In this document: positions 1-64,000 of the stretch, one piece after another
Layout of the letters: each line of letters starts with the position of its first letter
Position numbering within the stretch: the stretch's first letter is position 1
Source: Escherichia phage vB_EcoM_G5211
Length of the DNA: 64,000 nucleotides
Sequence record: MK327947.1
Reading direction: 5' to 3' (one strand)
Program-made: the position numbers and the translations under genes
The notes under the pieces: generated by a model
What the model was told of the DNA's origin: nothing
Database searches by the model: none
Seen by the model: only the letters and a program-made list of their open reading frames with translations

Positions 1-1233
1 ACTCCGACTAGCCAGATCTTTGCAATCCGTTCTGTATACGGTGGCGATCCGCTGAAATCCGATGCTCGCGAAGCATTCCACCCGATGTTTGCGCCGGATG
101 TATATCATAGCTCTCTTGCCGCTAAAGACGCAACCGCAAGCTCTCCGACTGGTACTGCATTCCAGAAACTGCAAAACAGCCAAGCAATCAACGAAGGTGA
201 TATTGTATATCACGTATTCGAACAGACTGGTATTGCATATCTGCAAAACGTTAAAGGTTCTACCGTAACACCTACTCAGGCGGGAGATACCCTTGATGAA
301 TGCGTAATGAAGCTGATCGAAAAAGGCGAACTGGCTGAAATTGCTGCTGGTATGGCTACTTCCATCGCTGAATTGCAGCAAGGGTTTAATGGTTCTCAGA
401 ATAACCCGTGGAACGAAATGTCAATGCGTATTGACAAACAGGTTGTTGAAGCGAAATCTCGCCAACTGAAAGCCCGTTACTCTATCGAAGTTGCGCAGGA
501 TCTGCGTGCTGTACACGGTATGGATGCTGACGCTGAACTGAATGCTATCCTGGCTAACGAAGTTCTGCTGGAAATCAACCGTGAAATCGTTGACGTCATC
601 AACTTTACCGCTCAGGTTGGTAAGACTGGTATGACTCAGACCGTTGGTTCTAAAGCTGGTGTATTTGACCTGCAAGACCCGATCGATACTCGCGGTGCTC
701 GTTGGGCTGGTGAATCCTTCAAATCTCTGATCTATCAGATCGACAAAGAAGCTGCTGAAATCGCTCGTCAGACTGGTCGCGGTGCTGGTAACTTTATTAT
801 CGCTTCCCGTAACGTTGTAAACATTCTGGCTTCTGCTGATCAGGGTATCAGTCTTGCTATGCAGGGTGCTGCACAGGGTCTGAACACCGACACCACTAAA
901 GCTGTTTTCGCTGGTGTTCTGGCTGGTAAGTATAAAGTATTCATCGACCAGTATGCTCGTCAGGACTACTTCACCGTAGGTTACAAAGGCGACAACGAAA
1001 TGGATGCTGGTATCTACTATGCTCCGTATGTTGCTCTGACTCCGCTGCGTGCAACTGATCCGCAGTCTTTCCACCCGGTTCTGGGCTTCAAGACTCGCTA
1101 CGGCATCGGTATTAACCCGTTTGCAGACAGCAAATCCCAGGCACCGTCCGCTCGCATCACCTCCGGTATGTTGAGCAAAGACAGCGTAGGTAAAAACGCA
1201 TACTTCCGTCGTGTATGGGTTAAAGGTTGCTAA
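1..1233 (+). CDS. 23: major capsid protein gp23, C-terminal ~410 codons (5' end lies upstream of the window)
   Basis: Frame 1 is open from base 1; translation (..GARWAGESFKSLIYQIDKEA..GYKGDNEMDAGIYYAPYVALTPLR..FRRVWVKGC) matches the T4 gp23 C-terminal region as recalled. Confidence 0.95.
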   Translation, partial: TPTSQIFAIRSVYGGDPLKSDAREAFHPMFAPDVYHSSLAAKDATASSPTGTAFQKLQNSQAINEGDIVYHVFEQTGIAYLQNVKGSTVTPTQAGDTLDECVMKLIEKGELAEIAAGMATSIAELQQGFNGSQNNPWNEMSMRIDKQVVEAKSRQLKARYSIEVAQDLRAVHGMDADAELNAILANEVLLEINREIVDVINFTAQVGKTGMTQTVGSKAGVFDLQDPIDTRGARWAGESFKSLIYQIDKEAAEIARQTGRGAGNFIIASRNVVNILASADQGISLAMQGAAQGLNTDTTKAVFAGVLAGKYKVFIDQYARQDYFTVGYKGDNEMDAGIYYAPYVALTPLRATDPQSFHPVLGFKTRYGIGINPFADSKSQAPSARITSGMLSKDSVGKNAYFRRVWVKGC

Positions 1234-1318
1234 TATAAGCCAATTCCTGAAAACTCCGGTCGGGTGCAATACCCGACTTATCATAAACCTTATGACAGTG
1301 TAAAGTGTTAATTCCAAA

Positions 1319-1348
1319 GGGAAGACTCGAAAGGGTCTTCCCTTTTTG
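1319..1348 (+). terminator. intrinsic terminator downstream of gene 23
   Basis: Stem GGGAAGAC/GTCTTCCC followed by TTTTT; a second hairpin GTCGGGT/ACCCGAC lies at ~1259-1277. Confidence 0.6.
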
Positions 1349-1363
1349 CGTATTATATCCCGT

Positions 1364-1371
1364 TATAAATA
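1364..1371 (+). promoter_or_regulatory. T4-type late promoter motif TATAAATA
   Basis: Exact TATAAATA octamer in the 23-24 intergenic region. Confidence 0.35.
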
Positions 1372-1732
1372 AGGTTGCAAGCCTATATTCTATTGGGAGC
1401 GAAAATAGATACACACAACAAAGACAGGAAGATGCAGAACATCGGTGGGTTGCTAGCCTAAATCCGGTGGCTATAATATGTGATTTCTTTTGATGCTGGA
1501 TTTATTAAAACACAACAAACAATTCCACCAATTTTCGTAGTAACTGCATGGCAAAGGGACAAATGAATGAAATGAGCGTTCATGTTGATATTGGGTCGGA
1601 TAGATTTTGTAGATATACAGATCTGGTGTATGCCGACCTTGTTATGACATTCCAGCGTGACGCTAGCGGTAATTTTTGGTTTTGGTACGCTGTTCCCTGA
1701 ATTAACCCAAAATTCTCCATAAGGAGGAATGC

Positions 1733-1885
1733 ATGAGTAAGAAAGAAAACAGCTATGTTATGACTCGTAAGGAATACAACGAATTGATGTTAGCATTAGC
1801 TTATGCAATTATTCGTTCTGATCATGCAATTAATCTGGTAAACAAAGTTAACCGTAGCGTTGATAATGTTTCTAGGAAGAAGTAA
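1733..1885 (+). CDS. small hypothetical protein (50 aa), not in the ORF track
   Basis: ATG preceded by AGGAGG at 1723-1728; translation MSKKENSYVMTRKEYNELMLALAYAIIRSDHAINLVNKVNRSVDNVSRKK. Confidence 0.5.
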   Translation: MSKKENSYVMTRKEYNELMLALAYAIIRSDHAINLVNKVNRSVDNVSRKK

Positions 1886-1894
1886 GTTTATTTT

Positions 1895-1922
1895 GGAATC
1901 CTTCGGATTCCTTTTTCTTTTT
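1895..1922 (+). terminator. hairpin plus T-run terminator
   Basis: GGAATC-cttcg-GATTCC followed by TTTTTCTTTTT. Confidence 0.5.
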
Positions 1923-1923
1923 G

Positions 1924-1931
1924 TATAAATA
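1924..1931 (+). promoter_or_regulatory. late promoter TATAAATA upstream of gene 24
   Basis: Exact TATAAATA about 40 nt upstream of the gene 24 ATG. Confidence 0.6.
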
Positions 1932-1968
1932 TGATATATCCATTAAGGCAAATACAGGATTCATAAAC

Positions 1969-3210
1969 ATGACTCATATTTTTACTGAACTGTTGCGGGA
2001 ATCTACTTCCTCAGTAGCTAACCAGACAGCGCGACCGCAACTATTATCATTAACTCGCGCGGTAAACAACCTGATTTTCTCTGATCTGGTAGCAATCCAG
2101 CCAACGGATCAACCAGTATCTGCATTGTACGGCCTACGTTATCTTAATCGTGATGGTCAGATGACTTTCCGAACTGCTGCGACCTACGGTGGCGCGGCTG
2201 GTGATCGCACAGAGATTGAAGAGTTTTCAAAAGAAAAATCTTATGACGAAGGCGCACTGTTCAAATCAGGCGATGTTGTATACGAAGTTGTGACCGCTGG
2301 TACAGTCGGTGAAGATGCCGAAACTCCAGAATCTGCAATCTTTAAAGGCGTAATGACAAACAAAATTCGTTTCTATAGCGATTGTGCATCGGTAGAATAC
2401 TTTGAAGATAAAAACACCGAAATTGCGTCTACCTCTATGCAGTTTGACAAGTGGCAAGTTAATGTAGGTTCTCGTAAACTGAAAACCTCGTTCACCACTG
2501 AATTAATGCAGGATCTTGAGGCAAGCCAAATCAACTCTGAAAACTCTGTAATTGATCTTCTGGCTACTGTTGCTTCCGAAGAGATCAACAAAGATATTAT
2601 TCAGAAGTTGATCACTGTATCATCTCGCTATAAAATTAAAGGGATCACCCCTGATGGCGTACTTTCTCTCGTTAGCGTTCAGGATGCACCAACACAATCG
2701 CGTGAACTTTACCGCTATGCTTGCGAGATGAGCAATCAAATGTTGCGGACTTCCTCCTTTGCTGGTACATACGTTTTGGCGTCTTCTCGCGTGGTTGGCC
2801 TCCTGCAATCATCCGGTTGGATGGAAGAAACCGACAATGCTCTAAGCGAAGGTCGTCTACGTTGCGGTCTGGAAGTGTACGCAGACACGACAACACCTTT
2901 CGATTATATGCTCGTTGGTTGTAAGCACATGATCGGTGATATGGAGAGTGTCGGTTCTCTGTTCTACTCCCCATATACAGAAGCCGACGGCGCTGGCGCG
3001 TATAAGAGCGTAATTGACCCTAATAGCTTCCAGCATCATGTAGCTATTATGAATCGTTATTCACTCTCTGTCAACCCATACACATCAAAAGTTGATCAGG
3101 AAGAACACCAGGTCATCAAGGGTGACGATTGGGGTAAAATGGCTGGACGTTCAGAAATGTCCTACATTTTAGGAATCGAACTGCCACCACTTGAGATTGA
3201 CAACGCTTAA
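1969..3210 (+). CDS. 24: capsid vertex protein gp24
   Basis: Translation from the internal ATG (MTHIFTELLREST..) parallels T4 gp24 in length and motifs (NPYT, YSPYTE); the track ORF starts at an upstream TTG. Confidence 0.9.
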   Translation: MTHIFTELLRESTSSVANQTARPQLLSLTRAVNNLIFSDLVAIQPTDQPVSALYGLRYLNRDGQMTFRTAATYGGAAGDRTEIEEFSKEKSYDEGALFKSGDVVYEVVTAGTVGEDAETPESAIFKGVMTNKIRFYSDCASVEYFEDKNTEIASTSMQFDKWQVNVGSRKLKTSFTTELMQDLEASQINSENSVIDLLATVASEEINKDIIQKLITVSSRYKIKGITPDGVLSLVSVQDAPTQSRELYRYACEMSNQMLRTSSFAGTYVLASSRVVGLLQSSGWMEETDNALSEGRLRCGLEVYADTTTPFDYMLVGCKHMIGDMESVGSLFYSPYTEADGAGAYKSVIDPNSFQHHVAIMNRYSLSVNPYTSKVDQEEHQVIKGDDWGKMAGRSEMSYILGIELPPLEIDNA

Positions 3211-3798
3211 CTAAATATCTAACCAAGACAAGTCAGATCCGCCAAAGATTTTTTCGACGGCGGATCTATTTTCTTGATGATATAAGTTAAAACATGGTAT
3301 CCCATGTCTACGGGCAACATAAACAGCAATTCTAGTTCCTCCCGAAACGATTCCATTAACTTCTTTCGCCCAAAATATCACACAATCTACAGGGTCATCA
3401 AGTGTCTCACCTAAGACTTGAGCAACATTTCTAGAAAACAGATTTTGCATGTATAACGGTATAGAACGAGGATTATCATAAACGTGTTCTAATTCATCCA
3501 TCGCCAGATTTTTTTGTTCTAAGGTTTGCCATGCAATCACATCATGACCGTTATGCTTGTGGTCATAAAACTTCCAATTTGGAATGAAAATTTTTCTATA
3601 ATCTGGATCGTAATACTTCATGAAAGCATTGTCCATACCGTAAGCCCCTCCAGAATGCGCTACAACGCGATTTTCTGACAATACCCTCCCAATGGTACTA
3701 GCCATTATCAAAATGTCGCTAGGCGCTTTTCTAGAGCCTATTAAAGCACATCTACGAAGTGGTTTTACTCCAAATAGATCTTGTAACTGGTCAAACAT
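3211..3798 (-). CDS. hypothetical protein, SLOG/DprA-like Rossmann motif
   Basis: 195-aa ORF with GGAGGA RBS; motif ALIGSRK..VVAHSGGAYGMD resembles the DprA/LOG-type Rossmann signature. Confidence 0.6.
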   Translation of the reverse strand: MFDQLQDLFGVKPLRRCALIGSRKAPSDILIMASTIGRVLSENRVVAHSGGAYGMDNAFMKYYDPDYRKIFIPNWKFYDHKHNGHDVIAWQTLEQKNLAMDELEHVYDNPRSIPLYMQNLFSRNVAQVLGETLDDPVDCVIFWAKEVNGIVSGGTRIAVYVARRHGIPCFNLYHQENRSAVEKIFGGSDLSWLDI

Positions 3799-3951
3799 AA
3801 TATTTCCTCCATAGAAAGCAATATCATACTACAAGTTAATAACAAATACAAGTATCCGCGTAGCGGAAGCGAGCACAGCGAGCAATAAAAACACTTCCAG
3901 TAATTGATTAATAAATGTTCGAAACAAATTTTTATTATTCTATAAGATAAG

Positions 3952-3977
3952 TCTTCGTTTTGATCATAATTTAATCA
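3952..3977. repeat. 26-bp perfect direct repeat, copy 1
   Basis: tcttcgttttgatcataatttaatca; identical copy ~150 bp downstream with similar flanks. Confidence 0.7.
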
Positions 3978-4100
3978 CACATGTAAAAACTACACAAAAG
4001 GATATCGCTTCGCGAACTCCTACGGAGTATAACATTTGTGTTACAATATGTAGTGATTAATAATTAACCAAAGATACATTTTCTATGTTCTAAAGATCTT

Positions 4101-4126
4101 TCTTCGTTTTGATCATAATTTAATCA
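4101..4126. repeat. 26-bp perfect direct repeat, copy 2
   Basis: Identical to 3952-3977; both lie in a ~400-bp non-coding gap. Confidence 0.7.
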
Positions 4127-4180
4127 AACAGTATTAATATTGTGCACATGTAAACTAAAATTATGTTAATAACATATACA

Positions 4181-4205
4181 AAAAAAGCCGCCCCGAAGGA
4201 CGGCT
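4181..4205 (-). terminator. intrinsic terminator (UUCG tetraloop) on the - strand
   Basis: Minus-strand RNA AGCCGUCC-UUCG-GGGCGGCU followed by U6, just after the stop of 4214..4651. Confidence 0.6.
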
Positions 4206-4213
4206 AATGTTAA

Positions 4214-4651
4214 TTATTTGTTGATAACGATCTGATTTCGGCGAATGGTAACATTACTCTTAGAGATGATCAGATCATCCGGCACTACGTTAGTTTTGTA
4301 TGGTTGGAAGCGAACAAGCATCTGATTGCGTTTAGACCCTTCCTTAATCTTGATTTCCATCTGGATATTGTTGCCTACGTGAGCAACCGCAATTTCACCT
4401 TTATTCTCATAGACCCACTTGCTGGTAACGTCTCCAGCAAAAGCCTTAATAACTTGCAATGCTTCGTCGTATGCGGTAGAGCTGTGAACTTTCAGAAGGC
4501 CAGCCGTAGCAAGACGGGAGCAGGTGATCGCCGGAGATTGCCAAACATCAACATTAATTTGCTCAATCAGAGTAACACCGCCCTGATCAACTGCTTTGAA
4601 TGCTTCGAACATTGCCTTTTTCATTGCTACGTGGTTTTTACGGAATTTCAT
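4214..4651 (-). CDS. hypothetical protein (145 aa)
   Basis: ATG start with GAGGTGA RBS; no motif recognised. Confidence 0.7.
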   Translation of the reverse strand: MKFRKNHVAMKKAMFEAFKAVDQGGVTLIEQINVDVWQSPAITCSRLATAGLLKVHSSTAYDEALQVIKAFAGDVTSKWVYENKGEIAVAHVGNNIQMEIKIKEGSKRNQMLVRFQPYKTNVVPDDLIISKSNVTIRRNQIVINK

Positions 4652-4697
4652 AATTAGTCACCTCTATTGATTAGTTATTCAGAATATTAATTACAAA

Positions 4698-4973
4698 TCA
4701 GGACATTGCCCGTTTGAATGCGTCCATTATAACAGTGTTATTTGGCTTGTCAACACGTTTTTGAACTTTATTTTTAAATTTTTTGTTGATGTGGTGTTTA
4801 CGATAAACAACCTTTTCACGGTTGGCGTAAGCCTCGCGTGCATCTTTTACCATCAACCATGCCTTAGCCGCATCTTGTCCGCTGATCCCGCCAATCTTTT
4901 TAGCAATATCAACAAAATTAAGACCGTGGTCTTCTCGTAGCATGTAAACCATTAACGCTGTTTTCTTGTCCAT
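4698..4973 (-). CDS. hypothetical protein with helix-turn-helix-like segment (92 aa from internal ATG)
   Basis: The internal ATG overlaps the stop of the upstream ORF (TGATG), suggesting translational coupling; the track ORF extends to 5081. Confidence 0.55.
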   Translation of the reverse strand: MDKKTALMVYMLREDHGLNFVDIAKKIGGISGQDAAKAWLMVKDAREAYANREKVVYRKHHINKKFKNKVQKRVDKPNNTVIMDAFKRAMS

Positions 4974-5170
4974 CACTTCGCCCCATTGACGATTAACAGG
5001 ATAGTGATCAGCACCGGAAACTGGATCATGATAGTGCCAATAAACCGGATAAACGCATTTTCTGACTTCCACACATGACATGCGACTAGCTGATATACCA
5101 TTGTTGCCACCAAAGCCAGAAAATACATCTCGATTGGTGTTTCTTTGATCAATCGTACAATCTCATTCAT
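4973..5170 (-). CDS. small hydrophobic membrane protein (65 aa)
   Basis: ATG with GAGGTGA RBS; mostly hydrophobic sequence. Confidence 0.6.
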   Translation of the reverse strand: MNEIVRLIKETPIEMYFLALVATMVYQLVACHVWKSENAFIRFIGTIMIQFPVLITILLIVNGAK

Positions 5171-5297
5171 ACTTCACCTCATACATTCATAAACACAACA
5201 ACGAATAATACAGTAACAGTTATCAACGCCATTTTCAACCCCACATTCATAATATTTTCTTCGCCTCACTATGGACAGTAGCATGTCGATGTGTGCC

Positions 5298-5325
5298 ATT
5301 ATAGGCATCTAAATCGCTCTGTCAA
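5298..5325 (-). promoter_or_regulatory. sigma70-type early promoter, TTGACA-16-TATAAT
   Basis: Perfect -35 and -10 hexamers on the - strand, immediately downstream of the hoc terminator. Confidence 0.5.
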
Positions 5326-5334
5326 GCACAAAAA

Positions 5335-5360
5335 CAAAAAAGCCACCCCGAAGGATGGCT
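5335..5360 (-). terminator. intrinsic terminator (UUCG tetraloop) after hoc
   Basis: Minus-strand RNA AGCCAUCC-UUCG-GGGUGGCU followed by a U-run. Confidence 0.6.
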
Positions 5361-5371
5361 GATATATTTCA

Positions 5372-6586
5372 TTAAGCAGGATGCATTTCACGAATGCGTA
5401 GAACTCGCTCTAACGTCTCTCGGTCCAGTTTATGTAACTCTTTGGAATGATACATGAAACCATTGCGAGATTCCATGCAAGTGCAATCACTATATTTTTC
5501 TTCCGCTGCCGCGATTGTCTCCAGATCTTTGGCGTACTTGCTGGTTGAATAAACTTCTCGATCACGCCACTCTAACCCAGCCTCATTGAATTTAACAATC
5601 TCGTCAAATACCCACCATCCAATGTAGATAAATGAAGTTTTGCGCCACGGGATCGGGTGTACGTAACGAAACATTTTAACAACTTCCATTGAACATTTTC
5701 GGCTTGTACTTGCTGCAACTTCTACTGTTTCATCTTCGATCTGTTGATATAGTTTAGCAACACACCAGAATTTGGCTGTGTCATCGTAAGTAGCACTCTC
5801 TTTGAACAGATGACCGTCTGGCATGATAGAAAATCCTTCCAGTGCTTCGCCGGCCTCACTACCGATTAGAGTCGGTGACGGTTGCCCTTCGCGCTGCAAA
5901 TACCAGTTATATTTGATCGTCAAATTAGGCATACCGCTAGAATCGCCTACAATGTCCTCTGACACAACATAATTAAGTGATATCTCATTACCTAGTGCCA
6001 CGGTCTTTGATTCCACCACATCCTGATCTACGTTCATTGTTGCCAGCATGATTTTAGTCGATGCGCTAGCGGCTGAATCTTCCGACTCACCCCACACTTT
6101 TACAGTATACAAGCCGTTTTTATCTGCTGTAAATTCTCGGATTGTAATATCCTGTTTTGTGTCTATAACGTCTTCGCCCTTACTCCAACTATAATGTAGT
6201 TCATAGTCGTCTGCTGGAGTCTTCCCACCAGAAAATTTTACTGTTGCATGTAATTCTACGTCTTTTTGTGATGATACGTAAAAATGCTGCGGTTCGGTGA
6301 TATTTACGATTAATTCAGCTTCTTCCATGAGGAAAACTTCAGATTCTACTGATTCCGTCGTATCGGTATCTTGTACCGTTACTTTATAGCTACCCGCATT
6401 TTCACTTGTTGCGTCTGCTACAGTTAGCGTAGCTGTGTTATTTTCATGCGGTTGGTCGTCTTTTGTCCATGTATATGTCAAATTGCTGGGTAATGGTTCG
6501 TCACCCGCTACAGTCGCCGTTAAGGTGAAACCATCTCCAGCAAGAAAACATCTTTTGTTAGATTGTATTGATACTGTGAAAGCCAT
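5372..6586 (-). CDS. hoc: Hoc, highly immunogenic outer capsid protein (Ig-like repeats plus capsid-binding C-terminus)
   Basis: 404 aa; repeated Ig-like segments (..YTWTKDD.., ..YSWSKGED..) and C-terminal GWWVFDEI..ESRNG motif as in T4 Hoc. Confidence 0.85.
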   Translation of the reverse strand: MAFTVSIQSNKRCFLAGDGFTLTATVAGDEPLPSNLTYTWTKDDQPHENNTATLTVADATSENAGSYKVTVQDTDTTESVESEVFLMEEAELIVNITEPQHFYVSSQKDVELHATVKFSGGKTPADDYELHYSWSKGEDVIDTKQDITIREFTADKNGLYTVKVWGESEDSAASASTKIMLATMNVDQDVVESKTVALGNEISLNYVVSEDIVGDSSGMPNLTIKYNWYLQREGQPSPTLIGSEAGEALEGFSIMPDGHLFKESATYDDTAKFWCVAKLYQQIEDETVEVAASTSRKCSMEVVKMFRYVHPIPWRKTSFIYIGWWVFDEIVKFNEAGLEWRDREVYSTSKYAKDLETIAAAEEKYSDCTCMESRNGFMYHSKELHKLDRETLERVLRIREMHPA

Positions 6587-6755
6587 ATAAAGCCACTCCC
6601 ATCGAAAATCCGAATTTAATTAATTGAAATAGTTGATTGTCATCAACCAGATAACCATTGCGAGATTCCAATACATGAGTATTAGAATAGTGATGCAACG
6701 AGGCCGAAATAGTATCGATCTCGTCTGGGTATTTGTTCTGTTTGATGTAATACAT
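6558..6755 (-). CDS. 65-aa ORF resembling the extreme C-terminal tail of Hoc; probable gene remnant
   Basis: YPDEID..HVLESRNGYLVDD parallels the T4 Hoc tail YPEVDVQESRNGYIIHK; no RBS before this ATG; starts with YYIK as at the end of 6852..7580. Confidence 0.3.
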   Translation of the reverse strand: MYYIKQNKYPDEIDTISASLHHYSNTHVLESRNGYLVDDNQLFQLIKFGFSMGVALYGFHSINTI

Positions 6756-6851
6756 TGATTTTGTTAGACATGTAGTATCCTCTTTTTAATTGCATAACGG
6801 AACTACAATTAAAATTATAACAAATATTTCACAACTTTTATCACCCAAAAA

Positions 6852-7580
6852 TTACTTGAGTGTGTGGAATTGGCTATGTTTAGTCTCTCGCACCTTGACA
6901 GACCCATCGCGTTTGATATAATAGATCAGTGACTTGAGGGTGTCGTGTACATACGCGTGCGGGAAACGCTCTGGATACTTCTTCCAATCTGGAGTATTAA
7001 CGATCCAGTCGAAAATCCACCACGGGCAGGAGTAGTAACCACGACCGCCACCGATCAAGCAAATGGTTGGACGGAAGCCGGTAAGATCGCAAAATGAATC
7101 AGTGTCATGTGCTGGGGAACGATGTTCTGCTTCGTCAGATAAAATGTTGGCTACCTGAGATTCCACTTTAACTTCCGGTACAACCACAATTTCAACTGGT
7201 ACTGTGTGTGGTTTGGCTTCTTCTACAACTGTAACTGTAACTGTAATTGGTTCTTCTTTTTGTTCTGGTTCTTTCATTGCTTCAACCAGAGACGGATCAA
7301 CTTCGTCGAATACTACTTTATCATCTGCGGTATCTGCTGCCAGAATAAGATCGTTAATACTGGTTCCTTCTGCCGGAGTTTCTTCTTCCATTTCGGATGC
7401 CAGTTTAGTTAATTCTGTTTCTACGAACTCGATCATGTTCTCTAGTGATAGCGTCTTTTTGACCTTGATGTCAAATTGTTTTGCGTAGTCCGCTAATTCT
7501 GTTTTAGCGGCTTTCTGTGCTTCTTTGTCGTCGGACGCCGCAATAGCGCGGAGTTCTTCGAAATATTCTTTATCAAACAT
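6852..7580 (-). CDS. Hoc-family capsid-binding-domain protein with acidic, TV-rich N-terminal region (occupies the inh position)
   Basis: C-terminal SCPWWIFDWI..DWKKYPERFPHAYVHDTLKSL parallels the Hoc module (GWWVFDEI..DW..Y.H..L); AGGAGAA RBS. Confidence 0.7.
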   Translation of the reverse strand: MFDKEYFEELRAIAASDDKEAQKAAKTELADYAKQFDIKVKKTLSLENMIEFVETELTKLASEMEEETPAEGTSINDLILAADTADDKVVFDEVDPSLVEAMKEPEQKEEPITVTVTVVEEAKPHTVPVEIVVVPEVKVESQVANILSDEAEHRSPAHDTDSFCDLTGFRPTICLIGGGRGYYSCPWWIFDWIVNTPDWKKYPERFPHAYVHDTLKSLIYYIKRDGSVKVRETKHSQFHTLK

Positions 7581-7606
7581 GTTATTCTCCTGATTGGGGG
7601 TGTTTG

Positions 7607-7614
7607 TATAAATA
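7607..7614 (+). promoter_or_regulatory. late promoter motif TATAAATA upstream of the segD-like gene and uvsW
   Basis: Exact octamer in the divergent intergenic region. Confidence 0.4.
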
Positions 7615-7652
7615 TTTGTATACTGTATTTATTGCATACGGAGATTTTTACT

Positions 7653-8384
7653 ATGGCTAAAAGATTTCATTATGTTTATGAGATAAAGAATCTTGTAAAC
7701 GGCAAGCTGTATATAGGTAAACATTCTACTAACAATATGCATGATGGATATATGGGGTCTGGTGACCTTCTTCGTGCTGCATTTGAAAAATATGGCATTG
7801 AGAACTTCGAGAAGCGCATATTAAAAATGTTTGATACCGAGCAGGATGCTTACCTATACGAGAAAGAACTTGTCACTGTTGACATTGTAAAAGATCCCAA
7901 TTATTATAATGTAGTTACTGGCGGTCGTTATGACGGAGACCAGGTATACTCAGACTCTGTACGCGCTAAAATGTCTTCTTCTGCCAAAGAGCGCGTAGAA
8001 CGTGATATGAAAACTGGAAAACTAAAAAAAGCAATAGTAGGTATGCGAGAGAGTGTTTCCGGTAGCTCATGGTATAATGACGGTGTTAAATCTATACGAG
8101 TTCGAGATGGAGAAACTCCACCTGACGGATTCGTCAAGGGTAATTTACATGCTGGGTGGGACCATATAGAATGGACGGAGGAACGCAAAGCCGCTAACAG
8201 GGAAATATGTCTAAGACAAGTCCAAAAGGATCGTGAGTCCGGTGCTCTCGCCGAGCGTGTAGCAAGGCTTAACGATTTTCATACTGGCAGTAAGTGGTAT
8301 AACAACGGGGTAGTTAATAAGGTCGTGAAACGCGGTGACACCCCTCCTGATGGTTTTGTTCTTGGAAAACTTGTTAAAAGGTGA
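7653..8384 (+). CDS. segD: GIY-YIG homing endonuclease, Seg-like (segD position)
   Basis: N-terminal HYVYEIKNLVNGKLYIGKHS GIY-YIG motif; GGAG RBS; duplicated GDTPPDGFV segments near the C-terminus. Confidence 0.75.
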   Translation: MAKRFHYVYEIKNLVNGKLYIGKHSTNNMHDGYMGSGDLLRAAFEKYGIENFEKRILKMFDTEQDAYLYEKELVTVDIVKDPNYYNVVTGGRYDGDQVYSDSVRAKMSSSAKERVERDMKTGKLKKAIVGMRESVSGSSWYNDGVKSIRVRDGETPPDGFVKGNLHAGWDHIEWTEERKAANREICLRQVQKDRESGALAERVARLNDFHTGSKWYNNGVVNKVVKRGDTPPDGFVLGKLVKR

Positions 8385-8388
8385 TGTG

Positions 8389-9891
8389 ATGCAAGATATT
8401 CATGTGCATTTTATGAATTATAGTTTTGTTAAAATTGAATGTTCTGATTCAATATCTATGGAATTACGAGACTATTTTTCTTTTGAGATTGAAGGTGCAA
8501 GATTTAATCCTCGTTATCGCTACGGGCAATGGGATGGGCGAATCCGGCTATTTACCTATGAAAACACTCTTCCTATCGGACTGATCAAAACTTTGGGTAT
8601 CTTTGCTAAGAATATGAGCTATTCTGTTTGGATTGATCCCCGTCTTCTGGAAAAGGAGAAAATCACTAAAGAAGATATTGATAGTTGGATCGGTTCGTTG
8701 GCGATATATTCTGGCGCTAATAAGATCACCCCTCATTGGTATCAAAGTGAAGCTGTATTTCAGGGTATACATAATCGTCGTAGAATGTTAGTTTTGCCTA
8801 CTTCTGCTGGTAAAAGTTTGATTGCTTGTTTATTATCTCGATGGTATCTGGAAAACTACGAGGGAAAGGTACTAATCATCGTTCCAACTACTTCTCTTGT
8901 TCTCCAGATGCGTGATGACTTTATTGATTATAGGCTATTCCCTTTTGAGGCTATCCATACAATGATGAGTGGTAGCCAAAAACATCCAGGGGAACGATTG
9001 ATAACTGTTTCAACTTGGCAATCTGCGTGTAAGATGCCTAAAGAGTGGTTCCAGCAATACGGAATGGTTATTGTCGATGAATGTCACAAAGCAACCGCCA
9101 AAAACCTTCAAAATATTGTAAATGATATGACTCATTGCCAATTTAAGATTGGTATGACTGGTTCACCTCGTGACGGTAAGTGTAATGCTTTACAATATGT
9201 TGGATTATTTGGCGATATATCTAGGATCGTAAGTATTGATCGTCTTATGGATGAAGGACAAGTTACAAAACTGAAAATTAACTGTCTATTCCTAAAATAT
9301 ACTGACGATGAATGTACGTCGATTAAGGGGAAAGAATACGCGGAAGAGATCAAATATATAACTTCACACGGTAGACGGAATAAGTTTGTGTGTAATTTGG
9401 CACTAAAACTAGCTAAGAAGGGCGAAAACGTATTCCTGATGTTCCGCAATACTAAGCACGGAAAACTTATGTATGACGCGTTACAGAAGGTACACGACAA
9501 GGTTTATTATATTGACGGTGGAGTTAAGACAGAAGAACGTGATGAATTTAAGAAATTAGCGGAAGGGGAAACAGGGATCATTTGTGTTGCTTCCTATGGT
9601 GTTTTCTCTACTGGTGTTTCAATTAAGAATTTGCACCATGTTATTTTCGGTCATCCCGTGAAGGAATCAACTATCGTTCGTCAGAGTATCGGTCGTGCAT
9701 TGCGTAAACATGGTTCTAAGGATATTGCAACGGTCTGGGATCTTATAGATCATCTGGCGGTGAAGACAAAGAGCAATAATGCTAAGAAACAGTTTAGCCA
9801 CCTTAATTATGCTCTTAAACATGCGCTTGAAAGAATAAAAATTTACAACACCGATCGATTCGAATATGTCACGAAAACAATCGAGATTTAA
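8389..9891 (+). CDS. uvsW: UvsW helicase
   Basis: From the internal ATG (MQDIHVHF..) the sequence parallels T4 UvsW with helicase motifs (LPTSAGKS, DECH); AGGTGA RBS. Confidence 0.9.
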   Translation: MQDIHVHFMNYSFVKIECSDSISMELRDYFSFEIEGARFNPRYRYGQWDGRIRLFTYENTLPIGLIKTLGIFAKNMSYSVWIDPRLLEKEKITKEDIDSWIGSLAIYSGANKITPHWYQSEAVFQGIHNRRRMLVLPTSAGKSLIACLLSRWYLENYEGKVLIIVPTTSLVLQMRDDFIDYRLFPFEAIHTMMSGSQKHPGERLITVSTWQSACKMPKEWFQQYGMVIVDECHKATAKNLQNIVNDMTHCQFKIGMTGSPRDGKCNALQYVGLFGDISRIVSIDRLMDEGQVTKLKINCLFLKYTDDECTSIKGKEYAEEIKYITSHGRRNKFVCNLALKLAKKGENVFLMFRNTKHGKLMYDALQKVHDKVYYIDGGVKTEERDEFKKLAEGETGIICVASYGVFSTGVSIKNLHHVIFGHPVKESTIVRQSIGRALRKHGSKDIATVWDLIDHLAVKTKSNNAKKQFSHLNYALKHALERIKIYNTDRFEYVTKTIEI

Positions 9892-9896
9892 TAAAT

Positions 9897-9920
9897 AGGG
9901 GCTTTAATGCCCCTTTATTC
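9897..9920 (+). terminator. intrinsic terminator after uvsW
   Basis: AGGGGC-tttaat-GCCCCT followed by TTATTCT. Confidence 0.55.
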
Positions 9921-9934
9921 TACGGAGATTAAAA

Positions 9935-10171
9935 ATGATTAGCTTTAAACGTTTTTTGGTTGAGGCCGCTATTGACGGTTTCATGCGTAAGATTTATTCT
10001 TGTAATACTATCGAGGGATTAAATGAACTTGAGGCATATTATGAGAAGCGCAAGAAAGAAACAGAATTGAAACCTGCTGATGATATTTCGATCCGTGATG
10101 CCATCGCTGGACGCCGTAAGCAATTGGAAGCGGACAACGAGCCAGAAGAGGAGCCGGAAGAGGATTTTTAA
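9935..10171 (+). CDS. uvsW.1: UvsW.1-like small acidic protein
   Basis: 78-aa ORF directly after uvsW with GGAG RBS and acidic C-terminus. Confidence 0.7.
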   Translation: MISFKRFLVEAAIDGFMRKIYSCNTIEGLNELEAYYEKRKKETELKPADDISIRDAIAGRRKQLEADNEPEEEPEEDF

Positions 10172-10174
10172 GAT

Positions 10175-10201
10175 ATAAAAAAGCCCCATCAATGATGGGG
10201 C
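10175..10201 (-). terminator. intrinsic terminator on the - strand
   Basis: Hairpin GCCCCATC-aat-GATGGGGC followed by a U-run on the - strand. Confidence 0.55.
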
Positions 10202-10234
10202 AAAATAAACCAATTAAAATCGGTTATCAACAAA

Positions 10235-10411
10235 TTACATTAACAGCATTGTTTGCTCTACGAGTTGTTCTTGTTCTTCGCCGTTCGCATCTTCACTAAT
10301 CGAACGTTCTGTTACTAGCTGTAAGCAGTAGCCAGTGTGAACAACGCCGTTTTCTGTCTGGACGGATAACGCATCCTCGACAGGTTGTTTACAACAAATA
10401 CAGATTTTCAT
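10235..10411 (-). CDS. small Cys-rich protein (58 aa), not in the ORF track
   Basis: ATG preceded by AGGAGG; translation MKICICCKQPVEDALSVQTENGVVHTGYCLQ... Confidence 0.55.
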   Translation of the reverse strand: MKICICCKQPVEDALSVQTENGVVHTGYCLQLVTERSISEDANGEEQEQLVEQTMLLM

Positions 10412-10432
10412 AAAAATTCCTCCTGCATGTAT

Positions 10433-10840
10433 TTAGCGACCAGATTCCAGCATACGCAATTCTATAGCATTCTTGATCGCAAATCCACGAGATTTAACGA
10501 TATCAAGTGCGCGACCAGCGAAATCCATTACCATCTGGTAATATGCAATTTTCGTATCAAGCGGTAAGATCTCGTCGTCTGCTGCCATGACAACTTTCAA
10601 TTCTGATTTCTCATATTCAGCACGACACCAGTCATCACTACGGTTAGTGTAAAAGTCAAGACGATTTTTCATAGCCTTTTTCTTTTTAGCCTCAAGAGCA
10701 ATCGTCTCTCTTTTCGCCTCGCTGTAAATCCTTAACCACTTTGAGTATACTACCGGATTATTCAGCGCCTCCCATTGCAACTTAGTCGCATCGATCTTCA
10801 TGTCAGCTTCTAATTGTTCTTTCAAATCGTTTAGGTCCAT
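10433..10840 (-). CDS. uvsY: UvsY recombination mediator
   Basis: 135 aa; parallels T4 UvsY (..KSRGFAIK.. C-terminal motif). Confidence 0.9.
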   Translation of the reverse strand: MDLNDLKEQLEADMKIDATKLQWEALNNPVVYSKWLRIYSEAKRETIALEAKKKKAMKNRLDFYTNRSDDWCRAEYEKSELKVVMAADDEILPLDTKIAYYQMVMDFAGRALDIVKSRGFAIKNAIELRMLESGR

Positions 10841-10869
10841 AATATCCCCTTATTCACACTAAGACCTAT

Positions 10870-10898
10870 ATCATATCACACACAAAATCACTTTGCAA
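10870..10898 (-). promoter_or_regulatory. putative sigma70-like promoter TTGCAA-17-TATGAT upstream of uvsY
   Basis: Hexamers with 17-bp spacer on the - strand; overlaps the 3' end of gene 25. Confidence 0.3.
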
Positions 10899-11274
10899 GT
10901 CTTATGCGTAGTTGTTCAAGATCATCTGGGTTATCTATTACTGAAAAGTAGATTGATACTATGATTGAGTTATCGTCGTACTGCGGGGTTACTTCTACTG
11001 TCAGGTTTCGGACCCGTGGTTCATAGTTTCGGATCGCCTCATTGATGTTTTTTGATAAGGTATCCACTGTCAGTGGGTTCATGTTCTCAAACAGTGATTT
11101 ATTGAGATCGCATCCAAACAGTGGATCAAATGGACGAGATCCCTTGCGAGTAGTCACGATCAGTAGAATAGAATCCTTAACCGCTTTAATCCCTATGTTC
11201 TTTTTAACGTCGTTATTCCACGATCTGGATATATTGAGATCCAAATCAGTATACATCTGATTAATAGTTGCCAT
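10888..11274 (-). CDS. 25: baseplate wedge subunit gp25
   Basis: From the internal ATG (MATINQMYTD..); TRKGSRPFDP.FGCDL and VIDNPDD motifs as in T4 gp25; the track ORF begins at an upstream TTG. Confidence 0.9.
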   Translation of the reverse strand: MATINQMYTDLDLNISRSWNNDVKKNIGIKAVKDSILLIVTTRKGSRPFDPLFGCDLNKSLFENMNPLTVDTLSKNINEAIRNYEPRVRNLTVEVTPQYDDNSIIVSIYFSVIDNPDDLEQLRIRLAK

Positions 11275-11282
11275 GTTATACC

Positions 11283-11912
11283 TCAAAGAATTTTAAGGAA
11301 ACTGGATAGACCTGATAATGAATATACACCAGATTCCCCGCATTCGCACTTGATCGGTACTGCCAGTGTGATTTGATTTCTTGTTAGCTCGTCGATCACT
11401 TCTTCCACTTTATCCGTGGTAAGCATATCCAGCACGCGGTCAAAGTCCTGTGCGTTCAGGTCGTCTATATTGAATTGCTGATCGCCTATCACGATATATT
11501 CGATACATGCAATTACCATCTGCATAATATCAACATCTTCTGTAAACTTAGGTTGACGAAATTTGATTTTTACTTGCCCTAAGTCCAGAATATACGGTTC
11601 AACTTCTGGTATCTGTGTGCGTGAAACATCAAGAGAGTATACTTTCTCTTTATTGCATACACCACACACCCAAGTAGCATCAATTTTCATCTTATTGAGG
11701 CTGTGACACCATAAGAGAAGAAAAATATATTCTGCTTCGCATTTCTCTAGCTCTAATGCATTGATCCCCGTACATTCATGTATGATCTCTATAACAACCT
11801 CTGACAGCTTGCCAGTCTCTTTTGCTGCTACCAGTTTTTGAAATTCGCCGAAGGTGAAAGCACGGGCGTGTATCAACTTTTCGCCTAATTGGATCTTGAA
11901 AAAGTATTGCAT
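11283..11912 (-). CDS. 26: baseplate hub subunit gp26
   Basis: 209 aa at the T4 gene 26 position, between 25 and 51. Confidence 0.85.
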   Translation of the reverse strand: MQYFFKIQLGEKLIHARAFTFGEFQKLVAAKETGKLSEVVIEIIHECTGINALELEKCEAEYIFLLLWCHSLNKMKIDATWVCGVCNKEKVYSLDVSRTQIPEVEPYILDLGQVKIKFRQPKFTEDVDIMQMVIACIEYIVIGDQQFNIDDLNAQDFDRVLDMLTTDKVEEVIDELTRNQITLAVPIKCECGESGVYSLSGLSSFLKIL

Positions 11913-11954
11913 AATAAAACACCCTTTATAAACACATAGAATTATTTAGTATTT

Positions 11955-11962
11955 TATAAATA
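11955..11962 (+). promoter_or_regulatory. late promoter TATAAATA upstream of gene 51
   Basis: Exact octamer ~20 nt upstream of the gene 51 RBS. Confidence 0.55.
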
Positions 11963-11982
11963 CCCGAAAGGGGGATTATACC

Positions 11983-12753
11983 ATGAATATTATCAGAATA
12001 AAACTACCGGAAGGTGTGCAGAGATTTAAACCATTCACGGTAAAAGATTATAGAGATTTCCTTCTGGTGTCAACTGAAATTAAGATGAATCCAGAAGAAG
12101 AACAAACGATTCTTGATGAGCTATTAGAAGAAATATATCCAGACGTAGATCCGGCATTTCGTGAATATATTTTCCTGAATGTCTTTACTAGTTCAATTGG
12201 TAAAACTAAAATACCTCTTTGTTTTACTTGCCCGACTTGCAACAAAGAAAGAAAAATGTTGCTTAACTTACAGGTTGAAGCACTAAAACCAATCGTTCTA
12301 GAGGCCGCAGGGCTTAAAATAACTTTCCGGTATGTTAAACCATCAACCGACTATGCAAAAACGTTTCTGGATGCGATAGAGCGTGTATCTGATGGTATTA
12401 ATGATTATCTATGGACTGAATTACCGGAAGAAGTTAGAGAACAGGTTATCGATTCAATCTCATTTGCTGAATTTGAAGAAGTTGTTAAGCAGATGCACAC
12501 AATCAAGATCGAACAAAAGATATCTTGTTGTGAAAGTCATGACCTGAAATACATAGGTCTTCTTCCATTATTCAAATTGTTGTTGAATCCAGATGAGTTA
12601 TTCATCTTTTATCGAATAAACCATCTATTGGCAAAATCAAATTATTCTATCAGTGATCTTATGGATATGTTACCGGTCGAGAGAAACATTGCACTGACAC
12701 TGGTCGAGAAAGACGTAAAAGAGGCAAATAATGCAAAGAACGGGGTTTCCTAA
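11983..12753 (+). CDS. 51: baseplate hub assembly catalyst gp51
   Basis: 256 aa, CxxC pairs, at the T4 gene 51 position. Confidence 0.8.
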   Translation: MNIIRIKLPEGVQRFKPFTVKDYRDFLLVSTEIKMNPEEEQTILDELLEEIYPDVDPAFREYIFLNVFTSSIGKTKIPLCFTCPTCNKERKMLLNLQVEALKPIVLEAAGLKITFRYVKPSTDYAKTFLDAIERVSDGINDYLWTELPEEVREQVIDSISFAEFEEVVKQMHTIKIEQKISCCESHDLKYIGLLPLFKLLLNPDELFIFYRINHLLAKSNYSISDLMDMLPVERNIALTLVEKDVKEANNAKNGVS

Positions 12754-13840
12754 TGTCTCAATAAAACTTTATCAGGATTATGAGGCATTTCTAAATCATC
12801 GCTTTATAGAATTGGGTGCTACCTTTGTTACAATGACTCTGCGTGATTCGATTCGTGGGGTGAACGAAGGATTGTTGCAATTCTATGATAATAAGGCGAT
12901 GCATACAAAATTAAACGGGAGAGAGATCATTCAGATTTCGCTATCAACTGCTAATACAGATGAAGTGTTTAACCGAATCTATGGGATCTCTCATAGTAAT
13001 GTAACAATTGACCAAAAATCCGACAACATTTTAACATTCCAGTTAAAGAGCTATCACGAAACACTAAACCTTAAATTTTCCCGCTCATTGACAAATAACG
13101 CTGTTAATAACGTAACTAGCATGATTGATGCCATCTATAAGGAAGTTCCTTTATGGAAACCTACTATAAAGGGTGATAACGTTGTTATTCCTCGTTGTCC
13201 GTGGGTTAGTACCATAAATGACTATATGGATTTTGTGAGGGCATACGGGCAAAGCGTAGAAACAGAGTCTTTCGTGTATTGCTGGGAAGATTTTGATGGT
13301 ATAACGATCGCTGGACACGATACAATATTAAAAAATGAGCCAATACCAGCTATAATCTGTGAGCCTAGACTCATGGGGCAATTTATTGATATGTCGCCTA
13401 ATCTGATGGTTTTTAATTTCGAGTGGAAGACTAAGAGCAATGCTAAAGTTAAAAATTCATTTAGCAATGTGACATACACAACTATTGATTTTGTTACTAA
13501 GCAGTATAATAAAATTATTGTTGGTAATGGGGATAATATTGCACACTTTGCTCATGGTGGCGCTTATGGCGATTTAACTTATAAGAATGCGTTTTTGGAA
13601 GGTTCTAAACTTGCCACAATAGAACAATATGATTCATATGCTACCGCCGTGTGTCACGGTAATTTTTCGTTGCGCCCCGGTATGGTTATTCGATTCTTTG
13701 ATGAGAAGCAACAAGCACGCAATGATTTTATTGTTGACGAAGTGGTGCATGAAATTAGCCGAGAGCAATCATTAACTCACCTGTATATGATCGGTAACAG
13801 CGAAGAATTACAGGAAGTCAAATTTGAAGGTAAGATATAA
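12731..13840 (+). CDS. 27: baseplate hub subunit gp27
   Basis: 369 aa; N-terminus MQRTGFPNVSIKLYQDY.. parallels T4 gp27. Confidence 0.9.
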   Translation: MQRTGFPNVSIKLYQDYEAFLNHRFIELGATFVTMTLRDSIRGVNEGLLQFYDNKAMHTKLNGREIIQISLSTANTDEVFNRIYGISHSNVTIDQKSDNILTFQLKSYHETLNLKFSRSLTNNAVNNVTSMIDAIYKEVPLWKPTIKGDNVVIPRCPWVSTINDYMDFVRAYGQSVETESFVYCWEDFDGITIAGHDTILKNEPIPAIICEPRLMGQFIDMSPNLMVFNFEWKTKSNAKVKNSFSNVTYTTIDFVTKQYNKIIVGNGDNIAHFAHGGAYGDLTYKNAFLEGSKLATIEQYDSYATAVCHGNFSLRPGMVIRFFDEKQQARNDFIVDEVVHEISREQSLTHLYMIGNSEELQEVKFEGKI

Positions 13841-14358
13841 TGACAGAAACTAAACCTATGTTAAAATTTGTTGTTCCTGTAAAAAAATTAGAGATAAACG
13901 GGAAACATATCAAGATCCCAAAAATGGGGATTAAGCAACATCGATTATTAAAAGATGTTCGTAGCTGTGATGAAACATTAAAGATTCTTCTTGATTCAAT
14001 CTGTCCTGGGTTAAACGCTGCCGAGTCTGAATTGGTTATGCTTAACCTTTGTGCGTTTAATGGTAAGTGTCTGGAAGAAAAAGATGGTCTTAAGCTGTCT
14101 GATGTGTATATTTGTACAGAGACTGAATTTACTTTAAATGGTAAAGTCTTTAAATTTAAAAATCCAATGTACACTTCTGACCCCATTATCGATGACGCTG
14201 ATTTCTTGAGTCATCATTATCACGATCCTAGTGTAGACTTCCATGATTTCCCAGCTTTTATTATGGATTGGGCTACAGGATTAAGAAAAACTATTGCGCT
14301 GGATACACCGGAAGGTACTATCTATGGTGGAATTAACATATTGGATCGCCTATCATGA
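13840..14358 (+). CDS. 28: baseplate hub distal subunit gp28
   Basis: 172 aa; start overlaps gp27 stop (TAATG). Confidence 0.8.
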   Translation: MTETKPMLKFVVPVKKLEINGKHIKIPKMGIKQHRLLKDVRSCDETLKILLDSICPGLNAAESELVMLNLCAFNGKCLEEKDGLKLSDVYICTETEFTLNGKVFKFKNPMYTSDPIIDDADFLSHHYHDPSVDFHDFPAFIMDWATGLRKTIALDTPEGTIYGGINILDRLS

Positions 14359-16088
14359 ATGACGCATTAACATCATTTCGCGGGATGCGCAAGGAAGCGG
14401 AAGAAAACCCGATTGATAAACTTAACAAATTAGATAAACTTGATTCTATTGATAATTTGCAAGCCGCTACCGAATTGGTGGCAGAGACAGTAGAACAAAA
14501 ATCTAATGAAGTTGTTGGTGCGGTAGAGGATAACACCGCAGCCAATGAATTGACGGCAGAAAATACACAATCTACCGCTGGCAATACCCAAAAAACTTAT
14601 GAAGAATTGCAAAAACTCAATAATTTCTCTTCTCAGATGAATGAGAAATTACGTGGTTTTGGTGTTATGATGGAACGTAGATTTGGTGTTGTCAGTAAAA
14701 TGGCTAGCGGTATTGGTGCGATTGAAGAAGCACTGAAAAAACCGGAACAACCGCAAACAATGCCATCACCTCAGCCAGTTTTGCCTACTGTACCGGAACA
14801 GCCTAATAATGACAACTATCAAGGTCTTCCAAAGAAAAAACCGGATGTTGAGGAACGGAAGAAAAAGAACGCCGCAGATAAGCGCAATGCAGATTCTATG
14901 GAAAATCTTCTTAAAGTTGTTCGTGGAGGATTTAAAGAAACCATAGGTATCTCTAATAAGGTCTTAGGGATGTTATTTAAGATCACCTTGACCGCTATGG
15001 CAGAAGCCGCAAAATGGGGCGCTATTTTGATGGGTATTGTTTTTGCCATTGATACCCTTATGATTCATTTCAGATATTGGAGTGATTTATTCGAAACAAA
15101 ATTTGATGAATTTATGGATAAAGCCGGAGAATGGGCTGGACCAATTAGTGATATTCTAACAACTATTCGTCAAGTTCGAGATTATTGGTCTAAAGGCGAA
15201 TATGGAGAGTTAATTAAATCTCTTGTTATGGGTATTGGTGATGCATTCTATAAAACCTTTATCCAACTTGATCGAATTATCACTACTGGTATTGCTAAAA
15301 TTCTTCGCATGATCCCTGGTATGGGTGATTATGCCGATAAGTTAGAATATGGTGCTTTAAAATCTGCTGTCGCTCAAGGCTATACGCCAAATGAAAGAGA
15401 ACTCGAATTAATGGATAAGGTCGAGTCTGAACACGAAGAGGACAAATACGGGGAGCGTACTGGTTGGACCGGAAAAGCCCGTGATATTGGTGAGGCTATC
15501 GGTGACTCCATTAAAGATAAAGTTAACGAGGGTCTTGTTAGTCTGGGTTGGAGAGATCAAAAGGATGTTGACGCAGAGAAACGACAAGAAGAATTAAAAC
15601 GCGGGGAATATAAGTCTGTTTCTGCTGAACAACGATCTGCTAGTCGTAAACTTAGAATTAAAAGCGAGGGCGCGATCAATAATATTAATGAAGTTATGGA
15701 GAATTTGAGCGGTGACTATGACAAAGAAAGAATGGAAGAGTTGAAAAAGGATATTGATGTTTACCGTGAGCAAGTTCAAGATCCTACATTAGTTGAAAGT
15801 GATCGTTCTCAGTTAGAGCGTCTTATTGAAAAATTTGATGAGATGTATGCTGATAAAACTAAGGGTGCGGTTCCAACTAATCCTGTTCCTGCAACTGAAA
15901 CGGAAACAGCAAAACAAGCGGAACGTACTGAACAAATGCAGAAACAAGCTGCAATCCAGCAACAAACGACAAATCAGACCTCAAACGTAAATAATACACA
16001 AATTGTAACAAACAATAGAACTATTAAACAGGGTGCACCAACAACTAGAATTGATGCCCCCGGTACAATTAATATGGGGAACTTTTAA
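14355..16088 (+). CDS. 29: baseplate hub / tail length determinator gp29
   Basis: 577 aa; start overlaps gp28 stop (ATGA); position and size as T4 gp29. Confidence 0.85.
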   Translation: MNDALTSFRGMRKEAEENPIDKLNKLDKLDSIDNLQAATELVAETVEQKSNEVVGAVEDNTAANELTAENTQSTAGNTQKTYEELQKLNNFSSQMNEKLRGFGVMMERRFGVVSKMASGIGAIEEALKKPEQPQTMPSPQPVLPTVPEQPNNDNYQGLPKKKPDVEERKKKNAADKRNADSMENLLKVVRGGFKETIGISNKVLGMLFKITLTAMAEAAKWGAILMGIVFAIDTLMIHFRYWSDLFETKFDEFMDKAGEWAGPISDILTTIRQVRDYWSKGEYGELIKSLVMGIGDAFYKTFIQLDRIITTGIAKILRMIPGMGDYADKLEYGALKSAVAQGYTPNERELELMDKVESEHEEDKYGERTGWTGKARDIGEAIGDSIKDKVNEGLVSLGWRDQKDVDAEKRQEELKRGEYKSVSAEQRSASRKLRIKSEGAINNINEVMENLSGDYDKERMEELKKDIDVYREQVQDPTLVESDRSQLERLIEKFDEMYADKTKGAVPTNPVPATETETAKQAERTEQMQKQAAIQQQTTNQTSNVNNTQIVTNNRTIKQGAPTTRIDAPGTINMGNF

Positions 16089-17146
16089 TGAAAATTAGTG
16101 TTATCAATGATGCCGTTGATAGCTTTAAAGCGGGGGTTAAAACCTCCGCTGGTTTTACCTCAAAAAATAAAGGGAAAACATTAACCGCTCAATTCCCCGC
16201 TGAACGTGCTAGCGGTAATGATGCTAGCGGTTATTATATCAACGACTTATATAATAATGGTCTGTTATTCACTGCATACGATTATACATCTCGTACTACC
16301 GGATCGTTGCGTGATTTCAGGAAAAAGAAAAATGTTGCTAGCGGTTTTGGTGGTAGCGTTAATATCGCTGGTTTTGATTTAAATTTGGGTGGGAGAAATG
16401 CTGCATTTGACCGAGAGGCAATTGCTAATATTCTTCTTCCTCGTAGTCAATCTGACGTTGACGCTGCTAGCCATAAGTTTAATGATGTTGGTGAATCTGT
16501 CATTTCTCGCGGCGGTGGTACTTTAGGCGGTGCTCTTTCTAATATGGCATCTACTGCCGTTTTTGGTGGTATCGAAAGTATTACTGGTGGATACCTTGCC
16601 GACCACGGTGAACAGATTTATAATACTGCGCGAAGCATGTATGCGGGTGCTGACGCACGAACTAAAAACTACGTATGGCATTTAACCCCACGTAGTATTG
16701 AAGACCTTCGCAATATTCTGATCATATACGAAACGTTTTTAGAATTGTCTTATGGATCTAGTGGTATTTCCAGCACCGCAAAAGAATTAAAAGCGGAAGT
16801 TGATGCGTGGTATAAAAATACACTATTGAGAAAATCCACCCCAGAGGAAGCGAAGAGAAATGATACTCTGTTTGAAGGGATCACCGATTTTCTATCAAAC
16901 GCAATTACTGTATCTAACCCGACAATATGGATGATCTCTAACTTCGGTAAGCGTACATCGTTTGAAGGGCGTAGCGATGCATTTGGTCCCGCTCAGATCT
17001 CAAGTGTACGTCTGGACAAGTCGCCTGATGGTAAGTTTAATGGTCTTGCTATTTCTCCTAACTTGCCTAGTACATTTGTTCTGGAAGTATCATTTAGAGA
17101 GATCTTGACACTTTCCCGTGGTACTATATTTGGGAGTGCGGCATAA
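16088..17146 (+). CDS. 48: baseplate tail-tube junction protein gp48
   Basis: 352 aa, translationally coupled to gp29. Confidence 0.85.
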   Translation: MKISVINDAVDSFKAGVKTSAGFTSKNKGKTLTAQFPAERASGNDASGYYINDLYNNGLLFTAYDYTSRTTGSLRDFRKKKNVASGFGGSVNIAGFDLNLGGRNAAFDREAIANILLPRSQSDVDAASHKFNDVGESVISRGGGTLGGALSNMASTAVFGGIESITGGYLADHGEQIYNTARSMYAGADARTKNYVWHLTPRSIEDLRNILIIYETFLELSYGSSGISSTAKELKAEVDAWYKNTLLRKSTPEEAKRNDTLFEGITDFLSNAITVSNPTIWMISNFGKRTSFEGRSDAFGPAQISSVRLDKSPDGKFNGLAISPNLPSTFVLEVSFREILTLSRGTIFGSAA

Positions 17147-18078
17147 TGTTTGATTTAAATGACTTTAACGAACAAGCCGCTAACCTTGACTTTCAGCGAT
17201 CTAACTTATTCAGCGTGGCATTTGCCACCACTCCAAGTAATAAGACACAAGCGATCCTAGAAAGTATGGGCGGTGCGGTATATGATATTATACCAAATGC
17301 ATTAAATGACTATTTCGGGATTACTCGTGGTGATTATACTGACGCATTAACAAATCTTGCTGTACAGGGTGTTAGGCGTGCTGTTGATTCATCCGGTGTC
17401 AAAAAGTATCTTTTAGGTGCAATGTCATCCCGCGTAGTTCAATCTCTTCTGGGGCAATTTGATGTTGGTACATATGCGCTTGACTGGTTCAATATGGCAT
17501 ATAAGACAAGCGGTCTTCTGGTGTATGCTGTTAAGGTTCCAGAAAACAGATTGAATTATGAAATGGACCGTAACCACAATGCGCCAAACATTCGAATTAC
17601 CGGACGTGATTTTGATCCGCTTGTATTGAGCTTTAGAATGGACTCTAGCGCATCAAACTATAGAGCAATGCAGGATTGGGTTAACTCAGTAGAAGACCCC
17701 GTGACAGGGCTTCGTGCGCTTCCTGTTGACGTTGAAGCAGATATTCAGGTTAACTTACATAACCGAATGGGAGTTCCTCACACAATCATGATGTTTAATG
17801 GTTGTGTTCCTGTTGGTGTGAGTGCACCGGAATTAACCTATGAAAACAACAACGAAATTACAACATTCGATGTTACTTTTGCGTATAGGACTATGCAAAC
17901 TGGTGCTGTAGGAGAGCAAGCCGCGCGAGAATGGATTGAGGATAAGGCAATAAACGCAATAACAAACACTTTCGGCAATAATTTACTTGATAGTGGGTTA
18001 TCTGCTGCTGGTAATGCTTTATCGCGTCTAAATGGCGTTGGTGGGCGTGTGGTGAATACTGTCACTAACTGGTTCTGA
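17146..18078 (+). CDS. 54: baseplate tail-tube initiator gp54
   Basis: 310 aa, translationally coupled to gp48. Confidence 0.85.
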   Translation: MFDLNDFNEQAANLDFQRSNLFSVAFATTPSNKTQAILESMGGAVYDIIPNALNDYFGITRGDYTDALTNLAVQGVRRAVDSSGVKKYLLGAMSSRVVQSLLGQFDVGTYALDWFNMAYKTSGLLVYAVKVPENRLNYEMDRNHNAPNIRITGRDFDPLVLSFRMDSSASNYRAMQDWVNSVEDPVTGLRALPVDVEADIQVNLHNRMGVPHTIMMFNGCVPVGVSAPELTYENNNEITTFDVTFAYRTMQTGAVGEQAAREWIEDKAINAITNTFGNNLLDSGLSAAGNALSRLNGVGGRVVNTVTNWF

Positions 18079-18087
18079 TAAGCGAAA

Positions 18088-18116
18088 GGCGGGGATTATC
18101 CCCGCCTTTTTATTTT
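18088..18116 (+). terminator. intrinsic terminator after gene 54 (probably bidirectional)
   Basis: GGCGGGG-attat-CCCCGCC followed by TTTTTATTTT. Confidence 0.6.
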
Positions 18117-18595
18117 GCTAAATCATTGCAATATTTTAGTGCCTTAGTTTGAAATTCTGCGCTGTTAAGTTCTTCATAACGGTCATAATCACCGTTTAAT
18201 GCTGCTTTTCTTGCTTCTTGCTCTATCTGCATGTCAGACATGATAATACAGCGATCCCGCGCTTTCATCTTCTCAAGTTGTATAGACTCTTCTTTCTGCT
18301 TGCGCAATTCTTCTTGACGCTTCTTTTCTTCTTGTGCTTTCTCTTCCCGCGCTTCTTTGATTGCATCCTTGAACATCTGCGTTTGTGGTGCTAAACCAAC
18401 TTTAACTCGATCTACGTCTCGACGTTCCATTTTAGAAATAAAGCATGATTCGATCTGATCATCACTTGCATATGCTGCTTTACATTCACGAAGCAAGAAA
18501 ACCGGATCTGATTTAGCATTCATCATAGCTTCCATGTTGGCACAACCAGTAAGCATGAATGCAGCCGCAAGACCAATCAGTTTAATCATTTTCAT
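18110..18595 (-). CDS. predicted lipoprotein (161 aa)
   Basis: N-terminus MKMIKLIGLAAAFMLTGC has a signal peptide and lipobox; start overlaps the upstream stop (ATGA). Confidence 0.65.
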   Translation of the reverse strand: MKMIKLIGLAAAFMLTGCANMEAMMNAKSDPVFLLRECKAAYASDDQIESCFISKMERRDVDRVKVGLAPQTQMFKDAIKEAREEKAQEEKKRQEELRKQKEESIQLEKMKARDRCIIMSDMQIEQEARKAALNGDYDRYEELNSAEFQTKALKYCNDLAK

Positions 18596-19416
18596 TTAGT
18601 CACCTCACCGAAAATTGTAAATTGTCTACGATTCTCATCGCCGAAAGATTCTACTACGTCGTTTACCTTGACGCAAGTCCCGCGCGGTAAAATTACTTCA
18701 CATTCGCAAGGGTTCCATGCAATGGACCCAACAACAAAACCTTTATGATCTTTTACATCAATCACCCATGATACATTACAAGAATGTTGCATCTTTCCGG
18801 TCATGGATTCATATCGATTCTCACAATAAAGGCTAGTGCTGTTTGATAGCCAGCCTCCAAAGATGATCGGTGTCATGCTGGTCGATACAAAGTTTTTAAA
18901 GGTAAACTCCTTATCTTCAATGATACGCTCTATTGTCTGAATGTCAAGATGTTGACCGCGATAAAGAGTACCGTTTAACTTTTCGGTTTTATCCATGACG
19001 CAATCCATCAAATCGACAATCTCTGATATCTCATCGGTCATGTCTTCTTCCCCTAAGAGAGCACCATTTACCCATTCGTATTGCTCAGACACATAATCAC
19101 AGATTGCATTATATTCTGCTGGGGTTATGTTGTTATGTTTGTAATGTTTGAATACATTATCTCCAAAGTCTTCGGAGTGTACTTCATACATCACATTAAT
19201 GATTTTCTTGACAAATCCATAATCTTGTGTCTCACGCTCAAGGAAGCGGATAACCTTCACATAATCATCAAAGTTAATCTGATCGCTGATCATCTCAGTG
19301 ATCATGTAACCATTAATACCCTCAATGTCATATGTTTCGATGTAATTATCCATACGTTCCATCATTGATTCGCGTGATTCTTCTGAAAGACGAAAATCCT
19401 GTAATTTCTTGAACAT
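18592..19416 (-). CDS. ADP-ribosyltransferase, Alt paralog (274 aa)
   Basis: C-terminal FVSTS..IFGGW..ECEVILPRG parallels the Alt catalytic region (YVSTS..IFGGW..ECEILLPRG); GGGAGG RBS. Confidence 0.7.
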   Translation of the reverse strand: MFKKLQDFRLSEESRESMMERMDNYIETYDIEGINGYMITEMISDQINFDDYVKVIRFLERETQDYGFVKKIINVMYEVHSEDFGDNVFKHYKHNNITPAEYNAICDYVSEQYEWVNGALLGEEDMTDEISEIVDLMDCVMDKTEKLNGTLYRGQHLDIQTIERIIEDKEFTFKNFVSTSMTPIIFGGWLSNSTSLYCENRYESMTGKMQHSCNVSWVIDVKDHKGFVVGSIAWNPCECEVILPRGTCVKVNDVVESFGDENRRQFTIFGEVTK

Positions 19417-19430
19417 TTTAAACCTCCCAT

Positions 19431-19468
19431 ATAACAGAAAACGGGGCTAGTATAAAACTAGTCCCCGT
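19431..19468 (-). terminator. hairpin with U-run downstream of alt
   Basis: ACGGGGCTAGT..ACTAGTCCCCGT inverted repeat followed by a U-rich run on the - strand. Confidence 0.5.
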
Positions 19469-19494
19469 TTGAGTCAACCATTATTTCTTAAAAA

Positions 19495-21546
19495 TTACAT
19501 TTTAAATTTATCTGGCATTGCGTCTACAGATACCAGATCAGCGATAAGCTGACGTAGAGTTGCCTTATCTGCTTTCTTACGTTCGGTTTTAGCTTCGCTA
19601 ATGAAGCTGGAGAAAGACAGGTCAGAAGCAGGTTTAATAACACCTTCACGGATGAATGCATCACCGTCCGCGATCATCTCGCCAGATTCTTGTAATGCTG
19701 CCAGTTCATTTTTGTTCATAATATGTGCCTCAATGTAATAAGTTTCTTGTGAATCCGTCGATGCCGTAGCACGAGTTACCGTATCAAAGGATAACACAAC
19801 ACCGCGAGGAAGTAAAATCTCGCATTCTTTGTAAGCAAATGCTTTGTTACCTACTGGCAATACAGGGATGTTTTCCGCGCCAGCAATGGAGAAAGCAACA
19901 TTAGCGCCACCTTCACCGCGAGAGCCAGCCATAGAATCAACACCAGCAACGGCACTAGCCACGTTTGCATTCCAGCCGCCAAAAATGTTAGGTGCAAGGG
20001 AAGTGCTCACATAGTTTTTAAAGTAAAACGCTTTTTGCTTACGTGCAGTTTCCCACATTTGCGACCGGAAGTCCATACCACGATACAGAATAGTACCCGG
20101 ATCAAGTTTAACGCCATAGTTGGAGAAGGCATTATCCAGTGCATCGCACATCTTGACCAATTCTTCTGGATCTGCGATGCCTTCAAACTCTTCCAGCTTA
20201 CGGTCGGTTAGGAAGTTGTTCATATTGATGTATGCTGCATCGGCATATTCGCTCAACACAAAACCTTCCGCGCCCGGCAGATCAAGATCAATATCTGCCA
20301 TCATTTCACCCATGTTGCTAGCAATTGCTTCAAACATACCGGAAGCAACATTACGTAGGGCATCGGTTTTAATCTGGGTGATGTGACTACGCAGCATTTC
20401 AGCTTTTACATCTGCTGGCATAGACTGGTCTACTCGATCCATTGCCAGGGCGGTGATCTTGTTTTCGAATACTTCCTCGCTCATGATTTCTTTTAAGCGT
20501 TTGATTGATGCTGCGATAACTTCCGCAGACAATGGATCATATTGATCCTGAACTTTTACCAGTTCGCTTACTGCGTATTTTGCATCGGCTTCGCTTTCAA
20601 AAATAGTACGCATGAAACCATAGCGAGTGATAATATCACTTGTCCAGTCATTCAGAGAACGGGCGGTTGAACGTTCTAAGGCTTGACGATCAATCAGAGT
20701 ATTAAACTGTTTCTTAGGTTCGGCTTCGGTGATATCTTCTTCCGGTTTAAGATTAATTTTTTCTGGATGATTCACATAGTCGCTGTTATAGGTCGCTTGA
20801 GTTTTCAGCATTTCTTCTTTAGTCAAACGAGATTTAGCCGCTACGCGTTGTTCTGCTTCCGCGTTTCGTTCTTCTTCTGACACAAGACTAGCCGCATATG
20901 CCTCATCTTTAGTCAGAGATTCACCAGTAGCCTTAGATACCCAGCGATCACCTAAATCACTTTCTACTTTAGTGAACAAGGATTCATCAAGTTTAATCCC
21001 TTTAATCTTATCAATCGCCATCCCGCGACGCTTGACAACAACTAAAGCGATCTTTTTGCTGGTCATTACTTCCTGCTGGAATACTTCAAACTTCGGTGTA
21101 CGACGCACCAAACGCTCTATAACGCGCTTAACCAGTTCGGTCTTACCTTTCATGCGGGATACGTTAAAACGGAACATAACAGCGTCTAATTGCGCTTTAC
21201 GGGCTGTTTCCATAACCACATCAAAAGCACTTGACATAACTGCAATCGGGTTATCGCCTAGACCATTTTTAAGCTGTACAATACGACCGCTTTTGTTCAT
21301 TTCGCACAGTACAACATGTGCGGTCTTGTCACCCATACGAATGATTTTAGGTGTTTTGTTGGTGAAGTTACAAAGACGGACAATCACATCTTTATCGCGT
21401 GTCTGTACTGCAAAAAGCTGTTTAGGATTCTGCTTAGGCTTTAAGCACTGTACCGGAGCAATACTGCCAAAGTTTTCTTCCTCTTCCGTCAACAGCCATT
21501 TCTCGAAAGATTCAATCATTAGATCGTCGATTTCTAAGTTAAACAT
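19495..21546 (-). CDS. alt: Alt ADP-ribosyltransferase
   Basis: 683 aa (T4 Alt is ~682 aa); C-terminal ART motifs; AGAGGA RBS. Confidence 0.9.
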   Translation of the reverse strand: MFNLEIDDLMIESFEKWLLTEEEENFGSIAPVQCLKPKQNPKQLFAVQTRDKDVIVRLCNFTNKTPKIIRMGDKTAHVVLCEMNKSGRIVQLKNGLGDNPIAVMSSAFDVVMETARKAQLDAVMFRFNVSRMKGKTELVKRVIERLVRRTPKFEVFQQEVMTSKKIALVVVKRRGMAIDKIKGIKLDESLFTKVESDLGDRWVSKATGESLTKDEAYAASLVSEEERNAEAEQRVAAKSRLTKEEMLKTQATYNSDYVNHPEKINLKPEEDITEAEPKKQFNTLIDRQALERSTARSLNDWTSDIITRYGFMRTIFESEADAKYAVSELVKVQDQYDPLSAEVIAASIKRLKEIMSEEVFENKITALAMDRVDQSMPADVKAEMLRSHITQIKTDALRNVASGMFEAIASNMGEMMADIDLDLPGAEGFVLSEYADAAYINMNNFLTDRKLEEFEGIADPEELVKMCDALDNAFSNYGVKLDPGTILYRGMDFRSQMWETARKQKAFYFKNYVSTSLAPNIFGGWNANVASAVAGVDSMAGSRGEGGANVAFSIAGAENIPVLPVGNKAFAYKECEILLPRGVVLSFDTVTRATASTDSQETYYIEAHIMNKNELAALQESGEMIADGDAFIREGVIKPASDLSFSSFISEAKTERKKADKATLRQLIADLVSVDAMPDKFKM

Positions 21547-21579
21547 TTTATATCCTCTAGTTGATAACCTATAAACCTA

Positions 21580-21607
21580 TATTTATGAAAAGGGGGCTTA
21601 ACGCCCC
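21580..21607 (-). terminator. hairpin GGGGC-guuaa-GCCCC with U-run (- strand)
   Basis: Sits between the stop of 21613..21825 and the alt RBS; same hairpin recurs at 25614. Confidence 0.5.
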
Positions 21608-21612
21608 ATTTA

Positions 21613-21825
21613 TTATAATGCACCATCGAGCAATTGCTCTAAGGTGTATCCTGAATAGTCTTTTTCAATCAGGATATATTTTCCTACTCGTTTAATACAA
21701 CCACGCATTTCAACGTATTCTGCGTAGTTGATGGTACGAGTTGTTCCATCTTCCAGTAATGCAGTACCGATTTCGTTAATGCGGTCATAAGTTACGTCGG
21801 TAATGATGATTTCGATGTTAGCCAT
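21613..21825 (-). CDS. small early hypothetical protein (70 aa)
   Basis: AAGGAG RBS; preceded by a promoter/stem-loop cassette. Confidence 0.6.
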   Translation of the reverse strand: MANIEIIITDVTYDRINEIGTALLEDGTTRTINYAEYVEMRGCIKRVGKYILIEKDYSGYTLEQLLDGAL

Positions 21826-21893
21826 TTGATACTCCTTAGTAGTTCGTTTCGGTATGGGTGTATTATGATATACACCCTCTGTTATGTCAACAA
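21826..21893 (-). promoter_or_regulatory. early promoter plus stem-loop cassette (PeSL-like)
   Basis: On the - strand: A-tract, TTGACA, palindrome GGGTGTAT..ATACACCC over a CATAAT -10, conserved leader CAUACCGAAACGA, then GGAG RBS. Confidence 0.6.
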
Positions 21894-21896
21894 CTT

Positions 21897-22076
21897 TTAG
21901 AACATTTTTGAAATTAATTCTGCTTTGATTTCGCAGAGAACATCTAAAGATTTCTCGTCACCCGCTTTTGCTGCTTCTGCTTGCATTTTTGAAATGGCTT
22001 CAATGTCAGTGCAATTATAAGCCGCTTGAACTTTAGCGATTGCGATGATTGCCGATTCGATGGTTAAGTGTTTCAT
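21897..22076 (-). CDS. small early hypothetical protein (59 aa), not in the ORF track
   Basis: ATG directly follows a cassette leader; translation MKHLTIESAIIAIAKVQAAYNCTDIEAISKMQ... Confidence 0.5.
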   Translation of the reverse strand: MKHLTIESAIIAIAKVQAAYNCTDIEAISKMQAEAAKAGDEKSLDVLCEIKAELISKMF

Positions 22077-22138
22077 GTTTGATTCTCCTTTCGTTTCGGT
22101 ATGTGTGCATTATAGGGGATCTCCGACCCCCCTGTCAA
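22077..22138 (-). promoter_or_regulatory. early promoter plus stem-loop cassette (PeSL-like)
   Basis: TTGACA-18-TATAAT with GGGGATC..GACCCC stem in the spacer. Confidence 0.6.
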
Positions 22139-22145
22139 CAACTTT

Positions 22146-22664
22146 TTAGTTATTTTTTAATTGCTCATCTTGCAATAGGGCAATCACATGCTGGCGATGT
22201 TCTTCCGATTGAGGAACACCGAAAAAGTTTGTTTTGTAGAAATACTCTAATCGGTCTTCTCGTGTGCTCTCTTCCATCATGATCGCGGGTAGTCCGAGAT
22301 TTCGGAAACGTCGCTTTTCTGCTGGCGTAAAATCACTGTAATACAACATAGAATCATCATTACCAGCAATGCTAAACTCATCATTCATGAAGGAGAATAT
22401 TGCGTTTAAACGCTGTTTACCGTCCACGATTTCGATCTCATAGCGAGAGCCATCATCAATCTTAGCCATTGCGATAGCACCAACCGGAAAATCATTAATC
22501 AGGTTTTCGATAAACATACGTTTGTTTTCGGTGTCCCATACCAAAGGACGCTGATAATCTGGGTTCATGTTGATATAGCCATCTTCTAACCATGCATCAT
22601 AAACAGAGATGACAAAGTTTTTAGTATTGGTATAGTAACGGCGTTTAGGCGTTAAACGGTTCAT
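22146..22664 (-). CDS. DUF262 / ParB-like (DGQQR-type) domain protein
   Basis: PDYQRPLVWD ... IVDGKQRLNAI matches the DUF262 N-terminal signature; internal ATG abuts the stop of the upstream ORF. Confidence 0.7.
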   Translation of the reverse strand: MNRLTPKRRYYTNTKNFVISVYDAWLEDGYINMNPDYQRPLVWDTENKRMFIENLINDFPVGAIAMAKIDDGSRYEIEIVDGKQRLNAIFSFMNDEFSIAGNDDSMLYYSDFTPAEKRRFRNLGLPAIMMEESTREDRLEYFYKTNFFGVPQSEEHRQHVIALLQDEQLKNN

Positions 22665-22665
22665 G

Positions 22666-22995
22666 TTATAGTCTCCTGAATGGATCATCACGTAAATCAA
22701 TATCTTTTAAGAACTCATCCCATGAATGGCGGATATTGTTCTTAATTCTCCAGATAAGCGCAGGGATTGAACGCTCTCCCATCTGGAAGTAAGGATCATA
22801 TGATCCGTATGCCCAATATGCTACTACAATTCCACAGTCAGCGCAATAGTATTCTATTTCACTTGCTGGCGACCAAAGTCCATCAATATGATCAGTGATC
22901 TTGCTTTCGATGTTATGACTATGACAATCAGGGCAACGGATGCAATGACCTTGTTTATCGTAATTTGACGTTAGAGAATACTTAAACAATCTCAT
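22666..22995 (-). CDS. zinc-ribbon (CxxC..CxxC) protein
   Basis: CIRCPDC .. CADCG cysteine pairs; start overlaps the stop of the methyltransferase-like gene by 1 nt. Confidence 0.65.
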   Translation of the reverse strand: MRLFKYSLTSNYDKQGHCIRCPDCHSHNIESKITDHIDGLWSPASEIEYYCADCGIVVAYWAYGSYDPYFQMGERSIPALIWRIKNNIRHSWDEFLKDIDLRDDPFRRL

Positions 22996-23711
22996 TATAG
23001 ATCCTTATTGGCTTCAAATACTGCCTTTGCGAATCCTCGCGGGGTAAGTGACCTGATAGTCTTTGTTCTGGTTCCTTTCCCGCCTAGCTTAGAATGCTGT
23101 TTACTGTACCCTTTATTAATCTGCAACGGTTTCTTTTCTGGCATTATAAAGCCTTGTCCGGTCCATAAGCAAGTCTTTTTCGGGTACATATCACGGGCGG
23201 CAATATACTCAGGAAACGTAGGATGCTTATCATCTTCCGGCAAATAACCGCCATATTCCCACGGATGGAACATGTAATCAGGCTTACGCCACATACTAGA
23301 GATAACGCTTACAGGATTCTCTATCATGTAGGGAACTCCTAGCCATTCACCCAAATAAGCGGTTATTTTAGCTGTCCGTACATCATGAACTTGAATCAAT
23401 GGTCCTTGTTCTCGTTTCTTTCGTTCAAAGTGTGCAGCGCCACTAACAGCTAAATTGGTGCACGGTGGGAATGCAAAGATAATATCCGGTTTCCCCCATT
23501 CAAGGTCCATTGCTCTTTCCAGCCAGTTCAAATCAATCCAGGTGTTTACATAAGTAATGTTTGGATGTTCAAATCTGGTATTATACTTTTTGTATGTACC
23601 GTGGTCGGCGTCATCCGCATTAAAGCAGACTACCTTATGACCTGCTTTAGCCCATTCTAGCCCCATTATCCCCGATCCGTCAAAGTTGCAGAATATTAAT
23701 TTTTGTTTCAT
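22995..23711 (-). CDS. SAM-dependent C5-cytosine-methyltransferase-like protein (238 aa)
   Basis: FDGSGIMG (motif I-like), FPPCTNLAVSG (PC motif IV-like), MIENPVS (ENV-like), SLTPRGFAKAV; AGGGTGG RBS. Confidence 0.6.
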   Translation of the reverse strand: MKQKLIFCNFDGSGIMGLEWAKAGHKVVCFNADDADHGTYKKYNTRFEHPNITYVNTWIDLNWLERAMDLEWGKPDIIFAFPPCTNLAVSGAAHFERKKREQGPLIQVHDVRTAKITAYLGEWLGVPYMIENPVSVISSMWRKPDYMFHPWEYGGYLPEDDKHPTFPEYIAARDMYPKKTCLWTGQGFIMPEKKPLQINKGYSKQHSKLGGKGTRTKTIRSLTPRGFAKAVFEANKDL

Positions 23712-23949
23712 ATACCACCCTTTAACCCAGCACAGATTTTAGTCGGTTCTTTACCGTGCCACATTAAGTAAAGTCCGTTAATGCGACCTTGTTTTGTGTG
23801 TGATTCTTTTCTAATCTTCTTATAGTGTCGTGCTTCCTCAACTTATTGTTTAGAATACCAATCATAAAGGAAGAGGCACAAAGGCCAACCATTAGCGGCC
23901 TTAATGCAGTTATTAAGAAATTCCTTATTGCGTTTAATTAATTTTCTTT

Positions 23950-24201
23950 TCACGCTACCCCCATTGGTTTGATAGTAACAGAATCTAAAAGACCTTTGTT
24001 AGCCAGTTCGCGGCAAGTTTTCAGATCCGCAACTTCCCAGCCAGCCGCAATCAGGTTATCAATCAGGCTGTTAGCAACTTCTTCGCTCATGAAAGAGCAC
24101 TGTTTGCCGATGGTGTAGCGCACACGCTGTAATTTCAGTTTACGGAAGCCTTTAACGTTCAGGTCTTTAGCGATTTTCTTTGCGGTTTCGATGTTAGCCA
24201 T
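23950..24201 (-). CDS. small early hypothetical protein (83 aa)
   Basis: AGGAGAA RBS behind a cassette. Confidence 0.6.
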   Translation of the reverse strand: MANIETAKKIAKDLNVKGFRKLKLQRVRYTIGKQCSFMSEEVANSLIDNLIAAGWEVADLKTCRELANKGLLDSVTIKPMGVA

Positions 24202-24270
24202 TGTTTGATTCTCCTAAGTGGTATCTCGTCTTGATGGTTGTATTGTAGGGGAGTTATCCTCCCCTGTCAA
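24202..24270 (-). promoter_or_regulatory. early promoter plus stem-loop cassette (PeSL-like)
   Basis: TTGACA; stem GGGGAG-ttatc-CTCCCC in the spacer. Confidence 0.55.
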
Positions 24271-24284
24271 CACTTTTTATAAAA

Positions 24285-24452
24285 TTATTTGTTAATTTCT
24301 GGTGCGTTGCTAGGATAGTAACCTTCTTTAACTCCGAGGTATTTCGCAACCATCCCTACAATCTTCTGTGCTACTACAATGTCAAATTTCAGATAATCTT
24401 CGCCGTGGGTTTCAATGATATATGCTTCACATGCTGCTTTAGTCTCGAACAT
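24285..24452 (-). CDS. small early protein (55 aa), paralog A of 27551..27718
   Basis: MFETKAACEAYIIETHGEDYLKFDIVVAQKIVGMVAKYLGVKEGYYPSNAPEINK; nearly identical to the 27551 copy. Confidence 0.5.
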   Translation of the reverse strand: MFETKAACEAYIIETHGEDYLKFDIVVAQKIVGMVAKYLGVKEGYYPSNAPEINK

Positions 24453-24514
24453 TTTGATTCTCCTATTTCGTTTCGGTATGTGTGTAGTATAGGGGATCTC
24501 CCGATCCCCGTCAA
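24453..24514 (-). promoter_or_regulatory. early promoter plus stem-loop cassette (PeSL-like)
   Basis: TTGACG-17-TATACT with GGGGATC-tccc-GATCCCC palindrome in the spacer. Confidence 0.6.
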
Positions 24515-24528
24515 CAACTTTTTTAAAA

Positions 24529-24810
24529 TTATTCGTGATTAGTTTCGATATTGTGCATTTTGCACCAGTTCAGCCAATCGCCCAGATCTTTATAGTTGAT
24601 GCTTTTATCTGCTGCCATCGTTTTTGTCTTGATACCCATATGTGCGTTATGAGTAAGCATTTTTACAGTGAACTCAATTTTATCGCCTTTAGCTTTAACA
24701 TCAACCAGTTTGGTCCACTGGCTACCAGCGCCGCGAATGTTCATACCAACGATGTTTCCGATGTATGCTTCTTTGTTTTTCAGGATTTCGGTTGCTTTGA
24801 TGAATTTCAT
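24529..24810 (-). CDS. small early hypothetical protein (93 aa)
   Basis: ATG behind a cassette. Confidence 0.6.
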   Translation of the reverse strand: MKFIKATEILKNKEAYIGNIVGMNIRGAGSQWTKLVDVKAKGDKIEFTVKMLTHNAHMGIKTKTMAADKSINYKDLGDWLNWCKMHNIETNHE

Positions 24811-24872
24811 TTTTGATTCTCCAGTTCGTTTCGGTATGGGTGTATTATGCTATGTTCTTACTTTGGTGTCAA
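24811..24872 (-). promoter_or_regulatory. early promoter cassette (PeSL-like)
   Basis: TTGACA-17-CATAAT plus conserved leader. Confidence 0.55.
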
Positions 24873-24880
24873 CAACTTTT

Positions 24881-25150
24881 TTAGATATTTTCAGAAATAA
24901 ATTTTAAAACTTGACGTAAATGTTTCTCATCTTTGATAGTCGCCGGAAGTTCTTCTTTTACTTCCTGTGCAAGATAGATATTTCCGTTCCAAGTGAAAGA
25001 TCCGTCTTTGTTTACGCGATAGCTGAACATCCACTCGCAATCATTTTCGATTTCATATACACACAGAAGGGTGTAATCGTTAAAGCTATTGATTTCAAGG
25101 TCGAAGCCGTGACGTTTTGCAAAGTTGGTAGTGGTTTTAGTCAGTGCCAT
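24881..25150 (-). CDS. small early hypothetical protein (89 aa)
   Basis: ATG behind a cassette. Confidence 0.6.
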   Translation of the reverse strand: MALTKTTTNFAKRHGFDLEINSFNDYTLLCVYEIENDCEWMFSYRVNKDGSFTWNGNIYLAQEVKEELPATIKDEKHLRQVLKFISENI

Positions 25151-25219
25151 TGTTTGATTCTCCTAAGTGGTATCTCGTTTCGATGGGTGTATTATGCTAT
25201 AGGCTAGATCAGGTGTCAA
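25151..25219 (-). promoter_or_regulatory. early promoter cassette (PeSL-like)
   Basis: TTGACA-17-CATAAT plus conserved leader. Confidence 0.55.
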
Positions 25220-25243
25220 CAACTTTTTTAATTTTTTGGAAAT

Positions 25244-25269
25244 AAAAAAAGCCGACACTAAGGTCGGCT
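25244..25269 (-). terminator. intrinsic terminator (- strand)
   Basis: AGCCGAC-cuuagu-GUCGGCU followed by U7. Confidence 0.55.
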
Positions 25270-25276
25270 AATAAAA

Positions 25277-25585
25277 TCATTTAGACAAATAATCATTCTG
25301 TGCAATCCGGTCGGCGTATGCTGGTGTTATGTCAATCGCCAGCACTTTAACGCGTGCTTTCTTGCGACCTGTGTTTTCTCGTAACCAGTGCTCATGACCG
25401 TGAACATTTTTATACTGCGATGCTTCTTCGAAGGTACGGATCGGACCTGGATAATCTGCGTAAAGGATCTCTAGGTCTTCGGTGATGTAAAAATATACAT
25501 CATAATTACTGTTCTCTAGTTTAAGCAGAGACTTTCGGAACATTGGGAGATTTTCGCGGGTAAATTCAAAGATATTATCTTTCAT
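25277..25585 (-). CDS. small early protein (102 aa), member 1 of an H-x-H-W paralog family
   Basis: ..YFYITEDLEILYADY..HGHEHW..VKVLAIDI.. pattern shared with 26005, 26298 and 27016. Confidence 0.6.
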   Translation of the reverse strand: MKDNIFEFTRENLPMFRKSLLKLENSNYDVYFYITEDLEILYADYPGPIRTFEEASQYKNVHGHEHWLRENTGRKKARVKVLAIDITPAYADRIAQNDYLSK

Positions 25586-25607
25586 AGTATTATCCTCAAT
25601 AGTTGGA

Positions 25608-25630
25608 TGAAAAGGGGGCTTAACGCCCCC
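25608..25630 (-). terminator. hairpin GGGGGC-guuaa-GCCCCC with U-run (- strand)
   Basis: Between 25636..25923 and the RBS of 25277..25585. Confidence 0.5.
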
Positions 25631-25635
25631 ATATA

Positions 25636-25923
25636 TTAAAACAGACCTTCCTGTACACCGTAGTAGAGTTCATCGCTGATAATTTCATTAATGCGACGGT
25701 GTGCATATTCCTGATTTGCGAAGTTGTCAGCAAGTTCTACTTTAGTTTCGCCGTCATGAGTCCATTTAGTGATAACTTTACCATCTGCAAATTTGAAGTT
25801 GAACTCTTTAGCTACCGCATCGCGTACCAGACGTGCAAACTTATTGTTGCGGATTGCATTGTCGGTTTCGTGTGCAGCGTGAGCGAATTTGTTAACTTTC
25901 AGAGTGATAGTAATGTATGCCAT
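25636..25923 (-). CDS. small early hypothetical protein (95 aa)
   Basis: ATG behind a cassette. Confidence 0.6.
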   Translation of the reverse strand: MAYITITLKVNKFAHAAHETDNAIRNNKFARLVRDAVAKEFNFKFADGKVITKWTHDGETKVELADNFANQEYAHRRINEIISDELYYGVQEGLF

Positions 25924-25998
25924 AATTTGATTCTCCTAGTTAGAAAGTGTATCTCGTTTCGATGGGTGTATTATGCTATACACCCAACCTCATGTCAA
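25924..25998 (-). promoter_or_regulatory. early promoter plus stem-loop cassette (PeSL-like)
   Basis: TTGACA-17-CATAAT with GGGTGTAT..ATACACCC palindrome. Confidence 0.6.
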
Positions 25999-26004
25999 CA
26001 CTTT

Positions 26005-26283
26005 TTATAAAATAATTTTTTGATATTTTTCTATGATGTTCGTGTAATTCACATCAACCGCTAGCACCGTTGCTTCGAATCCACCGTTTAGCCAATGGCT
26101 ATGATCGTGATCGTGAAAGAAACCTAGACCAGTACGAAGACCTTCTTTATATTCGGCGCGTACATTTAGATCATCATCGATAAACAGATAAAACCATGAA
26201 TTTTTACTAGGATTGATGATACAACCTTTCAGATTCGGGAGAATATCACGACTAAGAATAAACTTATCACCTACTTTGAACAT
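26005..26283 (-). CDS. small early protein (92 aa), member 2 of the H-x-H-W paralog family
   Basis: ..FYLFIDDDLNVRAEY..HDHDHSHW..VLAVDV.. Confidence 0.6.
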   Translation of the reverse strand: MFKVGDKFILSRDILPNLKGCIINPSKNSWFYLFIDDDLNVRAEYKEGLRTGLGFFHDHDHSHWLNGGFEATVLAVDVNYTNIIEKYQKIIL

Positions 26284-26297
26284 AATATTTTCCTCAC

Positions 26298-26606
26298 TTA
26301 TAAAGTTTGACCGTTGTTTTTCGCATAATGCTTAATGCGTGCTTGATCTGCTTCCGCTGGTGATAGATTCCATGCAACCACTACAACTTCTGACGCATCG
26401 TCATCCGTTTCTGATACCCAATGGTTGTGATTCATACAGTTATTTGCTATCGAGTGAGCAAATGATTTCATCACTGGAGACGTATAATCATAGTAACGGA
26501 TTTTCAGATTTTCATCAACATACAAGTAGATCGTATAAGGTTTATATTCAGTAACCAGTAACAGACAGTTACGCAATTCTGGGAAAATCTTTTTAGTTAA
26601 TTTCAT
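26298..26606 (-). CDS. small early protein (103 aa from internal ATG), member 3 of the H-x-H-W family
   Basis: ..IYLYVDENLKIRYYDY..NHNHW..VVVVAW..; the ATG lies 1 nt from the stop of the upstream ORF. Confidence 0.6.
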   Translation of the reverse strand: MKLTKKIFPELRNCLLLVTEYKPYTIYLYVDENLKIRYYDYTSPVMKSFAHSIANNCMNHNHWVSETDDDASEVVVVAWNLSPAEADQARIKHYAKNNGQTL

Positions 26607-26607
26607 T

Positions 26608-26817
26608 TTATAATCCTCGGTCGCGGCTATAGTACACGGTACGCCATACAATTTCATGTTTCGTGTCGCTCCAGCACACGATCTCATTTACTCTTAAATC
26701 TTTGTTATCAACAAAAGATGAACATTGTGACGCTTCTTTCATCATTTTATCTGCTGTTTTCTCATCAAATACAGCACAGATTTCTTTATACACTCGATAA
26801 TCTTTAAACTTGCTCAT
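26608..26817 (-). CDS. small early protein (~70 aa), MSKFKDY paralog 1
   Basis: MSKFKDYRVYKEICAVFDEKTADKMMKEASQCSSF..; tandem paralog of 26820..27029. Confidence 0.55.
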   Translation of the reverse strand: MSKFKDYRVYKEICAVFDEKTADKMMKEASQCSSFVDNKDLRVNEIVCWSDTKHEIVWRTVYYSRDRGL

Positions 26818-26819
26818 AA

Positions 26820-27029
26820 TTAACACCAATCAAGAGTTTTTGAGAAAACCTCTATCCATTGTTGAGTATATGCGGTTTCTTTCCATGATACAATACCAGT
26901 AGAATAATGGTTTTTGTTTCCAGAAAATGACGGGCATTTTGATGCATCTTCCATCATCTTTTCGGCGAACTCTGGTTCGTATACTCGCAAGATCTGTTGA
27001 TATGCTTTATAATCTTTAAATTTGCTCAT
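26820..27029 (-). CDS. small early protein (~70 aa), MSKFKDY paralog 2
   Basis: MSKFKDYKAYQQILRVYEPEFAEKMMEDASKCPSF.. Confidence 0.55.
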   Translation of the reverse strand: MSKFKDYKAYQQILRVYEPEFAEKMMEDASKCPSFSGNKNHYSTGIVSWKETAYTQQWIEVFSKTLDWC

Positions 27030-27294
27030 AATCATTCACTACCTTATCAGCTTCTTTTGTTGTTTTTACATCAACTGCGATAACCCGTAAAGGTTCGTCA
27101 TGGTTCCACCAATGATCGTGAATATCGGCTTGTGATTTATCACCAAAGGAATCACGAATATCATTTTTACTTTTATAGCTAATGTGACCGTCATAGTCAA
27201 CATAAAGGTAATTATCGAAAATCGGCGTTTTTAAGATCATGCCGAAAAATCTTTCTTTGTGTGTCTTATCCAGCGTTGCAGTAATTCGCATCAT
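27016..27294 (-). CDS. small early protein (92 aa), member 4 of the H-x-H-W paralog family
   Basis: ..YLYVDYDGHISY..HDHWW..VIAVDV.. Confidence 0.6.
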   Translation of the reverse strand: MMRITATLDKTHKERFFGMILKTPIFDNYLYVDYDGHISYKSKNDIRDSFGDKSQADIHDHWWNHDEPLRVIAVDVKTTKEADKVVNDYEQI

Positions 27295-27306
27295 AATATA
27301 TTCCTC

Positions 27307-27486
27307 TTAGAAAGGGATGGTCATTTCTTGAGCTTGTACATTCTCGTTAGGATTAAACTTCATCCAACCAATATTGTCTACCAGCATATGCACATTTTTA
27401 TCATATCCTACGTGAGTAGTCAACACTAAATGTGATTTACCTTCAACGATGATTTCCATGTACTTCTGAACTTCGATAGCTTTCAT
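27307..27486 (-). CDS. small early hypothetical protein (59 aa), not in the ORF track
   Basis: ATG directly after a cassette leader; translation MKAIEVQKYMEIIVEGKSHLVLTTHVGYDKNVHMLVDNIGWMKFNPNENVQAQEMTIPF. Confidence 0.5.
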   Translation of the reverse strand: MKAIEVQKYMEIIVEGKSHLVLTTHVGYDKNVHMLVDNIGWMKFNPNENVQAQEMTIPF

Positions 27487-27547
27487 TTTGATTCTCCGTT
27501 TGTTGTCTTGATGGGAGTATCTTACTACTCCCTTTAATCATTGTCAA
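27487..27547 (-). promoter_or_regulatory. early promoter plus stem-loop cassette (PeSL-like)
   Basis: TTGACA; stem GGGAGTA-tcttac-TACTCCC. Confidence 0.55.
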
Positions 27548-27550
27548 CTA

Positions 27551-27718
27551 TTATTTGTTAATTTCTGGTGCGTTGCTTGGATAGTAACCTTCTTTAACAC
27601 CCAGATATTTTGCAACCATTCCGGTGATCTTCTGTGCTACTACGATATCGAATTTCAGGTAGTCTTCACCGTGTTTTGCTACAATGTATGCTTCGCATTC
27701 TGCTTTAGTCTGGAACAT
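27551..27718 (-). CDS. small early protein (55 aa), paralog B of 24285..24452
   Basis: MFQTKAECEAYIVAKHGEDYLKFDIVVAQKITGMVAKYLGVKEGYYPSNAPEINK. Confidence 0.5.
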   Translation of the reverse strand: MFQTKAECEAYIVAKHGEDYLKFDIVVAQKITGMVAKYLGVKEGYYPSNAPEINK

Positions 27719-27782
27719 TTTTGATTCTCCTATATCTCGTTGGTATGTGTGTATTATAGGGGATCTCCCGATCCCCTGTCAA
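27719..27782 (-). promoter_or_regulatory. early promoter plus stem-loop cassette (PeSL-like)
   Basis: TTGACA-18-TATAAT with GGGGATC-tccc-GATCCCC palindrome. Confidence 0.6.
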
Positions 27783-27795
27783 CAACTTTTTTGAA

Positions 27796-28272
27796 TTATT
27801 TTTCTTGATGCTCGCGCTCGTACTTTTCGAAATAAAATTCTACTGGCTGGTCATGAATTGACAGCAAGCCAAAGCGTTTAGCCGCTCGCAATCCCATATT
27901 GCGCTGAATGTACTTCTGGAAGTTCTCGCGTATACACTTACGCCAGTATTCTAAGCCCATACAGCTTTTATAAAGATTGCATTGTACACACGCCGGATTC
28001 ATGTTATCAAGTATATCATGTTCCGGTTTATGCATTCCTACAACCTTATACTTCCACGACCCATCATCATTACGGGCAATTCGTCCATTTTCATCATAGA
28101 CTACCTTTGAGCGTCGCAATACTGGTTTGATATGGTCTGCGTGCCAGCGATCCCCTAGTTCCTCGCCACAATAGGCACAACGCCCACCGTATTTCATTTT
28201 CAGGATCTGGCGTTGCTCTTTCTTTGACAATTTTTTAGGTTTAGGGGCTTTCGCCCCTTCATTATCACACAT
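27796..28272 (-). CDS. HNH endonuclease (free-standing, abutting the DNA ligase gene)
   Basis: CAYCGEEL..WHADHIKP..NMNPACVQCN matches the HNH Cys/His pattern; start overlaps the 3' end of gene 30. Confidence 0.75.
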   Translation of the reverse strand: MCDNEGAKAPKPKKLSKKEQRQILKMKYGGRCAYCGEELGDRWHADHIKPVLRRSKVVYDENGRIARNDDGSWKYKVVGMHKPEHDILDNMNPACVQCNLYKSCMGLEYWRKCIRENFQKYIQRNMGLRAAKRFGLLSIHDQPVEFYFEKYEREHQEK

Positions 28273-29761
28273 CGAATACCTCTTTTACTGTATTTGCCGT
28301 GGTCTTGTCGTAGCGAATACGTTTGATGATTGGGAGAAATAAAGAGAACTCCGGTTCATCTTCTTTACGTGATTTGCTGCGGATATACCCGTTGCATGTC
28401 ATCTCAATGACTTTTCCAATCAGGTTATGACGGTCAGCCCATAACATTTCTCGGTCGAGTTCATTTCGACGATCGAACGGAATTACACGTTCGATACCAT
28501 CATCACCTTTTTCGGTTGTGGTGTCGGTTAATCCCGATCCGGTGTTAGTCATCATTCGTCCGCACGCACTACGGACAGTAAAACCGCCTACCTTATTGGG
28601 GTCTTTACTATGCGGATATACATCAACAATTTCCGCGTCGAAGTCAATAACTTCTTTAAATTTAACCTGATCTTTACTGCGACGATCTTCAAATACACCA
28701 TGTAAATTTTTAAGGATAATACCTTCTAAGCCCATGTTTACATAGCGATGATATACTTCGCGAGCTTCATCGATATTGTTAACTACAGTGTTTTCGATTA
28801 TCTGAACACGAGGATCGTTAAGTTCTTCAACAATCTGTTTTAGTTCTTCGAATCGATCTTTATATTGCTTCGTTGCTTTCTCGTTTCCGTAATACACATC
28901 ACGGTCGATAACATCCCAGACAGTGTAAACAATACATTGGGCTTCTTCTTTTGGAATAGTTCCTTTCAGTGATTTGTTGAGGATACCATTTCCGGTCTGA
29001 CGATCTGCAACAACGGATTCTTTCACTGCTTCCGCTACTGGCGTTAATGGCATTTCATCTTCTTCAAATATCCATGACAGAGTACCATCATAAACGCTCT
29101 CAACGAAGTTCTGCGCTGGTGTTTGCGAAAGGGTAGGCATATATACCAATTCGCCATCTAGAACAATTCCACGGCCTCGTAGACGCTCTAAAACCACAAA
29201 CAAATCATCAAGCCCTTGATAGGTATTACCTGAACGGGTATAGATTGCTAATGTTTCCCCGTCAATATCAGCCATCCCACGAGCGCCATCGCTTTTAAGT
29301 TGTGCATACGCCGGATATTTGATATTGGCAATGGTCTTATCAGAACATGACGATGCAAGGTGGCACGGCTGCTGAGGAATCAGTTTCTTCCATACCTTGT
29401 TTGCGGTGGTAGCGGAACAACCGCATTCTAGGTCTCGATTCAGGACCATCATTGCAACTTTAGCATCGTCTTCCGACAAGCAAGTCAGAGTATCGGTAAC
29501 TAGCTGTAATGCTGCATTACCAGTTATTTGACGCGTGGCAAGTTTATTTTTAAAGACCTGTAATGCGCCAGATAAAGACAATACAGATGAATAACGCGAC
29601 GGTTTATCGTATTTCTTTACGCCAAACGTAACCTGTTTGCAATATGCCAGATAAAAGCATTCTTTCAGCGTTTCATTGCTTGCAGATTCTTTCAGGATCT
29701 TTTCTTTCAGCGATGTTTTGTCTGTTGCTGCAAGCTGATTAATGATATTAAGAATTGACAT
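28265..29761 (-). CDS. 30: ATP-dependent DNA ligase gp30
   Basis: From the internal ATG (MSILNIINQ..); KSDGAR adenylation motif region and overall parallel to T4 ligase; the track ORF starts at GTG 29767. Confidence 0.9.
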   Translation of the reverse strand: MSILNIINQLAATDKTSLKEKILKESASNETLKECFYLAYCKQVTFGVKKYDKPSRYSSVLSLSGALQVFKNKLATRQITGNAALQLVTDTLTCLSEDDAKVAMMVLNRDLECGCSATTANKVWKKLIPQQPCHLASSCSDKTIANIKYPAYAQLKSDGARGMADIDGETLAIYTRSGNTYQGLDDLFVVLERLRGRGIVLDGELVYMPTLSQTPAQNFVESVYDGTLSWIFEEDEMPLTPVAEAVKESVVADRQTGNGILNKSLKGTIPKEEAQCIVYTVWDVIDRDVYYGNEKATKQYKDRFEELKQIVEELNDPRVQIIENTVVNNIDEAREVYHRYVNMGLEGIILKNLHGVFEDRRSKDQVKFKEVIDFDAEIVDVYPHSKDPNKVGGFTVRSACGRMMTNTGSGLTDTTTEKGDDGIERVIPFDRRNELDREMLWADRHNLIGKVIEMTCNGYIRSKSRKEDEPEFSLFLPIIKRIRYDKTTANTVKEVFDV

Positions 29762-30227
29762 TTTCACCTCGTTTTGTTAAACGTTCACGAATATCATTGA
29801 GGATACTACAAAATTCCGATTCAGTCAATATAGTCTTTAACGGATCAGTTCCACCTATGCTATGACGTAATTTCTTATTTCCGGTAGCGAGTAATGCTTT
29901 ACAAAATTCTGGGTTATTCCGTGCCATCGTAACAAATGCCAGATGTACCAGTCTGTAATAATGCTCACTCATTCGATGAATAGGGCGACCCTGAAAATAT
30001 AACATGTGATTCTCAATCTTTTCAGTTCTTCCGGTTCTTTTTGCTTTGCCACCGTGCATCAAAAAGATTTCTCTTTGTCTCTGAGGGTTCTTAAATCTTA
30101 GCCCCTGTAAAAATCCTTCTGTGCTGTTAATATCGCAACCAAATAGACGGAATGGTCTTTTATTGAAATTGCTCAATTCACCCGATGGATAAGGTCCACC
30201 CGCATAGATATCAATTTCAGAAGTCAT
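29748..30227 (-). CDS. NADAR/YbiA-like (DUF1768) protein
   Basis: PSGELSNFNKRPF..EGFLQGLRF and ALLATGNKKL resemble the NADAR family signature. Confidence 0.6.
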   Translation of the reverse strand: MTSEIDIYAGGPYPSGELSNFNKRPFRLFGCDINSTEGFLQGLRFKNPQRQREIFLMHGGKAKRTGRTEKIENHMLYFQGRPIHRMSEHYYRLVHLAFVTMARNNPEFCKALLATGNKKLRHSIGGTDPLKTILTESEFCSILNDIRERLTKRGENVNS

Positions 30228-30381
30228 TGAAACTAATCTCGCTAATCAGAGAGAACGGATCATAATCGTCATTAGGAATATCGATAGTAATCGAATGAGG
30301 ATTTACCCATACACCAAACTGGCCTTCTTCGGTGAATACTTCGGTATGGATTTCGTGGATGTTTACATTCATAGTTTTCAT
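30217..30381 (-). CDS. small hypothetical protein (55 aa from internal ATG)
   Basis: ATG with AAGGAA RBS; the track ORF starts at an upstream TTG. Confidence 0.45.
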   Translation of the reverse strand: MKTMNVNIHEIHTEVFTEEGQFGVWVNPHSITIDIPNDDYDPFSLISEISFNDF

Positions 30382-30420
30382 AATAAATTCCTTAATAATC
30401 AATAACTTACAAAATCATAT

Positions 30421-30451
30421 AGCCAAAATATAGGCGGGATTATTTCCCGCC
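30421..30451 (-). terminator. hairpin GGCGGGA..TCCCGCC with U-rich tail downstream of gene 31
   Basis: Inverted repeat immediately after the gp31 stop. Confidence 0.4.
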
Positions 30452-30462
30452 GTTTAAAATCA

Positions 30463-30786
30463 TTAACCGTAAACTACCACAATATTCTGTTTGTGTGTTA
30501 CAGTCCATTTCAGGTCGATCTCTTCTTCCTTCTTAACGCCATTAATAACGTCTGGATGAGGAACTTTATTCATCTTGCCATGTGGCAGTAAAACAGTTTT
30601 ACCCAGCAATTCTTTATCTACCGTTTCACCAATATCAATAATCTTACCTACCAGCGGAATCTCACCCATAGTGCGCTTTTGCTCAATAATGATCCCCATA
30701 GAGCTTTTTACTTCGGTCCCTGCGCTTTCTGCTTTAGCTTCGATAATTACATAATCACCAAGTGCTTTAGGAGTTTTAACGGTCAT
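30463..30786 (-). CDS. 31: co-chaperonin gp31 (GroES-like)
   Basis: 107 aa; ..LGDYVIIEA.. and ..KVPHP.. parallel T4 gp31. Confidence 0.75.
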   Translation of the reverse strand: MTVKTPKALGDYVIIEAKAESAGTEVKSSMGIIIEQKRTMGEIPLVGKIIDIGETVDKELLGKTVLLPHGKMNKVPHPDVINGVKKEEEIDLKWTVTHKQNIVVVYG

Positions 30787-30827
30787 AATTTTATTACCTC
30801 TTCAAATCAATACAGTTTAATGATGAA

Positions 30828-31142
30828 TTATTTATAAATTTCGACGATCTGCTCTGTAGTCAGCCCGTCTACATTAATCAGACTATCAAGCCCAAAACTA
30901 CGGAAACCTTCAACTGCAATTTCATATACTGGCAAAGATGTTTCTGATTCTTTACGCGGTTTTTCAACATTCGGAACTAACCACTTTTCGTATGTTTCAA
31001 ACGGCATCAGTGCCGGATCTCGCGTGGCGATCATCTCACAGACAGTACCATCTTTCTTAGTAAACTGCAAAGAGTGAGTACCGACCGAAAACATTTTCTT
31101 TAGTGCTTCACGAAGTGCGATATTATCAACTTGTTCAGTCAT
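30828..31142 (-). CDS. hypothetical protein (31.1/31.2 position)
   Basis: ORF from the internal ATG; the track start is TTG. Confidence 0.55.
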   Translation of the reverse strand: MTEQVDNIALREALKKMFSVGTHSLQFTKKDGTVCEMIATRDPALMPFETYEKWLVPNVEKPRKESETSLPVYEIAVEGFRSFGLDSLINVDGLTTEQIVEIYK

Positions 31143-31641
31143 TATCAATACCCTTCAAATCAGTCAATAATGCTTTTGGAATACGCGTGATCGTAATATC
31201 TGCATTATTCAGAATATCAGCCCAATCACGCCCACCATTTCGATCATATGTGTCGCAATAGTATAGATGTTTAATACCACTGTTTGCAATTGCTTTAGCG
31301 CAATCTGGACACGGTGAAGCAGTACACCACATACTAGCGCCTTCAATCGATACACCGCTACGGGCAGCAAACAAAATAGCATTTAATTCAGCATGGATCT
31401 CGTTTTTCTGTGACCATGCACTATGCTCTGGTCGTTTTTCTGGGATCATTTTGCCGTCATCATCCAGCCAACCGTTTTTATGTGCATGACAGCTACAATT
31501 TACTTGCCCTGCTGGAGTTCCGTTAAATCCAGTAGAAATGATTCGCCCGTCTTTTTCGATCAGTGCGCCTACCTTCCACGAAACACATTTAGAGTTCTTT
31601 GCGATCAGATAGGCGATCTGCATGTAAGTTTGTGACAACAT
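31135..31641 (-). CDS. cd: dCMP deaminase
   Basis: HAELNAI and PCPDCAKAI zinc-binding deaminase motifs. Confidence 0.85.
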   Translation of the reverse strand: MLSQTYMQIAYLIAKNSKCVSWKVGALIEKDGRIISTGFNGTPAGQVNCSCHAHKNGWLDDDGKMIPEKRPEHSAWSQKNEIHAELNAILFAARSGVSIEGASMWCTASPCPDCAKAIANSGIKHLYYCDTYDRNGGRDWADILNNADITITRIPKALLTDLKGIDND

Positions 31642-31662
31642 AATATAATCCTCACATAGTAA

Positions 31663-31866
31663 TTAACCGTATACGCGAAAGTATTCTACTGATCCGTCGC
31701 TATACTGTTTTACATTGAATGTATTCACACCATGATTATTTCTCATGATGACATATACACTGCGACGTTCATCGCTAAACGGCATAACTGGCGCTGGTTC
31801 AATATCAACACTAAAACCACGTTTAGCAAGTGCTTCGCCTAATTGCTTGAGTTTATCGGTAAACAT
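31663..31866 (-). CDS. small hypothetical protein (67 aa)
   Basis: ATG overlaps the pseT stop region. Confidence 0.5.
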   Translation of the reverse strand: MFTDKLKQLGEALAKRGFSVDIEPAPVMPFSDERRSVYVIMRNNHGVNTFNVKQYSDGSVEYFRVYG

Positions 31867-32744
31867 TAAAATTCTCCGTAGTTAACCTGAAAACATTCTA
31901 CACCAATTGAGCGGTACATGTCAACCACTTGATCACGGTCATCTACCGCCAAAACAACATGATAACGCGGTGCAATTTCAGAGAAGAAGATCTCTTTCTT
32001 CACTTCATGATCAGGACGACGATCATTAGTTTCACGTTGAAAGTGATCACTAGGTTCAATACCCTGTTCACGCAACCATTGCAGAGTATCTTCTTCGCAA
32101 ACATCCTCACGCCCTGAGCATGTGATGATACGATAGCCATTATCACGATACAGTTTAAGCATTTCGACCACTTGCGGACGCGGTTTATCTTCTTTGACCT
32201 TTGTCCAGTCAAACGGATGACGACCGCCCTTATCCGCTAATGTCCCATCAATATCAAAGATCACTGCCTTTGGCAGCATGGTATTCGGTTTGTATACTTC
32301 TTGACCCATATATTCCTGCATCAGATAAAATTGGTTGCGCAAATGAGAAAGTGGAATTGCTTTCTCGCCGCGATAGAAATTACGTTTCTTTAGTGTCTCA
32401 AATGATTCATTGAACACTTGTTCAGTATACACCGCGTTAAATTCTTTTGCAAGTTCTTTGTAGAATACACGATGTTTTTCTTTCAGGTTGGTATCGGAGA
32501 TAATGATACTCAATCCGCGTGATAGAGTCTCACGAGCAATCATTCTCTGAATAGACTCTACCAGCTTTTCTTTTTCCTTAGTATACTTGTATTTCAAATG
32601 TGAGTCAACACCAAACAACATAAGACGAAGATCATCACGATTCACATTACGATAATTACTAAACCGTTTACACGTTTCCATAGCCCATGTAGTTTTACCG
32701 GACCCAGAACAACCAACGGTTAAAATCACTTCACATTTCGGCAT
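31866..32744 (-). CDS. pseT: polynucleotide 5'-kinase/3'-phosphatase
   Basis: From the internal ATG with AAGGAGAA RBS; P-loop GCSGSGKTT and HAD motif VIFDIDGTLAD. Confidence 0.85.
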   Translation of the reverse strand: MPKCEVILTVGCSGSGKTTWAMETCKRFSNYRNVNRDDLRLMLFGVDSHLKYKYTKEKEKLVESIQRMIARETLSRGLSIIISDTNLKEKHRVFYKELAKEFNAVYTEQVFNESFETLKKRNFYRGEKAIPLSHLRNQFYLMQEYMGQEVYKPNTMLPKAVIFDIDGTLADKGGRHPFDWTKVKEDKPRPQVVEMLKLYRDNGYRIITCSGREDVCEEDTLQWLREQGIEPSDHFQRETNDRRPDHEVKKEIFFSEIAPRYHVVLAVDDRDQVVDMYRSIGVECFQVNYGEF

Positions 32745-33196
32745 TATTTCTCCTTCGGTTTGCACCGTTCCTCATTAAGTTCTTTTCGATAATAACACAT
32801 GATCAACTTACTTTCAAGTGTATATCTCTTAATATCCGCAAGCCAGACTCTGAATTTTTGGGAGTCCTCCCACGACATAGAAACTCTAGGTTTACCGTCT
32901 ATTGTATCCACTTTCAGGTCAATGTCAACTTTTTCTATTGGTGCTGGTAGTTGAGGATGTAATTTCGGTTCCTGTGAATACTGGTCCATTGTACACGAAG
33001 AAAGAGCAAATACAATAGGTACAGCGAAGACATGGATTATGGCGGTCTGAAAATTCTTATGTGCTTTCTTAAACATCCAGTGTATCACGAAAATTGAAAA
33101 CACCATCAGGATAATAATGCTTGCACCTATCCCCAGATAATCAACCAGATTAAAATTGCTTATCTGCTCTTGCGTAGGCAATATTTCTATGCTCAT
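32744..33196 (-). CDS. membrane protein with internal lipoprotein signal; candidate o-spanin (pseT.2-like)
   Basis: AAGGAGG RBS at 33196; internal MFKKAHKNFQTAIIHVFAVPIVFALSSC has a lipobox; start overlaps the upstream stop (ATGA). Confidence 0.45.
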   Translation of the reverse strand: MSIEILPTQEQISNFNLVDYLGIGASIIILMVFSIFVIHWMFKKAHKNFQTAIIHVFAVPIVFALSSCTMDQYSQEPKLHPQLPAPIEKVDIDLKVDTIDGKPRVSMSWEDSQKFRVWLADIKRYTLESKLIMCYYRKELNEERCKPKEK

Positions 33197-33516
33197 TTAG
33201 TAGCCTCCTTTAATTCTTCGGTAAACTCCTTAAATGAATCATTAAGCTGTTTCTCTACCAACTTGGGTTTTTGTGCTACTACATAGCCTCGTGTAGCGTC
33301 TTTCATTGCTTTGTTTTGTTCTTCTGCAAACTTAGTTCTTATTCCGTACATATCCTTTTGTAGTGAGTCTACGACCTTCATCTTTTCATCTGTCTTTTTC
33401 TTATACTCTGTAAATTCCTGATTCAGTCGGTCTACCTCCTTTTTATTTTCCCACCACATATTACCACCTACCCCTAGCAACACAGAGATGATAACAATGT
33501 ATATCAGCTTTGACAT
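33193..33516 (-). CDS. candidate i-spanin (N-terminal TM plus coiled coil; pseT.3-like)
   Basis: From the internal ATG: MSKLIYIVIISVLLGVGG then a charged helical region; the track ORF starts at an upstream TTG. Confidence 0.45.
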   Translation of the reverse strand: MSKLIYIVIISVLLGVGGNMWWENKKEVDRLNQEFTEYKKKTDEKMKVVDSLQKDMYGIRTKFAEEQNKAMKDATRGYVVAQKPKLVEKQLNDSFKEFTEELKEATK

Positions 33517-33531
33517 ATTACCCCCAACGAC

Positions 33532-33554
33532 AAAAGGCGGGGAACTAGCCCCGC
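33532..33554 (-). terminator. hairpin plus U-run downstream of rnlA
   Basis: GCGGGG-cuaguu-CCCCGC followed by UUUUG on the - strand. Confidence 0.5.
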
Positions 33555-33560
33555 TTATTA

Positions 33561-34730
33561 TTACCAATCAATCTTATCAGCCGGAATAAGTTTCTTATAA
33601 TTCCGTAGATAGTAAGTTTTCATTGAATCCAGAATACGGTCATAATCAAGACCATCAAATGCAATCATCAGACACATGAAAATATATGCTTGTGCATCAC
33701 CATGTTTACTTGATTCGATAGTCGCATTTGATGCATATGTCTTTCTGTCTTCTCCCGCGTGTGCGTTATAAAATTCTGTTGCTGTCGTGAAGGCATTGCG
33801 AAGAATAGACCTGAATGCTTCCTCGAATAGCTCGATTCGTTCCAGTGCTTCCGGTTCGCCTTCATATGCAGCACGCAAATCATCGGTTTCGCTTTCTACG
33901 ACATAGTAGATCAGGTTATTAGGAAACATCGATGTGTTTTTAATGTTATGCACACCAATATACCATTCACTCTTCACTTTGAACATTTGACCGTCTTTAG
34001 TGCGTGCAACAATTCCTTCGATACCTTCTGCGGTCCGAACTTCATCAAGAATATTGCTAAAACGCGCTGAATCAACCTGTAACGCATTTACCAGATGAGG
34101 ACGTAGGATTGCGTCCGCAAATAGCATTTGATGCGGTACGTACTCTCCTGTGACGTTATGACGTACATTCAGAAGTGTTAGCGACGGTTCAGAATATTCT
34201 ACAACAATTCGGTTGCTGGGCGCTGTATATTCAAAGTTGAAAGTATAATCAGACCCAATATCAGCAATCTTAGCGCGTAGATCCGCATACTTCTCTGAAT
34301 ACAGAAGACCGTTTGCTCTCTCTGCCTGGCTTGAGTACAAGGCCGCTTTAGACTTCAACTGAACATAGCCGTTATCAATGTAGGTGCTTACTAGACTACC
34401 GTCCATTTTGTCCATGACCATTTCCACATCTTCCGGCTTAAAGCGAGCGCGATCATTCTCGCCTAAATTAAAAAACTTCTCCATAGGACGAGATGCAATG
34501 CGGACCGGACGACCTTTATCGTCAATTTCAAACATGATCCCGCGACACTCTAACGCATCTGGTTTATTCCACATTTCAGGTTTGCTCAAGTACAGATAAC
34601 TAAAAATGCGCATACGGGTTTGCATCGCCGTAATTTCATCTTTGTAATAGAACGTATCAGATCCGTCACATAGTGCCATCAGATTTTTGAACAATGCTAA
34701 AACTTTTTTGTTGTTTTCTTTTGTTGACAT
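33561..34730 (-). CDS. rnlA: RNA ligase 1
   Basis: KMDGSL nucleotidyltransferase motif; IFSY..DALECRGIMFE..VRIASRPMEKFFNL parallels T4 RnlA. Confidence 0.85.
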   Translation of the reverse strand: MSTKENNKKVLALFKNLMALCDGSDTFYYKDEITAMQTRMRIFSYLYLSKPEMWNKPDALECRGIMFEIDDKGRPVRIASRPMEKFFNLGENDRARFKPEDVEMVMDKMDGSLVSTYIDNGYVQLKSKAALYSSQAERANGLLYSEKYADLRAKIADIGSDYTFNFEYTAPSNRIVVEYSEPSLTLLNVRHNVTGEYVPHQMLFADAILRPHLVNALQVDSARFSNILDEVRTAEGIEGIVARTKDGQMFKVKSEWYIGVHNIKNTSMFPNNLIYYVVESETDDLRAAYEGEPEALERIELFEEAFRSILRNAFTTATEFYNAHAGEDRKTYASNATIESSKHGDAQAYIFMCLMIAFDGLDYDRILDSMKTYYLRNYKKLIPADKIDW

Positions 34731-35127
34731 AATTTGTGTTCCATTCTGGTTTAAATTTGGTGATCAAAACAGGTTCTTCGATATCGGCAGTGCTTATAAT
34801 ATCTTTACCCGTTGGATTCTCAATATATAACTCAAAGCACTGGCGGTAATAGAATGTTACTGTCTTACCTTCCTCTAGCGCCTTATGAATATTCTTACTC
34901 TTGCGAGTATCCGCTGTTGGTGTTTGTCTGTTAATGCTAGTCCGGTAATAATTGATCCGCTTTCTGAGATTGACAGTCTGACCAATGTATACCAGTTCAT
35001 CATCAACAACAATAGCGTAAAGAACATTTAAACGGTTCTTCTGAGGCGGCAGAATCACATCACCATCTTTACACTCTAAACATGAATATTTAACGAATCC
35101 ATAGTTTTCTATTAGCTCATTAATCAT
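34666..35127 (-). CDS. denA: GIY-YIG endonuclease II
   Basis: VLYAIVVDDELVYIGQT..RKRINYY GIY-YIG motif; position between rnlA and nrdB as in T4; 65-nt overlap with rnlA. Confidence 0.75.
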   Translation of the reverse strand: MINELIENYGFVKYSCLECKDGDVILPPQKNRLNVLYAIVVDDELVYIGQTVNLRKRINYYRTSINRQTPTADTRKSKNIHKALEEGKTVTFYYRQCFELYIENPTGKDIISTADIEEPVLITKFKPEWNTNYVNKRKQQKSFSIVQKSDGTM

Positions 35128-35152
35128 TATCCTTTCCTCACGTCACAACAAA

Positions 35153-35170
35153 GGCGGGATTTCTCCCGCC
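35153..35170 (-). terminator. hairpin GGCGGGA-gaaa-UCCCGCC (attenuator-like)
   Basis: Inverted repeat between the stop of 35178..35576 and the denA RBS. Confidence 0.35.
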
Positions 35171-35177
35171 CACCTTA

Positions 35178-35576
35178 TTAACTTTCCAGAATATCGCGAG
35201 CTTCGTTACGCTCCTTGATGATTTTCAGGACAAATTCCAGTTTTTCTTTGTTTAGTGTTCCGTTTTCCATTGCTTCTTTGACGGTAAACACTCCGCCACC
35301 TTGCCCGTATACAGTGACAGTGATTTCACCTAACATCGTGGTGTGAAAACCGCCAATTTTCGGTGATTCGAAAGAAACAATTACCTCGCGGACAGTATTA
35401 CCGTCGTTGATTTCTGAGAGGGTAATGTCGTTTTTGTAGGCGGTTGCTTTAACCATACGGATCAGCATAGTCTGATCTGGGGAGATGGTCATTTTGTCCA
35501 TTGCATGTTGCAATGCAGCGTAACCGAAAACTTTAACGAAGTCCAGAACGTCTTTGCGAGTTTGAAATTTAATCAT
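35178..35576 (-). CDS. early hypothetical protein (132 aa)
   Basis: ATG behind a cassette. Confidence 0.6.
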   Translation of the reverse strand: MIKFQTRKDVLDFVKVFGYAALQHAMDKMTISPDQTMLIRMVKATAYKNDITLSEINDGNTVREVIVSFESPKIGGFHTTMLGEITVTVYGQGGGVFTVKEAMENGTLNKEKLEFVLKIIKERNEARDILES

Positions 35577-35638
35577 CTTGATACTCCTTAGTTGTTTTGG
35601 TATGGGAGTATCTTACTACTCCCGTGATATGCTGTCAA
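35577..35638 (-). promoter_or_regulatory. early promoter plus stem-loop cassette (PeSL-like)
   Basis: TTGACA; stem GGGAGTA-tcttac-TACTCCC. Confidence 0.55.
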
Positions 35639-35646
35639 CTGCTTTT

Positions 35647-35796
35647 TTATGCAACCGCAAACATCAACATTTGAACATTCTTGGCTGTCTGGCTTTCAAA
35701 GTTCTGACATTCTTTGATAATGTCCTCTACTTTCTCGCCGGAGATCTCCGCGTAAGTTTCGATTGCCATTTTCAGTACCGCGTCAAAGTTGTTCAT
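35647..35796 (-). CDS. small early hypothetical protein (49 aa), not in the ORF track
   Basis: ATG after a cassette leader; translation MNNFDAVLKMAIETYAEISGEKVEDIIKECQNFESQTAKNVQMLMFAVA. Confidence 0.45.
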   Translation of the reverse strand: MNNFDAVLKMAIETYAEISGEKVEDIIKECQNFESQTAKNVQMLMFAVA

Positions 35797-35863
35797 TTGA
35801 TTCTCCTTAAAGTGTATTTCGTTTCGATGGGGGTATATTACTACCCCCGTTTCATGCTGTCAA
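35797..35863 (-). promoter_or_regulatory. early promoter plus stem-loop cassette (PeSL-like)
   Basis: TTGACA; stem GGGGGTA-tattac-TACCCCC. Confidence 0.55.
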
Positions 35864-36082
35864 CTACTTTTTAATGACAAGTTCGAATTTTGCTACCTTG
35901 CGTCCTCGTTTATTGAAAGCAACCCACGGACGGTTTTCAATGTAGAACAATTCTTCGCCAATAATGAATACTGGCTGATTGTAAAGGCGACCCATCAGGT
36001 CACGCTGGCGAATGGTAGTAGATTCGTATACTTCGCCTACTACAAAGTGCTTGCTGATAGAGTCGGTGCAAGTAAATTTCAT
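35864..36082 (-). CDS. small early hypothetical protein (72 aa)
   Basis: ATG behind a cassette. Confidence 0.55.
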   Translation of the reverse strand: MKFTCTDSISKHFVVGEVYESTTIRQRDLMGRLYNQPVFIIGEELFYIENRPWVAFNKRGRKVAKFELVIKK

Positions 36083-36146
36083 TTTGATTCTCCTTTGTTT
36101 CGTTTCGATGGGGGTATATTACTACCCCCCCGTTATTCAGTGTCAA
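36083..36146 (-). promoter_or_regulatory. early promoter plus stem-loop cassette (PeSL-like)
   Basis: TTGACA; stem GGGGGTA-tattac-TACCCCC. Confidence 0.55.
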
Positions 36147-36153
36147 CTACTTT

Positions 36154-36372
36154 TTACTTGTTGTATTCATTCCACCATTGGGTTAGCTTATCAATTATTT
36201 TTGTGTTTCTATCCAACTTCTCCCACCGTTTTCTAGGGTTTATCAACCGGAATAGGTAAGGTGTACTTGTTAAGTGAACTCGGTCAATGTAGTGATTGAT
36301 GTACTGCTTTTCGATTCTAAGTTTCATCTTTTTACGATGAAAATATGCAATGACTTGTTCTTCTGTTTCCAT
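36154..36372 (-). CDS. small early hypothetical protein (72 aa)
   Basis: ATG behind a cassette. Confidence 0.55.
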   Translation of the reverse strand: METEEQVIAYFHRKKMKLRIEKQYINHYIDRVHLTSTPYLFRLINPRKRWEKLDRNTKIIDKLTQWWNEYNK

Positions 36373-36425
36373 ATGTTCCTCCGTTTCGATGTGCGTATTA
36401 TGCTATGGCAAGATCAGATTGTCAA
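36373..36425 (-). promoter_or_regulatory. early promoter cassette (PeSL-like)
   Basis: TTGACA-17-CATAAT plus conserved leader. Confidence 0.55.
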
Positions 36426-36435
36426 CACCCAATAA

Positions 36436-36461
36436 CAAAAAAGTCGCCACTATGGGCGACT
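36436..36461 (-). terminator. intrinsic terminator (- strand)
   Basis: GUCGCC-cauagug-GGCGAC followed by U6. Confidence 0.5.
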
Positions 36462-36472
36462 TTGAACAAACA

Positions 36473-36949
36473 TTAATCATGACCGTGATTTGCAATATCC
36501 GCTCGCGTCTTATCTTTGTGATTTCCTACGTCAAAGACACGATAACCATTTTCACGCAAAACTTTAATCACTTCTGGGTTATCCTCAAAGACTCCGACAA
36601 CTTCATCTTTATCAAAGGATTTAATTACCTCTAATTTGATGTGATAGTCTTTACGGGAATCGGTACGGCCTCTCATAAAGATTTTATCAAAACACACCCC
36701 GTTAGAAATTAACCAATCAATTGTTTCCATGTAAGCATGTGAACTTCGTCCGGTGAGGATGTAAATCAAATGCCCGTTGTCGGAAAGAGCATTAATAACA
36801 CGAATTACATCGTAAATGGGGGAATCTCCCCCACATGCCTTGTTATATTCGATCCATGACTCGACTTTATCAAGATTTTCGGTTGGCATCTTTGCTAGTC
36901 GATGCGTTGGATCTGTGATCGTAAAATCTAAATCGACAAAATATATCAT
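36473..36949 (-). CDS. HAD-superfamily phosphatase (nucleotidase-like)
   Basis: FVDLDFTIT (DxDxT), ILTGRS and FEDN motifs; start overlaps the nrdB stop (ATGA). Confidence 0.65.
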   Translation of the reverse strand: MIYFVDLDFTITDPTHRLAKMPTENLDKVESWIEYNKACGGDSPIYDVIRVINALSDNGHLIYILTGRSSHAYMETIDWLISNGVCFDKIFMRGRTDSRKDYHIKLEVIKSFDKDEVVGVFEDNPEVIKVLRENGYRVFDVGNHKDKTRADIANHGHD

Positions 36950-38133
36950 AGATATTTCCCGAATCGGTTGTAGTCTTCGTCTGTTAAATCGGTATTAACC
37001 TGAGATACCAGATACATGATCTCTACTTCTTGCGCCGCGTTTTGAACTTCGTCAGAGTTTAACCACTTACGCATCCACGGTAAAGGATGACGACGAACAC
37101 TAAACGGGCTTTTCAGTCCGGCAGCACGCATACGGGAATCTGCCAGGTATTCTACATAGGTTTTCAGAATTTCCGGTGACAGGTTAGGAATTGCCCCCAT
37201 TGCGAATAGGTGGTCTACCCATTCTTTTTCTTGCTCGACAACATCCAGAAAGATTTTCGTTGCTTCGCCTTCAAGTTCTTCCGCAATCTGTTTCCACTCA
37301 TCACCATCAGCCCCCGTTTGCCATTGACGAATAATGTATTGTGTGCCTTTTAAGTGAAGTTGTTCATCACGCGCAATAAATTTCATGATCTTCGCGTTAC
37401 CTTCCAGTAAACCACGTTCGGCAAAGCTGAAAGTACATGCAAAGGACACATAAAAACGGATTGCTTCCAGTGCATTGACGCAGTGTACACACAGATAAAT
37501 CGAAGCCATCAGATCTCGTTTTGTATCTTCAAAAAATCTTCTTGCATCATCTAATTCTGTCTGATCGTCTCGTTCTTCCCAATAGTGGTGGAGAACTTCT
37601 TCTTCCCAATAGCGGAGATCTTCTTTTGCATTCTCATACTTACGAATCCAATAGAGAACATCATCATAATATTGCCCGATAGATTCCGCTCGCTTCATGA
37701 TAGCAGGGTTATCGATGATCTGGTCAAACTCACTAGCCGGATCAATAAAACAGTTACGCATAATGTGTGTATAGCTTCTGCTATGAATCGTTTCGCTGAA
37801 TGTCCATGTTTGCAACCATGTATCAAGAGTTGGATCAGATACAATTGGACCAAATACACGGGCTGGCGCTCTGCCTTGAATCGAATCTAGCAAAGTTTGA
37901 TAACGTAAGTTCTCGGTGAAGAAACGCTTTTCAACATCGCTCATATTCAGATATTGAATGCGGTCAGTTGCAAGTGAAATCTCTTCTGGACGCCAGAAAA
38001 ATGACAACTGCTTCTCGATCAACTCTTCAAATACTTGATGACGCTGAATATCATAACGGGCAATCCCTAAATCACTACCAAAAAACATCGGTTCGGTCAT
38101 AATATCAACATGTTCACGATTAAATACGCTCAT
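36946..38133 (-). CDS. nrdB: ribonucleotide reductase small subunit
   Basis: From the second codon ATG (MSVFNREH..); di-iron/tyrosyl-radical region ..FSFAERG..; continuous ORF with no intron. Confidence 0.9.
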   Translation of the reverse strand: MSVFNREHVDIMTEPMFFGSDLGIARYDIQRHQVFEELIEKQLSFFWRPEEISLATDRIQYLNMSDVEKRFFTENLRYQTLLDSIQGRAPARVFGPIVSDPTLDTWLQTWTFSETIHSRSYTHIMRNCFIDPASEFDQIIDNPAIMKRAESIGQYYDDVLYWIRKYENAKEDLRYWEEEVLHHYWEERDDQTELDDARRFFEDTKRDLMASIYLCVHCVNALEAIRFYVSFACTFSFAERGLLEGNAKIMKFIARDEQLHLKGTQYIIRQWQTGADGDEWKQIAEELEGEATKIFLDVVEQEKEWVDHLFAMGAIPNLSPEILKTYVEYLADSRMRAAGLKSPFSVRRHPLPWMRKWLNSDEVQNAAQEVEIMYLVSQVNTDLTDEDYNRFGKYL

Positions 38134-38135
38134 CA

Positions 38136-38675
38136 CTATTCTCCATCAATTTTGTTTATATTGTAGCCCATGTTGCCTTTTTCTATTTCTCTCAACGCAA
38201 CTGAATTAAACGCTCTTGCCGCATCTTGTTCGCTATCAAATCTCCCTATATGAACACTCTTTCCTTGTATATTAATATGAACTAGCCATCTATTTGTGTA
38301 CTTACACCAACTTACCCCGTTATATTTTGATGATGCACCTTTAAATTTAGTTCTGTTTCTATTATTGACAGAATAATCAGTACCTCGTAAATTTTCTATA
38401 TGATTGTTCAGCTTGTTTCGGTCGATGTGATCTATAACTTTAGGCTTATGCCCGTGAAACATATGATAAATCACATGATGTATTAACTTCTTTCTATTGT
38501 CTACTGTTAGTTGAAGATATCCCCCATTATGTGGACTTCCAACCTCATCACCAACTTTAACTTTATTGCTTGTTGAAACCTTTCTGAAAAGTTTACCATC
38601 TTCGTATTTAAATAGATAATGATACCTTTCGTAAAGTATTCGGTCCTCTTCCGTATAATGTATTACCTCATACAT
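38136..38675 (-). CDS. HNH homing endonuclease with AP2-like DNA-binding domain (mobE-like position between nrdA and nrdB)
   Basis: HNH motif ..IDHIDRNKLNNHIENLR..; AP2-like SSKYNGVSW..KSVHIGRFDSEQDAARAF. Confidence 0.75.
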   Translation of the reverse strand: MYEVIHYTEEDRILYERYHYLFKYEDGKLFRKVSTSNKVKVGDEVGSPHNGGYLQLTVDNRKKLIHHVIYHMFHGHKPKVIDHIDRNKLNNHIENLRGTDYSVNNRNRTKFKGASSKYNGVSWCKYTNRWLVHINIQGKSVHIGRFDSEQDAARAFNSVALREIEKGNMGYNINKIDGE

Positions 38676-38685
38676 AATATTTTAC

Positions 38686-38853
38686 TCACTTTTTAACACA
38701 AAATAACTTAGTATTTCTGTTTACTTCGCTATCCCGCTGCAATTCCTGCACAGCTTCAAAACAATTTTGATATGATGAAAACTCTACGCTGGTAACAGTT
38801 CCTTTATTATATACGCCTACGCTAACGGAAAGCAATAACCATAATGTAGCCAT
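38686..38853 (-). CDS. small protein with hydrophobic N-terminus (55 aa), tandem paralog 1; not in the ORF track
   Basis: MATLWLLLSVSVGVYNKGTVTSVEFSSYQNCFEAVQELQRDSEVNRNTKLFCVKK; start overlaps the paralog stop (TAATG). Confidence 0.45.
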   Translation of the reverse strand: MATLWLLLSVSVGVYNKGTVTSVEFSSYQNCFEAVQELQRDSEVNRNTKLFCVKK

Positions 38854-39026
38854 TAGTTCACCTTTTGTTTTTCAACGCAATATAGATTCATAAAGCGTTT
38901 ATTGTCTTCGCTGATAATCTCGCGAGCTTTAACGCAATCCTGCTTTGTTGCAAACTCAATGCTTGACATATTTCCGTAATTATACATTGAATTGCTTATT
39001 GCAATCAATAACCATACAGTAGCCAT
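38853..39026 (-). CDS. small protein with hydrophobic N-terminus (57 aa), tandem paralog 2; not in the ORF track
   Basis: MATVWLLIAISNSMYNYGNMSSIEFATKQDCVKAREIISEDNKRFMNLYCVEKQKVN. Confidence 0.45.
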   Translation of the reverse strand: MATVWLLIAISNSMYNYGNMSSIEFATKQDCVKAREIISEDNKRFMNLYCVEKQKVN

Positions 39027-39193
39027 TATCCGACAACCTCAAAACATTTATCATCAGGAAGAATCGCCCATTCTACACCGTATTCATCCTCGACGTAGTA
39101 GCAAGTCCCATCATGTCGAGCATCATATTCATCACCAACAACAAAGCTATCAGCTAGTTCAAAATCTACAGCAACACATTTTAATTTGGTCAT
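39026..39193 (-). CDS. small early hypothetical protein (55 aa from internal ATG)
   Basis: ATG directly after a cassette leader; CxxxxC-rich. Confidence 0.5.
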   Translation of the reverse strand: MTKLKCVAVDFELADSFVVGDEYDARHDGTCYYVEDEYGVEWAILPDDKCFEVVG

Positions 39194-39253
39194 AATAAAA
39201 TCCTCACTTGTTTTTGATGGTTGTATTATAGCGGGGATTTCTCCCCGCGTCAA
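39194..39253 (-). promoter_or_regulatory. early promoter plus stem-loop cassette (PeSL-like)
   Basis: TTGACG-17-TATAAT with GCGGGGA-tttc-TCCCCGC palindrome. Confidence 0.6.
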
Positions 39254-39261
39254 CACTTATT

Positions 39262-41505
39262 TTACAGCTTGCAAGATGAGCACTCGCTAGCGTCTTCCGT
39301 ACCATCTGCACCGTCGCGAACGTTCGCATAATACAGGGTTTTCAGACCGTAATATTGAGCAAACAACATATCATCTAATACATCAGCAATATCGACTTTA
39401 CCAGTCTTATAAGTGCTTGGATCGTAGGATGTGTTGGAACTAATCGCCTGATCTACAAACTTCTGCATGATCGCTGCCAGTGTCAGATAAGGCTTGTTAC
39501 CTTTCTTGATCAGTGTCCAAAGCAGGTCAATAACATCAGCATTATTCTCTACGTTCGGAATAACCTGATTAAATTGCCCTTCTTTCGATCCTTTAACCGA
39601 TACAATACCGCGAGGCGGTTCAATACCGTTTGTGCTGTTAGATACCTGAGAAGACGACTCACAAGGCATCAGCGCCGACAGTGTACTGTTACGAATGCCA
39701 TATTTTTTCAGGTCTTCGCGCAGTTCTTCCCAATCCATCTCATACACCGGATCAACCAGTTCATCTACTGTCTTTTTGTACCAGTCGATAGGAAGTTCAC
39801 CGCGACCATAGCGTGTTTCGTGCATCAGTTCGCAAGCACCCTTCTCTTTAGCCAGTCGCACACTAGCCTTAATCAGAGCATATTGCAAGCGTTCAAACGT
39901 TTTATGCGTAAACTCGTTAGCGTCTTCATATGTGAAGAAATTATCTGCTAGATATGATGCAAAGTTAGTAACACCAACACCCAGAGAGCGACGTTTTTTG
40001 GCTGTCAGAGCTTGTTCTACAGGATAATCCTGATAATCTAACAGGTTGTCAAGTGCACGCACCATAACCATAGCAATGCGTTCTACTTCTTCCATATTTT
40101 CGATATCGAAATTACCTAAAACATATGCTGCCAAAGTACATAGGCTAATTTCTGAATCATCACGCCCCATCGGTTTTGTTGGCAGAGCAATTTCACAACA
40201 CAAGTTAGATTGTTTAATCGGTGCTACATTACGAATAAACGCCCCGTGATTGTTCATGTTGTCTGTGAACGTTGGGTAGATTCGACCAGTGTTAAAACGT
40301 TCAATTGCCACCGCTAAAAACAGGTCTTCGGCTTTAACACGAGTTTTACGAACACTCGGATCTTTTTCCAGTTTTTCGTAAAGCTGGCGGAAACCTTCCT
40401 CATCTCGGAAGTATAGATCCCACAACAAGCCACCCGCAACATCTGGACTAAACAGAGTAATGTAATCCCGTTTAAGGAATCGCTCTACCATCAGGTTATT
40501 AATCTGTACGCCGTAGTCAAGATGGCGAATGCGGTTATCTTCCACGCCCTTATTGTTCTTTAACACAATCAGACTTTCAAACTCTAAATGCCACATTGGG
40601 TAATAGAGAGTCGCCGCCCCGCCACGAATGCCGCCTTGTGAGCATGACTTAACGGCAGTCTGAAAATGTTTCCAGAATGGGATAACGCCAGTATGACGAA
40701 CTTCACCATGCCCGATCTTAGATCCTTCCGCGCGAATCATGCCAGCGTTGATACCGATACCAGCACGCTTGCTAATATACTTGATGATTGCATTTGCTGT
40801 TTCGTTGATGCCCTGCAATGAGTCATCACTTTCAATCACCACACACGAACTAAATTGGCGTGTTGGGGTACGCACACCTGCCATAATCGGAGTAGGCAGA
40901 GAGATTTGCTTATTCGCAACAGCATTATAAAAATCAATCACATGTTCAAGTCGATTTTCTGTCTCTTCTTGATGCAAGCACATACCGATCAGCATATACG
41001 CAAATTGCGGTGTTTCGATGATTTTCTTAGTGCTGCGATCCTGAACAAGATATTTCTCTTTTAACTGCATCGCACCAGCATAGGTCATTTTAAAATCAAG
41101 TTTATGGTCGATGAATTTCTCCAGATATTCCACTTCTTCACGGGAATACTTTTGCAGAATTTCGCGATCATATTTTCCGGTTGCAATATTACGCTCAATA
41201 TGGCTGTAAAAATCAATCGGTTGGAATTGACCGTATACTGATTTGCGAAGCGCGAACATTGCAAGGTTACTTGCTACATATTGATAATCGGGCGTTTCTA
41301 CCGTGATGTTATCTGCGGCGACCTTAATCAATACTTTCTGGATATCATTGGTAGACATACCTTCTGTCAGAAGTGGTTCAACCATATCAAACAATTCATA
41401 TGGATCAACGTTATGACCTTCGGCTGCCGCTTCCAGAATTTTCATTACTTTTTCTTTTTCAAACGGAACAGTCAGACCGGAAGACTTAACAACATTTTTA
41501 ATCAT
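39262..41505 (-). CDS. nrdA: ribonucleotide reductase large subunit
   Basis: 747 aa; ATP-cone N-terminus; catalytic-site motifs (..NLCCEI.., ..CESSSQV..); C-terminal CSSCKL. Confidence 0.9.
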   Translation of the reverse strand: MIKNVVKSSGLTVPFEKEKVMKILEAAAEGHNVDPYELFDMVEPLLTEGMSTNDIQKVLIKVAADNITVETPDYQYVASNLAMFALRKSVYGQFQPIDFYSHIERNIATGKYDREILQKYSREEVEYLEKFIDHKLDFKMTYAGAMQLKEKYLVQDRSTKKIIETPQFAYMLIGMCLHQEETENRLEHVIDFYNAVANKQISLPTPIMAGVRTPTRQFSSCVVIESDDSLQGINETANAIIKYISKRAGIGINAGMIRAEGSKIGHGEVRHTGVIPFWKHFQTAVKSCSQGGIRGGAATLYYPMWHLEFESLIVLKNNKGVEDNRIRHLDYGVQINNLMVERFLKRDYITLFSPDVAGGLLWDLYFRDEEGFRQLYEKLEKDPSVRKTRVKAEDLFLAVAIERFNTGRIYPTFTDNMNNHGAFIRNVAPIKQSNLCCEIALPTKPMGRDDSEISLCTLAAYVLGNFDIENMEEVERIAMVMVRALDNLLDYQDYPVEQALTAKKRRSLGVGVTNFASYLADNFFTYEDANEFTHKTFERLQYALIKASVRLAKEKGACELMHETRYGRGELPIDWYKKTVDELVDPVYEMDWEELREDLKKYGIRNSTLSALMPCESSSQVSNSTNGIEPPRGIVSVKGSKEGQFNQVIPNVENNADVIDLLWTLIKKGNKPYLTLAAIMQKFVDQAISSNTSYDPSTYKTGKVDIADVLDDMLFAQYYGLKTLYYANVRDGADGTEDASECSSCKL

Positions 41506-41552
41506 ATTACCTCACTTCATATTTTAGCAGGAACAAGTTTATCCTCCATATT

Positions 41553-41577
41553 GGGGGCTTTCGCCCCCCTTTTTTTT
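41553..41577 (+). terminator. antisense-oriented intrinsic terminator (GNRA-type hairpin plus T9) between td and nrdA
   Basis: On the + strand GGGGGC-tttc-GCCCCC followed by nine T; local genes are on the - strand. Confidence 0.45.
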
Positions 41578-42796
41578 ATACTGCCATTTGAGCGGTGATC
41601 GCTGGATGGCTTTGATAGTTGTGAATTTTAAAGTCTTTAGGAGTTTTTGTCAATACCTCATCTAAAGATTTAAATTCCGGCAACTCAATTGTTGGTTTAT
41701 CAAACGGAACACGGCTTAACTGTTCCATAACTTGGTCAAAATGGTTTTTGTAAATGTGAGTATCTCCACCAGAGAAAATCAGTTCTCCTACCTCAAGATC
41801 ACACATTTTCGCTATGATGTGAGTTAACAGCGCATAGCTGGCGACGTTAAAGGGCAAGCCCAAAAAGCTGTCTACGCTTCGCTGAAACCACATACAAGAC
41901 AATTTACCTTCATTGACATAGAATTGCACGAAAGGATGACATACACCTAATACAGCATTATGTGTTCCTTGTACGTTCCATGAGTCAATAATGATCCGGC
42001 GATCCGTTGGATTGTTTTTAATTTGTTCAATCACGTTTTGTAACTGGTCTTCCCAAATCTTCGGGCGATAGACATATTCTTCATCGTCTTTAGTGCTTGA
42101 TGTGTCTACGTCCATACTAACAAACATCGTGGTATCCGGTGCTATAATATCCCCACCCAGATAATCACTATCAAGCAGATAACCGAAATAACCATCATCT
42201 ACCCATTCCTGGAATCCCCACAAGCAATATGCATCATTAACAAAATTAGATTGAGTCTTCCAGTGGTCTGCTACCAGAATATAATCAAACTCTTCATAAC
42301 GCATACCACGCCAGATAGCACATAAACGGTCTTCTGTGTCATTGGTTGGCGTAAAGTCTTCTACCCACGGGTGCTTAAATGTATGTGTATATTTGCTCTT
42401 AACGCGCTTAATTTTGATTTCACCATGTGGATGAATCGGTTTGCGTCGCCACGCCATACCATACATATTGCCGACATTATAACCATTGAATCGCAAGGGA
42501 TTCTTTTCTTTCATATCAAGACAGTTGCCGCGCCAAATATCAAAGGCTTCCTCGTCAAACTTGCCTCGTGTAATTTCCTGTAAGCGACGGCGGTCAAGTG
42601 ATCCCTCCATAAACCATAGCAATTCGCCAATTACAGAGGCTGTAGCCATCTTTTTAGTGGTAAGTAAGGGGAAACCCTTGCTTAAGTCAATTCGCATCTC
42701 TGCGCCGAATTTAGATAGCGTACCTACCCCCGTGCGGTCTTCACGAGGCCAGCCATTATCAAGAACATCATGCAACAGTTTCAAATATTCTTTCAT
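41576..42796 (-). CDS. td: thymidylate synthase with ~120-aa in-frame insertion
   Basis: TS hallmarks DRTGVGT, CHPFVQFYV..GKLSC..FQRSVDSFLGLPFNVASYALL; 406 aa versus ~265-286 aa for typical TS; continuous ORF with no intron. Confidence 0.85.
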   Translation of the reverse strand: MKEYLKLLHDVLDNGWPREDRTGVGTLSKFGAEMRIDLSKGFPLLTTKKMATASVIGELLWFMEGSLDRRRLQEITRGKFDEEAFDIWRGNCLDMKEKNPLRFNGYNVGNMYGMAWRRKPIHPHGEIKIKRVKSKYTHTFKHPWVEDFTPTNDTEDRLCAIWRGMRYEEFDYILVADHWKTQSNFVNDAYCLWGFQEWVDDGYFGYLLDSDYLGGDIIAPDTTMFVSMDVDTSSTKDDEEYVYRPKIWEDQLQNVIEQIKNNPTDRRIIIDSWNVQGTHNAVLGVCHPFVQFYVNEGKLSCMWFQRSVDSFLGLPFNVASYALLTHIIAKMCDLEVGELIFSGGDTHIYKNHFDQVMEQLSRVPFDKPTIELPEFKSLDEVLTKTPKDFKIHNYQSHPAITAQMAV

Positions 42797-43037
42797 CCCA
42801 CATCACCTTTTTCTTATTGATTGCTTTCTTACGCAGTTTTGCTACTGTCTCGTCAATATCGATAAAGACAACTCCACGGTCGAATATAGTAGCAGGTCTT
42901 GAGATATCGCTATTTTCCTGTACTGGAAGCCATGATGCGCTCGCTTCATCATAGAGATATTGTAAACCGTAATAATCTACGGCTACTGCGTAGTTTTCAC
43001 TGGTAGCTGACCATAATTGAATAATACCGACTTTCAT
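42768..43037 (-). CDS. hypothetical protein (89 aa from internal ATG) between frd and td
   Basis: The track ORF starts at GTG 43064; the internal ATG overlaps the stop of a 30-aa mini-ORF. Confidence 0.5.
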   Translation of the reverse strand: MKVGIIQLWSATSENYAVAVDYYGLQYLYDEASASWLPVQENSDISRPATIFDRGVVFIDIDETVAKLRKKAINKKKVMWDERIFETVA

Positions 43038-43129
43038 TATTGTTCCCGTCCGCAATGTAAACACCGACTACCAGCAAACATCAAAGATTCACCACAATGT
43101 TTGCACTCATAATCTGTCAGAATTTTCAT
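43037..43129 (-). CDS. 30-aa zinc-ribbon mini-ORF
   Basis: MKILTDYECKHCGESLMFAGSRCLHCGREQ; sits between the frd stop and the next ATG with 1-nt overlaps. Confidence 0.3.
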   Translation of the reverse strand: MKILTDYECKHCGESLMFAGSRCLHCGREQ

Positions 43130-43130
43130 G

Positions 43131-43700
43131 TTACGCCTTCTTACGTTCTAAAATTTGTTCGCTGATCAGGTAATCATCAAGGAAGTAATTATGTTCTTCT
43201 TTTGTTGCAAAGTCAAAATATAATTCCTGAATCATTTCCTTAGAGATGCCAACATCATATTCAAACGGATCATTAATTCCTGATCGTTGAACATACGTTA
43301 ACACAATACGGTCCGCAAAGTCAACTGCTTTTTCAATCAGGGAAGGTCCGCCAATAACGCTTACCAAACCTTGCGTTTTCTCTAGGGCTTTTAACAGATC
43401 CTTCAATTCAATTCCAGTATACACATCAGGTTGGTCGCCGTTTTTAGCTTTCGGTTCTGGCTTGCTGGTATCGGTGCTAATAACCACATTCAAACGTCCC
43501 CAAAGTGCTTTAGGCAGACTTTCAAAGGTATTACGTCCCATTACTACCGCAGCAAAATCAACCTCGCCAATAGTGCGGATTTTAAAGTTTTCCATATCTT
43601 TTTTGATTGGACGCCCCCACGGTAAACCGCCTTTAAAACCAAAAGCCCAATTTTCATCCGACATTTTAGTGTCACCAATCGCAAATACACATTGAATCAT
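43131..43700 (-). CDS. frd: dihydrofolate reductase
   Basis: 189 aa; ..GLPWGRPIKKD.. and ..VIGGPSLIE.. DHFR motifs; TAGGAGA RBS. Confidence 0.85.
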   Translation of the reverse strand: MIQCVFAIGDTKMSDENWAFGFKGGLPWGRPIKKDMENFKIRTIGEVDFAAVVMGRNTFESLPKALWGRLNVVISTDTSKPEPKAKNGDQPDVYTGIELKDLLKALEKTQGLVSVIGGPSLIEKAVDFADRIVLTYVQRSGINDPFEYDVGISKEMIQELYFDFATKEEHNYFLDDYLISEQILERKKA

Positions 43701-43715
43701 AATATAAATCTCCTA

Positions 43716-44045
43716 TCAAATCAGTTTAAAGAAGTTTTCGTTTACATTTTCTTCTGTGATTGCTGTCTTAAATTCTTGACCGTTATCCGGTGTGATGAAA
43801 TAACGGTCAGAATAATCACGAAAACGTTTTAAGTGAGATACCCCAACATTAACACCATTTTCCCAAAAACGAAAGGTAATCATTTTTGGTTCATATCGAT
43901 AGTCGCTGGTTAACACAGTACCATCACCACGACGGGCTTCATAAACCGTAATACATTCACGATTAGCGGCTTTAAGGCATTCTTCAATAGTGCCGCACGA
44001 GATAATACTTACTTTTTCATCTACGATTTGTTCTACAGTCCACAT
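43716..44045 (-). CDS. early hypothetical protein (109 aa; frd.1 position)
   Basis: ATG behind a cassette. Confidence 0.6.
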   Translation of the reverse strand: MWTVEQIVDEKVSIISCGTIEECLKAANRECITVYEARRGDGTVLTSDYRYEPKMITFRFWENGVNVGVSHLKRFRDYSDRYFITPDNGQEFKTAITEENVNENFFKLI

Positions 44046-44104
44046 AATATAATCCTCTCTTTGTTTTGATGTTTGTATTATACACTATTGCGTTACGCTG
44101 TCAA
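44046..44104 (-). promoter_or_regulatory. early promoter cassette (PeSL-like)
   Basis: TTGACA-16-TATAAT on the - strand. Confidence 0.5.
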
Positions 44105-44430
44105 CCTTTTTGTTCCATGAAAAGCGGTGCTGTTTCTTCTTTCAGTTTAATAACTAGCGCGGAAACTTCATCAAGAAAATCTTTTTCCATATGAGCAAGC
44201 ATTGATTTAGAATCTTTGATGACTTTCAAAGAATATTCACTTAGATTTCCTTGTCCTAACAATAATGCAGGATACACACTATGTGGGATCTCGATTTCAT
44301 GATATTCGCTCATATTATAATATTTGTGAATTTTTAAATCTATATTTCTTCGTTGTACGTCCACATCAGCAATGACATACAGAAGTTCGATTTTATCACT
44401 TTTCTGGGAAAGGGTAGCATTCAAAAACAT
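44101..44430 (-). CDS. early hypothetical protein (109 aa)
   Basis: ATG behind a cassette. Confidence 0.6.
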   Translation of the reverse strand: MFLNATLSQKSDKIELLYVIADVDVQRRNIDLKIHKYYNMSEYHEIEIPHSVYPALLLGQGNLSEYSLKVIKDSKSMLAHMEKDFLDEVSALVIKLKEETAPLFMEQKG

Positions 44431-44488
44431 TGTTAATCCTCCGTTGTTTCGATGAGTTCATTATACATTACCTCGCCAACATGTCAAT
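44431..44488 (-). promoter_or_regulatory. early promoter ATTGACA-17-TATAAT
   Basis: Consensus hexamers on the - strand followed by GGAGG RBS. Confidence 0.55.
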
Positions 44489-44513
44489 ACATTTTCATAA
44501 AATTTTAGGCAAT

Positions 44514-44537
44514 AAAAAAGCCTCCCCGAAGGAAGGC
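44514..44537 (-). terminator. intrinsic terminator (UUCG tetraloop) after gene 32
   Basis: GCCUUCC-UUCG-GGGAGGC followed by U6 on the - strand. Confidence 0.6.
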
Positions 44538-44548
44538 TTTAAAATTCA

Positions 44549-45517
44549 TTACATCCCTAACAGAGCGTCAAGATCATCCAGATCAGAAGCGGAGGAAGTA
44601 CCGCCACCCAGATCCAGCGATGCCATCAGGTCATCAGCGGAAGAATCTAACGCCGTGCTAGCTGCGTTAATACCAACTACAGTGCTAGCTGCGTTAATAC
44701 CAGAATCGAATGCATTCATCTGTGCGTCAAAATCGTCAAGCTGGCTGTTAATCGCTGCCGCAGCACTGGAAGCCGCAGCACCAGCTACCATAGAAACGCC
44801 CATAGTTTTCTTAAATTTGGTTTCCAGTTCATCGAACGGTTTAAACTGGCTAGGCGCTACAATCTCACTCAGGTCAACCATGTTTTCCATCAGATATTTC
44901 TGATATGCTTCGTCTTCAATTTTCGGAAGCTGTGATTGCTGCATGAAACGAGAATCATCATAGTTCTGGTGTTTATCAACCTTCTTAGCTTTCAGGAGGA
45001 AGTTAGCACCGGAGAACACACAAGTTACATCTACCGGAACTTCGCCCATGTCGGTATTCACGTTCACCATTGCAACGATCTTATCATAAATTTTCTGACC
45101 GAAGCGGAATTTGAATACCTTACCTTCATTTTCTGGTGATTGAGGATCTTTCAGTACCAGAATATTTGCGTAGTAAGACGCTTTACGCTTAATCAGTTGC
45201 CATTCGGTTTTATCGGTATTGTACAGGTCTTTTTCGTTAATATATTTGCACACAGGGCAAGAATCAAAATCACCGTGGGTGCTGGAGCAGTTTTCCCAAT
45301 ACCATTTGCCATTAACTTTGAAGGAATGGTTTACCAGTTTCACAATCGGCAGACCGTCTTCTGTCTTAGACGGCAGGAAGCGAATCAGGGCTTCACCGTT
45401 ACCTGCTGCATCAGTCTTAATCTTCCACTCTTTTGGATCTTCTTTGGAGAAACCGTTGCCACCTTTCAGTGCGGCCAGTTGAGCTTGCAGTTTGGAAGAA
45501 TCTTGGCGTTTAAACAT
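44549..45517 (-). CDS. 32: single-stranded DNA-binding protein gp32
   Basis: From the internal ATG (MFKRQ..); ..[27 protein letters not shown].. parallels T4 gp32; acidic C-terminus. Confidence 0.9.
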
Positions 45518-45553
45518 ATTCACTATTCCTTCTTTTGATTAATTTACTAGACT

Positions 45554-45581
45554 ATTATACAGATTTAAGTTTACTTGTCAA
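45554..45581 (-). promoter_or_regulatory. sigma70-type promoter TTGACA-16-TATAAT upstream of gene 32
   Basis: Perfect hexamers on the - strand; -35 overlaps the gene 59 stop; AU-rich leader precedes the gp32 start. Confidence 0.55.
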
Positions 45582-46258
45582 CTATTTGTTTCGGATTTTA
45601 ATTGAGATATTTCTTTACACTCTTTAACTACTTTAACAAATAATGCTCTTGCTTTTGCGGCGTCAATAACAAGTAGTTTCTTGTACGCCTTCATTTTAAC
45701 ACTATAAGTTTGCCAAATCAAGTCTTTGGCTACCTTGTCGTGTTCGTCGATTATATTTAGAAAGCTATCTAACAACATAAACGACTCAAACGATATAATC
45801 CGATTTTGCAGTAGTTTAAAGATACCGCTAGTTTCGGTTGCGGGATTGTATGTAATTAGCTCTTTAAGAGTAACCCCGCGTTTCTCGGAGAAGTATACCA
45901 GACTTTTAATGTCATCGTCAAATCTTGTTGCTGCATCGGTTATCTTTCCTATGTATTCCATATAAAAGCCGTATGCGTCAACATCAGTGATTTCACCTAC
46001 CCATGCATCGGTATTAGCTACCAGATTGCTTAGGAATAGGAAGTATAGTTCTCTTAGATTGTACTTTTCCGCTAATTTTGCGAAATAATACTTATCTCTG
46101 CGTTTATTGAATGCGGCATCAGACAACCGCATCCTCCAATTGTATTTTACGCAATCATAACGCCCGTTCATATGAGCTTTCATCATGCAATATAACATAT
46201 ACACAGATTTAGCATTAATTCGCATATCTGGATCTGGAGGAAGACGGTTTCTGATCAT
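45578..46258 (-). CDS. 59: helicase loader gp59
   Basis: 226 aa; ..GKSVYMLYCMMKAHMNGRYD.. parallels the T4 gp59 N-terminus. Confidence 0.85.
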   Translation of the reverse strand: MIRNRLPPDPDMRINAKSVYMLYCMMKAHMNGRYDCVKYNWRMRLSDAAFNKRRDKYYFAKLAEKYNLRELYFLFLSNLVANTDAWVGEITDVDAYGFYMEYIGKITDAATRFDDDIKSLVYFSEKRGVTLKELITYNPATETSGIFKLLQNRIISFESFMLLDSFLNIIDEHDKVAKDLIWQTYSVKMKAYKKLLVIDAAKARALFVKVVKECKEISQLKSETNS

Positions 46259-46267
46259 ACATACCCC

Positions 46268-46537
46268 TTAAATATCGAGAGTGTTGGTCGGTTCGTCGAT
46301 CACTCCCTTCCTGAGCGTTCTATTTACTATACATTCTTGTGTGATCTTGTCAATAATGGACACCGGAATATACTTCTGATAGTGACCATATTCGATAGAG
46401 TTTTCCTCTACAAACTGCGTTGTCGCTTCAAGATAAGTCAATCCCTCTTCAACAACCAGTTTTTCGATTGCAAGACCGTTTGCTGTTTTGTTCGCGGCTT
46501 TTACCGCATGTTCATTAAGCATTGAACACCCGATCAT
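46268..46537 (-). CDS. 33: late transcription co-activator gp33
   Basis: ..GLTYLEATTQFVEENSI.. parallels T4 gp33; the true start may be the ATG at 46522. Confidence 0.7.
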   Translation of the reverse strand: MIGCSMLNEHAVKAANKTANGLAIEKLVVEEGLTYLEATTQFVEENSIEYGHYQKYIPVSIIDKITQECIVNRTLRKGVIDEPTNTLDI

Positions 46538-46790
46538 AGAGTTCTACCGCTTCATCGCGTTCTGCTTCGAAGGTTTCGCGCTGTTGCTGGTGATACAGTT
46601 TAAACAGAATGCCCCACATTTTACCATCTACGCCTAATTCTTCTTTAGCACGCTGTTTGATCTCTTTGATCTTATCGCCATATGCTTCTTGAATGGTTTT
46701 CTGATCGCTGGCTTCTTTAATCAGTTGTGCCAGGGTATTTCCGTGTACATTTTCGTCAAATACTACTTTTTCTTTTTTCTGTTCAGTCAT
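46515..46790 (-). CDS. dsbA: small basic protein at the dsbA position
   Basis: 91 aa between gene 33 and rnh; called by position. Confidence 0.55.
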   Translation of the reverse strand: MTEQKKEKVVFDENVHGNTLAQLIKEASDQKTIQEAYGDKIKEIKQRAKEELGVDGKMWGILFKLYHQQQRETFEAERDEAVELYDRVFNA

Positions 46791-46794
46791 AATA

Positions 46795-47391
46795 TTAACC
46801 CTCTTTCGTCATTAATTGAAAACCACGTTCAGCTTTTGAAATTTCGCTAGGACTTAAATCGTCACCCACATATTCTAGCATCATTTCTCGGATAATGTCA
46901 AGTGCTTTTTCATCACCTGATTTTAACTCGAACTCAAGTTCATAGTGAGCATCTCCCATGACTTTGCCGACTTTGCAATAATAGAAAGTGTCTTTGCACA
47001 TTTCCACTATAGCACCCTCAAGGTCAAGTGTCAATGACTTGCGGTATGTCATTACTTGCAATAAAGGAACGATAAGGTCGGAGTTTACGCCTAGACTATC
47101 AACATAGTGATAGAAATCATCCATTGTTGAAAAAGTAATTTCTTCTCGGTTGAATAGTCCAGATTCACCATCACCTATTTTGACCATGATCAATGATCTA
47201 TTAACGTCAAGTCGAGCATAAATTCCTTTTCGACGCAGTGCATGATCTTCGGTATCATAATAAAATTCGTGTTTTAGAATGTTATCTCGGTCTACGAGAT
47301 TGTACCCGTCATACATTGCTACCCACAAATCACAGATGGTTTCGACGCCAATTTGTGAGTGTGCATAGTATTTTAATTCAAGTTCTTTCAT
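46795..47391 (-). CDS. CYTH-like (triphosphate tunnel metalloenzyme) domain protein
   Basis: N-terminal ELELK (ExExK) and later ELEFELK acidic motifs typical of CYTH/CyaB-ThTPase domains. Confidence 0.5.
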   Translation of the reverse strand: MKELELKYYAHSQIGVETICDLWVAMYDGYNLVDRDNILKHEFYYDTEDHALRRKGIYARLDVNRSLIMVKIGDGESGLFNREEITFSTMDDFYHYVDSLGVNSDLIVPLLQVMTYRKSLTLDLEGAIVEMCKDTFYYCKVGKVMGDAHYELEFELKSGDEKALDIIREMMLEYVGDDLSPSEISKAERGFQLMTKEG

Positions 47392-47401
47392 ATGTCAACC
47401 C

Positions 47402-48349
47402 TTAGAACTCACCAATTTTCTGCAACATTTTAACTAACGCATTTGTTACAAAATAGTTATAAATTTTACCGCGTGGTGCTGGTTTAGATTTTTCCCATGA
47501 CGCCAGAATCTGATTCTGAATATTGTCTGGGATGTAATCGAAATCAATAAGTTCGCGGTTTTCGTCAAAACGTCGTGCTTCTTCCTCTGTCATCAAAGAC
47601 TTTGGATCTTCGGCATCGAAAATTTGCTCTAACCATTTGGTTGCAATTGGTTTAGCTCGTTCCCCTTCCAGTCGAGAGATAATGAAATCACTACGACACT
47701 TGACAGAAGCCACACCGTCTTTTGCGTCACCCTTAACACATTTTACCATAAGGTCTTTGTAAGGGCTACCATATTTGCATTTCTTCCATGCTTTCTGTAC
47801 TGGCGCCCACTGTTTCACATTTTTGTATTTGTGTAACTGTGTGTAGTCACCATCGCCGGAGTTGATTAGCACCTGACGACCTTCTACAGAAAACTTTTTA
47901 GTTAACACAGCGATTATATCATCTGCCTCAACTTTGTCAACCTTAATAACGTGATAAGGCATGTTCTCTTTAAACTCTTCGGTGATCTTATTGATCGCAG
48001 CAAAGATCATCTCCCAATCACGCGGATCTGCGTCTCGTTTTTCCTTACGGTTGCGTTTATAGTAAGGGGCGATATCACGTCGCCAGTAACCTTTGCTTGA
48101 ATCGAATGCAAGTACCGTTATTGGGTATTGCTCTTTGAATTTTGTCATATTATAACGCATGGTGTCAAGAATAAGATGACGGATCATGCCTTCATTAATA
48201 GGATCTTCCGGTTTAAATGTATGAGAGATAGTAGCAATCATAAGCTGTGACATATCAATCAAATGCACACCTTCCGGTAGTTTATCTTCTGGATCATCGA
48301 AGAAATCATTAAGTGTAGCGGTAGTTTTTGTAAACGGGTTATACGTCAT
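47402..48349 (-). CDS. rnh: RNase H / 5'-3' flap exonuclease
   Basis: 315 aa with acidic metal-binding clusters (..VLAFDSS.., ..EADDII.., ..SGDGDY..), as in T4 RNase H. Confidence 0.85.
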   Translation of the reverse strand: MTYNPFTKTTATLNDFFDDPEDKLPEGVHLIDMSQLMIATISHTFKPEDPINEGMIRHLILDTMRYNMTKFKEQYPITVLAFDSSKGYWRRDIAPYYKRNRKEKRDADPRDWEMIFAAINKITEEFKENMPYHVIKVDKVEADDIIAVLTKKFSVEGRQVLINSGDGDYTQLHKYKNVKQWAPVQKAWKKCKYGSPYKDLMVKCVKGDAKDGVASVKCRSDFIISRLEGERAKPIATKWLEQIFDAEDPKSLMTEEEARRFDENRELIDFDYIPDNIQNQILASWEKSKPAPRGKIYNYFVTNALVKMLQKIGEF

Positions 48350-48351
48350 AA

Positions 48352-48537
48352 TTAAGTTCTCTCCACTCTCACAACAACATATTCGCCAAACGAGTTAGAT
48401 ACTTCACGATCATACCCGTATTTCTCCATAACTCGCAGAATTGCATTGTTTAATTCGGCACGGAAATAATTGTAATCCTTATCAGGGATTCTGTCAACTA
48501 CCCATTTTGCACCATCTGACAAATCAAATTTAACCAT
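48352..48537 (-). CDS. small hypothetical protein (61 aa)
   Basis: ATG-initiated ORF directly downstream of rnh. Confidence 0.5.
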   Translation of the reverse strand: MVKFDLSDGAKWVVDRIPDKDYNYFRAELNNAILRVMEKYGYDREVSNSFGEYVVVRVERT

Positions 48538-48575
48538 AATATATCATCCTCTTTTGTTTCTATCAAGCCTTATTT

Positions 48576-48583
48576 TATAAATA
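48576..48583 (+). promoter_or_regulatory. late promoter TATAAATA upstream of gene 34
   Basis: Exact octamer ~30 nt upstream of the gene 34 ATG. Confidence 0.55.
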
Positions 48584-48611
48584 TGAACATACTATAAAAG
48601 GAGACCCAATA

Positions 48612-51600
48612 ATGGCAGATTTTTCTCAACATTTCAAGGCCACATTTGGCTTTGACGCTGGTAATGAAAAGGTCGTCAATGTAGCATTGGCTGATAAGAA
48701 TGTCAACACCGATGCGGTCAACGTTGAATTTTTCAATTACCATAATGGTATTACTCAGTATGACGCAACTCGCGGTTATGATCAATACGGCACTACAATC
48801 TATCAAAACCGTCCGTATTATGCAAAAGAAGATATCACAAAACCAGCAGGTGATTTTGACCCGACTAAATGGCAAGCACTGCGCACGGACCCACGTTGGG
48901 ATTATGTTGCAGCAACTTCCGGCGATACTCCTTTAAAGTCCGGTGATTATATCGCAGCGGACTGTCAGTTTGCAAACTTGACATTCTCAATGCCTACAAA
49001 TCCGGTAGAGGGCGACAATATAACAGTAAAAGATATCGGTGGCAAGTGCGGTGTTAATGAGTTATCGTTCCTTTCGGTTGGTCATGAGTTCTATCATAAT
49101 GGTGTGGTAAACAACCGCAAATGGTACTGTACTACCCCTTATGCAATGAACTACTTCATTTTTGTTCGCAATCGCTGGCACGTTTACCAGACGGGAACGG
49201 AGCCACGCGGGGTATATGCACAACCATCTATCGACCCGATCCAGATGCAAAACGGTGATCAGGTATTCCGCCGTAGTTCTTTGGGTAACATTGTTTTGAT
49301 GCTTCCTAAGTTTGCTAATAACGGTGATATGATCCAGACTACCGATCTTGACGGATTGACTGCAACCAACCATGTTACGGTAAAAGTGCATGAAGGTGCG
49401 CAAGAACAATCGATCGGTACTTTCGGGGTAAAAGAAATTGTTGGTAAGCGTAGCGGTCATGGTGTATTCATATTTGACAAACCGGAAAACTTATGGCGTT
49501 TGTGGGATGGTGATCAGTCTGTTCGCTTGAATCCTATCATTAGTGATACTCGCTTGTCCCCCAATAGCTATGTTGCAGTATTTGGTGATCGTGATGTTAC
49601 CTTGACTTTACCGACCAGCGTCGAGCATGGTGATCGTATCCAAATTTCTATGCAGTATATGCACGGAAACCAGAATTGCCGAATCGTTACCGCAGAAGAG
49701 GATACAAAAATCCTTATGCAGAAAAACATGGTTCAGTTTCCTAAGCGTAGCGAGTACCCGTTCAATGGGACCGATACATGGAAGGAAGTGTCTGAATTGT
49801 CTTTCAACGCTGCAAATGATTATGTACCTTATCTGGAGTTCTCTTATTCAGAAGGTGATGATGGTAAGAAACACTGGTTGGTAGCACATGCTCACCCGAT
49901 CGTAGAACGAGTAGATCCGACTCGTAAAGAGCGTGTTGGTGTTATTGCGCTTGCAACACAGGACGAAACCAACAAAAACCATGAAGATAATCCTAGCGAC
50001 GAAGTTGCAGTAACGCCAAAAATGCTTGCCAATAAGACTGCAAACGAAACGCGTCGAGGTATTGCTAGAATCGCTACTCAAGAAGAAACGCACCAACATA
50101 CAGGGGCAAATTTTCTTGATGATGTGATCGTAACTCCTAAAAAACTAAATGCGTGTGTTGCTTCCGAAGAACATCGAGGCGTGTTGGAGATTGCAACTCA
50201 GGAAGAAACCAACGTAGGTTTAGACGATACACGCGCAATCACCCCTAAGAAATTAGAGGAACGTCGCGCGTCGGAAGACCTTGCTGGTATCGCTGAAATT
50301 GTTCAGATGGGTGGTAGTGCTGCCGCTCGACGTGGCGAAGCTGGTACAGGGGTCTATAACATCAATGACCATGCTAAAATCGTTACACCACAAAACATCA
50401 ACGAAGTTAAGGCGACCGAAACTTCCCGTGGTGTTGGTTATCTGGCAACTGACGCGGAAGTGCAAGGGGCTACAGAAGCAACCCCGCAAGATGCAATGCT
50501 GATCACTACTCGCACGTTAACCAAGCGTACTGCTACCGAATCGCGTACTGGTATCGCTGAAATTGCTACGCAGGAAGAAACTAACTTAGGCCAGAGTGAT
50601 AACCATATCATCACGCCTAAAAAGCTGCATACTCGCCGCGCAACTGAAACTTTACATGGTTTAGCAGAAATTGCAACTCAGCCGGAATTTGACGCAGGTC
50701 GTGACGATGCTCGCATTTCTACTCCATTGAAGATTAAAACCTTCTTTGAGAAAGCACAGCGTTTGAGAGTAGATCCGAATCAGGGGCTTAACCTTACGGG
50801 TGATTTATGGCAAGGTATCACGATCAGCGGTCTTGATGCAACCGAAGATACAAAAGGTGTCGCGAAAGTTGCTACTAGTCAGCTTACCGATGTGGGAGAA
50901 GATGACGCCACGATCATTACTCCTAAAAAGCTGCAAGGCAAAAAGGCCACCGAAGATAAAGAAGGTATTATCAGAGTTGGTACTCAAGCCGAAACCGTCG
51001 CTGGTGCACTGGACAATGTAGCAATTTCTCCGAAGAATTTCAAATATGTTGTCCAGACAGAGGATACATGGAAAGCAACCGAAGCGCGTCGTGGATTCTT
51101 GAAAGTTGCTACTCAGGAAAACTGTTTTGTTGGCGATAATCTGCAAGGTTCTACTCAAGAGCTTGATGAATATCAGCATGATGGGATTGCGGTAACTCCG
51201 AAAGGATTAAACTACGCACTTGCTAATTTCTTACCTAAAATGGCAACCGCTCAGAATAGTTTGAAATTGGGTAACGTAGAGGCCGCTAAATGGGCGCGCA
51301 GAGACATTGACCAGACCATTGAGAGCAATTACACGTTTAATAAAAACGTTAACGTGAAGGGCGATTTAGAGTGCTTAAAATCCGGTTCCTTTGAAACTCT
51401 GTTTGTGACTAAGAACTCGACTGACGATCCGAGTAATGGTCATCTGGTATTGGGTGAGCGTGGAGTTGACGGTCACACCGGAATTACTCTGCATGGCACA
51501 ACCTTGTCAGAAGGTATGGAAAACTCATGGTCTATTATCGTTGGTGGCACTGGAACGGCGCAAGCAGTTAATAGTGATGCTATCGCTTTCTGTAAGATTG

Positions 51601-52352
51601 ACGATTCTGGATCTGTTGAACATTATGCCTTTGCTATGGAACGTGACGGCGATGCGTTAGCATATAGAGACTTCATAGCAGGTCGTAACCTGTATGCGAA
51701 GCAAGGCGGTTTATATATTGTAGACCACTCCAATCCGGCAATGACTCGCTCTCCAGACGGTATGTTGAATATCGGTCACGGTGGAAGTGTTAACATCAAA
51801 GCAGGTTATCAGAATCTGACTACAGAGATCGCTGGGCAGAAATATCAGATCGTACACGCAGGAAACGCTGACGAAGTTCTTAACCGTCAGTTTGTTAAGA
51901 ATGCTGGCGATACAATGGTCGGTAAGCTGATTATGGATAATGCGCCTATTGTTTCTGTTAAGCATGAAGCTAGCGCGGCAACCGCTCCGGCAATCGGTAA
52001 CATCGGTTTCTGGAACATGCGAGTAACTACCCAAAACATCAAAGAAACCTATCCAGAGAAGAAAAACGGCACATTGATGCAATGGGGTACTGATGAAAAC
52101 GGCCTTACCCAAATCTGGTCACCTGATGGTACTCATAAGCATTATATCCGTTCCGGTACAGATGGTCAATGGACCGCATGGGGCGAAATTTACACCAAAC
52201 AGAACAAGCCTACCGCTCAGGAAATCGGGGCAGTGGTTGCCGAAGGTGGTTTGATGAACTCTATGACGGTTCGTGACTGGATCAAGGTTGGTAATGTTAA
52301 AATTATTGCCAATAATCTGACTCGTACCGTAGATTTTATCTGGGAAGACTAA
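48612..52352 (+). CDS. 34: long tail fibre proximal subunit gp34
   Basis: 1246 aa; N-terminus and the repeated ..GIAxIATQEET..ITPKKL.. units parallel T4 gp34. Confidence 0.9.
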   Translation: MADFSQHFKATFGFDAGNEKVVNVALADKNVNTDAVNVEFFNYHNGITQYDATRGYDQYGTTIYQNRPYYAKEDITKPAGDFDPTKWQALRTDPRWDYVAATSGDTPLKSGDYIAADCQFANLTFSMPTNPVEGDNITVKDIGGKCGVNELSFLSVGHEFYHNGVVNNRKWYCTTPYAMNYFIFVRNRWHVYQTGTEPRGVYAQPSIDPIQMQNGDQVFRRSSLGNIVLMLPKFANNGDMIQTTDLDGLTATNHVTVKVHEGAQEQSIGTFGVKEIVGKRSGHGVFIFDKPENLWRLWDGDQSVRLNPIISDTRLSPNSYVAVFGDRDVTLTLPTSVEHGDRIQISMQYMHGNQNCRIVTAEEDTKILMQKNMVQFPKRSEYPFNGTDTWKEVSELSFNAANDYVPYLEFSYSEGDDGKKHWLVAHAHPIVERVDPTRKERVGVIALATQDETNKNHEDNPSDEVAVTPKMLANKTANETRRGIARIATQEETHQHTGANFLDDVIVTPKKLNACVASEEHRGVLEIATQEETNVGLDDTRAITPKKLEERRASEDLAGIAEIVQMGGSAAARRGEAGTGVYNINDHAKIVTPQNINEVKATETSRGVGYLATDAEVQGATEATPQDAMLITTRTLTKRTATESRTGIAEIATQEETNLGQSDNHIITPKKLHTRRATETLHGLAEIATQPEFDAGRDDARISTPLKIKTFFEKAQRLRVDPNQGLNLTGDLWQGITISGLDATEDTKGVAKVATSQLTDVGEDDATIITPKKLQGKKATEDKEGIIRVGTQAETVAGALDNVAISPKNFKYVVQTEDTWKATEARRGFLKVATQENCFVGDNLQGSTQELDEYQHDGIAVTPKGLNYALANFLPKMATAQNSLKLGNVEAAKWARRDIDQTIESNYTFNKNVNVKGDLECLKSGSFETLFVTKNSTDDPSNGHLVLGERGVDGHTGITLHGTTLSEGMENSWSIIVGGTGTAQAVNSDAIAFCKIDDSGSVEHYAFAMERDGDALAYRDFIAGRNLYAKQGGLYIVDHSNPAMTRSPDGMLNIGHGGSVNIKAGYQNLTTEIAGQKYQIVHAGNADEVLNRQFVKNAGDTMVGKLIMDNAPIVSVKHEASAATAPAIGNIGFWNMRVTTQNIKETYPEKKNGTLMQWGTDENGLTQIWSPDGTHKHYIRSGTDGQWTAWGEIYTKQNKPTAQEIGAVVAEGGLMNSMTVRDWIKVGNVKIIANNLTRTVDFIWED

Positions 52353-52359
52353 TTAAAAG

Positions 52360-52377
52360 GGGGGCGAAAGCCCCCTA
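52360..52377 (-). terminator. antisense-oriented hairpin terminator between genes 34 and 35
   Basis: GGGGGC-uuuc-GCCCCCC followed by UUUUAAUU on the - strand; reverse complement of the element at 41553. Confidence 0.4.
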
Positions 52378-52387
52378 TGGGGTTATT

Positions 52388-53527
52388 ATGACACAAGAAA
52401 TAGAATTACGCAATACTGGAATTAAGTTTGCGCATTTCGACGAAGACTCCGCGACATTTACAAGCATTTCAGAAAACAACTCTGTGATGTATAAGCTGGA
52501 AGTGCGCGGATCTAATGCGGATTCTTCCAAACCAGCAAGGATTAGATTTAATGGAGTGGAGATCGTCGGGACTGGCTATGAGACTGGCCTAAACTTTAAA
52601 GTTTTTACTCCAACTGGACAATTGCACGAAGAAAAGGTATTCTATGGTCGTGGTGCTGTATTGGCAATGCGTGATTATCTTTATTTGCTGAAAGGCGACT
52701 ATATCATTGCGATGGCAACGCATGGAGAATTGTTTGCAGATCCGATAAGTGATGATATATTTTCTAAGCTGGGATCTGTATCATTCCCGAATCACATTTT
52801 GTTACAGCAAATGCCTCGTGTGTCATATGCTGCAATTTATTCTACTAAAATGGGTAAAATTGTGTGCGAAGGGATGCAAGCAACGCACGGAGAAGGTCAA
52901 GATTCGTCTATACAAATTGAGAAGGTTTATGATACTATAGATGATCTTGCGGTCACAGGAACACCACAACGATTTTTAGATTATCCGGTTGAGTATGTTA
53001 GCGAAGATGCCGAACATTTCGAGCTAATACAATGGCCTCATGATGAGATCAGCGCACCACTTGAATATTTTAACATAAAGGCAGGTGACAAACTATCAAT
53101 ATCCTTTGAATTGTTCCGTGATAGTGCCGCAGCCGCAGCCAACGTAACAGCGCGTTTCTATCACAACTACTTCACTGATGGACAATATCAAACTGGCGTT
53201 CGTTATAATGCCAGCCAGAAAGATCAATGGGAAAAGTTTGAAGCCGTCTATACCGTACCGGAAGGAGTTGATAGTGTAGTAACTGGTTGTATCAGATATC
53301 CAACCAACTCCAATGAAGGTGTTGTTAAGGTTAGAAACATACTAATAACGCCGATCAGTGGAGTCGTCAAAACTACTGGTCCTACTTCATTTGGTGTTAA
53401 TGGTGTTAGAACAACTCATATTCAGGATAACGGTGATTTTACTAACCCTGTAATGAGTCTTCTTAAACTGCCTAGAGATAATAAACACATCACATCCAAC
53501 AACTTTAAAGAGTTCGATGTTGATTAA
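52388..53527 (+). CDS. 35: long tail fibre hinge connector gp35
   Basis: 379 aa at the T4 gene 35 position. Confidence 0.85.
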   Translation: MTQEIELRNTGIKFAHFDEDSATFTSISENNSVMYKLEVRGSNADSSKPARIRFNGVEIVGTGYETGLNFKVFTPTGQLHEEKVFYGRGAVLAMRDYLYLLKGDYIIAMATHGELFADPISDDIFSKLGSVSFPNHILLQQMPRVSYAAIYSTKMGKIVCEGMQATHGEGQDSSIQIEKVYDTIDDLAVTGTPQRFLDYPVEYVSEDAEHFELIQWPHDEISAPLEYFNIKAGDKLSISFELFRDSAAAAANVTARFYHNYFTDGQYQTGVRYNASQKDQWEKFEAVYTVPEGVDSVVTGCIRYPTNSNEGVVKVRNILITPISGVVKTTGPTSFGVNGVRTTHIQDNGDFTNPVMSLLKLPRDNKHITSNNFKEFDVD

Positions 53528-53538
53528 CATTTTTAACA

Positions 53539-53570
53539 AGCCGATCCATGTGGTCGGCTTTATTTTTATA
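53539..53570 (+). terminator. intrinsic terminator after gene 35
   Basis: AGCCGA-uccaugugg-UCGGCU followed by a U-rich run. Confidence 0.6.
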
Positions 53571-53688
53571 CAGTTGGTTAAAACATAACCAAAACGAAGA
53601 AAGATCTTTAGAATAATAGAAAATTTGTTTCGGCTAAAAAATAGTCAGTGCCTACGGCACGTCGCGAAGCGATATTTTGTTAACATTC

Positions 53689-53696
53689 TATAAATA
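53689..53696 (+). promoter_or_regulatory. late promoter TATAAATA upstream of gene 36
   Basis: Exact octamer ~35 nt upstream of the gene 36 ATG. Confidence 0.55.
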
Positions 53697-53729
53697 CTCG
53701 GAACTATAACTAATTTTTGAGGTTACTTT

Positions 53730-55220
53730 ATGGCAGATTTGAAACATGGATCTACTGTAGGCGGATCTCCCATTTGGACGCAAGGAAACTTGACGATCCA
53801 GCCAGCGGGTGATCAGCTTTTCTACAAAGGTCATAAAATCTATACCGCTTTTGATAAACCTTCGGCTGCCGATTTTGATGCTGTTAGTGCATCCGAAGGG
53901 GGTACATTTCAGAAACTGGTCCATTTTGAGGAAGGTTTAAGCGTAGGTAGCGCATCCGGTGGAGAAACCAAAAAGAACGGGATCTTTAAAGGCAATAGTG
54001 ATGCGGCTAACTTTGACGGTGTAAGTTGGGGTTTGCATTCGTGGAAATCTATTGGTTTTGTTAATGCTCGTGATGATGTTATCATGGCTTATATTGACAC
54101 TACCACAGGTGATTTTAAAACTAAAGGGACCATCGAAGGGACAACCATTAAAGACACAGGTCAACGCGTCTATAGCCCTGTTAATAAACCAACGAATAAT
54201 GATTTAGATTTGGTGTCTCGTCGCGGTGATACCCTCACAGGAACATATAATTTAAACACTGTCACTGTTAAACTATCGGTTGATTCGAAATTAATTGCAA
54301 GGGAACGTGATTTAATTAATTTTGATGCGACTAAGATCTATTATGGTAACGTTCTTGATACGTTGGTCTTCCGAAGTAAAGATGAGCCTACCATTTTTGT
54401 TAATGGCAGAGAAGGTCGTTTTTATCACACCAACAATAAACCAACTAAAGCCGATGTTGGGCTAGGCAATGTCACCAATGATGCACAGGTTAAACGTGCT
54501 GGTGATATTATGGAAGGTAACTTGCAAGCGCCTAGAATGTTGGCGACAAACGATCCGGCTGGTCCTAATGAATTGGTTCGTTTGAGCTACTTTGAGAAAA
54601 AATCAATGGTAGCAAATCCAACCATCATAGGAAACGTTGATTGGAACACTCTTATTAATCGCGGTATCTATCGTGTGGAAAATGCTGGGTCAGGTACTAA
54701 TAAACCGTCTGATAGCTATTATAACGGCGTTTTGATGGTATATCGCCCAGAAGATGCGGTCGGTACTCGTCGAATTGTTCAGGTATACTATCCTGAATCT
54801 ATTGATCATCCGATGTGCTGGCGTTCTTGTTCTAATGAATCATGGACTGCATGGAACTATGTAGATCACCGTAAATTGGCTGATATTCGCTATGTTAACG
54901 TCACTGGCGATACCATGACAGGACCGTTAACTGTTCCGGCGGCAAATGGCGTTCATACCGCAGAAGCTAACTATAATGGTGATAATTGCTACGCTGGACT
55001 TAATAGCTTAAATGGCACAGCAATGATTCATCGTGTTAGTGATATTAAAGCGCACGAGAAACTAGGCATCACACATGATTCTAAAATTATTTTCGTTAAA
55101 TCACGCAACAATACTCAGGACACCGATACATTTGAATTATACCACGAAGGACACAAACCAACTCCTGATGATGTTGGCGCTGTTCCGCTTAATGCGGTAA
55201 TTGATTTTGGTACTTTCTAA
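53730..55220 (+). CDS. 36: long tail fibre subunit gp36 (enlarged, 496 aa)
   Basis: N-terminus MADLKHGSTVGGSPIWTQGN.. parallels T4 gp36, which is only ~221 aa. Confidence 0.8.
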   Translation: MADLKHGSTVGGSPIWTQGNLTIQPAGDQLFYKGHKIYTAFDKPSAADFDAVSASEGGTFQKLVHFEEGLSVGSASGGETKKNGIFKGNSDAANFDGVSWGLHSWKSIGFVNARDDVIMAYIDTTTGDFKTKGTIEGTTIKDTGQRVYSPVNKPTNNDLDLVSRRGDTLTGTYNLNTVTVKLSVDSKLIARERDLINFDATKIYYGNVLDTLVFRSKDEPTIFVNGREGRFYHTNNKPTKADVGLGNVTNDAQVKRAGDIMEGNLQAPRMLATNDPAGPNELVRLSYFEKKSMVANPTIIGNVDWNTLINRGIYRVENAGSGTNKPSDSYYNGVLMVYRPEDAVGTRRIVQVYYPESIDHPMCWRSCSNESWTAWNYVDHRKLADIRYVNVTGDTMTGPLTVPAANGVHTAEANYNGDNCYAGLNSLNGTAMIHRVSDIKAHEKLGITHDSKIIFVKSRNNTQDTDTFELYHEGHKPTPDDVGAVPLNAVIDFGTF

Positions 55221-55224
55221 TTCT

Positions 55225-55250
55225 AGCGGGGATTATCCCCGCTTTTCTAA
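55225..55250 (+). terminator. hairpin plus T-run after gene 36
   Basis: AGCGGGG-auua-UCCCCGCU followed by UUUUC. Confidence 0.5.
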
Positions 55251-55287
55251 ATAATATTATTCTAACAACCGTTAAGGATTTTATAAA

Positions 55288-58068
55288 ATGGCAGATTTAC
55301 AGAGAATCCAATTTAAAAGAACAAGTACGGCAGGTCGCAAGCCGGATGCGAATATTCTAACTCCGGGTGAACTTGCTATTAACCTAGCGGATCGAGAACT
55401 ATATACAAAAGATGACAGCAATAATGTAATTACTTTGGGACACTTTCGCGGTGAGTTGCCATCTGATGCAAATTTAGATAATTATGGACCTACTGGTAAA
55501 TTTACTGGCGTTTGGTCTAAATCAACTTCAACAAATGCGCAGCCAGCAAATAAATTCCCAGAAGAGAATGCTGTAGGTGTATTAGAAGTATTTGTGGCTG
55601 GTCAATTTGCTGGCACTCAGCGTTATACTGTTCGGTCTGGTAACGTTTATATCCGTTCTTTGTCTGCGAAATGGAATGGCGTAGATGGTCCATGGGGTCC
55701 GTGGCGCAATATTCAAACTGGCACACGTCCACTATCAACTACACTAGACTTGAATACTTTAGGTGATGCTTCTCATTTTGGGTTATGGCGAAATAGTTCA
55801 AGTTCCATTGCATCATTTTCTCGAAATTACCCAGAAGAAGGTGGTCTCGCGCAAGGTCTTTTAGAAATTTATGAAGGTGGTAACTATTCTCGCACGCAAC
55901 GTTATACTACCCGAATGGGTGTTGTATATGTTCGTTGTCTTGCTGGTGCATGGGATCCAGAAGCTCCGAATTGGGGACCGTGGCAACAAGTAGGTATGGT
56001 TACTCCCAACACATTCTATGACGGGGATCTTAATAATTTTCGTTCTCCTGGCTTATATAATATTTTAGGCACTGATGCCGTTATTAACCGTCCAGTTGCA
56101 GAAGGTGTTCCGGTTGAGATGACCGGATTGCTTGAGGTTAAACAGCGTGCTTCCGGTGGCGCTATTTTCCAACGTTTCACTACCGCAGGAACGGGATCTA
56201 CTACCCGTGGTCGTGTTTTTGAACGTGCAATGACAAATAATATCTGGGGAAATTGGCATGAAGTATATACATCTTATTCTCTGCCAATTACTTTGGGTAT
56301 GGGTGGTATTAAAACTCAATTAGCGGAGCTAGATTGGCAAACATTTGATTTTGTTCCTGGTAGTATGTTTAGCGTTCCTTTGAACAAAATAAAGAACATG
56401 CCAGCAAATATGGATTGGGGTGCGATTGACGGAAACTTGGTTATGTTTTCTGTCGGTCCTAGCGAACACACTAGCACAGGGCGTACTGTTCAGGTTTGGC
56501 GTGGTACTGTATCCCAGACAAACTACCGTTATTTTGTCGTTCGTGTGTTCGGTAATTCTGGAAATAGAACTTGTACAGTTCGCCGTGTTGTTCTTGAAGA
56601 CGGATCACATACTTGGACTGCTAAACAAGATTTTAATGGTGCTGTCAACTTTGGTGGTTCGACAACTTTTAAGTCCACTACAACTTTTAACACAGAAGTT
56701 AAATTCCGTTCATCCAATGCATTTAAAATGTATGGCGGTAATTTTGGCACAATTTTCCGTAATGATGGTGAAAGTCTTTATATTCTTTCCACCGACGAAA
56801 ATGATCAAGATGGAAACTTTAATACAAATAGACCTTTCCGCTATCAATTAAAAACTGGCGATGTTACTTTGGGTGGCACTAGCGGTGCTAACGCTTTAGT
56901 ATTAAAAGGCGGTTCTCTTGCTGCTACCTTTAGCGGTGATGTTAATTTAAGTAAAGGTACGCTGACGTTTGAAGCGGGTGGTAAGCAATCACGCGATTAT
57001 TTCCGGTTTAATCATTGGGGTGATAGCAATAACGCTCGTGATAACATTATTCAGTTAGAAGATAGTAAAGGCGCTCATTTTTCCACTGAACGTACTTTAG
57101 CGACTGGTGCAATTAAAACTAAATTCTTTGGTGAAGTTGAATCAACTGGTCGATTGACTATTAAACGTCCGGGTGGTGCTATTGTATTATCGACTACAGC
57201 CAGCAACGCTTTGCATATTCGCGGTGACGTAGACGGGAATGGTAACTGGTATATTGGTAAAGGTGGTGCTGATAATTCGCTAGCATTTTATAGCTATGCT
57301 ACTCAGGCGGCAGTACATATAACAAACAATGGTGAGATTGCGTTAAACCCGCAAAATACCTTAATGGTTAACGTTAACCGCGATCGTATGTATATCAATG
57401 GTGCAAGTTGGGTTGCCAGACAACCAGGTGATTGGGGCAACCAATGGCGAGTAGAAGCTCCATTATTCGTTGATCATGGTTATGTTGGTCAAGATAGTTA
57501 TTATCCTATTCTTAAAGCAAGAAGCGTTATAACCAATCAAGGATATAGCACCGCTGTTGACTTTGGTATGCGTCGTATTCCATCACAGTGGGGGCAAGCA
57601 ATCATTCGTGTCGGATCCACGGAGGCTTCTCCTGATGCTGGACACCCACAAGCTGTGTTTGAATTCCATCATGATGGGTTCTTTTATACACCAGGAAATG
57701 GTAGCTTTAGCGATGTGTATATTCGTTCTGACTCCCGTCTTAAGATTAATAAAGAAGAGTTAGAAAACGGAGCACTTGAAAAAGTATGCCGTCTGAAAGT
57801 TTATACTTACGATAAAGTTAAGTCTATTAAAGATCGTAGTGTGATTAAACGTGAAGCTGGTATTATTGCTCAGGATCTTGAAAAAGAATTGCCGGAAGCT
57901 GTATCTAAAGTTGAAGTTGATGGATCTGATGTTCTGACAATTTCTAACTCGGCAGTGAATGCTCTTTTAATTAAGGCTATTCAGGAAATGAGTGAAGAAA
58001 TTAAAGAATTGAAAACTCCTTTCTTTACTAAAATTGCTCGCAAAATTAGTAAATATTTTAAATTCTAA
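55288..58068 (+). CDS. 37: long tail fibre distal subunit gp37 with C-terminal intramolecular-chaperone (S74-like) domain
   Basis: N-terminus MADLQRIQFKRTSTAGRKPD.. parallels T4/T2 gp37; C-terminal SDSRLKINKEELENGALEKV..GIIAQDLEKELPEAV matches the auto-cleaving chaperone signature. Confidence 0.85.
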   Translation: MADLQRIQFKRTSTAGRKPDANILTPGELAINLADRELYTKDDSNNVITLGHFRGELPSDANLDNYGPTGKFTGVWSKSTSTNAQPANKFPEENAVGVLEVFVAGQFAGTQRYTVRSGNVYIRSLSAKWNGVDGPWGPWRNIQTGTRPLSTTLDLNTLGDASHFGLWRNSSSSIASFSRNYPEEGGLAQGLLEIYEGGNYSRTQRYTTRMGVVYVRCLAGAWDPEAPNWGPWQQVGMVTPNTFYDGDLNNFRSPGLYNILGTDAVINRPVAEGVPVEMTGLLEVKQRASGGAIFQRFTTAGTGSTTRGRVFERAMTNNIWGNWHEVYTSYSLPITLGMGGIKTQLAELDWQTFDFVPGSMFSVPLNKIKNMPANMDWGAIDGNLVMFSVGPSEHTSTGRTVQVWRGTVSQTNYRYFVVRVFGNSGNRTCTVRRVVLEDGSHTWTAKQDFNGAVNFGGSTTFKSTTTFNTEVKFRSSNAFKMYGGNFGTIFRNDGESLYILSTDENDQDGNFNTNRPFRYQLKTGDVTLGGTSGANALVLKGGSLAATFSGDVNLSKGTLTFEAGGKQSRDYFRFNHWGDSNNARDNIIQLEDSKGAHFSTERTLATGAIKTKFFGEVESTGRLTIKRPGGAIVLSTTASNALHIRGDVDGNGNWYIGKGGADNSLAFYSYATQAAVHITNNGEIALNPQNTLMVNVNRDRMYINGASWVARQPGDWGNQWRVEAPLFVDHGYVGQDSYYPILKARSVITNQGYSTAVDFGMRRIPSQWGQAIIRVGSTEASPDAGHPQAVFEFHHDGFFYTPGNGSFSDVYIRSDSRLKINKEELENGALEKVCRLKVYTYDKVKSIKDRSVIKREAGIIAQDLEKELPEAVSKVEVDGSDVLTISNSAVNALLIKAIQEMSEEIKELKTPFFTKIARKISKYFKF

Positions 58069-58104
58069 CAACAAGGGGGCGTTGCCCCCTTTGGAGTATA
58101 AATT

Positions 58105-58218
58105 ATGGCAGTAGTTGGTGTTCCTGGTTGGATTGGAAGTTCAGCCGCAAATGAAACAGGACAACGATGGATGAGTCAAGCGGCTGGTCAATTAAGATTG
58201 GTGTTCCTTGCTGGATGA
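58105..58218 (+). pseudogene. 38: gp38 adhesin N-terminal segment (37 codons) in a different frame from the gp38 body
   Basis: GGAG RBS then [32 protein letters not shown] (conserved gp38 N-terminus), running into a TGA at 58216; the body continues in the -1 frame. Confidence 0.6.
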
Positions 58219-58904
58219 GTCAATTTGCAGGTCGCTCGCGAGAAATTATTCATACTGTAGGAGCAAACCACAATTTTAATGGTCAGTGGTTCCGTGATAG
58301 ATGCTTTGAAGCTGGCGGTGCACCTATTGTATTCAATATTGTTGGTGATATCGTTTCTTATTCTAAAGATGTACCGCTTTTCTTTATGTATGGTGACACT
58401 CCTAACGAATACGTTGTCCTTAATATTCATGGTGGTGTCCATATGTGGGGTCGAGGTGGTAATGGTGGATACACTCACTCAGGTGGAGATGGTAACGGTA
58501 CACAAGGCGGTCATGTTATTCAAAATGATATCGGTGGACGGCTTCGTATTTGGAACTACGGTGTTATAGCTGCTGGCGGTGGTGGCGGTGGTGGTATTGC
58601 ATATCGTCCACACTCAGGGGCAAACTGGCAAGATATCGGTGGCGGTGGCGGTCGACCTTTCGGTGGTGCTGGCGGTGGCGGTTATTCCGGTGGTGCTGCT
58701 TCTTATGAAGGTCCGGGTGGTGGTTACAACTATGGTAACGCACACTCCGGCGCGGGTGGTAATGCTGGCGCTGCTGGTCAGAATGCATGGTCTGATGGCG
58801 GTAAAGTTCTTAAAGTTGGTGTTGGTGGTGCTTCTGGTCATGCCGTGTTTGGATCTTCTCCAACTTGGGGCGCTGTAGGGACAATTTATGGACCTTACAT
58901 TTAA
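58167..58904 (+). CDS. 38: gp38 receptor-recognising adhesin, body with glycine-rich motifs (T2-type)
   Basis: ..[41 protein letters not shown].. plus poly-Gly motifs; no RBS before this in-frame ATG. Confidence 0.8.
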
Positions 58905-58963
58905 CCGTTAAAAAAGAATTAAGGAAAAATCCCAGGGAAGGGAACTACTAAGGAGAAACGGCT

Positions 58964-59203
58964 ATGGTCTATAATATCGTCATTGGTGCTTTGTCTAATT
59001 TCGGAATGAAATTATTGTCAAAGTTAATTAGTGAAAAGATGCTCACTAAAATTTTCTTCTATTGCGCTCGTCGTCTTGCGGCTTATACCAATACGCCAAT
59101 TGATGATCGTTTTGTGGAAGAACTTTATAAGGAGTTTAATAAAGATCAGTCAGAAGATAGTAACGAGCAAGATAAACCTAGTGATAGTCAACTACCTAAA
59201 TAA
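58964..59203 (+). CDS. small protein with hydrophobic N-terminus (79 aa) between genes 38 and t
   Basis: AAGGAGAA RBS; N-terminal MVYNIVIGALSNFGMKLLSKLI; acidic C-terminus. Confidence 0.55.
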   Translation: MVYNIVIGALSNFGMKLLSKLISEKMLTKIFFYCARRLAAYTNTPIDDRFVEELYKEFNKDQSEDSNEQDKPSDSQLPK

Positions 59204-59236
59204 GAGTACACTGTCATAGTTATCTTAGGGCATTAT

Positions 59237-59893
59237 ATGCAAGTTTCTGAAAAAGGGAAAGACTTTGCTATCTCAAATGTCCTGCGCGCTATTTTCACAA
59301 CTAAAAGCACGGAGTTGCTCGTACTTCGTGTTTTTGCTGCCGTCGTGTTGTCCATATTAGCATTTGTCGTTTATAGTAAAAACGAGTTATTTGCGCTTTA
59401 TAAAGAGACTCGTTATGAGACTTATGCTCACATTCTCCAGGTAGAGAAAGACCGCAATTTTGATAATGCAGCACAGGAGCAGTTACAGATAGTTCATGTG
59501 TCGGCTGATGCCGATTTTTCTGCTGTTTTTAGTTTTCGTCCGAAAAACCTAAACTATTTTGTTGATTTGGTGGCATATGAAGGAAAGTTACCGCATACAA
59601 TCGATGAAAAAAATTTAGGCGGATTCCCTATCAATAAAACGAGTGAAGAATATCGTAGGCATCTTTTAGGTAAATCATATTTTACCGATAAAGATTTCCA
59701 GTATATTCCATCAAGAGAAAAGAAATTAGAGAATATCGATATAGGGTTTATGTATTCTTGCCCTATATTCAATCTCGATAATGTCTATTCTGGTAGTATC
59801 GCCATTGCATGGAAGAATAAACCGGATATTGACATTGAGAATTTAGATACTCTTTGCAATCAATCTGCCAGAATCCTCGGAAGGATTAGATAA
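59237..59893 (+). CDS. t: holin T
   Basis: 218 aa; ..LEQLQIVHVSADADFSAVFSFRPKNLNYFVDLVAYEGKLP.. parallels T4 holin; N-terminal TM; C-terminal ..ARILGR.. Confidence 0.9.
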   Translation: MQVSEKGKDFAISNVLRAIFTTKSTELLVLRVFAAVVLSILAFVVYSKNELFALYKETRYETYAHILQVEKDRNFDNAAQEQLQIVHVSADADFSAVFSFRPKNLNYFVDLVAYEGKLPHTIDEKNLGGFPINKTSEEYRRHLLGKSYFTDKDFQYIPSREKKLENIDIGFMYSCPIFNLDNVYSGSIAIAWKNKPDIDIENLDTLCNQSARILGRIR

Positions 59894-59898
59894 CTTAA

Positions 59899-59930
59899 AG
59901 GGGAAGCCTTTCGGCCTCCCCTTCTTTTTA
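59899..59930. terminator. bidirectional terminator between convergent genes
   Basis: GGGGAAGCC-tttc-GGCCTCCCC with T-rich runs on both sides. Confidence 0.55.
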
Positions 59931-60176
59931 TTGGCGCATAGAAGCCCCTGAATCACATTTTGACGCTGTATGATGAAAACAGGTAGCGTACCAGTCATCG
60001 GCTTGTTTGTCTTCGTCAGAAAACGCGTAATTGCGTTGTATGCCGTTTTCTACTTTGACCAGTGCAATAGCTGTTTCTGGAAGATCAATCAATCGGACAA
60101 AATCACCATCTTCCCACTCTACACGAGCAATATCATAGCCCATCTCAACGTATACAATCGCTTGTTCTAATTTCAT
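59928..60176 (-). CDS. hypothetical protein (82 aa)
   Basis: ORF convergent with t; no motif recognised. Confidence 0.5.
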   Translation of the reverse strand: MKLEQAIVYVEMGYDIARVEWEDGDFVRLIDLPETAIALVKVENGIQRNYAFSDEDKQADDWYATCFHHTASKCDSGASMRQ

Positions 60177-60496
60177 TCTGGAAACTTCCCGTAAACATTC
60201 TCTGCCAGCTTACGTGCATCTTTTACAATATCTTTCATGTAATGACTATAATTTTTAGCTAGATCAATGATACAATCAACAAAGAAGTAATAGCGTCGCA
60301 GTGCTACCAGCCCAACATCTTCAAGATGACCATTTTCTCCAATCGCTGAAATGTGTTTAAATTCCTTTCGGATCGCGTCCATCGCTACATTAACTTCTTT
60401 TATAATATCTTTAGTATTATATGCACCTCGACTAATCAAAATTTTGGTTAGGTCTTCTGCTTTTTCGTGAAAGTTGTCAATTTCAAACTCGATCAT
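60173..60496 (-). CDS. hypothetical protein (~107 aa), paralog of 60611..60943
   Basis: From the internal ATG with GAGAGGTGA RBS; C-terminus ..ENVYGKFPE resembles ..ENIFGKF of the neighbour. Confidence 0.55.
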   Translation of the reverse strand: MIEFEIDNFHEKAEDLTKILISRGAYNTKDIIKEVNVAMDAIRKEFKHISAIGENGHLEDVGLVALRRYYFFVDCIIDLAKNYSHYMKDIVKDARKLAENVYGKFPE

Positions 60497-60610
60497 AATC
60501 ACCTCTCATAATTTCACGCTGTTGTTTCAACATTTTTTCGTGGTTTGCTAATTCTATACCTTGTAATAGCATAACCAGTGCAATTTTCAATGATTCATCA
60601 TCTTTCATAA

Positions 60611-60943
60611 TCAAAATTTACCGAAAATATTCTCTGTCATAATTCTTGCTTCGTCGATTATTTTCGTCATGTTCATGGTGTAGTTATGATCATTTAGTGC
60701 CTTAATGACAACGAGCAAGGAATCTAAAAACACTCGATACCGTGTATATTCTACGCTATTTGTGAATACCGATGTTTTCTCTACTTTATCGATCAGATAG
60801 CCTAAAACCGATAGCGCCTCGTTGACTTCCCTTGTTACTTTATCGGCGCTAAACAGCACCGGATAAAGACGCGGTGTGATTAACCGCGCTGCCTCTTTCA
60901 ATTCGGTCGCTTTCCATGATTCATATTTGTCATAGTTAAACAT
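60611..60943 (-). CDS. hypothetical protein (110 aa), paralog of 60173..60496
   Basis: Shared length and C-terminal motif. Confidence 0.55.
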   Translation of the reverse strand: MFNYDKYESWKATELKEAARLITPRLYPVLFSADKVTREVNEALSVLGYLIDKVEKTSVFTNSVEYTRYRVFLDSLLVVIKALNDHNYTMNMTKIIDEARIMTENIFGKF

Positions 60944-60955
60944 TGTATAATCTCC

Positions 60956-61288
60956 TTACAGATGAAAACCTGTTACAATAACCGCATCGATCATACCGCT
61001 AGGAATAAACGGTTCGCCCTCTTTTATTTCAACTTTGAATTGATGCCATTTCGCTAATACTTCTTCCGGTACACCCAGCGATTCGGCGTCTGCTTTAGTT
61101 TCATCCATAATCCAACTAGGCTGCATGAGAGCATAGTTTACATAGTCCATTTCTGGGGTCATGTCATCAATGTTAATATATTTGCAGTTGACGCGTTTCA
61201 GAATTTCAAATTCTTTATTATCAACCTGTACCATGTATAATTCAGTAGTTTCTGGAATCAGTTCCCACACAATCAGTACATTTTTCAT
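60956..61288 (-). CDS. hypothetical protein (110 aa)
   Basis: ATG-initiated ORF in a tightly packed - strand array. Confidence 0.55.
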   Translation of the reverse strand: MKNVLIVWELIPETTELYMVQVDNKEFEILKRVNCKYINIDDMTPEMDYVNYALMQPSWIMDETKADAESLGVPEEVLAKWHQFKVEIKEGEPFIPSGMIDAVIVTGFHL

Positions 61289-61296
61289 AGTTCACC

Positions 61297-61665
61297 TCAC
61301 TTAACAAAGATTTTCTTTAATGCTTTCAGGATCGTTGCTTCCGGCGCTTCTTCCGGTGGAGGGAGCAATTCTACCACTTCCTCTTCCAACTCGATATAGT
61401 CTACCAGATATTCTACATAGAATGCAAGTGCTTCCATGAAATTAGATGCTACATCCGATTCACCACACGCGCCTACATGCATTGTATAAACATCACTGCG
61501 ATCAAGTTTGTGGATGCTTCCCAGATAGTTCCGGTTATACCAGACTTCCCACACTTTCAGCTTTCCGGTTTTGGTTGATGTTTTATAATCGGTTTCGTAA
61601 TGATGCAATTGACGTTGCAGATCATTGATAATAACACATTTTTCGTAATTGTTTTGAATTTCCAT
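61297..61665 (-). CDS. hypothetical protein (122 aa)
   Basis: ATG-initiated ORF. Confidence 0.55.
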   Translation of the reverse strand: MEIQNNYEKCVIINDLQRQLHHYETDYKTSTKTGKLKVWEVWYNRNYLGSIHKLDRSDVYTMHVGACGESDVASNFMEALAFYVEYLVDYIELEEEVVELLPPPEEAPEATILKALKKIFVK

Positions 61666-61675
61666 GATGCAATCC

Positions 61676-61867
61676 TCACTTATCGTTCAGAAGTTCTAAA
61701 ACTTTCTGTCGTACTTTGTCAATATTAGTTGATTCAAAAACTGTACGGTATCCCCAGCTTTGACCGTATGAGCGGTTGCAATCTCCATATCCCCATTGTT
61801 CAACCTGATAGTATTCAAGGAATGGATGCTGTCGAACTATGATACCATCGCGATTAAAAATTACCAT
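61676..61867 (-). CDS. small hypothetical protein (63 aa)
   Basis: ATG-initiated ORF. Confidence 0.5.
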   Translation of the reverse strand: MVIFNRDGIIVRQHPFLEYYQVEQWGYGDCNRSYGQSWGYRTVFESTNIDKVRQKVLELLNDK

Positions 61868-61890
61868 AATATAATCCTCACGTCAACAAC

Positions 61891-62178
61891 TTATTTTCGG
61901 TTGTGGTCACGATATGTTTTAAAATATCCCTCGTACCACGGTAAAACATCTGGATTTTTACCACTATACAGACCTTTAACCATCATGTCAATAAGGCCAT
62001 CCGGTGTTTGATAGTTTCCAGCTTTTATAAGCTCTCTGATTAAAATCTCTCTGTATATGTCTTTCGGATCTTCGTAATCAACTTGTATTGTGGTTGTGGT
62101 CTCATTCAATTTGGTTTCTGGAGTATCTCGCATCACATCCCACCAATCTTTTGTGATCTTCATGTTATTGAATTGCAT
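61891..62178 (-). CDS. hypothetical protein (95 aa)
   Basis: ATG-initiated ORF. Confidence 0.55.
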   Translation of the reverse strand: MQFNNMKITKDWWDVMRDTPETKLNETTTTIQVDYEDPKDIYREILIRELIKAGNYQTPDGLIDMMVKGLYSGKNPDVLPWYEGYFKTYRDHNRK

Positions 62179-62189
62179 AATTTAACCTC

Positions 62190-62948
62190 TTACTTGCAAA
62201 CGTATTGATCTACATCAATTGCGCCACCGAATGTAGGATGACGTTTTTCAAATCTAATAGTTCCGTCGTTTGGTTCGAAAACGGAGTATTCATATAGATC
62301 TTTCTTGCCAACATTCTTATAAAACCCGCCTTTAGTCATAACGGTTTCTTGTACGTTTGCTTTGTGTACGTTGTATTCGTCAATGTATACAAAATCAACC
62401 ATCTTCCCATTTTTAATGGTTACTTTAAGATCTCCTGGTTGATTTCCATATTTTGCATACAGTGGCGCTTCTTTAATTTTTGTGGAAATTCCATCTTTCA
62501 TACTCCACTCATAACGAACGGTGCATTGATAGGTAAAAGTTTCGACCTTCGGTTCTTCTACCACTTTTGCTTCCTGTTTCGGTTGTTCTTCTTCAACCTT
62601 CGCAGAAGTCTCTGAATCGCTTTCTGACGCGGTTTCTTCTTTAGGTAATACGTTCATCAAGTTTTGGATTTGAGCGTTGTATACAGCCTCCAGTGGCTGA
62701 ATCTGCCCGATATTGATCATTGTATCACGAACAGTTTTATTCCAGTTTCGTTGCTCTTGTTTCAGAGACGGATCAATCTTAACAGCCTTAACATACACCT
62801 CATGAAGTTTAGAGTCCAGTGCGGAGATAGACTCATTAGCACAAATAAACTTCTCTGATTTGGTAGTAGCTTTAGCGCAATCAAAGGACGCAGCGTTAGC
62901 ACCGAAAGCAGTAGCAGAAAGAACGATAGCAGCGATAATGTTTTTCAT
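62190..62948 (-). CDS. secreted/periplasmic early protein (252 aa) with Sec-type signal peptide
   Basis: N-terminus MKNIIAAIVLSATAFGANAAS; acidic linker; preceded by a cassette. Confidence 0.65.
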   Translation of the reverse strand: MKNIIAAIVLSATAFGANAASFDCAKATTKSEKFICANESISALDSKLHEVYVKAVKIDPSLKQEQRNWNKTVRDTMINIGQIQPLEAVYNAQIQNLMNVLPKEETASESDSETSAKVEEEQPKQEAKVVEEPKVETFTYQCTVRYEWSMKDGISTKIKEAPLYAKYGNQPGDLKVTIKNGKMVDFVYIDEYNVHKANVQETVMTKGGFYKNVGKKDLYEYSVFEPNDGTIRFEKRHPTFGGAIDVDQYVCK

Positions 62949-63011
62949 AATATATTCCTCAGTGTTTTGTCTTGATGGGAGTATCTTACTACTCCCTTAA
63001 TCCGGTGTCAA
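62949..63011 (-). promoter_or_regulatory. early promoter plus stem-loop cassette (PeSL-like)
   Basis: TTGACA; stem GGGAGTA-tcttac-TACTCCC. Confidence 0.55.
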
Positions 63012-63018
63012 CTACTTT

Positions 63019-63174
63019 TTAAATTTCTTCTACAGTAAAGTCTTCAATGTTGTTGTGCTCGGCGAACGTTGCCAGACCAGCATTCCATGCATCATCCTCA
63101 GAGAAGAATACACCGTAACGTTCATATCCTTTAGCGCCTTCAAATTTAACCATTAATTTGTGAGTATGTTTCAT
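63019..63174 (-). CDS. small early hypothetical protein (51 aa from internal ATG)
   Basis: ATG directly after a cassette leader. Confidence 0.45.
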   Translation of the reverse strand: MKHTHKLMVKFEGAKGYERYGVFFSEDDAWNAGLATFAEHNNIEDFTVEEI

Positions 63175-63234
63175 TTTGATTCTCCTTCGTTGTCTTGATG
63201 AGTTTAGTATAGGGGATCGCCGATCCCCTGTCAA
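63175..63234 (-). promoter_or_regulatory. early promoter plus stem-loop cassette (PeSL-like)
   Basis: TTGACA-17-TATACT with GGGGATC-gcc-GATCCCC palindrome. Confidence 0.6.
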
Positions 63235-63244
63235 CAACTATTTT

Positions 63245-63457
63245 TTAATTTTTACCCGCTCGTGCATTAATACGCATTTTCTGCATAGCCATGATCTGGC
63301 TTACTGCTTCTTCTTTACGTTCTTGCGTGATAACGTGACCAGATTCCGCAAACTCTCCCGCAACTTCTTCTACGATCTCGCGAATTTGAGAACGTCCAAA
63401 GATGCGGTTTCCTTCGTAGCCCATAAACTCGGTTACTACTTGCTCGATAGATTTCAT
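63245..63457 (-). CDS. small early hypothetical protein (70 aa from internal ATG)
   Basis: ATG directly after a cassette leader. Confidence 0.5.
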   Translation of the reverse strand: MKSIEQVVTEFMGYEGNRIFGRSQIREIVEEVAGEFAESGHVITQERKEEAVSQIMAMQKMRINARAGKN

Positions 63458-63515
63458 GTGATTCTCCTTTCGTTTGGTATGGGAGTATGTTACTACTCCC
63501 ATTTCTTTACGTCAA
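63458..63515 (-). promoter_or_regulatory. early promoter plus stem-loop cassette (PeSL-like)
   Basis: TTGACG; stem GGGAGTA-tgttac-TACTCCC. Confidence 0.55.
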
Positions 63516-63518
63516 CAA

Positions 63519-63680
63519 CTATTTTAAATTATTTTCGACCTTCATCCATTCCGCGTATTCTTGCGCGGCTACTTTCGGATTTAGTCCATCTTCGTACATT
63601 GCTTCAAGTAATTCTTTGTCGGTGGGCTTATACCCTAGATAAGCCTCCACCTGATTTTTCCAAATTTTATACCAGTTCAT
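63519..63680 (-). CDS. small early hypothetical protein (53 aa from internal ATG)
   Basis: The internal ATG follows the stop of the upstream ORF. Confidence 0.45.
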   Translation of the reverse strand: MNWYKIWKNQVEAYLGYKPTDKELLEAMYEDGLNPKVAAQEYAEWMKVENNLK

Positions 63681-63684
63681 ATTA

Positions 63685-63957
63685 TCACCAATCAAGAGCG
63701 CGTGTCTCTGCGTCTTCCCATGCTTGACCCATAACAGCCTTGAAAACATATTCTAGAGTATCATCTTTAGAGAATCCGAAGACCTTAGACGGGATATCTT
63801 CAATTGCTACTCCCGCAACTTCTGCATTGCGCGCTTGGCAGTAATGCAACTCTAAGTTATCGAGATAGCGACCGCCTAATTTCTCCATATCATCCCAGCA
63901 TTTCCAGTAACCTACTTTATCTGCAATTGCTAACACTTTGCTGTTTTTGTTGCTCAT
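63685..63957 (-). CDS. early hypothetical protein (90 aa)
   Basis: ATG behind a cassette leader. Confidence 0.55.
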   Translation of the reverse strand: MSNKNSKVLAIADKVGYWKCWDDMEKLGGRYLDNLELHYCQARNAEVAGVAIEDIPSKVFGFSKDDTLEYVFKAVMGQAWEDAETRALDW

Positions 63958-64000
63958 CTTTGATTCTCCTTTTGTTTGGTATGTGTGTATTATGCAATGA
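63958..64000 (-). promoter_or_regulatory. partial early promoter cassette (leader and -10; -35 lies beyond the window)
   Basis: Conserved leader GGAG..CAAACAAA..CATACC and CATAAT at the window edge. Confidence 0.4.

Follow-up and report, generated by a model that had tools for sequence, protein, structure and literature searches.

Distal long-tail-fibre genes of Escherichia phage vB_EcoM_G5211: a Krischvirus-type long gp36 followed by a T6-type gp37 with pyocin-type knobs and a predicted self-cleaving chaperone

Results

The DNA analysed in this work (hereafter the window) is a stretch of 64,000 nt from Escherichia phage vB_EcoM_G5211 (MK327947.1), in which positions 53730-58068 are occupied by genes 36 and 37, part of a long-tail-fibre module of the T-even type, as assigned by PHROG and Pfam. 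They lie in the gene order 34-35-36-37-38-dc5-t, which matches phages vB_EcoM_G2494 and kvi. On the plus strand upstream, gene 34 (48612..52352) encodes the proximal half-fibre protein of 1246 aa, which matches PHROG 972 over its full length and is of Krischvirus type (80-99% nucleotide identity to RB49, kvi and G2494), and gene 35 (52388..53527, plus strand) encodes the hinge or 'knee-cap' protein of 379 aa (PHROG 1154, E = 2e-125). The T4-type late promoter consensus TATAAATA is matched before gene 34 (48576-48583) and 5' of gene 36 (53689..53696, plus strand; an exact match 34 nt from the ATG); the motif is not enriched window-wide (7 found versus 5.8 expected) and is assigned as a promoter by position only. 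Hairpins are found in three intergenic gaps. The one after gene 35, followed by a T-run (~53541-53566), and the terminator-like GCGGGGATTATCCCCGC followed by TTTT between genes 36 and 37 (55226..55246, plus strand) both have a counterpart annotated as a terminator in G2494, and GGGGGCGTTGCCCCC followed by TTT between genes 37 and 38 (58075..58092, plus strand) is kept in G2494, kvi and KarlGJung. Gene 38 (58105..58904, plus strand; PHROG 2056; PF05268, E = 1e-65), an interrupted gene for an Ox2-type glycine-rich adhesin, starts 37 nt past the gene 37 stop, likewise in G2494, kvi and KarlGJung.

The closest relative is G2494 (MK327935, Krischvirus; genes G2494_00256-00258), in which the gene order is identical. 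Nucleotide identity to this phage is 97.9% over 53730-58068 and, except for one indel, 100% over 54800-59400. At the protein level, gp37 is 100% and gp36 94% identical, and the gene 38 DNA is one base apart, the present copy carrying a 1-nt deletion. The 5' two-thirds of gene 36 are slightly nearer to kvi (97%) than to G2494, a within-genus patchwork. We conclude that 53730-58068 holds the distal long-tail-fibre genes that are normal for an RB49-like E. coli phage of the genus Krischvirus.

Gene 36 (53730..55220, plus strand) encodes the small distal-fibre subunit in its Krischvirus long form of 496 aa, an open reading frame exactly as described in the initial annotation. The protein had been called enlarged, which is correct relative to T4 gp36 (221 aa), as it is more than twice as long (~275 aa more), but this is no peculiarity of the phage, since gp36 of RB49, kvi and G2494 are all 496 aa long, with end-to-end amino acid identities of 93.5-97%. 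PHROG 16472 (Krischvirus gp36) is matched collinearly over 1-496/496 (E = 0), and distant orthologues of 492-508 aa share 50-65% identity. Judged by these comparisons, the 496-aa protein is the Krischvirus norm with a PHROG of its own.

By alignment, the N-terminal third of gp36 is clearly homologous to T4 gp36, aa 1-171 matching T4 residues 1-184 with 39% identity (BLASTP, E = 1e-29). Further on, aa 242-294 match T4 residues 161-215, and the C-terminal IDFGTF resembles QDFGYY of T4. The T4 gp36 family PF03903 is just reached over aa 62-153 with partial profile coverage (26.5 bits versus a cut-off of 26), and RB49 gp36 stays under the cut-off with 21.4 bits. A first insertion relative to T4 gp36 (aa 172-250; 54243..54479, plus strand) ends in the connector motif FYHTNNKPTKADVG, which occurs four times in the protein (aa 37, 147, 231 and 470). 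Residues 166-250 are homologous to residues 385-496 (hhalign, 96.6% probability, E = 6.9e-10), and the C-terminal module (aa 385-496; 54882..55217, plus strand), which ends in the gp37-joining tail LYHEGHKPTPDDVGAVPLNAVIDFGTF, is a duplicate of this insertion. The two copies flank a knob domain (aa 299-382; 54624..54875, plus strand), outside of which the structure model is poor (mean pLDDT 41). Similarity to E. coli prophage fibre proteins covers aa ~130-265. Taken together, gp36 is a T4-gp36-like core into which a duplicated beta module and a single pyocin-type knob have been inserted, both of them bordered by the repeated connector Y-x3-5-KP(S/T)-x2-D ... GD-x-(M/L)-x-G.

Gene 37 (55288..58068, plus strand) encodes 926 aa, also in full agreement with the initial annotation. 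The protein begins with a gp36-joining domain of Krischvirus type (aa 1-51; 55288..55440, plus strand), which is 68% identical to residues 1-50 of RB49/kvi gp37 and 58% identical to T4. End to end, gp37 aligns with its counterparts in T6 (77% amino acid identity) and KarlGJung (82%), which carry all three knobs described below; the alignment has a ~63-aa gap after residue 51, and nucleotide similarity to T6/KarlGJung begins only around window position 55463 (~codon 59). A T2-type gp37 was considered and rejected: similarity to T2 gp37 is confined to the first ~72 and last ~125 residues, while that to T6 gp37 extends throughout the protein. The locus records a mosaic event, in which a T6/Ox2-type cassette made of the gene 37 body and gene 38 was joined to a Krischvirus gene 36 and gene 37 N-terminus.

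Three repeats of ~55 aa in gp37 and one in gp36 had been noticed initially. Their count stands, but not their length, the ~55-aa pattern being the conserved C-terminal half of domains of ~85-90 aa. In gp37, these are knob 1 (aa 56-146; 55453..55725), knob 2 (aa 148-236; 55729..55995) and knob 3 (aa 241-330; 56008..56277), all on the plus strand. Knob 2 is a tandem duplicate of knob 1, as the pairwise score of units 1 and 2 (aa 55-146 and 147-240) is 166, compared with a mean of 27 for shuffled sequences (z = 29.7; reached by 0/300 shuffles), and the two are related with E = 1.7e-27 in profile-profile comparison (hhalign). Knob 3 is a more divergent copy, marginal in pairwise comparison (z = 4.2) and recovered by hhalign (unit 1 versus unit 3, E = 4.9e-6) and by an HMM of the pooled units. 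This HMM matches gp37 56-146, 148-236 and 241-330, gp36 299-382, and also gp34 1128-1196 (i-E = 2.7e-6); since it was built from the gp36 and gp37 units, the gp34 match, outside the training set, is its sole independent one. On this profile evidence, the gp34 C-terminus (aa 1128-1196) is taken to carry a divergent knob-type unit.

Knobs, as Buth defined them in 2018, are domains of ~85 residues that form a 5-6-stranded antiparallel beta-sheet and often occur in tandem. The present units measure 84-91 aa with 4-6 strands each in AF2 monomer models and are structurally similar to Knob1 and Knob2 of R1/R2 pyocin fibres. Their other structural neighbours (5efv, 5m9f and T4 gp34 5nxh) are those that Buth et al. 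give for pyocin knobs, and E. coli prophage homologues (60% identity) are named 'pyocin knob domain-containing' by NCBI. A fourth globular segment follows (aa 333-445; 56284..56622, plus strand), all-beta in the AF2 model; hhalign relates it to none of the other units, and it is not a knob by sequence. T6 and KarlGJung retain it together with knobs 1-3, and E. coli prophage fibres contain a version of ~60% identity. Next comes a segment homologous to the C-terminal trimerisation region of T4 gp34 (aa 449-545; 56632..56922, plus strand), as indicated by PF21446 on aa 462-518 (E = 1.5e-12) and gp34 structures 5nxh/4uxe/5nxf (E = 6e-9), and then a distal shaft (aa 546-813; 56923..57726, plus strand) with a weak gp37_trimer Pfam match on aa 636-682.

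The shared repeat had led to the proposal of a domain exchange between gp36 and gp37. Indeed, the gp36 unit is homologous to knob 3, its nearest gp37 relative (hhalign, E = 1.8e-9 over 75 columns), and with gp36 so much longer than in T4, a recent knob transfer from gp37 to gp36 (or the reverse) could have given this phage a new, enlarged gp36. We consider such an event very improbable. The two knobs are only 21% identical, and the gp36 unit is undetectable against the gp37 units in pairwise comparison with shuffles (z ≤ 1.3). Moreover, the 496-aa gp36 is 93-97% conserved in RB49, kvi and G2494 and has its distant orthologues, and RB49 gp36 has a matching knob although RB49 gp37 is without HMM-detectable knobs. 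In addition, members of the knob family are found at the C-terminal end of gp34 and in the fibres of pyocins and prophages, which argues that the gp36 and gp37 knobs reflect old shared ancestry or modularity, not recent exchange. The proposal is also hard to reconcile with the alignments, as each protein can be aligned over its whole length with a known orthologue (RB49 gp36 and T6 gp37, not T2), and neither shows a gained or relocated domain.

The extreme C-terminus of gp37 is an intramolecular chaperone of the Peptidase_S74 type (aa 814-926, 113 aa; 57727..58068 with the stop codon, plus strand), in line with the initial reading. PF13884 covers aa 814-872 (E = 1.3e-11; 45 bits versus a cut-off of 22; profile positions 1-57/58), its first position falls on S814, and the S16 gp37 fragment of PDB 6f45 matches aa 808-911. 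Nucleotide identity in this region is 94-98% across Krischvirus and Tequatrovirus relatives. The domain starts with SDSRLK (S814, K819); in endosialidase and T5 pb1, the Ser-Lys dyad consists of the scissile serine and a lysine five positions further on. The junction DVYIR^SDSRLK aligns with DVYIR^SDGRLKI of fPS-65 and DLNVS^SDRRIKK of S16, where the cleavage site has been predicted and mapped, respectively (PMC7917993). By analogy, gp37 is expected to cleave itself at R813^S814, and the preceding DVYIR (aa 809-813), with which the shaft ends and which is identical in T6, KarlGJung, kvi, RB49 and fPS phages, is the predicted docking strand of gp38. The S74 domain is present in gp37 of T2, T6, RB49 and kvi and absent from T4 gp37, a difference stated in previous work (Trojet 2011, PMC3157838; Salem 2021, PMC7917993; Efimov 2022, PMC9569957). 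The architecture had been described as T2-like, pairing with gp38 and differing from T4, which lacks the cleaved domain; the adjacent gene 38 and the T4 difference bear this out, but gp37 is of T6 type rather than T2 type.

The gene 38 product is ~92% identical to gp38 of phage Ox2. Since Ox2 binds OmpA, the same receptor may be guessed for the present gp38. Compared with G2494, kvi and KarlGJung, gene 38 shows a 1-nt deletion (frameshift) at 58199. Residues 1-32 lie in one frame (58105-58200) and the remainder in a 245-aa open reading frame (58167-58904), tblastn matches to gp38 are divided between two frames, and an intact frame including the N-terminal gp37-attachment domain is lacking. If true, the frameshift would deprive gp38 of its gp37-docking N-terminus and the tip model proposed below would fail for this isolate: gp38 would not attach normally, or a truncated form would be made from the ATG at 58167, and adsorption would be altered or lost. 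The split frame is compatible with this scenario, as is the fact that the deletion is the sole difference from G2494 in 4.6 kb. However, a genuine mutation seems unlikely. The deletion shortens a run of G (GGG to GG), and such runs are classic places for sequencing or assembly errors; the DNA on either side is 100% identical to that of a viable isolate; and the lost N-terminus bears conserved tryptophan prongs for gp37 docking, whose loss would probably be lethal for adsorption. The deletion may be a sequencing error.

Discussion

What was observed here, namely which genes are present, where their domains begin and end, how the repeats are related, the fold class and the mosaic breakpoints, describes a module of which all parts are already known from GenBank and the literature, with nothing unusual about it. 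We estimate at roughly 0.9 the probability that the locus jointly encodes a genus-typical long gp36, a T6-type gp37 with knobs and a C-terminal chaperone that cleaves itself off, and the adhesin gp38. In this arrangement, gp37 combines a Krischvirus gp36-joining domain of ~51 residues with a T6-type body made, in order, of three knobs, the fourth globular domain, the gp34-like trimerisation segment, a beta-helical shaft and the S74 chaperone (113 aa).

Chaperone cleavage followed by gp38 capping has been published for S16, fPS-65, RB49 and T2/T6. By homology with S16, T2, T6 and RB49, the chaperone domain should nucleate trimer folding and then sever itself at R813^S814; the exposed DVYIR tip would take up one copy of the Ox2-type gp38, which would in turn bind an outer-membrane receptor, predicted to be OmpA. 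We infer cleavage, capping and receptor from these likenesses. The knobs probably act as structural fibre beads that aid trimer folding, and a sugar-binding role is speculative. It might be argued that the gp36/gp37 knob arrays are secondary lectin-like sites for surface polysaccharides rather than purely structural. Indeed, Buth et al. describe knob-like domains in fibres and tailspikes that bind saccharides and note sialic acid binding by the K1F beta-prism, RB49-like phages are able to use O antigens as primary receptors, and the block of four domains has been exchanged in one piece with fibres of E. coli prophages (~60% identity). Such a role nevertheless appears quite improbable, as O-antigen specificity in RB49-like phages has been traced genetically to gp38 and not to gp37/gp36, and the knobs are 77-82% conserved across differing gp38 specificities, such as T6 (Tsx) versus the Ox2 type found here.

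Among known systems, T6 (BBF63668), KarlGJung (QXV82066) and Yersinia phage fPS-65 (Gp246) have a gp37 of the same type as that of this phage (end-to-end alignment, 77-82% amino acid identity), sharing the three knobs, fourth domain, gp34-like segment, shaft, DVYIR^SD motif, chaperone and downstream gene 38. They differ by ~63 extra residues after aa 51 in T6/KarlGJung, which are phage-fibre-repeat-like and missing here, by the Krischvirus-type first 51 aa of the present protein, and by the partner gp36 of the T6-type module, which has 216 aa. RB49 is collinear with this phage for gp34, gp35 and gp36, and its gp36 (NP_891821; 93.5% identity) shares both the knob and the duplicated module. Its gp37 likewise ends in DVYIR^SD plus the S74 chaperone, but the body is unrelated over aa ~55-450, and gene 38 is not beside gene 37 but at a distant locus (Trojet 2011, PMC3157838).

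With T2 gp37 (1341 aa) and S16 gp37, similarity is limited to ~70 residues at the N-terminus and ~125 at the C-terminus, and the shafts are unrelated. In the S16 gp37-gp38 tip (PDB 6F45) and T2 gp37, the S74 chaperone is autocleaved before the polyglycine-rich gp38 docks, although the cleavage context is DLNVS^SD in S16 versus DVYIR^SD here. T4 matches in gene order, has late promoters at corresponding places and is homologous at the N-termini of gp36 and gp37. However, its gp36 is without a knob, its gp37 uses its own Collar/needle tip to bind the receptor, and its gp38 is an unrelated chaperone. Finally, R1/R2 pyocin Knob1/Knob2 (PDB 6CL5/6CL6/6CU2) and the T4 gp34 P-domains (5NXF/5NXH) belong to other proteins and other hosts. 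In this phage, gp37 has three knobs in tandem, gp36 has one, and gp34 has one at its C-terminus; no lectin-like foot domain comes after them, and receptor binding would be left to gp38.

Organization and mosaic origin of the distal fibre genes

The distal long-tail-fibre genes g36 and g37 span 53730-58068 exactly as the initial annotation had proposed, with the ORF listing giving a gp36 of 496 aa (53730..55220) and a gp37 of 926 aa (55288..58068). All genes of the block lie on the + strand. PHROGs and Pfam identify both proteins together with gp34 (48612-52352; 1246 aa), gp35 (52388-53527; 379 aa) and the t holin (218 aa), while NCBIfam yields no match for gp36 or gp37. As had been anticipated for a gp37 of this kind, a glycine-rich gp38 adhesin gene is found next to g37 (58167-58904; 245 aa; PF05268, E 1e-65), and a Dc5-like ORF (58964-59203; 79 aa) stands between g38 and t. 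A hairpin followed by a T-run is present 3' of g35, g36 and g37. The late-promoter consensus TATAAATA occurs just upstream of g34 and g36 (48576 and 53689, respectively); since it is not enriched in the window (seven found versus 5.8 expected), promoters are called here by position only.

The closest megablast match of the two genes is Escherichia phage vB_EcoM_G2494 (97.9% identity over 100% of the length), which belongs to Krischvirus and the RB49 group, followed by several further Krischvirus genomes at 93-94%. In a 200-nt sliding comparison, 48000-55400 corresponds to the Krischvirus backbone of RB49, kvi and G2494, and 55400-58300 matches the Tequatrovirus phages T6 and KarlGJung at 73-100% in patches, with an RB49/kvi counterpart only in part of the shaft (~57000) and at the 3' end (~57200 onward). 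Finally, 54800-59400 is 100% identical to G2494 apart from one deletion in g38. The locus therefore consists of Krischvirus g34-g35-g36 and a Krischvirus g37 5' end, fused to a g37 body and g38 cassette of T6 type. The real mosaicism is that the g37 body, its S74 intramolecular chaperone (IMC) and the g38 5' end are common to two genera; such recombination has long been on record for T-even fibres.

At the protein level, the first 50 gp37 residues are closer to RB49/kvi (68%), and nucleotide similarity of g37 to Tequatrovirus genes starts near codon 59. The stretch 55441-55462 (gp37 aa 52-59) is the recombination junction, Krischvirus-like upstream and Tequatrovirus-like downstream. The T6 and KarlGJung proteins carry ~63 residues after aa 51 that are absent from the window gp37, which is the sole structural difference between them; this extra stretch is fibre-repeat-like (...GNSSTATKLQTPRKINGISFDGSKDITL...) and is also missing from G2494. 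In RB49, dc5 lies directly 3' of g37, where g38 would sit. The window has both, the dc5-like ORF being retained 3' of g38, so that the g38 cassette lies between g37 and dc5.

Architecture of gp36

The length of gp36 had been viewed as an enlargement relative to T4; it is the genus norm, as the RB49, kvi and G2494 proteins also have 496 aa and align end to end with the window gp36 (93.5, 97 and 94% identity, respectively). The protein fills PHROG 16472 from 1 to 496, and orthologues from metagenomes (492-508 aa) show 50-65% identity. T4 gp36 (221 aa) aligns through residues 1-184 with aa 1-171 (39%) and through residues 161-215 with aa 242-294, and its end QDFGYY corresponds to IDFGTF in the window, so that two insertions set Krischvirus gp36 apart, at about aa 172-250 and 295-490. 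The gp36 modules are bounded by a connector motif, (I/V/F/L)Y-x3-5-KP(S/T)-x2-D then GD-x-(M/L)-x-G, present in four copies (aa 37, 147, 231 and 470). Residues 166-250 (54225-54479) are homologous to 385-496 (54882-55217) in a profile-profile comparison (hhalign, E 6.9e-10), revealing an internal duplication; both modules end with the YH-x2-NKPT-x2-DVG form of the connector motif.

The N-terminal ~50 aa of gp36 (53730-53880) recur at the N-termini of "gp37" proteins in RB16-, Karam- and Slopek-like phages; residues 1-50 share 55-57% identity with the N-terminal ends of 730-820-aa "gp37" in RB16/Cronobacter/Citrobacter/Enterobacter/Klebsiella T4-like phages. This likeness suggests that the distal half-fibre of those lineages begins as a gp36-type head carried by a gp37-like protein. 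Among PDB sequences gp36 had no meaningful match, the only hit being a WxL protein (E 0.33), and T4 gp36 was absent from the results even at E up to 1. Since the AF2 monomer of whole gp36 is poor (pLDDT 41), only its knob is usable.

Knob units and the question of gp36/gp37 exchange

The repeats first described as ~55-aa units are real, but their true length is ~85-90 aa, the ~55 aa being the conserved C-terminal half. A pooled HMM places them at gp37 aa 56-146, 148-236 and 241-330 (u1 to u3) and at gp36 aa 299-382. Clear duplicates are u1 and u2 (z 29.7 versus shuffles; hhalign E 1.7e-27). The internal repeats escaped self-BLASTP of the fibre proteins and required Smith-Waterman with shuffles plus hhalign. 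Divergence puts u3 and the gp36 unit beyond pairwise detection, and hhalign relates u1 to u3 (E 4.9e-6) and gp36 aa 285-384 to u3 (E 1.8e-9, 21% identity). The pooled HMM finds three identically placed units in T6 and KarlGJung gp37, and none in T4 or T2 gp34, gp36 and gp37 or in RB49 and kvi gp37. It also detects gp34 aa 1128-1196 in the window and RB49, a sequence outside its training set (i-E ~3e-6; 2.7e-6 in the window). This divergent knob-type unit at the gp34 C-terminus (51993-52199) has the same connector motif, IYTKQNKPTAQEI, after it, so that each of the three trimeric fibre proteins contains a knob/connector module.

The initial annotation took a domain exchange between gp36 and gp37 to be implied. 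The gp36 knob is only 21% identical to the gp37 knobs, which leads us to reject a recent exchange, and RB49 has a knob in gp36 and none in gp37. The knob has long belonged to Krischvirus gp36, and no gp36/gp37 exchange is implied.

The label "knob-like" was well chosen. Of the neighbours in the fold comparison, 5efv, 5m9f and T4 gp34 are those reported for pyocin Knob1 and Knob2 (Buth et al. 2018, PMC6116203), and NCBI names the prophage homologues "pyocin knob domain-containing". The knob domain family of gp36/gp37 is thus already known. The same paper describes pyocin knobs as antiparallel sheets of ~83 residues with a probable role in trimer folding and a possible one in sugar binding (Buth et al. 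2018, PMC6116203). A fourth knob at gp37 aa 333-445 was rejected (hhalign E > 0.02 against all units); this further globular segment has no sequence relation to them. Residues 449-545 are homologous to the C-terminal region of T4 gp34 of solved structure (PF21446, E 1.5e-12; 5nxh, E 6e-9).

The whole block of gp37 aa 51-451 is found in E. coli prophage fibre proteins at ~60% identity. Delimited as three knobs plus the fourth domain (55438-56640), it has 99% coverage in many of these fibres. Its distribution indicates a putative exchange between virulent T-even and temperate phage fibres. It is quite doubtful, and we would give it somewhat under one chance in ten, that the knobs, five in all across the gp34 C-terminus, gp36 and gp37, act as laterally arrayed, weak carbohydrate-binding sites. 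Through such an array the RB49-like distal half-fibre would engage O-antigen/LPS before gp38 meets its protein receptor, and selection on binding would explain the block exchange with E. coli prophage fibres.

Predicted chaperone cleavage and the gp38 adhesin

The S74 chaperone announced at the gp37 C-terminus is recovered by Pfam (Peptidase_S74, aa 814-872, 45 bits, profile position 1 on S814). It is shared by gp37 of T2, T6, RB49 and kvi; T4 gp37, said to lack the cleaved domain, indeed shows no S74 by Pfam and has Collar and fibre-repeat domains instead. Cleavage of gp37 precedes its capping by gp38 in T2 and T6 (Trojet et al. 2011, PMC3157838), and the same mechanism is stated for RB49 (Efimov et al. 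2022, PMC9569957). In Yersinia phage fPS-65, whose g37 has 86% nt identity to the window gene, an alignment to the S16 site led to a predicted cleavage at DVYIR^SDGRLKI, and gp38 docks on the surface made by the DVYIR strands (Salem et al. 2021, PMC7917993). The window sequence reads DVYIR(809-813)^S814DSRLK, and a cut at this predicted site would release a 113-aa chaperone. RB49 gp37 (7718-10657 of the RB49 sequence) has the DVYIR^SD motif and the S74 chaperone, yet no g38 3' of it; RB49 g38 has been placed at a distant locus (Trojet et al. 2011, PMC3157838).

As gp38 is about 92% identical to that of phage Ox2, whose receptor is OmpA, OmpA is the predicted receptor, by homology only. Relative to G2494, kvi and KarlGJung, g38 (58105-58904) has lost one G from the GGG run at 58199, leaving aa 1-32 in one frame and the remainder in the 245-aa ORF from 58167. 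No other indel separates the window from G2494 over 4.6 kb that are otherwise identical, and the deletion is probably a sequencing error. No second gp38 copy was found elsewhere in the window, and the G2494 record has g38 in one place. If real, the deletion would matter, as it removes the N-terminal domain that docks onto gp37. The apparent frameshift is the only actionable item and should be rechecked before host range is inferred from the sequence.

Significance and comparison with known fibres

Beyond correct annotation, the module is of small import. It illustrates the assembly of T-even host-recognition genes: the g36 and the g37 N-terminus are genus-specific and are joined to a g37-body/g38 cassette that Tequatrovirus phages also have. 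The module further permits receptor prediction (OmpA, via an Ox2-type gp38) in a group relevant to phage therapy.

Among known gp37 proteins, that of the window is 100% identical to G2494 and, over its whole length, 82% identical to KarlGJung (989 aa) and 77% to T6 (994 aa). In contrast, the match to T2 gp37 (1341 aa) is confined to the first ~72 and the final ~125 residues, and that to T4 gp37 to the first 55. A T2-type assignment, as first suggested from the architecture, is therefore rejected in favour of a T6-type gp37. Aligned with RB49 gp36 and with T6-type gp37, the two proteins have no extra or moved domains, gp37 lacking one 63-aa segment at the junction. Hence, the initial observation is confirmed and its interpretation partly supported: the flagged gp36/gp37 elements are all real, and each is what its lineage would lead one to expect. 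Knob content, self-cleaving chaperone and gp38 capping are already published, and a near-identical genome is in GenBank.

Follow-up and report, generated by a model that had tools for sequence, protein, structure and literature searches.

Gene 38, which encodes the tail fiber adhesin gp38, lies in two reading frames in Escherichia phage vB_EcoM_G5211 (sequence record MK327947.1), and this raises the question of whether the phage carries an inactivated adhesin, an indel left by assembly, or a site at which translation shifts frame or restarts. All three options had been put forward in a sequence-only reading of the locus, and we followed them up in the window, by which we mean the whole stretch of 64,000 nucleotides that was analyzed and to which all coordinates refer. 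The comparisons described below make it very probable that gp38 is broken by a one-base indel that is private to this record and non-programmed, being due either to an artefact or to a mutation of very recent date.

The gp38 reading frame is interrupted by the absence of one G

ORF1 opens with an ATG at 58105 and ends at TGA 58216-58218, encoding 37 aa that correspond to gp38 residues 1-32 followed by the out-of-frame sequence VFLAG*. The -1 frame is open from a TGA at 58152 to a stop codon at 58902-58904, its longest ORF being 58167..58904 (245 aa). The features of the gene are the following:

58093..58096, + strand: Shine-Dalgarno sequence GGAG, 8 nt 5' of the native gp38 start codon, read from the sequence
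58105..58218, + strand: ORF1, gp38 residues 1-32 (helices alpha1-alpha2, with Trp9 and Trp22), from the ORF list, Pfam and alignment to S16 gp38 (PDB 6F45 chain D)
58200..58201, + strand: the lesion, a GG run with one G fewer than the GGG of G2494, ECML-134, FL04 and KMB43, from alignment
58200..58904, + strand: gp38 residues 33-266 and stop codon in the -1 frame, comprising Trp36, helix alpha3, the beta-helix and the polyglycine receptor-binding domain, from Pfam and PDB matches

The first reading had described an ATG preceded by a ribosome-binding site (RBS), encoding the gp38 N-terminus and soon meeting a TGA, with the rest of the protein continuing in the -1 frame from about 58200; the ORF list, the GGAG motif and the PF05268 match of the body bear out both statements. 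By Pfam, ORF1 matches Gp38_N (PF21721) over profile positions 1-30 of 40 (E = 3.6e-16), and the body, that is, the part in the -1 frame, matches the complete GP38 domain PF05268 over positions 1-217 of 218 (E = 1e-65), two families that occur together in the single chain of the intact gp38 from Escherichia phage vB_EcoM_G2494. The body also matches PDB entries 9v85 (E = 3e-62) and 6f45 (E = 1e-43), and it contains the glycine-rich motifs and the hypervariable segments. Since these neighboring ORFs match consecutive parts of one family, they are not a chance pair, and one gene is truly interrupted. The continuous ORF of about 250-270 codons found in gp38 adhesins is absent here, the frame being broken at 58200-58201.

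Alignment located the break precisely. G2494 and ECML-134 have TTGGGTGTT where the window has TTGGTGTT, so that exactly one G is absent and GG is left at 58200-58201; FL04 and KMB43, two further Krischviruses, also carry GGG at this site. When one G is added, a gp38 of 266 aa is obtained in one frame, 100% identical to the G2494 protein, which confirms the earlier proposal that a single extra G would restore the full-length product.

The surroundings of the gene are those of other gp38 adhesin loci, with g38 directly 3' of a g37 that encodes a self-cleaving S74 chaperone domain:

55288..58068, + strand: gene 37, distal long-tail-fiber subunit of 926 aa, an ORF with a C-terminal Peptidase_S74 self-cleaving chaperone domain; docking partner of gp38
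58075..58092, + strand: intergenic GC hairpin GGGGGC-GTT-GCCCCC followed by TTT, between g37 and g38, read from the sequence
58964..59203, + strand: conserved 79-aa ORF between g38 and the holin gene, homologue of RB49ORF251w/dc5, from the ORF list and homology
59237..59893, + strand: holin gene t, 218 aa, the downstream neighbor, an ORF matching Phage_holin_T

The gp37 protein of the window is 100% identical to G2494 QBO63218, for which Gp34_trimer and Peptidase_S74 are the Pfam families on record. The hairpin between g37 and g38 went unreported in a consensus terminator scan because its T-run is too short. As for the 79-aa ORF, its identical G2494 copy is listed with PF26925 (Phage_PM2_Gpl) in a precomputed table, and a Pfam scan of the window copy returned no family at E <= 0.01. 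Between the gp38 ribosome-binding site and the ATG, the spacer at 58097-58104 reads TATAAATT, as it does in G2494, and it matches the T4 late-promoter consensus TATAAATA at 7 of 8 positions; a transcript begun at this late-promoter-like spacer would start downstream of the ATG at 58105.

The tip module is otherwise identical to that of G2494

The best database match of the locus is G2494 (MK327935, Krischvirus), aligned over 901 bases with a single gap and annotated with an intact gp38 gene of 801 nt. The window itself belongs to a Krischvirus genome, and over its whole length the best identity is 96.9%, also to G2494. By counting the differences between the two phages per 500 bp, we found that the missing G is the sole difference in the 4.9 kb from 54690 to 59587, a block spanning the 3' end of g36, g37, g38, the 79-aa ORF and the 5' end of t, and that the flanks of this block diverge by about 3%, with 3-70 differences in each 500-bp segment. 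At the DNA level, the gp38 gene also shares about 99% identity with its counterpart in the Tequatrovirus ECML-134. A tip module identical to that of G2494 between flanks differing by about 3%, together with a gp38 gene so close to one from another genus, suggests that phages of the same genus and of different genera have recently exchanged the adhesin module.

As no other difference from G2494 is found over the 4.9 kb, the deletion, if real, would be younger than any substitution there, and a long-standing pseudogene is excluded on the same ground.

The deleted allele in other collections and the quality of the assembly

We looked for the deleted allele in other sequences. A 30-mer across the deletion had no exact match in the IMG/VR viral contigs, in a genome set of 185,579 species or in the JGI metagenome contigs, and the corresponding intact 31-mer was present, by exact match, in 2 viral and 3 metagenome contigs; intact gp38 genes also occur in many GenBank phage records. 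Exact look-up retrieved no recorded product identical to the 245-aa, 229-aa or 37-aa sequence. Residues 1-110 of the restored gp38, used as a tblastn query, matched 755 phage records, and in all 60 that we sampled across the ranking the N-terminal region was continuous, as it was in 11 of 11 IMG/VR loci. Of the short gp38 entries in the protein database, those that we read (FL18 with 237 aa is one) have an in-frame Met codon as their start, and such N-terminally short entries may be start-call problems. Phage vB_EcoM_WL-3 (MT968995.1) was considered as a precedent for a frameshift and rejected: its gp38 gene (352-1149 of the stretch examined) is intact, with 266 codons, and merely mis-annotated, the record giving only a C-terminal CDS of 154 aa. 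A literature search for reports of gp38 frameshifts returned nothing relevant.

The window itself shows few signs of indel error. When it was searched by tblastn with the stop-to-stop ORFs of G2494, RB49 and KMB43, gp38 was the only annotated gene split between frames in the 64 kb. All other indels of 1-2 nt with respect to G2494 are compensated in frame, intergenic, or located at the extreme 3' ends of small ORFs. The other homopolymer changes private to the window, judged against three or four relatives, are intergenic by the G2494 annotation (25244, 30385, 36125, 41569/41574, about 44490, and 52358), even though runs of at least 5 nt number about 255 in coding and 48 in non-coding sequence according to a rough ORF-based partition, which places 30385 and 36125 inside ORFs where the G2494 annotation places both between genes. 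The distribution resembles natural variation on which selection has acted, and not platform error. An error-prone assembly was therefore rejected, given the lack of other coding frame splits in the window and the intergenic position of its other private homopolymer changes in that annotation.

Two of these changes unbalance the stems of intergenic GC hairpins at 41552-41580 and 52354-52375, one having G5 against C6 with a longer T-run and the other G6 against C5 with an extra A. Symmetric G5/C5 stems are found at both sites in G2494, RB49 and KMB43, and likewise in FL04 at 41552; the changes could be real variation or homopolymer miscalls.

An indel at 47217 was examined as a second frameshift of the window and rejected, because the window agrees there with RB49, FL04 and KMB43 and it is G2494 that is split. 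The ORF concerned (199 aa, 46798-47394, - strand), flanked by dsbA and rnh, is uninterrupted in the window and in these three phages; RB49 lists it as ygiF-like (RB49ORF244c), KMB43 calls it adenylate cyclase, and the one-base difference divides it into G2494_00250 and G2494_00251 in G2494. This CYTH-like ORF offers an example of the apparent frameshifts met in deposited phage genomes, which share with our locus a single-base indel splitting a conserved ORF; the difference is that gp38 is an essential structural gene, whereas the ORF split in G2494 is accessory. Several short overlapping CDS also replace single RB49 genes in the gp28/gp29/gp48/gp54 baseplate region of the KMB43 record (OR525698.1, 15353-19426), which suggests frameshifts or indels in that record.

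Predicted consequences for the tail fiber tip

In the structure of the S16 gp37-gp38 complex (PDB 6F45), an N-terminal bundle of three helices docks gp38 on the gp37 trimer, and each helix, alpha1 to alpha3, bears at its tip a conserved Trp that enters one of three equivalent gp37 pockets (PMC6851490); the N-terminal domains of gp38 had been described as fitting the gp37 C-termini in a lock-and-key manner (PMC3157838). Alignment to S16 gp38 (6F45 chain D) identified the docking residues of our protein as W9, W22 and W36, and these are divided between the two frames. ORF1 retains W9 and W22, and the body retains W36 at most. L32 and G33 lie on either side of the break, four residues ahead of W36, at a position that would correspond to the connection between alpha2 and alpha3 and not to the interior of a helix. 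As W9 and W22 are separated from W36, neither product should dock on gp37.

The receptor-binding domain of PP01 folds alone, a fusion sfGFP-gp38(41-259) having been crystallized and shown to cross-link to OmpC (PMC12892980; PDB 9v85). A body of this kind lacking the attachment domain should not sit on the fiber.

Gene 38 of the T2 type is essential, since the DT2(delta-g38) phage forms plaques only with gp38 supplied in trans (PMC12892980). In RB49, g38 occupies a distant locus (45367..46143), about 105 kb from g37 among early genes, and for this reason we sought a second gp38 copy in G2494. A tblastn search with 120 diverse gp38 proteins and the RB49 gp38 against the whole G2494 genome and the 64-kb window returned only the locus adjacent to g37. 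The idea that gp38 is dispensable through a second adhesin gene was accordingly set aside, no other copy being present in the G2494 genome or in the window. The site of G2494 that matches the displaced g38 of RB49 has no gp38 gene. After its g37, RB49 has no g38, just the 79-aa ORF RB49ORF251w/dc5; the window, G2494, FL04 and KMB43 have both the canonical g38 and the 79-aa ORF.

Artefact or very recent mutation

[quoted passage not shown] Its most likely origin, for which we see about an even chance, is a sequencing, consensus or assembly artefact or a captured minority variant; the G may have been lost by an error of base calling, of the consensus or of assembly, or the assembler may have picked up a variant present in a minority of molecules. 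If so, the working phage would make a normal gp38 of 266 aa, identical to that of G2494. The argument for an artefact is that gene 38 is essential and G2494 has a single gp38, so that a null allele fixed in a propagating phage is unexpected. The clean pattern of the window weakens this explanation without removing it. Homopolymer errors normally hit long runs, and a lone error at a run of 3 nt, with none at the longer coding runs, would be unusual.

It is also possible, although we rate it below an even chance, that the sequenced DNA truly lacks the G following a very recent loss-of-function mutation. The products would then be the 37-aa peptide and at most a free receptor-binding fragment unable to attach to gp37, leaving long tail fibers without adhesin and infectivity lost or severely reduced. 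The absence of any other coding frameshift or of signs of homopolymer noise in the rest of the 64 kb, which makes a random sequencing indel unlikely in advance, speaks for such a mutation, as does the splitting of the three-Trp attachment domain, and the lack of further substitutions in the 4.9 kb fits a very recent origin. Against it stand the essentiality of T2-type gene 38 and the single gp38 of the nearest complete genome, G2494, together with the expectation that, in a clone that propagates, the consensus should not be a null allele; moreover, the allele was found nowhere else in the three collections searched.

Restart signals and a possible two-piece gp38

We also evaluated whether the body could be translated from a start of its own. 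The following signals are present:

58158..58169, + strand: AGGA-caacg-ATG, a possible fortuitous internal start of the 245-aa body ORF, read from the sequence; its use as a start is putative
58215..58218, + strand: ATGA, in which the TGA stop of ORF1 overlaps the wild-type Met37 codon in the body frame, read from the sequence; its use in reinitiation is putative

The sequence-only reading had placed the start of the body ORF at 58167 with no RBS; the start is correct, and the statement about the RBS is not, as AGGA lies at 58158-58161, 5 nt 5' of the ATG. Adjacent phage genes are commonly coupled in translation through a stop codon that overlaps the next start codon (ATGA), and an overlap of the type used in termination-reinitiation is present here, TGA 58216-58218 overlapping the body-frame ATG 58215-58217. 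It differs from those between genes in having been made accidentally by the frameshift inside one gene, where the wild-type codons are TGG ATG AGT. Restart via ATGA 58215-58218 or via AGGA-N5-ATG 58167 is thus possible. The product from ATG 58167 would consist of G33 to I266 preceded by 11 foreign residues that are out of frame relative to gp38, and the product restarted at the ATGA overlap is predicted to run from M37 to I266 with none of the three docking Trp. Either one would be a receptor-binding domain without the full set of docking Trp, not a working adhesin.

An improbable version of a real deletion is that it is tolerated, gp38 being made in two pieces that reassemble on the gp37 tip: ORF1 with alpha1-alpha2, W9 and W22, and a body with W36, alpha3 and the receptor-binding domain, begun at 58167 or by reinitiation at 58215-58218. 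The start signals exist, the break would fall outside the helices in the probable alpha2-alpha3 connection, and the PP01 domain folds alone. However, a body begun at Met37 has no docking Trp and one begun at 58167 has only W36 after its foreign residues, and no natural split gp38 was seen in the phage records sampled (60 of the 755 matching) or among the protein matches, the short entries starting at in-frame Met codons.

Signals for programmed frameshifting

The two frames overlap by 66 nt (58155-58218), the overlap ending in a stop codon. We searched it for a slippery heptamer X XXY YYZ, even in a relaxed form in which either tRNA retains its first two pairs after the -1 shift, and found none: 0 of 21 in-phase heptamers (58152-58218) keep pairing at either tRNA site. 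Homopolymers in 58105-58230 reach 3 nt at most, the shift site being a GG, and with no run above 3 nt transcriptional slippage or phase variation is ruled out. The 90 nt downstream fold at -18.3 kcal/mol, compared with -19.3 ± 3.0 for shuffled sequences (z = +0.34), giving no significant structure of the stimulatory type, which at such sites lies 5-9 nt downstream. The two-frame arrangement is not conserved, since every relative examined has a single ORF, and the flanks are identical to those of G2494, which needs no frameshift.

Programmed -1 ribosomal frameshift sites occur in phage tail genes, lambda G/GT being an example. The gp38 locus shares with them a tail-associated gene in which two frames overlap and the upstream one stops soon afterwards, and differs in having no slippery heptamer, stimulatory structure or conserved arrangement. 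Programmed frameshifting at 58200-58201 is not supported, and a -1 ribosomal frameshift or transcriptional slippage near 58198-58203 restoring full-length gp38 at a useful rate, for which the geometry of the overlap is the single argument, is very improbable.

Discussion

Compared with other gp38 proteins of the T2/T6/Ox2 type (PF21721 and PF05268; PDB 6F45 and 9v85), the locus has the same gene position after an S74-type gp37, the three-Trp motif, and the glycine-rich motifs with hypervariable segments, and it differs in that the frame is broken after residue 32 and no single ORF encodes the whole protein. Among the options raised at the outset, an inactivated adhesin and an assembly indel both survive, judging from sequence alone, and the programmed frameshift is not supported, the allele being private to this record.

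In conclusion, the gp38 locus is, apart from the deletion, an ordinary adhesin gene of a well-known type, and its biology would be new only if a clone with confirmed GG turned out to be infectious. Annotators should mark it as gp38 carrying a probable sequencing frameshift, or label it disrupted, and should not enter it as two hypothetical proteins or as a recoding site. If the deletion is true in a plaque-forming stock, either the split gp38 still assembles on the fiber tip or a Krischvirus infects without a tip adhesin; a true two-piece gp38 would mean that the attachment bundle of three helices can withstand an interruption of its alpha2-alpha3 loop. Either outcome in such a stock would bear on the engineering of T-even host range.

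What the first reader, a model, noticed from the sequence alone, without database searches (positions are those of the whole stretch)
58964..59203. Unannotated small membrane-type ORF between gp38 and holin t
A 79-aa ORF with a strong RBS, hydrophobic N-terminus and acidic tail lies between 38 and t, where I recall T4 having no gene. Its position suggests a lysis or fibre-assembly accessory.
Basis: partly seen in the sequence, partly recalled or inferred. Interest (0 to 1): 0.4.

Follow-up and report, generated by a model that had tools for sequence, protein, structure and literature searches.

The report
RB49-type homologue of PM2 lysis factor P18
The small gene between the tail-fibre adhesin and the holin is real and conserved, but it is the already-reported RB49-group relative of the phage PM2 lysis protein P18, so it is a known kind of lysis accessory whose exact job in T4-like phages is still untested.

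Summary
The 79-codon ORF at 58964..59203 (+) exists as described, with an AAGGAG ribosome-binding site 8 nt upstream. The window is not T4. It is a Krischvirus (RB49 group), 100% identical here to phage vB_EcoM_G2494. All 58 Krischvirus records carry the ORF, annotated 'hypothetical protein' ('Dc5' in RB49). It is under purifying selection (dN/dS 0.12-0.25). It belongs to PHROG 402 / Pfam PF26925 'Phage_PM2_Gpl', the family of the Pseudoalteromonas phage PM2 lysis factor P18 (gp l). In PM2, P18 has been reported as required for outer-membrane disruption. Krupovic & Bamford (2007) already reported P18 homologues in RB49 and Felix O1. Across unrelated phages the gene sits in lysis cassettes, next to single-TMD holins, endolysins or spanins. 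In RB49 relatives the ORF-t pair stays constant while the upstream fibre tip changes. This favours a lysis role over fibre assembly. The N-terminus is an amphipathic helix rather than a classical transmembrane segment. The acidic tail is lineage-specific and predicted disordered. The mechanism is untested; Krischviruses also have spanins, so the role may be auxiliary or holin-linked. Verdict: real gene, known family, low novelty.

The parts
58950..58955 (+). Shine-Dalgarno AAGGAG, 8 nt upstream of the ATG
   Evidence: Read from the sequence. The internal Met15 used for RB49 'Dc5' has no such site.
58964..59203 (+). 79-aa ORF, the Krischvirus homologue of PM2 lysis factor P18/gp l (PHROG 402; Pfam PF26925 Phage_PM2_Gpl)
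   Evidence: ORF list. phrog_402 match at E 5e-20. PF26925 is precomputed on cluster representatives 61-92% identical to the ORF, with 'Phage_PM2_Gpl' as the name shown. hhalign of the family profile against PM2 gp l gives 95.7% probability, E 9.6e-9. dN/dS is 0.12-0.25.
58967..59026 (+). Helix 1 (aa 2-21): amphipathic, moderately hydrophobic, with near-invariant F13, K16 and L17; not a classical TMD
   Evidence: AF2 secondary structure. Hydropathy. Conservation.
59033..59086 (+). Helix 2 (aa 24-41): conserved core E24..FFxxARxLA
59087..59107 (+). Family signature T-x-T-P-I-D-D (aa 42-48): the loop and N-cap of helix 3. T42, D47 and D48 are at least 90% conserved across 65 diverse members.
   Evidence: Alignments A1, A2 and A6. 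The N-capping reading is my inference.
59108..59143 (+). Remainder of helix 3 (helix 3 = aa 47-60; this part covers aa 49-60)
59144..59200 (+). Acidic, low-complexity C-terminal tail (aa 61-79). It is specific to the Krischvirus lineage, absent from PM2 and Felix O1 homologues, and predicted disordered.
   Evidence: pLDDT below 50. Alignments.
59237..59893 (+). Holin t, the constant downstream partner of the ORF
   Evidence: Pfam Phage_holin_T at E 2e-61. The ORF-t adjacency is conserved in RB49, G2494, L018, L019 and L020.
59900..59921 (.). GC-rich hairpin followed by a T-run; the terminator that closes the tail-fibre/ORF/t late transcription unit
   Evidence: Sequence. Annotated as a terminator at the equivalent position of G2494.
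58105..58904 (+). gp38 adhesin gene upstream, interrupted in this window by a 1-nt deletion in a G-run near 58200
   Evidence: Two overlapping ORFs. Pfam GP38. Alignment with G2494.

Best explanation
The ORF is a genuine late gene encoding the Krischvirus orthologue of the PM2 lysis factor P18 (gp l). What is shown: it is a conserved, selected coding sequence. It belongs to the P18 family (PHROG 402 / PF26925). It is the penultimate gene of the tail-fibre/holin late unit, which ends at a terminator just after t. The product has no signal peptide, lipobox or convincing TMD. It is predicted to form three short helices (2-21, 24-41, 47-60), with a conserved TxTPxDD turn and a disordered acidic tail. 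What is inferred: it is made in the cytoplasm late in infection together with holin T. As reported for P18 in PM2, it acts in the final stage of lysis, helping to break the outer membrane once the holin has permeabilised the inner membrane. RB49-type phages also carry the PseT.3/PseT.2 spanins, so its contribution here is probably auxiliary or conditional, for example when divalent cations stiffen the outer membrane. The physical mechanism is not known for any member of the family.
For: Family membership: phrog_402 matches the window ORF (E 5e-20) and PM2 gp l (E 8e-14), both over nearly the full profile. hhalign of a 65-sequence family profile against PM2 gp l gives 95.7% probability, E 9.6e-9. 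PF26925 'Phage_PM2_Gpl' is precomputed on all close relatives.

Published function and homology: P18 is required for outer-membrane disruption and P17 is the holin (PMC9502842; PMC6356626). P18 homologues were reported in RB49 and Felix O1 (PMC1950889).

Lysis-cassette context in independent lineages:
- Krischvirus: the ORF sits before holin t.
- Ounavirinae: it sits before a TM+coiled-coil 'putative holin'.
- Two Vibrio siphophages: it sits directly after two different endolysin types, GH108 and T4-type lysozyme.
- VA-RY-3-like podophages: it follows a TM+coil protein and a DUF5675 protein.
- Pantoea/Enterobacter prophages: it sits between a lysozyme and an Rz/Rz1-like pair.
- PM2: k (holin) precedes l.

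The ORF-t pair is constant while the fibre tips vary. 58/58 records that have t also have the ORF. Purifying selection is shown. Of the phages named as carrying P18 homologues, PM2, PaP3, P-SSM2, P-SSM4 and S-PM2 are on the spanin-less list, where about 13% of genomes lack spanins. This fits an outer-membrane role.
Against: No experiment exists for any tailed-phage member. Krischvirus and Felix O1-like phages already have complete two-component spanins, so an outer-membrane role would be redundant there. The protein has no export signal, so it could reach the periplasm only through holin lesions. Pairwise similarity to PM2 gp l is not significant (BLASTP E 0.5), so homology rests on profiles. 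The structure prediction is of low confidence (pLDDT 61). I could not read the primary PM2 paper (Krupovic et al. 2007, Mol Microbiol 64:1635); its conclusions are taken from later papers that cite it. The local Pfam copy lacks PF26925, so the window ORF itself was not scored against that model.
Confidence: 0.6

Rival explanations
1. A cytoplasmic partner or regulator of single-TMD holins (co-holin, antiholin or holin chaperone) rather than an outer-membrane disruptor. It would bind the cytoplasmic side of T, or of P17-like holins in other phages, and tune the timing or size of the lesion.
For: The gene is almost always adjacent to a single-TMD holin or holin-like gene. These are T in Krischvirus, TM+coiled-coil proteins in PM2, Ounavirinae, VA-RY-3, L011, and the 87-aa protein in the Pantoea prophage. 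It coexists with full spanin sets. It has no export signal, so the default location is the cytoplasm. RB49 annotates rI but no rIII at the T4 position between genes 30 and 31, which leaves room for an analogue.
Against: PM2 work, as summarised in later papers, assigns inner-membrane permeabilisation to P17 and the outer-membrane defect to P18. The partner holins belong to unrelated families (T versus P17-like), which argues against a specific protein-protein interface. In two Vibrio phages the neighbour is an endolysin, with no adjacent TMD protein.
Confidence: 0.2
2. A tail-fibre or tail-tip assembly or structural accessory, as its position after the fibre genes might suggest.
For: It lies immediately after tail-fibre, adhesin or needle genes in Krischvirus, Ounavirinae, Aeromonas phage LAh_8 and SU10-like contigs.
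Against: Four different fibre-tip architectures precede the same ORF-t pair. These are gp37+gp38, gp37 alone, gp37-S74 plus three small ORFs, and a 524-aa Gp10_C fibre. In Vibrio siphophages and in prophages the gene is beside endolysin or spanin genes. PM2 has no tail. In T7 and T4 (from general knowledge) holin genes themselves follow fibre genes, so this position is typical for lysis genes.
Confidence: 0.07
3. A conserved small protein with a different role (for example superinfection exclusion or host takeover), or no important role; its linkage to lysis genes would be historical.
For: No functional data exist for tailed phages. PHROG 402 is labelled 'unknown function'. All GenBank records say 'hypothetical protein'.
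Against: The linkage to lysis genes recurs across unrelated genome architectures and survives endolysin replacement. There is strong purifying selection and genetic evidence from PM2.
Confidence: 0.12

Closest known systems
Pseudoalteromonas phage PM2 lysis factor P18 (gp l, gene XVIII; Pfam PF26925 Phage_PM2_Gpl; PHROG 402)
   Same: Profile-level homology over the whole PM2 protein. Both are small helical proteins without a TMD. Both share the E..FFxxAxxLAxxT/SxNT/TxxDD/N..L core. Both are encoded next to the holin at the 3' end of the late operon.
   Different: The window protein is 28 aa longer, with about 8 extra N-terminal residues and a 19-aa acidic tail. Pairwise identity is only about 21-23%. 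PM2 lacks spanins and uses the P17 holin, whereas the Krischvirus has T holin, RI, endolysin and spanins. No experiment has been done on the Krischvirus protein.
Felix O1 ORF189 and other Ounavirinae homologues (e.g. Michonne gp58, vB_SflM_004 gp80)
   Same: 44-47% identity over the core. They belong to the same PHROG and Pfam family. The position is the same: after the last tail-fibre gene, beside the presumed holin, at the end of a late unit.
   Different: The partner is a 111-124-aa TM+coiled-coil protein (phrog_4038) that lies downstream, not T. There is no acidic tail (64-65 aa).
Two-component spanins (lambda Rz/Rz1; T4 PseT.3/PseT.2)
   Same: The same lysis step (outer-membrane disruption), according to what is reported for PM2 P18.
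   Different: There is no N-terminal TMD with a periplasmic coiled coil and no lipobox. The Krischvirus has its own spanins elsewhere in the genome.
Phage phiKT gp28 'disruptin' (recalled from Holt et al. 2021; not checked here)
   Same: A small, non-TMD helical peptide proposed to breach the outer membrane without spanins.
   Different: Disruptin is cationic and resembles an antimicrobial peptide. This protein has a net charge of about -1 (11 K/R, 12 D/E) and an acidic tail. No sequence comparison was made.
T4 RIII cytoplasmic antiholin (recalled from Chen & Young 2016; not checked here)
   Same: A small helical protein of about 80 aa, without a TMD, involved in T-holin-dependent lysis control.
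   Different: It sits at a different locus and no sequence relation was shown or tested. P18-family genes also occur in phages without T holins.

Membership tests
PM2 P18 / gp l family (Pfam PF26925 Phage_PM2_Gpl; PHROG 402) | Significant match to the family profile | tested here: met
   phrog_402 matches residues 9-62 at E 5e-20 over 54 of 58 profile positions. PM2 gp l hits the same PHROG at E 8e-14. hhalign gives 95.7% probability. PF26925 is precomputed on relatives 61-92% identical. The PF26925 model itself is missing from the local Pfam copy.
PM2 P18 / gp l family (Pfam PF26925 Phage_PM2_Gpl; PHROG 402) | Small size (about 50-85 aa), all-helical, with the conserved E..FFxxA..LA..TxTxxDD..L core | tested here: met
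   The protein is 79 aa. E24, F31, A35, L38, A39, T42, T44, D47 and D48 align with the family. Three helices are predicted.
PM2 P18 / gp l family (Pfam PF26925 Phage_PM2_Gpl; PHROG 402) | No transmembrane domain or signal sequence (as described for gp l) | tested here: met
   The Kyte-Doolittle maximum is 1.31. The Hessa-scale sum is +6.8, against -2.1 for the T holin TMD and +7.6 for PM2 gp l. No dedicated TM predictor was available. Some family members are more hydrophobic (family median +3.6).
PM2 P18 / gp l family (Pfam PF26925 Phage_PM2_Gpl; PHROG 402) | Encoded in a lysis cassette next to the holin | tested here: met
   The ORF is directly upstream of t (33 nt apart) and shares its terminator. 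The arrangement is conserved in 58/58 records and in three diverged contigs.
PM2 P18 / gp l family (Pfam PF26925 Phage_PM2_Gpl; PHROG 402) | Required for outer-membrane disruption during lysis | not testable with these tools
   This needs phage genetics. It is known only for PM2, via citing papers.
Holins | At least one bona fide transmembrane domain | tested here: not met
   The most hydrophobic 19-mer contains K16, and K20 follows immediately after it. The hydropathy is far below that of T and P17. The longest run free of charged residues is 15 residues in this protein (family median 11).
Spanins (i-spanin, o-spanin, u-spanin) | An N-terminal TMD with a periplasmic coiled coil (i-spanin), or a lipobox signal (o- and u-spanins) | tested here: not met
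   There is no TMD. There is no Cys-containing lipobox: the only Cys is C34, within helix 2. There are no hits to spanin PHROGs.
Tail-fibre assembly chaperones (T4 gp38 type, gp57A, Tfa) | Sequence membership and co-variation with the fibre tip they serve | tested here: not met
   No Pfam, PHROG or NCBIfam hit to such families was found. The ORF is unchanged while the fibre tips differ.

The most novel reading that the evidence does not exclude
P18-like proteins may not be outer-membrane disruptors in tailed phages. They could instead be a widespread, unrecognised class of cytoplasmic partners of single-TMD holins (T in RB49-type phages, P17-like TM+coiled-coil holins elsewhere). In Krischviruses they could fill the role that RIII plays in T4. 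PHROG 402 is large and labelled 'unknown function', so this would add a fourth generic component to many Gram-negative lysis cassettes.
Probability: 0.2. Interest if true: 0.55.

Novelty: already known. Interest (0 to 1): 0.25.

Why it matters
The gene is not new. It is annotated in every related genome, it has a Pfam family named after PM2 gp l, and the RB49 and Felix O1 homologues were pointed out in 2007. What remains open is how the P18 family works and why phages with complete holin-endolysin-spanin sets keep it under selection. RB49-type and Felix O1-type phages infect E. coli and Salmonella. They therefore offer a far more tractable system than PM2 for testing whether P18-like proteins are a spanin-independent route through the outer membrane or a holin cofactor. 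On the practical side, GenBank and PHROG entries for this family ('hypothetical protein', 'unknown function') could be upgraded to 'PM2 P18-like lysis protein'.

Tried and rejected
- The search for related loci failed with three family alignments because no stretch was conserved enough. I used tblastn on annotated phages and the look-up of encoding contigs instead.
- The local Pfam copy and NCBIfam gave no meaningful hit, and PF26925 is absent from the local copy. The family name came only from the precomputed labels.
- The PDB profile search returned only designed helical-repeat and armadillo proteins. I treat these as similarity of helix-loop-helix composition, not homology.
- AlphaFold2 with 18-sequence and 36-sequence alignments gave pLDDT 61 and pTM 0.27-0.28. 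The tertiary fold is not trustworthy, so I ran no fold search.
- The large repeat proteins found in the representative search (P0041, P0067, P0103, P0105) are spurious repeat-inflated matches.
- tblastn with P0042 found nothing.
- Ideas considered and dropped:
  - A lambda-like dual-start holin/antiholin using Met15 (RB49 'Dc5'). Met15 has no Shine-Dalgarno and is not conserved.
  - The TxTPxDD loop as an EF-hand-type cation site. The spacing does not fit the canonical loop, and a helix N-cap with Pro at N1 is the simpler reading (inference).
  - A recalled resemblance to the MscS TM1-TM2 loop. No Pfam support was found.
- The primary PM2 lysis paper is not in the library.

Full report
**Observation.** AAGGAG at 58950-58955 lies 8 nt upstream and is the best Shine-Dalgarno among the neighbouring genes. 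Upstream is a T2-type gp38 adhesin (Pfam GP38, E 1e-65). Downstream, 33 nt away, is holin T (Phage_holin_T, E 2e-61). A GC-rich hairpin with a T-run follows t at 59900-59921 and is annotated as a terminator in the closest relative. The ORF and t are therefore the last two genes of the tail-fibre late unit.

**Which phage this is.** The window is not T4. The 336 bp around the ORF are 100% identical to Escherichia phage vB_EcoM_G2494. They are 90-100% identical to 58 records, all RB49-group phages (Krischvirus, Straboviridae).
- In all of these records the ORF is annotated as 'hypothetical protein'.
- In RB49 there is a second, shorter annotation, 'Dc5', starting at Met15. A 2019 paper draws 'the Dc5 ORF' in its tail-fibre maps of pseudo-T-evens (PMC6832132).
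But T4 is the wrong reference.
- The same 58 records carry t, so co-occurrence is complete.

**Is it a gene?** I compared the window with three diverged RB49-like metagenomic contigs (60-75% amino-acid identity). The ORF has dN/dS of 0.12-0.25, with synonymous sites near saturation. Holin t in the same pairs has 0.03-0.09. This is a selected coding sequence. RB49 itself starts with GTG at the same codon. Met15 has no ribosome-binding site and is not conserved, so the 79-aa form is the likely product.

**Family.**
- The protein matches PHROG 402 ('unknown function') at E 5e-20 over residues 9-62.
- Every close relative in the large protein collection carries a precomputed hit to Pfam PF26925. 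The gene tables of the look-up of encoding contigs give its name as Phage_PM2_Gpl. This model is newer than the local Pfam copy, which explains the empty local scan.
- I fetched PM2 (AF155037). Its gp l is 51 aa, MFSTLAKYLAVKLLTETFIKRVCLATAKHLANKSENTLDNELIDALEDALN, encoded right after gp k.
- PM2 gp l hits PHROG 402 at E 8e-14 over its whole length.
- A 65-sequence family profile aligns to gp l with 95.7% probability, E 9.6e-9.
- Pairwise BLASTP is not significant (E 0.5), so the relationship is visible only at profile level.
- An exhaustive profile search found 94 representatives at E below 1e-3. Nearly all are 55-85 aa. Four large repeat proteins among them are artefacts.

[quoted passage not shown] Both papers cite Krupovic et al. 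2007, Mol Microbiol 64:1635, which I could not read. [quoted passage not shown] The homology of this very gene was therefore reported long ago.

**Anatomy.** AlphaFold2 predicts three helices (2-21, 24-41, 47-60) and a disordered tail, but with low confidence (pLDDT 61, pTM 0.27-0.28). This held even with a 36-sequence alignment. I trust only the secondary structure and ran no fold search.
- The conserved core is F13, K16, L17, E24, FF31-32, A35, L38-A39 and the T42-x-T44-P-I-D47-D48 turn. I read the turn as a helix N-cap, which is my inference.
- The N-terminal helix is only moderately hydrophobic: the Kyte-Doolittle maximum is 1.31 against 2.86 for the T holin TMD.
- An unweighted Hessa-scale sum gives +6.8 for this protein and +7.6 for PM2 gp l. 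It gives -2.1 for T and +1.3 for P17.
- The helix carries K16 and K20.
- Across the family the median longest run without charged residues is 11. Some members are more hydrophobic (family median +3.6, overlapping weak TMDs).
- 'Membrane-type' is therefore not supported for this protein. Peripheral membrane binding cannot be excluded.
- The acidic tail (residues 61-79) is specific to the RB49 lineage and is absent from the Felix O1 (64 aa) and PM2 (51 aa) homologues.

**Genomic context elsewhere.**
1. RB49 relatives. The module upstream of the ORF takes four forms: gp37+gp38 (window, G2494, L020), gp37 alone (RB49), gp37-S74 plus three ~100-aa ORFs (L018), and a 524-aa fibre with a Gp10_C domain (L019). 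ORF-t is invariant in all of them.
2. Felix O1, Michonne, Omen and a Yersinia phage (Ounavirinae). The order is last tail-fibre gene, then the P18-like gene, then a 111-124-aa TM+coiled-coil protein annotated 'putative holin'. Lysozyme and spanins lie elsewhere.
3. Two related Vibrio siphophages. The P18-like gene follows the endolysin directly, although the endolysins differ in type (GH108 versus T4-type lysozyme).
4. Vibrio podophage VA-RY-3 and contig L012. The order is TM+coil protein, DUF5675 protein (which I take to be the endolysin, an inference), then the P18-like gene.
5. Contig L011. The P18-like gene is followed by an 82-aa TMD+coil protein.
6. Pantoea and Enterobacter prophages. 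The order is an 87-aa TM+coiled-coil protein, lysozyme, a GIY-YIG endonuclease, two ORFs, the P18-like gene, an Rz-like i-spanin, and a lipoprotein o-spanin (LysC).
7. Aeromonas phage LAh_8. The gene lies among tail genes, with no lysis gene visible nearby.

The recurring neighbour is a small single-TMD protein with a coiled coil, which is the architecture of the PM2 P17 holin. The link to lysis genes is therefore strong and independent of tail-fibre type.

**Mechanism.** The best-supported reading is that the protein is made late, with T, in the cytoplasm. As reported for P18, it would contribute to the last step of lysis.
- Five of the phages named as carrying P18 homologues (PM2, PaP3, P-SSM2, P-SSM4, S-PM2) appear on the list of spanin-less phages, where only about 13% of genomes lack spanins. 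These are not independent lineages, so this is only suggestive.
- Against a simple spanin-substitute role, RB49, JSE, Phi1 and the Felix O1 group all have two-component spanins, as do the prophages in item 6 above.
- Hence the role in this window is probably auxiliary or conditional.
- Alternatively, the family acts with single-TMD holins on the cytoplasmic side. RB49 annotates rI but no rIII at the T4 position.
- I put about 0.9 on family membership, about 0.65 on a lysis role of some kind, and about 0.4 on outer-membrane disruption specifically.

**Verdict.** This is a real, conserved gene of a known family, whose presence in RB49 is already in the literature. Novelty is low. The residual interest is that the mechanism of the P18 family remains unknown and could be tested in E. 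coli with this phage group.

Noticed in passing
window 58105-58904 (deletion near 58200): The gp38 adhesin gene is split into two overlapping ORFs (37 aa and 245 aa). The cause is a single-base deletion in a G-run (GGG to GG) relative to the otherwise identical vB_EcoM_G2494 gene. This is either a sequencing or assembly error or a genuine adhesin-null frameshift.
   Followed up: partly
window 59928-60176 (- strand): The 82-aa ORF convergent with t matches the Pfam Tad2-like (Thoeris anti-defence 2) domain above its gathering score (29.9 bits against 25, E 8e-7). The same weak hit appears on the equivalent genes of contigs L018 and L020. It is a candidate anti-Thoeris sponge that is annotated as hypothetical.
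   Followed up: partly
window 55288-58068 (+ strand): gp37 carries a C-terminal Peptidase_S74 intramolecular-chaperone domain (residues 814-872, E 1.3e-11) and is also followed by a separate T2-type gp38 adhesin. RB49 relatives show at least four different fibre-tip solutions at this locus.
   Followed up: partly
L022 (RB49 NC_005066) 45367-46143: RB49 itself has no gp38 between 37 and the P18-like gene. It does annotate a gp38-adhesin-like gene far away, in the early region (RB49p079).
   Followed up: no
L017 9780-9941; L003 5187-5552; L008 2319-2609; L013 2890-3153; L011 5201-5449: Small single-TMD proteins with a coiled coil accompany P18-like genes in at least five unrelated phage groups. 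Their architecture matches the PM2 P17 holin. Their sequences are mostly unrelated or only faintly related (phrog_736 hits at E 0.057 and 3e-4). This may be a recurring two-gene lysis module.
   Followed up: partly
L013 3669-4097 and L015 3657-4088: A SegE-like GIY-YIG homing endonuclease gene is inserted inside the lysis cassette of Pantoea and Enterobacter prophages, directly after the lysozyme gene.
   Followed up: no
window 58097-58103: A T4-late-promoter-like TATAAAT overlaps the gp38 start codon. Transcripts starting from it would begin inside gp38 and could serve the P18-like gene and t. A full TATAAATA lies at 53689, upstream of gp36.
   Followed up: no
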